Shown here in pieces: positions 1 through 25,376 of a DNA stretch of 25,376 bases. The notes under the pieces were generated by a model. That model saw nothing but the letters and a program-made list of their open reading frames with translations, did no database searches and was not told where the DNA came from. This stretch comes from a virus (taxonomy: Duplodnaviria > Caudoviricetes): positions 1 through 25,376 of the IMG/VR virus record IMGVR_UViG_3300017913_001487; one strand, written 5' to 3'. The stretch's first letter is position 1, and each line of letters starts with the position of its first letter. The translations under genes were made by a program, and so were the position numbers.

Positions 1-211
1 CCTCACCTTAACTTCGCCAGGTATTTTGGTGCCCCCGTCGGGCCCATTCATGGCGTCAATGCGGGGTGGCTCGATCATCATCAATATCAATAGTAGTAGC
101 TATAGATATGCTGAATCGAATGCATCAGTGCATTCAGAGCGTGAATATTGGGGTTGGGTTGGTGTTGGTTGTTGTTGGCGGGAATCGGCCGGCGTATTGG
201 TGCGCCTTGCA

Positions 212-249
212 TCTATAGGGCTTGCAGATATCTGTTATTCCTATAGAGT
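212..249 (+). promoter_or_regulatory. Dyad with two overlapping GATATC-N8-CTATAG sites overlapping a candidate sigma70 promoter (TTGCAG-N16-TAGAGT)
   Basis: TCTATAGG(212-219)..CAGATATCTG(225-234)..CCTATAGA(240-247) share one symmetry axis; upstream of the first + strand gene; same motif at 12881-12906. Confidence 0.6.
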
Positions 250-295
250 GAACAACAACTACAGCAAAACGCTGTAGCAATTGGAGACTAGAACG

Positions 296-523
296 ATGTT
301 CGAATTTGTAATTACTTTCACATTAATAGGAGCTATCGCCGGCGCGGCGTGCGGCTTCCTCTCATATGAACCACGACGACGATCACGGCGCGGTATCCAT
401 TATCGGGATATAGCGGCGCGACGTAGTCAGACGGCGACGTGGTCCGGCCTATCCGCTATCGGTTCTCTTATCTTCTGCATGCTGATTTTGAGCGCGCTTA
501 TTAACAATGGGGTGTCACTATGA
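296..523 (+). CDS. Small membrane protein, two predicted TM helices with an Arg-rich loop
   Basis: GGAG at 283-286 precedes ATG 296; hydrophobic FEFVITFTLIGAIAGAACGFL and LSAIGSLIFCMLILSALI; ATGA overlap with next gene. Confidence 0.7.
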   Translation: MFEFVITFTLIGAIAGAACGFLSYEPRRRSRRGIHYRDIAARRSQTATWSGLSAIGSLIFCMLILSALINNGVSL

Positions 524-1401
524 ACCGTAAACAACTAGCGCCCATTATTGAGGCAGTAGCGGAACGATCTCACGACCGGGAATATATCGGCCGCGTGATC
601 ACTCAAGTAATTAAAGACACCCCGGACATTAAGCCGGGCTGGGCTTTGAATCTCACAAAGCTTTTAACGCTTTGCACTGATAAACCCGTGAAGGGCTCAC
701 CCTTTACTGTATTCGCCGAAGGTAACAGCAAGCTTCCTTTCCTCAGCTTCTCAGGCCTTCCCGGGGTTCAATTTTGTCCCGGCGCCGGCGATTGCGCGCA
801 ATGGTGTTACAGCTTTAGTTCGTGGCGCTATCCGGCCGCGTTTTGTCGTCAAGTACAAAATACGCTGCTACTGTCGACCGATGACGGCCGGCTTCACATT
901 CTGAACGAATTGGACGCGCAACTACGCCGGGCGAAATATCGCGACATTGAGCGCGTTGATTTTCGTCTATATGTCGACGGCGATTTTCGCAACGTTTCGG
1001 ATATCCATTTTTGGATGCAAGCGCTTCACAATCGCCCCAAATTGGCGGCGTATGGCTACTCTAAAAGCTTCCACCAATTATTGGGTTATGACGTCGCATG
1101 GCCTCACGAATGGCCTAGCAATTACGTTCTAAATGTTTCTAGCGGTCATAAACACTCGGCCGAGGTAGTCGCGGCCGTGGAAGCTTTACCGATTACCCGC
1201 GGCCATTTCGTCGCCGTGCCAATGGCTAAAACGGCGCGTCATAGTGACCATGGGGACCGGGATCATCAAAAGGCCTTGCGCGAGACATACGGCCGTAAAG
1301 CGTTTACATGTCCCGGCGAGTGCGGAGACTGTACGCCGTCCGGGCATGCATGTGGTTCCGATCGCTTCAAGGGCGTCGACATCATCATTGCGGCGCATTA
1401 A
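520..1401 (+). CDS. Gp88-like phage protein (Cys-rich, radical-SAM-like Fe-S candidate)
   Basis: GNSKL, CPGAGDCAQWCY, FRLYVDGDF, YGYSK and C-terminal CPGECGDC..C motifs resemble the phage Gp88 family. Confidence 0.7.
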   Translation: MNRKQLAPIIEAVAERSHDREYIGRVITQVIKDTPDIKPGWALNLTKLLTLCTDKPVKGSPFTVFAEGNSKLPFLSFSGLPGVQFCPGAGDCAQWCYSFSSWRYPAAFCRQVQNTLLLSTDDGRLHILNELDAQLRRAKYRDIERVDFRLYVDGDFRNVSDIHFWMQALHNRPKLAAYGYSKSFHQLLGYDVAWPHEWPSNYVLNVSSGHKHSAEVVAAVEALPITRGHFVAVPMAKTARHSDHGDRDHQKALRETYGRKAFTCPGECGDCTPSGHACGSDRFKGVDIIIAAH

Positions 1402-1433
1402 GTGCGCCTTACCATTACAGGAGTAATACCTTC

Positions 1434-1529
1434 ATGATTTTTAGATATCACGGAAAAGACTATTACAGCGCGGCCGATTTGGTCCGCGCGATTCAATACA
1501 AAATCACCATGGGAGACCTAATCAAATGA
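1434..1529 (+). CDS. Putative 31-aa protein (MIFRYHGKDYYSAADLVRAIQYKITMGDLIK)
   Basis: AGGAG at 1419-1423, ATG 1434, ATGA coupling to 1526; fills the operon gap. Confidence 0.5.
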   Translation: MIFRYHGKDYYSAADLVRAIQYKITMGDLIK

Positions 1530-1825
1530 GCGATTATCAATTCTTACTTTTTACCGATGGCGATACGTCGTCAATAAACATTGAAGGCGCGCGGTGCGAC
1601 ATTAGCGCCGCGATTGAAGCGACGGCCGAATATGCCGAGCGTATCGCGTCGCGTTTAGGTTATTCCGATTTCAAGCAAGCCGAGGACCGCGACGCCGGAT
1701 ATAGCCAATTGGTGCAAGTAGATTACATAAACGAAATTGCCGCTTTATGCCATGACGATCCGAAACCCCATATTTTCACGATGTCGCGCTTTACCGGGCC
1801 CGTTGAAATTTGGGTCAAGGCCTAA
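1526..1825 (+). CDS. Hypothetical phage protein
   Basis: GGGAG RBS, 99-aa ORF in operon, followed by terminator. Confidence 0.7.
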   Translation: MSDYQFLLFTDGDTSSINIEGARCDISAAIEATAEYAERIASRLGYSDFKQAEDRDAGYSQLVQVDYINEIAALCHDDPKPHIFTMSRFTGPVEIWVKA

Positions 1826-1846
1826 AAACCCCATGACGAAACGCAC

Positions 1847-1867
1847 AACCCGGTACGCCGGGTTTTT
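1847..1867 (+). terminator. Rho-independent terminator
   Basis: AACCCGG-TACG-CCGGGTT stem-loop followed by T run, just after the stop at 1825. Confidence 0.75.
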
Positions 1868-1939
1868 GTGTCTATGGCGATTGGTACGCCATACAGTGCG
1901 CGCCTGTAGCGCGCCCGAAGAGTAACCACGGGGTAAACC

Positions 1940-2329
1940 ATGGAAAAAGCTTTGTCTTTTAATTCGCACCTACATATCGCCGAAACGGCGATTGGTGTTA
2001 CTGAATGTCTCGGGAATGCTTTTGACATTCTCGAAACCGAGCACGCGCCAAAATGGGTGCGCGACGTTGCATCAAATGAAGGCTCCACGGGTTGGCGTGA
2101 ATTCGTCATTGTGGAGCTCGCGCCGTTCATCAATGACGCGCATCGCTTCACGGCTTTATTAAACGGGCCTACCAATGGGCCGGAAATAGACTGTTTTTAC
2201 ACTGAATATATCCCGGCGTTTTTTAGGGCCACGCGCGATTGGTCACATTTCCGCGCTCAAAGTGCGCGTGATGTTGGCATCGCGATTGGTCGCCAATTTG
2301 AACTAAATCAGCCTATACCGTTCGATTAA
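1940..2329 (+). CDS. Hypothetical phage protein
   Basis: 129-aa ORF, GGGGT upstream, same strand as neighbours. Confidence 0.65.
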   Translation: MEKALSFNSHLHIAETAIGVTECLGNAFDILETEHAPKWVRDVASNEGSTGWREFVIVELAPFINDAHRFTALLNGPTNGPEIDCFYTEYIPAFFRATRDWSHFRAQSARDVGIAIGRQFELNQPIPFD

Positions 2330-2552
2330 TTGCGAAATGTGACAAATTCACCAAAATTAATTTTAGGCCATTTTTAGCGCGTTTTTTCGCGCCCGGAGTC
2401 CTATGCATTGAGACCGAATCGCTAAAAATCCGGCTTTGATCGTCGACGGCGTCGCGCGTGATCGTTCAGCGATTCGCGCCGGCGCGCCGCGTCGCGACGT
2501 CGCGCGCCCGTGCCGAAATCGGCCGGAAATCGCGAAAATCCGCTCGCCTACC

Positions 2553-2619
2553 GAAATCCGTCTACATCGGAAACCATCTACACTAGGAAAACCATCTACA
2601 CTGGAAAACCATCTACACC
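2553..2619. repeat. Tandem 16-17 bp direct repeats (GGAAA(A)CCATCTACAC x3 plus one degenerate copy)
   Basis: Copies start at 2553 (degenerate), 2569, 2586 and 2603; overlap the HNH stop codon. Confidence 0.9.
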
Positions 2620-3060
2620 AGGTTTTTTCGCTTCAACTTTTTTCTCAAGTTCAGCAAAAAGTCCTCGACGACGATCGCGCTCTTCCAGAGTTTTGAGGTT
2701 ATGGCAGCGGTGGCAAAGCGACTGAAGGTTTCTACTATCCAGTCTGAGGCTATCATCATCTTTGCGTTCAATGATGTGATCGACCACATCAGCAGCTTTA
2801 GTAATCCCTCTAGCAAAACAAAACTCACAGAGAGGATTAGCACTAATATAAGCACGCCGTAAGTGACGCCAATCGCGACTGCTGTACCAGCGATCTCTTT
2901 TAAGGTCTTCATCTGACATTCTCCCACGACGCTCGGTCGTATTCCTCCTTAACGCACGAGTCTCACGCACGTGCCTCGCGCACAGCCCTCGGGCGCGCCT
3001 ATCACTCACGAGCTCTGTACAACCAGGTGAGCGACAGGGGCGGGGGGCATCATGTGGCAC
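2596..3060 (-). CDS. HNH endonuclease, HK97 gp74-like (terminase-associated type)
   Basis: MP..PRPCRSPGC N-terminus; WYSSRDWRHLR, NPLCEFC, VVDHI, NLQSLCHRCHNLKT. Confidence 0.9.
   Translation of the reverse strand: MPHDAPRPCRSPGCTELVSDRRARGLCARHVRETRALRRNTTERRGRMSDEDLKRDRWYSSRDWRHLRRAYISANPLCEFCFARGITKAADVVDHIIERKDDDSLRLDSRNLQSLCHRCHNLKTLEERDRRRGLFAELEKKVEAKKPGVDGFPV
2613..2912 (-). CDS. Nested out-of-frame membrane protein inside the HNH gene; holin candidate
   Basis: GGGAG-N8-ATG; long hydrophobic stretch IAGTAVAIGVTYGVLILVLILSVSFVLL; basic C-terminus RKKLKRK. Confidence 0.35.
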   Translation of the reverse strand: MKTLKEIAGTAVAIGVTYGVLILVLILSVSFVLLEGLLKLLMWSITSLNAKMMIASDWIVETFSRFATAAITSKLWKSAIVVEDFLLNLRKKLKRKNLV

Positions 3061-3316
3061 CTAAGACCTCCATCAACTTATTGACGTAGAACTGCAGCTT
3101 GCCGGCATCGCGTACCGGGCGTTCATGCTTTTTCATCATGCGCCACTGGTACTTGATCGCGTTGCCGCGCAGGTAGCCTATGAACTCTTCGTCTGAAAGC
3201 TGGGCCTCGATGACATCAATGCACTCAAGGCCGCTTTTCGATTGATAATGTTGTGGTTTGTTGATCTGCTTACGCAGTTCGTCCCATTCGCTGGGTGTAA
3301 CGTTGTCTATAGACAT
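3050..3316 (-). CDS. DUF3310 protein (T7 gp1.7-like putative nucleotide kinase)
   Basis: INKPQHY..ECIDVI..GYLRGNAIKY.WR motif; AGGAGG RBS. Confidence 0.85.
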   Translation of the reverse strand: MSIDNVTPSEWDELRKQINKPQHYQSKSGLECIDVIEAQLSDEEFIGYLRGNAIKYQWRMMKKHERPVRDAGKLQFYVNKLMEVLGAT

Positions 3317-3398
3317 GTCTCCTCCTATGGAGACCCGCAGTGCGTTTTAGTGACTCGCAGACATACACGGGTCGAACAACGCGTTACGACGTTGTTCA

Positions 3399-3418
3399 TA
3401 CCGTCGACGTTTCAGTCA
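3399..3418 (-). promoter_or_regulatory. Putative phage RNAP promoter, copy 3 (TGACTGAAACGTCGACGGTA)
   Basis: 18/20 identical to copies at 9727 and 12712; same orientation; at a gene boundary. Confidence 0.65.
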
Positions 3419-4227
3419 ATTGGCTCTACGGGGTAGTAAGTGGGTACTGTGGGATGCCAGAGTCTTACGAGCGCCTCATCGGGGTCGTAGTCTTCTGAAC
3501 GTAGGATTCGCGCTAGTCGCGCTTGTCTGACAGCTTCGTCTTCTGCCTCAAACTCACTGTCGTAAGCGTTGCGGTACAGGTCTAGAACGATCTGCCAATT
3601 ACGGCGTAGGTAAAACTCAGGGTGCGTGTCGTCCGGGGCGAGCAGCGCTTTGGCTGCTTTGACCTTACCGACTCTAGGACAGCCGCCGTAGCCGTCTGTG
3701 CTGTCACCTGTGAGCGTTTGCGTCAGCCAATTGTAGTTAGCCTGGTTGACGCTTACTTCGACGATTTCACCGTGGCGTGGGTTATAGATTCGCCCCGGGA
3801 TCGTAAGCATGTCCTTGTCAGACGAAACGATGATCGTGTCGTCCGGGTTGTCGGTATGCAAAATGCCTAAGACGTCGTCACCTTCCATGCCTCCTATGCT
3901 GAAAGCTTCGAGCTGCTTACGAGCTCGCTCAATGAGCGGCCAGTACAGTTCGGGCTTAGGCTTAGGGTTACGGTTGGCTTTGTAGTCAGGAAAGACCGAC
4001 TTGCGAAAGTTGCTGCGGTCGTCCGGTGACAAGACCATCATAAACGCTTCACAACCACAGCCTAGGAGGATCTCCTCGACTGCGGTCATTGCCTGGTAGT
4101 AGGCGTCGTCAAGCGTGATGTCTTTGCGTGGTGTTCCGTCGAACGGGTCTTTACCCTCGGCCATTGAGGCCGCTTGATAAAAGACGATGTCCGCGTCAAT
4201 AAGCGCAATCACTCTCAGGCCCTCCAT
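3412..4227 (-). CDS. 5'-3' exonuclease (T7 gp6-like)
   Basis: LIDAD, NFRK..PDYKANR, EGDDVLG, SSDKD, GDSTDGYGGCPRVG motifs; downstream of DNA polymerase. Confidence 0.92.
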   Translation of the reverse strand: MEGLRVIALIDADIVFYQAASMAEGKDPFDGTPRKDITLDDAYYQAMTAVEEILLGCGCEAFMMVLSPDDRSNFRKSVFPDYKANRNPKPKPELYWPLIERARKQLEAFSIGGMEGDDVLGILHTDNPDDTIIVSSDKDMLTIPGRIYNPRHGEIVEVSVNQANYNWLTQTLTGDSTDGYGGCPRVGKVKAAKALLAPDDTHPEFYLRRNWQIVLDLYRNAYDSEFEAEDEAVRQARLARILRSEDYDPDEALVRLWHPTVPTYYPVEPID

Positions 4228-4411
4228 AGTCCATCGCCTGACGTAGCTGTGCTTTCATCTCTTCGTCAGCGTCGGACCAGCCGGCGTCCCAAAAGTTGAA
4301 GAACACGGCGTTGGCATAGCGACCGTAAGGGTTGGCGTCACGTGGTTGTTTAAGGAAACGAGCTTCGCGGCCGGCCCTATAAAAGGCAGCCTCTTTCACT
4401 GTCATAGTCAT
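4196..4411 (-). CDS. Rmf/CrpP-like small protein
   Basis: Y.AG.EA...NPY...W.AGW pattern resembles ribosome modulation factor; GGAG RBS. Confidence 0.6.
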   Translation of the reverse strand: MTMTVKEAAFYRAGREARFLKQPRDANPYGRYANAVFFNFWDAGWSDADEEMKAQLRQAMDYGGPESDCAY

Positions 4412-4420
4412 TGTTATCTC

Positions 4421-6268
4421 CTAGTGGGTGTCGGCCCAGGATTTGCCGATTTGGTAGTCCCCGGCGAAGGGGACGGGAAAGCCCAGCCGTTTACCGGCTA
4501 GGTTTATAGACATGGCGAACAGCCCCCCAACCAACTCAGCGACCTCTGGTCGTGAACTGATCTGCTGTTCGTCATGAACGTTGGCGAGTAACGCGAAGTC
4601 CTCGCCGTGTTTAAGACCCTCTGCGGGTGTGAGCTCATGGATAAAAAGGGCCAAGGCTTGCTTCATCAGAACACTACCGCTGCCCTGTAGTAGCGTGTTC
4701 AATGCCGTTCGGCTTGCACTAGCAGCCCTACGGCCATCGGGGAGGGTTAGATAACCGTTCTCCTCTGCTTGGTGCTGAACGCTTCTGATGAGCTCGCCTA
4801 GGCCAAGTACGCCAGACTCTATGTCACGTCTGGCACCCCGACCTAGGGCAACATACTGAGATCGGGGAGGAGCCACTTGTCCTGCCGCAGCTAAGTCGTC
4901 TGCGACAATGGAGCCGATTTTGCCGTCACCCGCACCATATATAAGTGCGTAGTACAGCGTTTTGGCCGAATCACGACTATGAAGTCCTGCGGCCTTTTGG
5001 TTGATTGAATGCGGGTCTGTTGCTGTCTCTTTACTACCTTTGAGTACTGACTCCGCGTAGGCGCCGTTATCGTACTTGTGGAGGTAGCAAGCCAGCATTC
5101 TTAGCTCTAACGCGTCAGCGTCACAGCCGACCAGCACATGACCTTCGTCTGGTATCCAGAGCGAGCGCATCGCTTTTGATTTGTCGACTTGCGCCATGTT
5201 GGGACGCGAGTGCGACATGCGATGTGTACGAGAGCCACACGAGCGAACGTAGCCGTGCATACGGCCGTTGCGGTGCAACTTTAACCAGGCATTGTTACCG
5301 TCGGCCAACATGCCCATTTGCTTCTGCTTACGATAGTAGTCGCGGAGCAGGGCGGCTTCGGGGTAATCGAGGTCGGCAAGTGTGGACTCGTCGAGCTTCG
5401 GTCTGCCGTCGTCGGTAAAGATCGTAGGCTTCCAGCCGTATTGCTGAGACAGTCGATAGGCGACTTGCTCACGGCTACCGGGATTGAACATCTCGACTTT
5501 GCACTTGGTAAGCGGCGCCCCGGCTATGTAGCCCTGACGACGGTTGTTACCTTTGGGTGTAAAAGTCTGGTCAGTAACCCAGCGCTTTTTACCGAAGTCC
5601 CAGCGACCACGCTCAGGCTTTAGCTGCGGTTCGAAGACCTTAGACAGCGTGAGCTCAAGCTTGGCGATGTCGTCGGTTAGCTTGCATGACAGTTGCTCAG
5701 CGGCTTTTACGTCGAAGCGGAAGCCGTGATTGCTCTGTAAGGCGAGGGCGTGTTGTACCTGGTGTTCGAGCTTAATAGCGGGACGGTAGTCATTACCGTT
5801 GCGTAATAGCTTGTTGAGCTCCTTTTGCAGGTAGCGGTACAAGACCCACGTTAGCTCGACGTCGCGTTCCATGTAGGTCCGCATCTCGTGCGAGTAGCCC
5901 GACCAGTCGTGGTGGTCACCCTTGGGATAGTTGAACTGCTCGCCGTACGTCGCTAGGGCGATAGATCGTCGGCTAGGTTCTAGTAGACCAGCTACGACCA
6001 TTGTGTCCCATTGTTGCTCGTAGCGGAGCGCGTCAGGGTACAGCTTGTTGATAGCTGGCATGTCGAAGCCGATCACGTTGTGACCGATGACTCTGTCAGC
6101 TTTAGACAGCCGCTCGATACCTTCAGCTAGACGTGGGAGGTCGGGGTCGTGATCTGTGTAAGTCTGGACCTTGCCGTCTTCGGCGCTTGCGATGCCTATG
6201 CACCATATCGTTGAAAGTTCGTCGAGCAGCCCGTTTGTTTCGATGTCGTAAACGAGGCTCTCTCCCAT
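4421..6268 (-). CDS. DNA polymerase family A (T7 gp5-like) with 3'-5' exonuclease
   Basis: YDIETNG, GHNVIGFD, YMERDV exo motifs; motif A DADALELR, motif B RDSAKTLYYALIYG, motif C VHDE. Confidence 0.97.
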   Translation of the reverse strand: MGESLVYDIETNGLLDELSTIWCIGIASAEDGKVQTYTDHDPDLPRLAEGIERLSKADRVIGHNVIGFDMPAINKLYPDALRYEQQWDTMVVAGLLEPSRRSIALATYGEQFNYPKGDHHDWSGYSHEMRTYMERDVELTWVLYRYLQKELNKLLRNGNDYRPAIKLEHQVQHALALQSNHGFRFDVKAAEQLSCKLTDDIAKLELTLSKVFEPQLKPERGRWDFGKKRWVTDQTFTPKGNNRRQGYIAGAPLTKCKVEMFNPGSREQVAYRLSQQYGWKPTIFTDDGRPKLDESTLADLDYPEAALLRDYYRKQKQMGMLADGNNAWLKLHRNGRMHGYVRSCGSRTHRMSHSRPNMAQVDKSKAMRSLWIPDEGHVLVGCDADALELRMLACYLHKYDNGAYAESVLKGSKETATDPHSINQKAAGLHSRDSAKTLYYALIYGAGDGKIGSIVADDLAAAGQVAPPRSQYVALGRGARRDIESGVLGLGELIRSVQHQAEENGYLTLPDGRRAASASRTALNTLLQGSGSVLMKQALALFIHELTPAEGLKHGEDFALLANVHDEQQISSRPEVAELVGGLFAMSINLAGKRLGFPVPFAGDYQIGKSWADTH

Positions 6269-6270
6269 AA

Positions 6271-6480
6271 CTACTCCGGCAACTCAGTTAGTAGTAGGTA
6301 GTCCTCGAGGGTGAGGGTGATTTTTTTCTGTGGTGATTGTTGTTTAACGAAGCCAATAAACTTGTGCATGGCGAGGACGCGAGTGCGGCGTGAGATAGAG
6401 TTCACGTCCGACGCGTTGTACGCACCCATAGCTTTCGATACCAGCTTGTAAGCCTCTTGGGCGCTTATCTCACATTGCAT
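6271..6480 (-). CDS. Hypothetical protein
   Basis: 69-aa ORF tightly packed in the replication operon. Confidence 0.65.
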   Translation of the reverse strand: MQCEISAQEAYKLVSKAMGAYNASDVNSISRRTRVLAMHKFIGFVKQQSPQKKITLTLEDYLLLTELPE

Positions 6481-6695
6481 ATTTGAGCACCTATTTCTTT
6501 CTCTATTTCAATACACAACATGCGCGTTAAGGGGTGGGTAGGTAGACCAGAACTGTCGACCTGCATTGAGTACGCGGCCATTTCAGCCGCGATGTCGCGC
6601 ATGACGAGTCTGAGGACAGACTCCTTGTTCTTTTCCACTGACGCGTGGACGGCGCGCTTCACCTCGTAGGCGAGCGCTTCGGGATCAAGTTCCAT
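6465..6695 (-). CDS. Hypothetical protein
   Basis: AGGAGG RBS; tightly packed. Confidence 0.75.
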   Translation of the reverse strand: MELDPEALAYEVKRAVHASVEKNKESVLRLVMRDIAAEMAAYSMQVDSSGLPTHPLTRMLCIEIEKEIGAQICNVR

Positions 6696-6708
6696 ATTTC
6701 CTCCTGCG

Positions 6709-8328
6709 TTAAAACGGAACGTCGCCTACCGGGTCGGTGGGCGTGAAGGTGTCGTCGTAGTGCAACAGCCGGCCGCGTTCGTTGCAGTAGTGCAACTTGC
6801 CGGCGGGACCGACAACACCATAGGGTCGATTCTTAAGAAGACGGAGCTGTGTGACGTTAGAGTCGTCGCCTTGCTGGTTACGCTCTGAGGCAATGACGAT
6901 GTCTGCCAATTGCTCAAGGGCGCTAGAGCCGCGAAGGTCTGTGAGTGACACAGAGCCTCCGTCGTTAAAAGAGTCTTTGTTGTTGTTGCGGCGCAGGTGC
7001 GCCACGGTGATGAGACCAACACCCGTCTGTTCTACAAACAGGCGTAGGTTCGTCATCAGGTTATCAATCGCTTTCCGCTCGTCGTGGTCCTTTAGACCAG
7101 AGATGGCGAGATGGATGTGATCAAAGATAATGAAGTCACACTCAGCGCCAACAGCGAAATAGCGAAGCTTTCCAACGAGTTCATCAATGTCGGAGCATCC
7201 CCATTCTGTGTTGAAGACACACTTAGTGATGTAGTCATCAAATGACTGTTGCCATTGATCACGGCTTATTCGTTCGGGACTCTCTAGCAAGTCGGAGAGC
7301 GGGACTTGTTGGTCGATCGCGACCATCCCGGTAACTGTCTTGTTGAGGCTTTCCTCAAGCATGACCCAACCGACTTTTTGGTTGTGTTCAGCCGTCAGAT
7401 AAAAGCCGATCTCACGAGCCAGTGTCGACTTACCGATACCAGAGCCGGCGCAGAGCAGTACGAGCTCACGTTTGCGTAAGCCGCGTATTGCTGCGTTTAG
7501 CTCGACGTAAGGTATGTCGAGACCTTTGGGTACACCTTTGAGTACGTCAGCGAGGCTTATGTCCTCACCGGCAATGATGCCGTCAGGTCTGTAAGGCTGA
7601 GCGCTGTAGATAGCACTCTTGAGCTCACCGTCTCGACCAGCCTTTACCATCTCGTTTGGATCTTTGAGCGGTAGCTTTGCGATCTTGGCGAGACCGGGCT
7701 TTAGGATGGCGGCGCACTCACGTGCTGCCTTTGTGCCTGGTTCGTCTTGGTCGAACAAAAAGACGACCTCCTCAAACTGTTCGATCCAATGGATCTGTTT
7801 GCGGATGGTCTTGATGGCGCCCTGTGCGCCGCTTGGGACGCTGACGACTTGCCACGTAAGGCCGGTGACCTGAGCGTAGGAAAGACAGTCGATCTCGCCT
7901 TCTGTGATGACTAGGCGTTGGCCCGGTGACCAGAGTTGCTGACCGAATAGGCCAGCCTTGTTGAGGTCGCCGGTGACGTAAAAGTCTTTGTCGGGTGTAC
8001 GGACCTTCTGAGCAACGACAGCGCCTTGCTTGTCGTAGTAGGGCGCATAGTGCTTGCCCTCGTTGTCAACGGTGTAATTAAACTTGCGTAGAGTTTTTTC
8101 GAAGAGTCGCCGCTTGGGCAGGTCAACGAATGCACCACGGGTAGTAGGTGTCTGGATTTTGGTTGAATTTTTTGTTTGTTGTGGTTGGTCAGCGTCAGCG
8201 GTCTGCTCGACGCTTTTCTCGTAATGGTGACAGCTAAAACAGTAGCCGTGACCATCATCGTAGATCGCGAAGGCGTCTGAGCTCGAACACGAGACACAGG
8301 CTTCCTTGCGTATGTAGTTGGATGACAT
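6709..8328 (-). CDS. DNA primase-helicase (T7 gp4-like)
   Basis: Zn finger CVSCSSSD..YCFSC, TOPRIM ITEGEID and FDQD, Walker A AGSGIGKS, IFDH, DLRGS, KNR; start moved to ATG 8328 (GGAGG RBS). Confidence 0.97.
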   Translation of the reverse strand: MSSNYIRKEACVSCSSSDAFAIYDDGHGYCFSCHHYEKSVEQTADADQPQQTKNSTKIQTPTTRGAFVDLPKRRLFEKTLRKFNYTVDNEGKHYAPYYDKQGAVVAQKVRTPDKDFYVTGDLNKAGLFGQQLWSPGQRLVITEGEIDCLSYAQVTGLTWQVVSVPSGAQGAIKTIRKQIHWIEQFEEVVFLFDQDEPGTKAARECAAILKPGLAKIAKLPLKDPNEMVKAGRDGELKSAIYSAQPYRPDGIIAGEDISLADVLKGVPKGLDIPYVELNAAIRGLRKRELVLLCAGSGIGKSTLAREIGFYLTAEHNQKVGWVMLEESLNKTVTGMVAIDQQVPLSDLLESPERISRDQWQQSFDDYITKCVFNTEWGCSDIDELVGKLRYFAVGAECDFIIFDHIHLAISGLKDHDERKAIDNLMTNLRLFVEQTGVGLITVAHLRRNNNKDSFNDGGSVSLTDLRGSSALEQLADIVIASERNQQGDDSNVTQLRLLKNRPYGVVGPAGKLHYCNERGRLLHYDDTFTPTDPVGDVPF

Positions 8329-8338
8329 AGCCCCTCCG

Positions 8339-8755
8339 TCATGTGATCCAAAAGACTTTAATGCGCGTGTGCGCTTCCTCCCTTTGTCGAGCGAATCGTT
8401 TAGAAGCAAAGAGGTACTCAATCTGAACGTCGTCTTTCCAGAAGACGTCGCTAGACGTCATACAGTCGAGTGGGAGTTTGACCAGGTTGTCGATGTCGTG
8501 CCTGGGCGACTCCCTCTTTGTAGTCTTGGGTTTCGAACAGACGAACTCTAAAGCAACGATGAGACGTTCTGTGCCTAGGTAGCGCCAGTTCGGCTTGGCG
8601 TAGTTAAACCAAGTGGCCCAATCTTTTACGTATTGCTGATGACGTTTGCTGTAGTACGTACCGTAGCGACTGACCTTCGGTCGTGACGCGGGTACAGGGT
8701 CTATCGGGACGTATAGTTCTTGTGGTCCCGATAGCCCGTCAAAGTCTAATTGCAT
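8339..8755 (-). CDS. rusA: RusA family Holliday junction resolvase
   Basis: PVPASRP N-terminus; catalytic DIDNLVK..D and WKDDVQI. Confidence 0.85.
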   Translation of the reverse strand: MQLDFDGLSGPQELYVPIDPVPASRPKVSRYGTYYSKRHQQYVKDWATWFNYAKPNWRYLGTERLIVALEFVCSKPKTTKRESPRHDIDNLVKLPLDCMTSSDVFWKDDVQIEYLFASKRFARQREEAHTRIKVFWIT

Positions 8756-9153
8756 AGCTCATCCCGTATCTGACGTAGGTCGTCAGAAGCTTGTTCGGGC
8801 GTTACGTCAAACCACTCGCCGTGCAGACGGACGGAGTGGGTTTGGTCGTAAAACTTGTGAACGATGGTACGGGTGTCTTCTGAGAAGAAGACGAAGTGAA
8901 AGCGATAGTCACAGAACGGATCGCCGCAGTTGTAGTTACGTAACCGATTAACAGGGTTAACCGTTTCGCCAACTTTGCATAATTCCGCGTAACGTGGGTG
9001 ACGTAGCACGTAGACGTAGCCCGGAGACTTAAGGGCTTCTATCTGCGCTTCCTCCTGCTGCGCCTCCCACGCCACGCGAAATGCTTTGCGTTGCGACGGC
9101 GTAAGGTTATTCCTCCAGACAGATTGTGTCATCCCTAACGACTGATAAATCAT
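8746..9153 (-). CDS. T5orf172/MUG113 (GIY-YIG-like) domain protein; start uncertain (frame open to 9258)
   Basis: GYVYVL..KVGET..RL..YN.GDP..GEWF. Confidence 0.8.
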   Translation of the reverse strand: MIYQSLGMTQSVWRNNLTPSQRKAFRVAWEAQQEEAQIEALKSPGYVYVLRHPRYAELCKVGETVNPVNRLRNYNCGDPFCDYRFHFVFFSEDTRTIVHKFYDQTHSVRLHGEWFDVTPEQASDDLRQIRDELCN

Positions 9154-9190
9154 CGTATCTCTGCGATGACGCTCTCTGCGACCTTGGTTA

Positions 9191-9700
9191 CTAGAAAACC
9201 TCTTCTTCGCTTGTTGTTTGGCCGACTGTAAATCCATCTTCTGGCCCTCCGAAGTCATCTGTGCCTGTAGCGCGTTTCTCGATGAGACGTACGCCGTTGA
9301 GATACAACGTCACACCTTTCTGCGGACCCACGTTGTAGGCCTTTGCAGAGCCGGCAACGCGGATTAGATCGCCGCCGTAGATCTTGACGTCGTCAGGTAG
9401 ACGATTACCGCCGGAGTCCTGCATAGGTGGCTTAGACTTGGATTTAAACTTCACTTTGATCCCGCCATCTTCCAAGTTGCGTAGGGGCGACTTGTAGTCC
9501 TTGGGATCAGCGTTAGGCCATTCAGCTTGTGCTGCTTGATTGATGGCTTCCTGCAGCGCCTTGAGGGTTTCCGTTTCATCTTGTTGAAGAATCGCGGTGA
9601 CCTCGTAGGCGTTGCTAGGGTAGGCCGATGTTGTGTCTGGTTTATCGAGCGACGGGTAAGCCGCCGAAAACGCAGAAGTTACGAACTTGACGTATGCCAT
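9191..9700 (-). CDS. Single-stranded DNA-binding protein (T7 gp2.5-like)
   Basis: AYPSLDKPD, KFKSK, IYGG, GVTLYLNGVRLIE; acidic tail ending in Phe (EEEVF); AGGAGG before ATG 9700. Confidence 0.88.
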   Translation of the reverse strand: MAYVKFVTSAFSAAYPSLDKPDTTSAYPSNAYEVTAILQQDETETLKALQEAINQAAQAEWPNADPKDYKSPLRNLEDGGIKVKFKSKSKPPMQDSGGNRLPDDVKIYGGDLIRVAGSAKAYNVGPQKGVTLYLNGVRLIEKRATGTDDFGGPEDGFTVGQTTSEEEVF

Positions 9701-9726
9701 TTTTCCTCCTGGTGGGCTTTTGGTCA

Positions 9727-9746
9727 TACGGTCAACGTTTCAGTCA
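9727..9746 (-). promoter_or_regulatory. Putative phage RNAP promoter, copy 2 (TGACTGAAACGTTGACCGTA)
   Basis: Identical to 12712-12731; directly upstream of ssb, as T7 phi2.5 is. Confidence 0.72.
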
Positions 9747-10070
9747 CACACCTGCGACTGGTTCGTCAGACAACCCGTTTTCGTCGACAGGGTCGTTGTA
9801 GTCCATGTCAGTGATCTCTTCGGGCTCAGACGGCTTGGTAGCAACTGAGTCGAGTAGCTTGGTGACTTCATACTTGACGTCGTAGGCGGGGTCACCGTCA
9901 GCCGGGTTGTAGACTGCACGACAGATCATACGGCCGGCCTTATCAAACGCTATGTCGCCGCGCTTCATTGAGTCTGGATCGACCGTAGTGATGACTGTGC
10001 ACTTTCTATCTACGTGAAAGAAAATACCTACGTGCTTACCGCCTTTAGCTGTTTGTTTAATAGTCTTCAT
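9744..10070 (-). CDS. Hypothetical protein with acidic C-terminus
   Basis: AGGAG RBS before ATG 10070; lies between RNAP and SSB. Confidence 0.75.
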   Translation of the reverse strand: MKTIKQTAKGGKHVGIFFHVDRKCTVITTVDPDSMKRGDIAFDKAGRMICRAVYNPADGDPAYDVKYEVTKLLDSVATKPSEPEEITDMDYNDPVDENGLSDEPVAGV

Positions 10071-10094
10071 TATCGACAACTCCTGTAGTTGTAG

Positions 10095-12566
10095 TTACGA
10101 AAAAAAGTAGGTGGCATTGATGAGCTCGTTCGCTACATCAAGGTCGCCTTGCTTCGGTGGGTCGCTTAGGTGTGCATCGTCTGGTAGCACAGCGACCTGT
10201 AGTGGATGAAAGTGTTCGGCAATCCAGTTGCCGCTAAAGAGCTCTACACCGACCTCACGGATGATTTGATTTAGTCTGCCAAGGTGACACGCATGGACAG
10301 CGTAAGAGTCGTGTACAAAGGCCATCTCAGTGATGCCTTCAGCGGCGAGACGGTTAGCAACCATCCGACACATCGTGGCATCGAGTGAGTGGACTATGTT
10401 AGGCGCCGCAGCGCCGGCCATCTTAGAAGGTTGGATTTTGTCTGTTGGACGACGTAGTCGACGCATCCAGTTATCGAAGGTCCGTACCGGGGTGTCCTTT
10501 AGCACCACATACTTCTGTTCGACCAGGCACCCGTCAGGTGTCTTCCACGTGAGACTACGTTGTTGTTTCGCTAGGACCGTAGCGACCTCACGGAAGTAGT
10601 CCATGATCTTTACGGCTTCAACAACAACAGCAACCCTTGCTTCAACTATCCAATCACGCATGTAACCCGCCAACTTGTGACGGGCTTGTATTGGCGTGAG
10701 GCCTTCAAACTCACTGGTATCAGGCACCGGTAGCCCGTCGCAGTGACGATCGGCTACTAATTGCTCCCTTATACCTTCACGCGTTACGCCGTAGGCGGTC
10801 GTCATGACCGCTCGTTTAACGACCTTGCGCGCTTTGTTTTCGTGGGCCATGACCGTATTCCATGTCGAGGCGATCGCCTTCAGTTCCCCAGAGGACGTGT
10901 CGTCCGACAATATGGAAGAGATTATTGACTGCACGGATCGAGCGACCTCGATGTAGAGGTCTTTCCTTGTCGGCGCAGACGTGCAGTTCGTCTTCTCCGC
11001 ACCGACCAAATCCTTTCCCAAGAGAGACAAAATCTGTAATCCGTTACACGTACCGTCGACAGCGATCGGTATATGACTAATAAAGGACGTAGGGTCCGAT
11101 GAGCGTAGGGCGCGCATCAGTTCCATAGCGACCGCATAAAACGAAGCGGGTTCGTCCGCTTGGGCGCACAGTCGCAGGGCGACCGTATCGTCGTCGAAGT
11201 TGACGATCTCGTCTTCGAGGTCTTCGATAAAACGCATACGCTCAACGAGAGACAGCTTGTCCTTACCGAAACAGTTAGCCGCGTGGATCTTAAGCGCGTT
11301 GAGGCCGTTCTCACCTAGCGGTGTACCGTTATAAAAACGAATCAGTGCCTTACTGATATCGTCGCCCTGGTTGGTGAGCATTTGGTTTGACGGATAGAGT
11401 CGCCCTCTAAAGTCAAAGCTGTGCGGTTGCCAGAAGGGCTGACCCATGAGCTCTTGGGCGTGAAGCATCTGTCGACGGAAGGTGATTGCCTTAGAGTTTT
11501 GTGAGACGTAGCGAGCGCTTTCGTCTTGGAACTCCTGTCGAGCGGCTGCTTGCTCTTTCTCTTGTAAGGTCTCCCACAATTCCTTTGGTAGCCGTTGAGG
11601 CTTCTGTAAAGGTATCTGAGGCGCAAGTTGCGGGTTGCGCAACAAGAAATTGTAGACCTCTTCATTGATGTCCCATGCGGTTCGCTGGATTGTGTTGAGC
11701 GCCGCAATCGCGTCTTTGGACGGTGTCAGCTTATGAGGGTGCCACTCTGTTCTATATATAGAGTGGTGAACCATGTAGTAGCCACCTTCGAGACGTCCGG
11801 TCTCTTCATTAATAGACCAGTCACGTGGCGGTACCCGCATAGGCTTTTTGACGGGTGACGTTGCGGCCGCTAGGGCGTGTAGTGATTCGACGTCATCGAG
11901 GAAGTCGTCTGTCCAATAGACAACCTGCGATTCCGCTTTGCCGCGACTACCTGTTTGGCGCAACTCAATCACGTTAGGGTGCGTGATCATGAAAGAGTCG
12001 ATAAGGACAGCGCCTAGGCTTAAGCAAACCTTTTTACGCTCCCACATCTCCTCCATCTCTAGTGATTCTTTGAGACGTTTTTCTAAATTGGTGATGAAGC
12101 GCTTGTGTTGAACCTTAGAGGACAGCACGTGAGCGTTTCGCTTGAGGAAACGAGTCGCAAACTTTTTGTCCGCAGAGACCCAGCGTTCGAATCGTATCTG
12201 ATTAGTGAAGGCGACACCCATCGCAATCGCGACCTGTTGGTATGTTGGCGCCTTAGAGCCGGATAGTTGTTGCATTAGTGACGTCACGACTGTGATGGCG
12301 CCCTGTAGCGGATCGGCCATCGGTATCATGCGTTGCCAATCTTGCTTTTGGCCCGGCTGTAATAGTTTAGCTTCGGCTGCTTCTTGTCGAGATTTGATTG
12401 CTTCTGCCAGTGGGTGTGCAAGATCAAACAACAAACGCTGTCCAATCTTAGTGTCTTGCAAATCGAGTTTCTCAATGCTCTCCATGTATGCCTGTTCAGC
12501 TTCGCTATACATCTTAGCTTCCCAAAGGCATTCGACTAACTCGAAGTTATTGGTGTCAGTACTCAT
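10095..12566 (-). CDS. Single-subunit (T7-like) DNA-directed RNA polymerase
   Basis: DFRGRLY, motif A VDGTCNGLQ, motif B RKVVKRAVMTTAYG, PNIVHSLDA, motif C VHDS, C-terminal YFFS. Confidence 0.98.
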   Translation of the reverse strand: MSTDTNNFELVECLWEAKMYSEAEQAYMESIEKLDLQDTKIGQRLLFDLAHPLAEAIKSRQEAAEAKLLQPGQKQDWQRMIPMADPLQGAITVVTSLMQQLSGSKAPTYQQVAIAMGVAFTNQIRFERWVSADKKFATRFLKRNAHVLSSKVQHKRFITNLEKRLKESLEMEEMWERKKVCLSLGAVLIDSFMITHPNVIELRQTGSRGKAESQVVYWTDDFLDDVESLHALAAATSPVKKPMRVPPRDWSINEETGRLEGGYYMVHHSIYRTEWHPHKLTPSKDAIAALNTIQRTAWDINEEVYNFLLRNPQLAPQIPLQKPQRLPKELWETLQEKEQAAARQEFQDESARYVSQNSKAITFRRQMLHAQELMGQPFWQPHSFDFRGRLYPSNQMLTNQGDDISKALIRFYNGTPLGENGLNALKIHAANCFGKDKLSLVERMRFIEDLEDEIVNFDDDTVALRLCAQADEPASFYAVAMELMRALRSSDPTSFISHIPIAVDGTCNGLQILSLLGKDLVGAEKTNCTSAPTRKDLYIEVARSVQSIISSILSDDTSSGELKAIASTWNTVMAHENKARKVVKRAVMTTAYGVTREGIREQLVADRHCDGLPVPDTSEFEGLTPIQARHKLAGYMRDWIVEARVAVVVEAVKIMDYFREVATVLAKQQRSLTWKTPDGCLVEQKYVVLKDTPVRTFDNWMRRLRRPTDKIQPSKMAGAAAPNIVHSLDATMCRMVANRLAAEGITEMAFVHDSYAVHACHLGRLNQIIREVGVELFSGNWIAEHFHPLQVAVLPDDAHLSDPPKQGDLDVANELINATYFFS

Positions 12567-12584
12567 AAACAGTAACCCCCTGCG

Positions 12585-12692
12585 CTACTTCTACTTCTAC
12601 TTCTACTTATTGTTGATGTTGGTTGATGTTGAAAGCAGTCCTTACGTACTCACAGTACCGTCTAGTACTGTACAGTTACCTCCTTAAGTAAC
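12585..12692. repeat. Repeat/hairpin cluster: (CTACTT)x4, (GTTGATGTTG)x2 and two stem-loops; candidate origin or structured leader
   Basis: Repeats at 12585-12608 and 12612-12631; ACAGTAC/GTACTGT 12652-12671; GTTAC/GTAAC 12675-12692. Confidence 0.7.
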
Positions 12693-12711
12693 CTTTTGGC
12701 AGACTTCTTCT

Positions 12712-12731
12712 TACGGTCAACGTTTCAGTCA
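12712..12731 (-). promoter_or_regulatory. Putative phage RNAP promoter, copy 1, upstream of the RNAP gene
   Basis: 20/20 identity to 9727-9746. Confidence 0.7.
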
Positions 12732-12775
12732 ACGGCTGTATCCAAACATCCTGTAGCGCTTCTGCACAACCCCCT

Positions 12776-12915
12776 TGTTACAAAAAAAATACATCAAGCG
12801 ACTACGGTGTCGTTTTATGCGGCAGGTGGGCTGTCACAATTTCACGAATGTGACAAAACTGATTTATTTTATTTAAGACTCTCTATAGCACGTTGTGATA
12901 TCTGCATTTGTGACA
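12776..12915. promoter_or_regulatory. Divergent RNAP/repressor control region with operator-like sites
   Basis: TGTCACA-N10-TGTGACA (12832-12855), further TGTKAYA heptamers, TGCAGATATC-N8-CTATAGAG on minus strand (12881-12906), AT-rich. Confidence 0.65.
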
Positions 12916-12958
12916 TAACATTATGGCATCGCGCTGCTGCGGGGAGGAAGCTGTAGCC

Positions 12959-13297
12959 ATGAATGTCGAAAAGAAAACGAACGGTAATCGAGTTACCAAA
13001 ACGACCCAAGAAAGACGAAAGCGTCTTGGGTCAATTATAAAAGACCAGAGGTCTGCACAAGGACTCACACAAGCCCAGTTTGCTCAACTAGTCGGTCAAG
13101 AATATTTCACTATGATCAGTCAGGTTGAGCAGGGTCACGTACGAGTCCCTCCACACGACACTGAACTATGGGCGCGTATTCTAGGCGTCGACACAAAGGC
13201 GTTTGCTCAAGAGTGCGTTAAGGCGTACGAGAGCCTTGAGTACTACAACGCTATCTTCGGCCACAACGCTGAAGGGCCACTTACTGGTAAAAAGTAA
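12959..13297 (+). CDS. XRE-family HTH transcriptional regulator, probable immunity repressor
   Basis: LGSIIKDQRSAQGLTQAQFAQLVG..ISQVEQG..ARILGVD; GGAGG upstream of ATG 12959; divergent from RNAP, next to attP/int. Confidence 0.85.
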   Translation: MNVEKKTNGNRVTKTTQERRKRLGSIIKDQRSAQGLTQAQFAQLVGQEYFTMISQVEQGHVRVPPHDTELWARILGVDTKAFAQECVKAYESLEYYNAIFGHNAEGPLTGKK

Positions 13298-13303
13298 GTA
13301 AAC

Positions 13304-13528
13304 GGTCACAGATTGGTCACACGGGTCTGTAACTTATTGTTTTTACAATTAGTTCAATTCCGGCCCCGGGGACCACTGCCTCAATAGCATTTAATAGCGT
13401 TAAATACCAAACTGTATATAAAACAGTAGCTTATGGATTTACGCTTCTCTCCTTAAATACTTTTTAGTAGTCTTAAATACGCCGTTCCAGTATCAAGTGG
13501 TCACAAAATGGTCACAGAAATGGTCACA
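13304..13528 (+). other. attP: tRNA 3'-end core (13352-13375) flanked by arm-type GGTCACA repeats
   Basis: GTTCAATTCCGGCCCCGGGGACCA reads as T-loop, T-stem, acceptor strand, A73 and CCA; GGTCACA at 13304, 13315, 13499, 13510, 13522; IHF-like TAACTTATTGTTT 13330-13342. Confidence 0.88.
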
Positions 13529-13547
13529 AGTCGGCAGGAGGAAAAAC

Positions 13548-14522
13548 ATGTCAGGGACAGTTGTAAAGCGAGGCGACCGCTTCCTAGCTAGGGTGCGAGT
13601 AAACGGACAGCGTTTGAACAAGACGCACAACACAAAGCGTGACGCGAAACAGTGGATCGCCCAGGTATTAGCAAACCCAGAGGCGCCCGGTAGCGAGCAC
13701 ACTTTAAACGATTTAGCACAGCGCTATCTTCGTGAGTACATACCAAAAATGCGGTCGCCGCGGACACCGACAAATCGCATAACCTACTACCAGCGCACAC
13801 ACCCCGATCTGTTTGCAAAGAAGCTGCACGAGGTCACTAGAGAGGATCTCGAAGACCTGATCGACGAGCGGCTAACTATAGTAAAAAGCAGTAGTGTGAA
13901 CCGTGACCTCAATGTGCTCAGTTCTATGTTCGCCCAGGGCCGAAGATGGCGCATGATGACCAATGAGCCATTCAAAGATTTACGCCGTCCCAGCGACCCG
14001 CCTCCACGAGATCGTAGAGTAACTGAGGAAGAGATTGAGCTCATCCTGGTAGCGTTGGATTACTCGCCTGACTACGCGCCGACAGAGGTTCGTATGAGGG
14101 TCGCTGTGGCATTTCTGTTTGCCATAGAGACAGCTATGAGACTTGGTGAGTTGTGTCAGATTCGACGCGAGCATGTGTATGACAAGTACGTACACCTACC
14201 AGCCAACACAACAAAAACAAATGTAGCTAGAAACGTTCCGTTAAGCGGTGAGGCTCGTAAGCTGATCAAGCGACTAGATGGTGTCACCGGCGAGTTACTG
14301 TTTGACCTTGACCGTGACAGCGCCAGTAAACTTTTTTCAAAAGGCGTAAAAAAAGCGGGTGTCGAGAACCTTACGTTCCACGATACCCGCCATGAAGCGA
14401 CAACCCGGTTAGCCCAAAAGTTGCCTGTGCTGGACCTAGCACGGGTAACAGGCCATCGTGACTTGAAGCAACTGATGACCTATTACAATAAAGATGCGAG
14501 AGAGCTCGCCGACCTCCTATGA
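13548..14522 (+). CDS. int: Tyrosine integrase
   Basis: ETAMRLGEL (R), TKT (K), FHDTRH (HxxR), TGH, TYY (Y); AGGAGG before ATG 13548. Confidence 0.96.
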   Translation: MSGTVVKRGDRFLARVRVNGQRLNKTHNTKRDAKQWIAQVLANPEAPGSEHTLNDLAQRYLREYIPKMRSPRTPTNRITYYQRTHPDLFAKKLHEVTREDLEDLIDERLTIVKSSSVNRDLNVLSSMFAQGRRWRMMTNEPFKDLRRPSDPPPRDRRVTEEEIELILVALDYSPDYAPTEVRMRVAVAFLFAIETAMRLGELCQIRREHVYDKYVHLPANTTKTNVARNVPLSGEARKLIKRLDGVTGELLFDLDRDSASKLFSKGVKKAGVENLTFHDTRHEATTRLAQKLPVLDLARVTGHRDLKQLMTYYNKDARELADLL

Positions 14523-14720
14523 GTTACAAGCCCACTCAATGACTTCCCGCGCTATCCAGCGCCGCCCGTTCACACGGGCTTTTGGGAAGTTGTGTTTCTT
14601 AGACACGTAGTCAACGAAACGTTTACGACTAAACCCTAAATACTCCGCACAGGCCGAAGCGTCCCACAGGATGTGTTCATCTTTGACCTGACGAGCGACA
14701 GCTTCACTCAACTGCATCAC
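14517..14720 (-). CDS. Excisionase / AlpA-like winged-HTH protein
   Basis: CAEYLGFS..FPKA..RRWIAREVIEW; convergent on int with overlapping ends. Confidence 0.8.
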   Translation of the reverse strand: MMQLSEAVARQVKDEHILWDASACAEYLGFSRKRFVDYVSKKHNFPKARVNGRRWIAREVIEWACNS

Positions 14721-14907
14721 TAGCTCCCCCTACATACAATCGCAAATGCGCGGCAACAGATCGGTAGATATAGAGCGGTATGTCTCTTCTACCTGACTTC
14801 CAAGCACAATATGAGCCGGTGTAGTTCACCCCCAGAAGGCGAGCCGCCGCGACAGGCCCACCTACGAAGCCCTCAAGAGCCTCTAACTTTTCTACCGCAT
14901 CAACCAA
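14704..14907 (-). CDS. Small HTH DNA-binding protein (Cro-like)
   Basis: AAARLLGV..WKSGRRDIP pattern. Confidence 0.7.
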   Translation of the reverse strand: MVDAVEKLEALEGFVGGPVAAARLLGVNYTGSYCAWKSGRRDIPLYIYRSVAAHLRLYVGGASDAVE

Positions 14908-15112
14908 AATTTACTCCTTCTGGTTTCCAGTTCTCGTAAATTTGTTTCGCCTGTTTACCCATACCCTGCTCTTGTAACGACAACATGCACTCTCTAATCA
15001 AATTGATCTGCTCGTTTCCCTTTTTCCAAACCCTTTGGTCATCAGAAAATGAGTAGTACCAATCATGAGCAGCGCATAAATCTCTCAGATGATCTAACGT
15101 GAATACAGACAT
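14900..15112 (-). CDS. Hypothetical phage protein (HDWYYSFSDD motif)
   Basis: Strong GGAGGAGG RBS; first gene of the xis operon. Confidence 0.75.
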   Translation of the reverse strand: MSVFTLDHLRDLCAAHDWYYSFSDDQRVWKKGNEQINLIRECMLSLQEQGMGKQAKQIYENWKPEGVNFG

Positions 15113-15125
15113 GATTCCTCCTCCA

Positions 15126-15173
15126 ATAGATATGTCTATCGGTGATTGTTATATAGGAGTTTACTATAGTCAA
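15126..15173 (-). promoter_or_regulatory. Candidate promoter/operator for the xis operon
   Basis: TTGACT -35-like hexamer; degenerate TATATA-N8-CGATAG site (15136-15155); ATAGA-N4-TCTAT dyad (15126-15139). Confidence 0.45.
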
Positions 15174-15592
15174 TCGGGACACATGATTTCTGCTAGTCTA
15201 ATTGCTCTTCCTTTGACCTGACCTGCCCACTTTGACGACAGCATCTGCTTCTTAGCTTCTTGCATGTCGCCATCGAGGATGGCCTGTCGTAGTAGCTTGA
15301 AGCTACGAAGGCGGTGTGATCCTAAGTTAAACGCCATGTTTATGAGCACGGCTTGTCGCTCTGGCGACAATGAGTCGAACTCGACTTCCCCCAGGTACTT
15401 TCGAGCATCGTCGTAGGCAGACTGTAAGTCTGTCTTTAGCATCACCTCAGCTTCTGCTTCAGTGATACCGTTGATGCCTATAGCCCTGCCGTAGCCAATT
15501 GTGAGCACGTCTGCTGTGCAGTGGTACGGCATGAGTGAAAGGCCTTCATCGACCTTTATCTGTTCGGTCGCTATTTCTATTGCTTCTACCAT
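15170..15592 (-). CDS. Lysozyme (GH24, T4-like endolysin)
   Basis: DEG...Y.C...LTIGYG, NMAFNLG, SKWAGQVKGRA. Confidence 0.92.
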   Translation of the reverse strand: MVEAIEIATEQIKVDEGLSLMPYHCTADVLTIGYGRAIGINGITEAEAEVMLKTDLQSAYDDARKYLGEVEFDSLSPERQAVLINMAFNLGSHRLRSFKLLRQAILDGDMQEAKKQMLSSKWAGQVKGRAIRLAEIMCPD

Positions 15593-16137
15593 CGTTCAAT
15601 CAGATCCATTTTGTAACGTATGAAATTGTCCGCTCCATACTCCACAGACGGGCCGTCAGTGTTTAAAGAACATTTAAGGGTAGGGGCGTAGGTAGCTGCC
15701 GTTGCTAACGACACGGTCCCGGTATCGCGAGCCGGGGGATCGACGATTGGTGTCGAGCCGTCTAGCCCTAGGTACTGCATAAGCTGGTTGTTGAGCGTCG
15801 AGCTACTTCGGTTGTAGTACTCACCGATGCGTAGCGACGTGTCGGTGTACGCTGAGTCGTCTCTCAACAGCGGCATACGGAACGCAAAGATAGTGTGCCG
15901 GCCGTCGATTAGTCGGAAGAACTCGATGAACGTCTCGTAGTCCTGACGCGAGAGGACAGGGTAGGTGACACTCATCTCAATTCGAACACCGCCGACGCTG
16001 CGTGTCTGCCGGCGCATGGATCTAGCGTCAGCGACAAGCGTCGTCCGGGCGTGTCGGATTTTGAATGATTCTGGTTTGATGGTTGTTGGAAAAAGCTGGT
16101 ACGGCCCGTCGCCGTTTTGGAATGTATAAGTTGCCAC
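15586..16137 (-). CDS. Distal-tail (Dit, T5 pb9-like) family protein
   Basis: FPT..TTLV..S.RRQTR..GG..MSVTYP.LSR..F...GR..F pattern recalls siphovirus Dit N-terminal domains. Confidence 0.55.
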   Translation of the reverse strand: MATYTFQNGDGPYQLFPTTIKPESFKIRHARTTLVADARSMRRQTRSVGGVRIEMSVTYPVLSRQDYETFIEFFRLIDGRHTIFAFRMPLLRDDSAYTDTSLRIGEYYNRSSSTLNNQLMQYLGLDGSTPIVDPPARDTGTVSLATAATYAPTLKCSLNTDGPSVEYGADNFIRYKMDLIERW

Positions 16138-16670
16138 TATTCACCCCCTAGTGGATTAAGACTATCTATAGCGCGCCACATGTCATTCACCTCTGTCTGA
16201 TACTTTCTGAGGTCTTCCTCGATAGATTCGAGTTCCTTGAGCTTGCCTTCGACGCGTAGCTGAGTTTCGGATGCAAGCTTTTCTGTTTCAGCTTGCCTGG
16301 TCATGAGCTCGTTTAGTTGGCTTTGTTTATCGAGGATGTTTTCAAGCGTGCCGCCAAGCGTTGCCAGTTTGCCTTGTAGATTCGCTACGTCAGCCGCTGT
16401 CATCGACTGCTCCATCGACGCGATGCGCTTCTCCATCTCTTGCAATCTCTGTGCGTTGCTTGCACGTAGATCATCGAACCGGGCGTTTAGCGTGTCGGCC
16501 CCTGCGGCGACTGCGTCGACTGACGACGTCTGCGCTTCGAGGTCGCTCATAAACGTGCTGAACTGATAAATCCCTCCTGCGATCGTTGACGCAAATCCCA
16601 GAACGACCATAATGACGACACCGCGCAGTCTGACGTCGCCTACGGTAAGTTCCATGTCTTCAATACCCAT
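16137..16670 (-). CDS. Membrane-anchored coiled-coil protein
   Basis: AGGAG before ATG 16670; TM GVVIMVVLGFASTIAGGIY followed by a long heptad-rich segment. Confidence 0.75.
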   Translation of the reverse strand: MGIEDMELTVGDVRLRGVVIMVVLGFASTIAGGIYQFSTFMSDLEAQTSSVDAVAAGADTLNARFDDLRASNAQRLQEMEKRIASMEQSMTAADVANLQGKLATLGGTLENILDKQSQLNELMTRQAETEKLASETQLRVEGKLKELESIEEDLRKYQTEVNDMWRAIDSLNPLGGE

Positions 16671-17514
16671 TGAAACACTCCTGTTGCTCTTCTGGAGTTG
16701 GTAACCACCAACAAGGGCCCTCCGGTGAGGTGTAGTGAAAAAGCGAATCAGCACCGTCTTGTATAATCACCGCTGAGTCTTTGAAGTAACCCGAGACGTT
16801 GAGCGCAACGAGTGATGACTGTTCACCACTGTTCCATTCAATTGTCATTTGCCCGGTTGCGCCGTCGAAGTAGCTCTTAGTCGCTTCGGCGTAGGTGACG
16901 TTAAGTTGGTAGGCAGCGTCGTTGGCCTCGTCTAATAAAGACTGATCGTTTGCAATAGCTGTGTAGGCCGCTGCAGTAATAGCGGCGTCCTCTACGTCTT
17001 GTAGTGCGGAGTTGAACGCTTCGCGCTCACTTTCATCAAGGAGCACGTCCGTCTCATCCATGTAATCTTGTAGCGCAATGCTTTCACGAGCGTCCGGGGC
17101 ATCTGCTGCTTCTTGAGCTCGTATGTTCGTCTCTGTGATCGTGACAACTGCGACGGCCGCGTCGACGAACGCGTCGATGCGTTGTCCGAGGGTATCTAGG
17201 GCCTGTTGGCTTTGCTGTTCGAAGTACTCGTTAGAGTTAGGATTCCAAGTGTATACCTGGGCTTTGAAGTTTTGGACGCTTGCGTTGTAGGCGTCTGCTT
17301 GTGCTTTTGTGATCATGCCAGGATCAGTGATCCCAGCTTGCGCGATCCCGGTGCCAAGATGCGCGTTATGGGCTAGACCGCCGACAGCTTTGATTGAGTA
17401 GTCAAACGTTGTCCTAATCGACTGACTCGTTGTTATCAGATCGTCTATCGGAGTTGCTTTGCTTAGTGGTGCGATAACGGTCGCTAAGGCTACCGCTAGA
17501 AGCTTCGTCTTCAT
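16660..17514 (-). CDS. Exported helical acidic protein (signal peptide), unknown function
   Basis: MKTKLLAVALATVIAPLSKA signal-like N-terminus; two C-terminal Cys. Confidence 0.8.
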   Translation of the reverse strand: MKTKLLAVALATVIAPLSKATPIDDLITTSQSIRTTFDYSIKAVGGLAHNAHLGTGIAQAGITDPGMITKAQADAYNASVQNFKAQVYTWNPNSNEYFEQQSQQALDTLGQRIDAFVDAAVAVVTITETNIRAQEAADAPDARESIALQDYMDETDVLLDESEREAFNSALQDVEDAAITAAAYTAIANDQSLLDEANDAAYQLNVTYAEATKSYFDGATGQMTIEWNSGEQSSLVALNVSGYFKDSAVIIQDGADSLFHYTSPEGPCWWLPTPEEQQECFNGY

Positions 17515-18109
17515 TGGACGTACTCCCGGCCAACAAGGCCTCGTAGAAGGTTCGGTTTTCCTCGAATTCTGGAATGAAGATTTCGGGTGCTTTTTTGATG
17601 TGCGCTAGAGCTGCGCGTCCTACCAACAACCGACCGCCTGACGAGACCGGACACACCATGCCGCTAGTCAATAGGGCCCTATAGACCTTGGGGTCGAGGC
17701 AGAGGGTCGCTACTGCCGGGACTTTCAAACCGAGGGCCGCGAGCTCGCGCGCCATTAATCTCAGCGAGCAGCCTTCATCAACCATCCAAGAACCGCCTGA
17801 GACGCCCATGCCGATTAGCTGTACGCCCCCGGTGTAAGACTTCAGACATGACTGGTTATTCATGCCCATTAGTGACGGAGCGATGGCACTGTTGGCCGGA
17901 AGAGGTCTTCCGCTACCGGCGCCTTGGTTAACGACTGTGTCACCATTGTTGCTGTTGATTGTTGCTAGGTCGCCTGAGTTCTCTACGTCGCCGCCTTCGG
18001 GCGTACCACGCATGTTGTCAGGCATCTCTATTTCGTTCTGCGCTTCGGCTGTAAGAGCAATAAAGAACAGAAATGAAATTACTATCCACGCTGTCAGTTG
18101 ATAGCGCAT
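17414..18109 (-). CDS. Exported Cys-containing protein (signal peptide), unknown function
   Basis: GGAGG RBS; hydrophobic leader ending AEA; SAIAPS..C..GGVQ..G.SGG..C..LGLKVPAVATLC..CP core. Confidence 0.8.
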   Translation of the reverse strand: MRYQLTAWIVISFLFFIALTAEAQNEIEMPDNMRGTPEGGDVENSGDLATINSNNGDTVVNQGAGSGRPLPANSAIAPSLMGMNNQSCLKSYTGGVQLIGMGVSGGSWMVDEGCSLRLMARELAALGLKVPAVATLCLDPKVYRALLTSGMVCPVSSGGRLLVGRAALAHIKKAPEIFIPEFEENRTFYEALLAGSTSNEDEASSGSLSDRYRTTKQSNSDRRSDNNESVD

Positions 18110-18122
18110 GATTCCTCCAGAT

Positions 18123-18146
18123 AAAAAAAACGCCCCAGAGGGGCGC
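18123..18146 (-). terminator. Rho-independent terminator
   Basis: Minus strand CGCCCC-TCT-GGGGCG followed by T8, right after the 77-aa gene. Confidence 0.85.
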
Positions 18147-18153
18147 TTAGTAC

Positions 18154-18387
18154 TTAGTGAGCGGTGGGATCATCAGGGTTGAGCGGTTGCTCGCCTGGTA
18201 TCAGTTCCCCCTCTACCGGGGCGGTGGGTTCTTCACCGTCCGGTTGCTCGTTCTCAGCTTTTATAGTCAAGAGCTCCGCTTCAAGCTGGCTAATCCGCAT
18301 AGCCTGATTTGCGTTTTGACGAGCCAAAGACTCAAGCTGCTGTGCAATAAAGTAGTCCTGCCGACTTACCTGTTTTTGCTCACTCAT
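18154..18387 (-). CDS. Small coiled-coil protein with acidic Pro-rich tail
   Basis: AGGAGG RBS; bounded by AT-rich upstream region and terminator. Confidence 0.8.
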   Translation of the reverse strand: MSEQKQVSRQDYFIAQQLESLARQNANQAMRISQLEAELLTIKAENEQPDGEEPTAPVEGELIPGEQPLNPDDPTAH

Positions 18388-18407
18388 TTATGCCTCCTGG
18401 TTAAGTG

Positions 18408-18448
18408 CGCTATATGAACAATATATATCTAAAAGTACTGTAGTTAAA
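18408..18448 (-). promoter_or_regulatory. Candidate sigma70 promoter (TTTAAC-N17-TATATT) overlapped by a GATATA-N8-ATATAG site
   Basis: AT-rich intergenic region; matches the 225-248 motif at most positions. Confidence 0.5.
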
Positions 18449-18454
18449 GGGTTT

Positions 18455-18967
18455 TTAAGTACCAACGGTCAGGTTTAACAAAGTAAGAACCGGGGCGACC
18501 TCTTGTGTATTTTCGGTCAAAGGTTTTCCTATTGCGTCAGCCTGTTGTCGGTTTAGTGCGTGAGTGTGCACAGGCGTATTAGTACCTGCTAACTCAAGAG
18601 TCCAGCTAGTAATTCCTATCTCTGCCCAATAGGCGTTGCGAGCATTACGGTAGTCCTCGCTGTATAGATAAGCCTTACTGTCGTTTGCGTCGGGCTTTAC
18701 TAGACCCAACACCCACTGAGCTGTCGTACCGTCCTTGACGCCGGCATTTAGTAGCAAGACGCCGTCATCGTCAGCAACTCGCCACAGGAACCCTTCAGTG
18801 AGCATGCGGTCGTAACCTGCCCGGATGTGTTCCTTTTTTTGTGAATCCGTTAAATCACCGTATAGGTGCCACGGGTAGCTACCGGCGTTTAGTGACGGCA
18901 AAGAAGCTGCGAATAAAGCGTCAAATTCGTTGTCGTCGATGGTTGTTACTGTTTGAAAAGTAATCAT
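18455..18967 (-). CDS. Hypothetical protein next to the tail fibre genes
   Basis: ATGA coupling to upstream gene puts the start at 18967; 170 aa. Confidence 0.75.
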   Translation of the reverse strand: MITFQTVTTIDDNEFDALFAASLPSLNAGSYPWHLYGDLTDSQKKEHIRAGYDRMLTEGFLWRVADDDGVLLLNAGVKDGTTAQWVLGLVKPDANDSKAYLYSEDYRNARNAYWAEIGITSWTLELAGTNTPVHTHALNRQQADAIGKPLTENTQEVAPVLTLLNLTVGT

Positions 18968-19458
18968 TGGAAGAACACCGTAGTTGATCCTGATGTACCG
19001 ATGACATGAGAGCCGACACTCCACGTCCACGTCGTTTCATTGGTTGAGCTGTTATAAGCGTGACCAGATCCGCTTGTCGCGTAGGTGTTACCGTTAATCA
19101 ATATGGAGCTGAAAAACGTTCTTGCCCTGTTACCGCTGAAAATGACAAACAGTGTGTATGTAGATTTCGACTGAAACGTGTAGATGCCTCGTATTGCCAC
19201 GCTGTTGTAGGACGTAGGCGAAACAGACCCAAATTGGCTTATGCGGAAGCCGTAGCTTGCGCCTGAGTTACCTATGGTCAGCGATACAGAGGTAGACGCC
19301 GTAGCGCCGTAAAAGTCAGAGAGGCTAATAGCTATACCGTAGCCTCCTGTCCCAGACGTACGGTTGGCCGCATACTCGTACATAGTAATCGGATGCGACC
19401 CGCCAAACTCGTCTTGCAAGTCTTGAAACGAAATCGCACCCGAGGTCTGTAGGGCCAC
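18964..19458 (-). CDS. Putative tail-fibre tip adhesin (gp38-like N-terminal attachment motif)
   Basis: MALQTSGAISFQDLQDEFGG..ISLSDFYG, then a Ser/Thr/Gly-rich beta region; follows an S74-containing fibre. Confidence 0.65.
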   Translation of the reverse strand: MALQTSGAISFQDLQDEFGGSHPITMYEYAANRTSGTGGYGIAISLSDFYGATASTSVSLTIGNSGASYGFRISQFGSVSPTSYNSVAIRGIYTFQSKSTYTLFVIFSGNRARTFFSSILINGNTYATSGSGHAYNSSTNETTWTWSVGSHVIGTSGSTTVFFQ

Positions 19459-19461
19459 GGA

Positions 19462-19731
19462 TTAGCTCCAAATAGCGCCGCAGATATCCTGCACAAGCTG
19501 ATCTTCGCCTGTTACGTCTGTCGCCGTTGCGTTGTCTTCGTCAGAATACCGCTCAAGATGCTTAACGCGTGTCGCTACTACTGGAAGATCGTTGTCATTT
19601 GGATCGTCCATTGAATCCTCGTAAACAACCATTACAGTCGGGTTGCCTGAGTTAAGGGTATCCGCCGCGCTTGAGTCTGTCGCTGGGTATACCTCTACGC
19701 GCTGTACACTAGTCGTCTTTGTGATTGCCAT
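19462..19731 (-). CDS. Small acidic tail-fibre-associated protein
   Basis: Overlaps the fibre stop; GAGG upstream of ATG 19731. Confidence 0.7.
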   Translation of the reverse strand: MAITKTTSVQRVEVYPATDSSAADTLNSGNPTVMVVYEDSMDDPNDNDLPVVATRVKHLERYSDEDNATATDVTGEDQLVQDICGAIWS

Positions 19732-22700
19732 TTTCAAGTTCCTCTATTCGTTGAGTAAGGGATTGGATTTTGTCATCAGCTTCTTTCAAAGCCTGTATGC
19801 ACAGTGAGACTAAGTTGCCGTACGCAACTGTCTTTGTGTCGTTAAGTTCGTCGTACTCAACGACTTCTGGTAGCACTTGCTCAACTTCTTGAGCTATGAC
19901 GCCAGCGTGTCGCTTTTCTGTGTCTTCTAAATCATTACGAGTAAACGTTACGCCGCGTATTTTCCGAATTTTTCGTAAAGCCTCAGGGATTACCTCAATA
20001 TTTTCTTTAAGCTTTATGTCGGAAAATGCTGTGACATTACCGGAAGCAACGGAATTACCGGCTTCGTCTACGTGCCATCTATCGCCAATGGCGTTGAAAT
20101 GAATAACGAACCGAGAAGTAGTGCTAGTCGCGTCATGGACAAGCCAAGGGTAATGCGAATCGACCGATGTATTTCGCATTCCGAAGACGTATCGCTGCGA
20201 GCTTTGAGCGTATAGAGGATAATTTCCAACACCCGCACTACCGATCGCTATTCGGCCATTTGTGTACAAGCCTCCGTCATTTATTACGACTCGCTCCTGC
20301 CAACCACTAGCGTAGGTATAGAACCTCGTGACGTTGTCAGCGTATAGCTTAATTTCGGTTCCACCGCTAATAAACGACTGGTTGGTAGCTCCACCAAAGT
20401 GCAGGTTTGAGCTAGACGAAAGAATAAAGCTTCCCGACTCAACTCGTGTATTTGTATCCCCCTTGCCGATACTAAATAGAACCGAACTCAAGTCTTCATT
20501 GTTGTAGAAGCGAATACCGCCGTAACCGGGTTGAGCACCCATGCGGATGCCTGTGTGCCATCGGAGATCTAGCTTGGTGTAGTTGCCACCGTAGTTCTCC
20601 ATGTTGGTGCCAATGTAGTAGTTGCCAGTTGCGTCGGAGTTACCACCGCCAAACAAAAGCTTGGTTGACGACACAGCGTTGTATGCGTTGCTTGAAGTAG
20701 TACCGCCAATTTGAAAGCGAATGTCGTTTGAAATGACGCGGTCAGAATGTAGCGTGAGTTTAGTGGTGTCAGCCCGTTGAAACTCGACCTCGTGCCCTGA
20801 ACTCGTGCCAAACTTGATTGAACTGTGGCCCGTGTGCGCGTACCAGTGCGAACGCATACTGTTGGCTTCTTGCGACACTTCAATTTTTGCGTGGACACTA
20901 TCCGCAACGTTAAGTCTCGCCGACCAACTCCCATCGTCGGTTGCGTACCCTGCCGACGTAGCGCGTCCAATGTGCATGAACTTTTTAAACTGACTGGAGC
21001 CGTCACGATTCAGGGCGATGTTTTTAGTGGTGCCGCTGTAGACGGCAATGGTCGTCGCCGAACTACCGCTAGTCGTACCGTAGTTGAAGCCAAACTCGCC
21101 TTGGTTGTCAGAGCTAAATCGACTGTAGTTGTTGCCACCCAAGTACAACGACGTGCCTGCCGTGTACAGCGTCGTAGAATTCATTTGCAGCAGGTTGCTT
21201 GTCCCGCCAGCGTTGCGGAAGTAGTAGACGTTGGCGTTGTTGTAGATAGAGTTATCGTTGCCAAGCCAAAGCTTCGTCGTGCCGCTTGCGTCTCCGTACT
21301 CCATCCACGTAGAACCGCGCTTTACTGCACGATTGCTTTTCACGTACAAGTCGCCACTAACCAAGTTTAGGTTGTAGCTTGCGTCCAGCGTCATTTGCGC
21401 TGTGGTCTGCGCGTTTGGATAGAAATTTATGGTGCCCTGCGAGGCAACGTGGCTGGCGAATGGGAAGGTATCGCTGATGACTTCATCGACACCGTTAAGC
21501 GTGGTCGCCATGTCGACATCCCAGTCGTTGTAATACTCGTCAACATCTGAGCGGAACGAAACCTGTACCGATCGCCCCACAACGCAAGGGTAGCTCCAGG
21601 TCGAGTTTGTTTCGCCGATTGCGACGTACTTGCGGCCAGCGTCATAACCAAAACGAACGGTGAACTTTTTGTCCACCTTCTTGGCAAAAACCATCGCGGT
21701 ACAGTTGTACCAATAATTACTGACAGAGTTTGAGCGGTAGTTGTAACCGCTAACGTAGACGCTGATTGTCTCTTCTGTTGTGTAGTCGTAAATATCGACC
21801 CAGAAGGTAATCATGTCGTCGTCGTCGTCAACGATGTCGGGCAACTCGACCTTAATTGCGCCAGTCTGCGCACCATCTAGACGGAACTGCGTGACATAGG
21901 GGATGTACCCCATGTAGCTGTCACCTTCGTAAATGATGTTGCCGACGTTTTCGTCTACCTTGAGAACGCCTTTTAAGACTGGGTTGTCGCGGATTTCACC
22001 AATGTTTCGCAGATTCCTAGCCGTATCTAGCACCCCAGTGCCGCGCACAGAAAGCACGTAGCCACTAGGTGCAGTGTGATCATTGTTTGCGTAAAGGTTA
22101 AGGCGACCGTCCGAAGATAAACGGGCAATGCCTAAGTCGCTGCTGTTGCGAAACTGAAAATCGCCGCCTGTTCGGTAATACGTGTGGCCGTTAGGTGCGA
22201 AATAAAAGCGTTCTTTGCCATCTGTTGTTTGATGCCAAACGTCCGTTTTGAATCTCGCTCCAGTCGTGTTACCCATTAGCGAGACGTTGTTCACCTCTCG
22301 CGACGAGTTGATAACGCCCGTGCCGTTCATGAAGAACGAACCTGAACGTAAGTCCATGCCTGTGCTTTGAACTCGTAGCCGCTCTCCTTGAGCTGCATAT
22401 AAGCGAACAAGGTCGTTTGCAGGATCAAGATAAACAAGATTGTCCCAGCTTGAACCCGTGCCCGTAGCCCATCCAAAGCCGCCGCTATCGTGGTAACTGT
22501 ACATTTTCAGCGATCCAGTGCCGCCGATCTGTACGCTGTTTGTGCCGCTAGAGTCAATGTCTAGCGCATAGGTGGCTGGCGCGGTTGTGTCTGACTCGCC
22601 GTATCCGACGCGGATTCTGTTCGCGACTGTTAAAAGTCCATTAGTGGTAAGCGCCATCGCGCCCTGGCTTTGGTCGTGAACACTATCGCCCCACCAAAAA

Positions 22701-25375
22701 CCACGGTCGTTTTCATTGTTGAACTGGAACGTCATGGCCCAGTCATTCAGACCGCCAAACGTAATAGCAGACTGCATCCCAATCGCGTAAGTCGTGTCCG
22801 TTCCGTACAAGCCAAACTTAGTACGAGAGCTACCAAGCTTTGCGGAAATTGGCCCTTCTACTAATAAGCCGTTTGTTGGGACGGTGGTATTCTGCAACCC
22901 TGAGCCAATACTGACGCCGCCGTGTGCGTGTATTCTTTTTTCAGAGTTACTACTCGAACCGCCGCCGCCGAATGACCATGTATCAGTAGCACCGTAGTAC
23001 CAAATGAAATCACTGCCGCCAGAGTCTTTGAACTCAATTCCTGACCACGTATTGGTACCTTCTAACCTTAACAGTGCGTCGTTGCTTCCCTTAATGTTTA
23101 AGGGTCGTACTAGGTTTGGCGTTGTCTGACTGTAATCGCCAATACCTACAAACCCGTTTGCACCAAAAACAGTAATTCCGTTAGTCGGACGACTTATGCT
23201 TGCTGGTTCGCCGTCGTAAGCAGTGGCGATGTGAATCCGTCCGCGAGTACCGTGCTTGTGCCAGATGCGTAACTCTGCATCGCCGTCATCGTGCTGACGT
23301 ATGCCTGAGTGCCAATCATTTTGCGTACCAAAGACAATAGACCCTTCGTATGCTCCGTTTTGCACGTTCAACTTCGGGCTGGTTATAGCGCCCGATGTGA
23401 TCGCGCCTAGCGTTGCGTTACCGTTCTCATTAATGCGTACAGTGCCGTCGACATATAAATGGCCTGAACTAATGTTAAGATGCTCGCCGACAACGAGGTC
23501 GTAACTTGTGCTCGCGGTAGTACCAATTCCTGCGCGATAGGGGATAGCCACACTGTAGTTGGTATCCCATGTAAGGACGCGGACGGATTCCATTGCGAGG
23601 AAGCCCGTATTACTAGTTCCAACACCCATCCCGACCCACTTGCCTGACGATGTTCCGCCTGACCTGCCGAGTCGTATATCCGCCGCATTTTGAACGCTAC
23701 TCCAAACAACGTGCGGGCGGCGAAACATAATGCCCTCAGAAGAGTCGCCACCTAAGACGCCATACTTTGGAGCATCTCCCCACTCAGTCGTTGATTGGAA
23801 GGTAACAGCGTCCCAGCTACCGTTTGCGGTTGTGGCGTGTAAACGGAAATTAGCGTCGTTAGTACCCTCGAAGGTTTGCAGTGCGCTGTACGTGTTCGCT
23901 GTGCTAGTAGAAATATACCCAGCCGTTGAGTGATCGCCCCAGCCGTATGCTGTGTTCCAGTTGGTAATGTTTGTTGATGTAAAGTCACCAGCATCCCATA
24001 TACGGTTGCCGTCGATTTTCACATCGCCTGCTGTATCTAAATCAATGCTAAGTTTTTTCTGACCCGCACCAATAAAGTTGATTTCGTTTGGACTACCTGA
24101 CCACTGTATGCCCCATTGATTTGCGGCTGAACTTGCTGATGGGTAATATTGACCAGAGATACCCCAGATGTCGTGAGTGCCAGACGTATCGCTTGTCGTC
24201 CGAGCATAAAAGCCTTCTGCAAGTATTGGCTTTGTTGTTGATCCTGTGGGAAAGGTAACTCGACCTGTTAGTGTGCCGCCAGCGAGAGGCAAGTGACCGA
24301 CTTGGCTGTAGGTGTAGGCTGTATTCCAGTTGTTTACGTCTGACTGACTGAAATTATTGTCATCCCAAACACGCCGCCATGTCGGTGCCGCTGTATTTGT
24401 AGCTGTCCAGCCATAATAAAAATCATTGCCCGTATAATTCATGAGAAGCGCGGCAGTGCCGCCACCTGTATCGCGCTTCGCCATGACATTGTAGAGCCAA
24501 TACTGCGCCGCTTTCGGCGTACCCACTACTGACGAGTTTGTCTGTGTACCCCTCATCATGGTCTGGTAGCCGCCGACTTTGCTGTAGTCACCTACTGCCG
24601 TAAAGCTAACCAAGCTATGTGCCGTAAGGCCAATACGAGTATTATTTATTCGCGAATAAGCGGTGTTGGCATTCGTTGAGCTACCGCCTGACCATGTGAC
24701 TGTGCCACTGCTAGTAATATTTCCAGATGAGATCGTGCCGATATTGACGAGATTCCTCGTCGAGCCTTGGATTACCTGTGTGGTTCCAACATAAAAGCCT
24801 AGCGAGGTCGAACCGTTGCCCGCCGTAACTGAGCCACTGGATGTGATTTGACCTGAGTTAATAACGCCAAGAGTCGCATTTCCGTTCTCATTAATACGAA
24901 CAGTGCCATCTAGGTACAAGTGACCCTGCTCGATCTCAAAGTGTTCACCGACCACAAGGTCTTTGCCTGAGTCTGCTGTGGTGCCGATACCGATATTCGT
25001 GTTAGTTGTAGCGCCTCGCCCTGTAACCGTCGCAAGGGTGTCAGCCTCAGCCGTGAGATAGCCAGAGAGGTCTGCGCTTGTTAAATACGTGTTGTTTGAG
25101 TCGAACTTGACGGTTCCGCCAGCGACAAGGCGTATACGGTTATCGTTAAAACGAATGTAAGTATCCGCATCATCATAGTGATAAATGTAGCTTTTTAGGT
25201 GCAGCGCATAATTGTCTAAATCAATGAATGCCGCTTCGTCAACGTCACCATGATTTACGAATTCGGTCTGATTTACTCTGCCGAATGATATGCGTCTATT
25301 GGCCTGATTAGGCCCGTAAATCATCGTCGCCCAATCGCCACTGGTGCCGTTAGTATTCCAGAGCATCATTCCGTA
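19709..25375 (-). CDS. Long tail fibre with C-terminal peptidase S74 intramolecular chaperone (5' end beyond the window)
   Basis: >1886 aa, G/S/T/N-rich, internal repeats; SDIKLKENI..GVTF..GVIAQEVEQVLPEVV..VAYGNL and terminal coiled coil; frame open to the window edge. Confidence 0.93.
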   Translation of the reverse strand, partial: YGMMLWNTNGTSGDWATMIYGPNQANRRISFGRVNQTEFVNHGDVDEAAFIDLDNYALHLKSYIYHYDDADTYIRFNDNRIRLVAGGTVKFDSNNTYLTSADLSGYLTAEADTLATVTGRGATTNTNIGIGTTADSGKDLVVGEHFEIEQGHLYLDGTVRINENGNATLGVINSGQITSSGSVTAGNGSTSLGFYVGTTQVIQGSTRNLVNIGTISSGNITSSGTVTWSGGSSTNANTAYSRINNTRIGLTAHSLVSFTAVGDYSKVGGYQTMMRGTQTNSSVVGTPKAAQYWLYNVMAKRDTGGGTAALLMNYTGNDFYYGWTATNTAAPTWRRVWDDNNFSQSDVNNWNTAYTYSQVGHLPLAGGTLTGRVTFPTGSTTKPILAEGFYARTTSDTSGTHDIWGISGQYYPSASSAANQWGIQWSGSPNEINFIGAGQKKLSIDLDTAGDVKIDGNRIWDAGDFTSTNITNWNTAYGWGDHSTAGYISTSTANTYSALQTFEGTNDANFRLHATTANGSWDAVTFQSTTEWGDAPKYGVLGGDSSEGIMFRRPHVVWSSVQNAADIRLGRSGGTSSGKWVGMGVGTSNTGFLAMESVRVLTWDTNYSVAIPYRAGIGTTASTSYDLVVGEHLNISSGHLYVDGTVRINENGNATLGAITSGAITSPKLNVQNGAYEGSIVFGTQNDWHSGIRQHDDGDAELRIWHKHGTRGRIHIATAYDGEPASISRPTNGITVFGANGFVGIGDYSQTTPNLVRPLNIKGSNDALLRLEGTNTWSGIEFKDSGGSDFIWYYGATDTWSFGGGGSSSNSEKRIHAHGGVSIGSGLQNTTVPTNGLLVEGPISAKLGSSRTKFGLYGTDTTYAIGMQSAITFGGLNDWAMTFQFNNENDRGFWWGDSVHDQSQGAMALTTNGLLTVANRIRVGYGESDTTAPATYALDIDSSGTNSVQIGGTGSLKMYSYHDSGGFGWATGTGSSWDNLVYLDPANDLVRLYAAQGERLRVQSTGMDLRSGSFFMNGTGVINSSREVNNVSLMGNTTGARFKTDVWHQTTDGKERFYFAPNGHTYYRTGGDFQFRNSSDLGIARLSSDGRLNLYANNDHTAPSGYVLSVRGTGVLDTARNLRNIGEIRDNPVLKGVLKVDENVGNIIYEGDSYMGYIPYVTQFRLDGAQTGAIKVELPDIVDDDDDMITFWVDIYDYTTEETISVYVSGYNYRSNSVSNYWYNCTAMVFAKKVDKKFTVRFGYDAGRKYVAIGETNSTWSYPCVVGRSVQVSFRSDVDEYYNDWDVDMATTLNGVDEVISDTFPFASHVASQGTINFYPNAQTTAQMTLDASYNLNLVSGDLYVKSNRAVKRGSTWMEYGDASGTTKLWLGNDNSIYNNANVYYFRNAGGTSNLLQMNSTTLYTAGTSLYLGGNNYSRFSSDNQGEFGFNYGTTSGSSATTIAVYSGTTKNIALNRDGSSQFKKFMHIGRATSAGYATDDGSWSARLNVADSVHAKIEVSQEANSMRSHWYAHTGHSSIKFGTSSGHEVEFQRADTTKLTLHSDRVISNDIRFQIGGTTSSNAYNAVSSTKLLFGGGNSDATGNYYIGTNMENYGGNYTKLDLRWHTGIRMGAQPGYGGIRFYNNEDLSSVLFSIGKGDTNTRVESGSFILSSSSNLHFGGATNQSFISGGTEIKLYADNVTRFYTYASGWQERVVINDGGLYTNGRIAIGSAGVGNYPLYAQSSQRYVFGMRNTSVDSHYPWLVHDATSTTSRFVIHFNAIGDRWHVDEAGNSVASGNVTAFSDIKLKENIEVIPEALRKIRKIRGVTFTRNDLEDTEKRHAGVIAQEVEQVLPEVVEYDELNDTKTVAYGNLVSLCIQALKEADDKIQSLTQRIEELENGNHKDD

Positions 25376-25376
25376 G

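Follow-up and report, generated by a model that had tools for sequence, protein, structure and literature searches.

A marine siphovirus lineage joining a T7-type RNA polymerase and replisome to an integrase and a predicted repressor

The viral DNA analysed here, 25,376 nucleotides long and referred to as the window, is likely the right 25 kb of a 42.5-kb marine siphovirus genome. It belongs to a widespread marine lineage that we judge to be an undescribed family-level hybrid, with an HK97/lambda-type virion, a T7-type RNA polymerase (RNAP) and replisome, and an integrase with a predicted repressor; Shewanella phage KASIA and Colwellia phage 9A are set apart from it by description only. The literature searched gave no match to this mix. 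The whole is best explained by a temperate cos-siphovirus whose lytic programme would be run by the T7-type RNAP from three predicted promoters under repression by an XRE-family protein, an account we consider probable. Single-subunit RNAPs are treated as a hallmark of T7-like podoviruses, and the known exceptions among siphoviruses that we looked at either have no integrase or follow a virulent lifestyle.

A siphovirus genome with a T7-type replication block

The 823-residue single-subunit T7-type RNAP (10095–12566, minus strand; PF00940, E = 1e-82) keeps the T7 catalytic residues D504, K584, Y592 and D753. It is at most 29% identical to its best GenBank phage matches, and in a FastTree phylogeny, whose root falls on a long branch, the lineage (support 1.00) stands apart from 12 ingroup cultured references. 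The T7-like replication block (3412–9700, minus), assigned from domain matches and synteny with relatives, comprises a gp2.5-like SSB (9191–9700), a T5orf172 protein (8746–9258), a RusA-type resolvase (8339–8755), a T7 gp4-type primase/helicase (6709–8421), PolA (4421–6268) and a 5'–3' exonuclease (3412–4227). This bears out the RNAP–SSB–resolvase–primase/helicase–PolA–exonuclease synteny of a first-pass annotation, and every gene named there, the HNH and Dit-like genes included, was found in place. The resolvase was ruled out as a T7 endonuclease I. PolA is nearest to that of temperate Autographivirales (35–38%). A DUF3310 protein (3050–3316, minus; domain match) and a gp74-like HNH endonuclease (2596–3060, minus; PF01844, phrog_144) follow. 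The position of the HNH gene, the final late-strand gene ahead of the end cluster and cos, is conserved, and we infer a role in packaging. The end cluster (281–2329, plus) holds four likely early genes, among them one for a GP88-family protein (520–1401; PF17338, E = 6e-21), and reads inward against HNH; its place and orientation are shared by relatives. No Rfam families or tRNA genes were found in the window.

The same annotation had expected a probably long-tailed, cos-packaging phage, to be checked in the remaining genome, and this expectation was supported. Record G408 and the window end have exactly 121 identical nucleotides in common, in frame, for a combined length of 42.5 kb. G408 encodes TerS (PF05119), TerL (PF03354 and PF20441), an HK97-type portal (PF04860), S78 protease and capsid protein (PF05065), as well as a tape measure and a tail tube resembling that of lambda. 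The join falls in the giant tail-tip/fibre gene, whose 3' part with an S74 chaperone lies at 19709–25376 (minus) and whose frame runs into G408; this gene has segments common to co-occurring phages and uneven depth. HK97-type head and lambda-type tail genes are also present in three relatives, G001–G003. In G001 (98% complete) a single contig joins the structural arm to the RNAP block, and in both G001 and G003 the RNAP lies on the same contig as siphovirus tail genes. Searches for PF17212 and PF12236 run without a positive control were uninformative; when repeated with a control, the T7-type head-tail connector PF12236 was absent from G001 and found in phage S2B. The window also encodes a lysozyme (15170–15592, minus; PF00959), the endolysin, and the Dit-like gene (15586–16137, minus), displaced to after the tail-tip gene. 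The Dit assignment is weak for the gene alone; PHROG 1302 ('distal tail protein') is hit by 43 of its 44 homologues, with a best E-value of 5.6e-6, its model reaches a pLDDT of 90.8, and a PDB sequence search returned no match.

The probable right, cos-proximal genome end lies at 1–70 of the window, equivalent to the place where relatives' contigs stop and from which junction contigs run into terS. Six distinct contigs hold 11 extra nucleotides between ...ACGG and CTT...; right-end contigs stop exactly at ACGG in 5/10 cases, and left-end contigs start exactly at CTT in 5/24. The 11-nt gap between contig ends, seen in relatives, is the signature of a 3' cos end, and the ends show no overlap of the kind left by terminal repeats. 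Together with the TerL class, it argues for cos packaging, and we predict 3' cohesive genome ends.

Candidate phage promoters and late transcription

A 23-nt motif occurs three times in the window (0.01 expected), each time on the minus strand: before RNAP (P1, 12709–12731, a candidate for positive feedback), before SSB (P2, 9724–9746) and before DUF3310 (P3, 3396–3418, a candidate late promoter reading into HNH, cos and terS). Across 464 kb it has 45 coding-strand and 0 opposite-strand matches, against 0–3 in shuffled sequences, and all 39 distinct contexts lie before RNAP (20), SSB (13), DUF3310 (4) or HNH (2). This new motif, confined to one strand and to these positions, is likely the phage promoter. 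In LUZ100, phage promoters are annotated before RNAP and before SSB, the first two of these positions (PMC10134795). With a TGAC-N6-GT half-palindrome inside it, the motif may instead serve as an operator.

The sequences show which genes are present and how they are ordered, which head and tail genes G408 carries, the anatomy of attP and the positions of the motifs; the course of infection that follows is proposed. After entry, the DNA would circularise at cos, and host polymerase would read the end cluster (GP88), XRE(-int) and a little RNAP. During lysis, RNAP would amplify itself from P1, and P2 would drive the replication genes. From P3 it would read DUF3310–HNH, the end cluster in antisense and, through the sealed cos, terS and the head, tail and lysis genes; this read-through would take the job of Q/pR' in lambda.

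The structural arms examined, including those of G408 and relatives, contain no copy of the motif. This also fits a scheme, with virion and lysogeny unchanged, that limits the phage RNAP to its own gene and the replication and HNH genes, with perhaps a part in priming, and in which host polymerase reads head and tail genes from a repressible promoter just right of cos. Sites matching the operator-like palindrome described below are found 49–117 nt into G408 and, in relatives, ahead of terS; they hint at a host promoter that would make P3 read-through unnecessary, and P3 transcripts would have to traverse 2 kb of antisense genes. Against this scheme, a late role is the best explanation for a conserved P3 dedicated to just two small genes. 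A sigma-70 scan of 12560–13560 and 1–3500, the only regions covered, gave 0 and 2 sites, respectively, with no excess over shuffles. In lambdoid phages the HNH gene ends the late transcript, before cos, and the lineage shares this layout. We consider host transcription of the late genes unlikely, albeit credible enough to keep in view, and favour read-through from P3. A weak terminator-like hairpin (258–278) sits in the path of that read-through.

An operator-like palindrome and the predicted repressor

A 17-bp palindrome, TATAG-N7-CTATA, recurs at regulatory nodes of the lineage and is likely a new operator. It was found in 42 contexts at spacer 7, compared with 0–4 at other spacers, and a position weight matrix (PWM) trained elsewhere scored it as significant in 19 of 30 XRE–RNAP intergenic sequences. 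The other 11 were not significant, the window's own among the weak ones (p = 0.34); its two sites (12739–12755 and 12884–12900) sit at –25 and –171 from P1, the offsets of significant sites in the relative L002. The earlier proposal that a repressor gates the RNAP gene directly gains indirect support from the operator-like palindromes. Three further palindromes precede the end cluster (214–230, 229–245 and 260–276; PWM scores 8.7, 11.5 and 10.3), with exact copies at the equivalent place in four relatives, and one directly follows the RNAP stop codon (10071–10087; score 8.4), a place shared by six relatives. The strongest, an exact TATAG-N7-CTATA at 15152–15168, is accompanied by a second at 15137–15153 and precedes the 14900–14704–xis operon; most relatives share this place. 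Two other candidate operators, TGTCACA and YGAC-N6-GTCR, were set aside for this stronger palindrome.

The predicted repressor is a 112-residue XRE-family protein (12959–13297, plus) assigned from HTH matches only. Its gene is divergent from RNAP in 46/46 lineage loci, compared with 0/27 other RNAP loci; such locus counts include duplicates and related loci, and are not independent. It has no peptidase domain, whereas a lambda-type CI repressor ends in a self-cleaving S24 domain, and it cannot self-cleave as CI does. It has no match among 50,697 GenBank phages. In a lysogen, the palindromes occupied by XRE dimers would be those beside P1, just past RNAP, and ahead of the end cluster, of terS and of the xis operon.

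XRE is the predicted binder, and an equally conserved candidate is the small HTH-like protein encoded at 14704–14907 (minus), Cro- or RDF-like and 50–98% identical in relatives. If the latter, as a Cro/Cox-like protein, or both proteins bound the palindrome, XRE would be one arm of a two-protein switch or would merely damp early genes. The small protein is conserved beside att, the strongest palindrome precedes its own operon, as autoregulation would look, and its Atlas look-alikes (at 0.92) include one with HTH_3 on 24% of members, a lead only. In favour of XRE, its gene is read divergently from RNAP, in the tRNA-Gly type it overlaps the start of the integrase gene, and its recognition region is conserved; binding by XRE at the xis-side operon would also suit a lysogen, in which that operon has to be silent. 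A role for the second protein as binder is rather doubtful, and we retain XRE as the repressor.

The 'lambda-like switch' of the first-pass annotation was an overstatement: the repressor lacks a CI protease domain, XRE and RNAP have no cro between them, a LexA-type box is missing and the integrase cassette is swappable. In the window RNAP takes the first position, where a lambda-type switch has a divergent cro as its first lytic gene, and a small HTH gene lies 2.1 kb away, beyond int. A lambda-type switch also has several palindromic operators between its divergent promoters; in the lineage the palindrome reaches significance in 19 of 30 such intergenic sequences, and not in the window's. A CTGT...ACAG sequence at 13412 was rejected as a LexA box, since it spans 15 bp, and 12500–13600 contains no CTG-N10-CAG.

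Integration site and lysogeny

The attP site (13304–13528, plus) has a core (13352–13375) that copies a tRNA 3' end, with two arm-type repeats on its left (13304–13321) and three on its right (13498–13528). L002 shows an identical layout with co-varied repeats, and a contig of run X1 fuses a tRNA-Leu-like sequence to the core. The tyrosine integrase (13548–14522, plus) is a swappable cassette; among the loci fetched, its type is confined to the window, L001 and L002. Convergent with it is an AlpA-like HTH protein (14517–14720, minus; HTH_17, phrog_668), the predicted excisionase; the RNAP block reads away from XRE, attP, int and xis, as first annotated. In lysogeny, Int would insert the genome at a tRNA 3' end, tRNA-Leu-like here and tRNA-Gly in many relatives.

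An integrase is present in 33/33 loci (duplicates included), always on the XRE strand. This and the intact attP suggest that the phage is temperate, as first proposed. The search for integrated copies counts against it: the three loci that came back from a GTDB scan were unrelated, none of them a prophage of this lineage, and none of 401 sampled Pseudomonadota genomes matched the att core, so lysogeny was not directly seen and no host was assigned. The scan, and the four unrelated integrase types that occupy the slot, would also suit a mainly lytic lineage with cassettes as passengers from a recombination hot spot. Such passengers would hardly be kept in every locus on one strand beside an intact attP with co-varying arm sites, nor adjoin a tRNA-Gly gene in 12 of the 23 loci scanned, and we consider this reading improbable and the temperate one likely. 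A 46%-identity integrase relative clusters with a Thalassolituus MAG protein, too weak a link for a host assignment.

Gene order across assemblies

In run X1, possibly the source of the window, a single contig and unitig equals 68–19501 with zero differences, and a 4,059-nt contig of run X2 bridges XRE–int–lys–Dit. The relatives L001, at 99.0% over 13 kb, and L002, at 90.6% over 12.8 kb, both span the junctions. Gene order is kept in dozens of contigs from relatives with RNAP identities of 47–94%. A chimeric assembly, with a T7-like podovirus wrongly joined to a siphovirus, was named in the first annotation as a case that would overturn it, and only the uneven depth in the tail-tip region lends it any colour; it is refuted by the X1 unitig, the junction-spanning L001 and L002, the recurring order and the G001 and G003 contigs. 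Runs X4–X16 (small word shares) were left out as habitat evidence.

Relation to known phages

Known neighbours have only two of three traits: siphovirus virion, T7-type RNAP and integrase. Xp10 (Xipdecavirus) and phiL7-like BUCT603 resemble the lineage as ~44-kb siphoviruses with an HK97-type head, lambda-type tail, 3' cohesive ends, single-subunit RNAP and right-end HNH (PMC2248197). Xp10 has no annotated integrase or repressor, whereas the lineage has both (the repressor predicted). Its RNAP (29% identity, a different branch of the tree) sits towards the end of an early operon converging on the late genes, and all six promoters fall in one region; in the lineage RNAP is the first gene, the same strand carries the replication and late genes, and the predicted promoters are dispersed. 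Only 1 of 14 G001 structural proteins, the portal (31%), and 3 of 32 window proteins match Xp10. The lineage thus shares with Xipdecavirus the 3' cos siphovirus and the RNAP, and neither the proteome, the convergent layout nor the lack of integrase.

Temperate Autographivirales (Pasto, LUZ100, CRP-227, HTVC304P and S2B) have the same order from RNAP to exonuclease, a tRNA-targeting integrase near RNAP and a phage promoter before RNAP; S2B also uses RusA. Direct terminal repeats are typical of Autographivirales and annotated in S2B and Pasto, and these phages have T7-type structural genes and HTH/MarR–int–RNAP on one strand. The lineage instead has a divergent XRE and an HK97/lambda-type virion with cos. 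It shares the single-subunit RNAP (PF00940, catalytic residues) and not the podovirus structure of the order; S2B and jiawei, the top PolA matches, were rejected as members since both are annotated as T7-type Autographiviridae. The order is delimited by proteome distance and core-gene phylogeny (PMC12451628). Having all genes on one strand, a criterion cited in PMC12541379, does not apply here: XRE, int and the end cluster lie on the opposite strand. A repressor-gated RNAP has been proposed in temperate members (PMC10134795).

Lambdoid HK97-like temperate phages (mEp235, Marinobacter phage AS1 and phiP27/ST64B-type heads) match in TerL (~42%) and capsid (35–39% identical), in terS–terL–portal–protease–capsid–tail order, in HNH before cos and in int/xis at the tRNA end. 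No CI protease domain, cro–cII–O–P or Q/N was detected in the lineage; the T7-type RNAP and replisome take their place. KASIA and 9A are siphoviruses with a single-subunit RNAP, a combination called very rare by the authors of PMC8541194. As described there, KASIA is virulent, with terminal repeats and RNAP ahead of the structural module.

Joined together, these points allow a bolder reading, which we offer tentatively and at somewhat less than even confidence: an undescribed temperate cos-siphovirus family in which a T7-type RNAP would have replaced lambda's antitermination cascade, one XRE would gate RNAP by way of an operator network spanning the genome, and all head, tail and lysis genes would be driven by a single phage promoter reading across the sealed cos. 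It would then be the first lambdoid–T7 hybrid with the capacity for lysogeny, and would form one tip of a wider, still uncultured radiation of RNAPs. The RNAP–replisome block appears as a stable module in a temperate lambdoid chassis, even though the RNAPs are only ~50% identical. The lineage bears on taxonomy by hallmark gene and on the proposal, discussed in PMC10134795, that T7-like phages had a temperate origin. Its predicted lysis–lysogeny circuit would be minimal, with one repressor, one polymerase and three promoters, and the RNAP–promoter pairs, which differ among three subclades, are candidates for orthogonal use.

The window is a sound assembly of a seawater phage

The window makes up an entire virus record (25,376 nt), and the runs that match it best are seawater metagenomes. 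ORF and profile scans confirmed every gene that the first-pass annotation had named. In the RNA polymerase (RNAP; 10095..12566, minus strand), the catalytic residues of T7 are intact; of the 2,794 GenBank phage records that gave a hit, even the best are no more than 29% identical to it. The resolvase is of the RusA type, and the XRE protein (12959..13297, plus strand; 112 aa) has profile matches to the HTH only. The attP core is a tRNA 3' end (13352-13375) with arm-type repeats, two on one side and three on the other; the attP of a close relative, L002, has the same layout, with co-varied repeats.

Chimeric assembly could also have combined such genes, but contigs from two sequencing runs, X1 and X2, and colinearity with relatives show that the window is not a chimera. 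It is colinear over ~13 kb with L001 (99.0%) and L002 (90.6%), and a 4,059-nt X2 contig crosses XRE-int-lys-Dit. A single X1 contig spans 68-19501 with zero differences; since X1 is possibly the source of the window, this contig is not independent support.

Three 18-nt direct repeats (2571-2623) lie directly past the HNH stop, where genes of both strands converge. The region 16137-18109, encoding a coiled-coil protein and two signal-peptide-like proteins, is likely an accessory cassette; among the fetched loci, these three genes occur only in L001, L002 and L025/L059/L064. A small protein at 4196-4411 has a weak ribosome modulation factor match, below the cut-off (E 1.7e-4).

A lineage with conserved gene order

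Searching with an alignment of 12 RNAPs yielded 44 loci from viral records and 55 from metagenomes. In 59 of these (some duplicates; RNAP 39-100% identical), gene order is kept as far as each contig extends: Dit-lys-small HTH-(integrase)-XRE, then divergently RNAP-SSB-T5orf172-RusA-primase/helicase-PolA-exo-DUF3310-HNH, converging on GP88. XRE is divergent from RNAP in all 46 lineage loci with enough flank, versus none of 27 other RNAP loci. In 33 of 33 lineage loci, an integrase is encoded on the same strand as XRE, a count whose queries were drawn from these same loci and confirmed separately as integrases. Four integrase types, with no BLAST matches between them, occupy this slot; in the most frequent one, the gene overlaps the stop codon of XRE, and a tRNA-Gly gene comes after it (12 of 23 scanned loci).

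In a FastTree phylogeny of 69 RNAPs, the lineage (support 1.00) is nested among uncultured sequences and stands apart from T7, SP6-like, KP34-like, Xp10, Pasto, LUZ100, S2B and marine references. Two features make its deep placement tentative: a long root branch, and uncultured rows that were picked by similarity to the query. Numerous uncultured single-subunit RNAPs (P0026-P0059), several on 38-61 kb contigs, group with the lineage rather than with the cultured references. A divergent member, L028 (5291-8247; RNAP 39%), has an XRE gene and a DUF6538-type integrase; its match to the 823-aa RNAP stretches over 2,957 nt, which may reflect an interrupted gene. In other marine phages (L172-L190), genes related to GP88 (~50%) adjoin one for a lysozyme, with no further window genes in the fetched flanks.

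Probable head-tail arm and genome ends

A siphovirus virion combined with cos packaging, as the first-pass annotation had anticipated, is very probable. G001, a 40.7-kb relative (98% complete; RNAP 52% identical), has a PF03354/PF20441 TerL, HK97-type portal, protease and capsid, a lambda-like tail tube and a tape measure, and also encodes TerS, connectors and chaperones; G003 (RNAP 86%) carries tail genes. A T7-type structural arm would be the rival, but its connector, PF12236, was found in the S2B control and not in G001.

A TerL scan identified G408, whose end is identical to the last 121 nt of the window and continues the tail-tip frame. It holds a complete head-tail arm, 75% identical in DNA to that of G003, and the two lengths sum to 42,513 nt. 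This join is probable; it is not proven, because the gene in which it falls has segments common to several phages. That tail-tip gene (window 19709-25376 plus G408 1-4815) would encode ~3,450 aa; the protein would end in an S74 chaperone, and its body is a mosaic, pieces of which are shared with co-occurring phages. The Dit-like gene is placed after the tail tip, and the interval from tape measure to hub contains no gene of Dit size in G001, G003 or G408. Among its homologues, 43 of 44 match the PHROG distal-tail family, and its structure is predicted with confidence (pLDDT 90.8). Between terS and terL, G001 (L100 18250-19043) and G408 (15981-16310) have one or two small genes that encode hydrophobic stretches, possibly a holin or spanin.

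In relatives' contigs L133 and L138, HNH converges on the end cluster (281..2329, plus strand, in the window), which is followed by terS. Six distinct contigs have 11 nt between ...ACGG and CTT...; 5 of 10 GP88-side contigs end exactly at ACGG, and 5 of 24 TerL contigs begin exactly at CTT. A 3' overhang lost during library blunting gives such an end-gap pattern. The pattern is read from relatives; no contig crosses the window's own end junction. The nearest TerLs (~42%) are those of HK97-like temperate phages.

Candidate phage-RNAP promoters

An 18-nt core occurs three times in the window, always on the minus strand (0.01 expected): before RNAP (P1, 12709..12731), SSB (P2, 9724..9746) and DUF3310-HNH (P3, 3396..3418). 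The generalised 23-nt motif has 45 coding-strand and no opposite-strand matches in 464 kb (shuffles, 0-3); one of the 45, in L002, is off-position. A looser form spans all three subclades in 41 contexts, every one coding-strand, and in relatives 39 of 39 contexts lie upstream of RNAP, SSB, DUF3310 or HNH. Because such sites supplied the pattern, its conservation is a circular finding; the circularity does not extend to strand or position. In LUZ100, annotated phage promoters likewise precede RNAP and SSB. We infer that the motif copies are phage-RNAP promoters.

The motif was not found in any structural arm of the lineage. P3 would serve as a late promoter, from which the phage RNAP would read the late genes on a transcript crossing cos, an arrangement we somewhat favour. 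CAA/CAACC-rich tracts lie at 12560-12640 (before the RNAP start) and 150-190 (near the right end), and at the same places in relatives.

A putative operator and a predicted repressor

In 859 kb, the palindrome TATAG-N7-CTATA was found in 42 distinct contexts (a few being one site counted from both strands), versus 0-4 at spacers 3-6 and 8-12. It lies before terS, before the end cluster, past the RNAP stop codon, in the RNAP-XRE gap and before the small-HTH/xis operon. A matrix built from 24 sites outside the XRE-RNAP intergenic region scored 19 of 30 distinct intergenic sequences as significant (p<0.05); these sequences are akin to one another and therefore not 30 independent tests. The window's own sequence is among the other 11 (p=0.34); its weak sites have offsets equal to those of L002's significant sites. 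XRE is the likeliest predicted binder; alternatively, the small HTH protein (14704-14907, minus strand) may bind the palindrome instead. Direct gating of RNAP by XRE is predicted with reasonable probability, and a repressor-gated RNAP has been proposed for temperate Autographivirales (PMC10134795). The label 'lambda-like lysogeny switch' goes too far, as CI protease domain, adjacent cro and LexA box are all missing. TGTCACA/TGTGACA inverted repeats at 12833-12920 (RNAP-XRE gap) and 2335-2350 (past the end cluster) are possibly a second binding motif.

Likely integration and relation to known phages

We regard the lineage as temperate with fairly high confidence. A GTDB scan found no lineage prophage, and the att core occurred in 0 of 401 sampled genomes. 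A sign of integration appears only in a 579-nt X1 contig, where tRNA-Leu-like sequence, a reading based on a 30-nt loose end, is joined to the att core and to sequence resembling an arm site. It differs at 4 positions in 47 nt and belongs to a related element rather than to the window phage.

The lineage is lambdoid in packaging and integration, T7-like in transcription and replication, and a member of neither group. It is real and coherent, and apparently undescribed: literature searches, which left out most subscription journals, listed no cos-packaging temperate siphovirus that has a T7-type RNAP. The group may nonetheless sit unnamed in metagenomic catalogues. The taxon criteria applied are those given in PMC12541379 and PMC12451628. 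Siphoviruses with an RNAP are called 'very rare' (PMC8541194); a phiL7-like example is known (PMC9294509). Xp10 shares the combination of siphovirus, cos and RNAP, but it has no annotated integrase and its layout is convergent (PMC2248197); matches to Xp10 are limited to 1 of 14 structural proteins and 3 of 32 proteins of the window. Temperate Autographivirales have the same replisome order as the window, but their HTH/MarR, int and RNAP genes are co-directional, whereas XRE diverges from RNAP in the window lineage.
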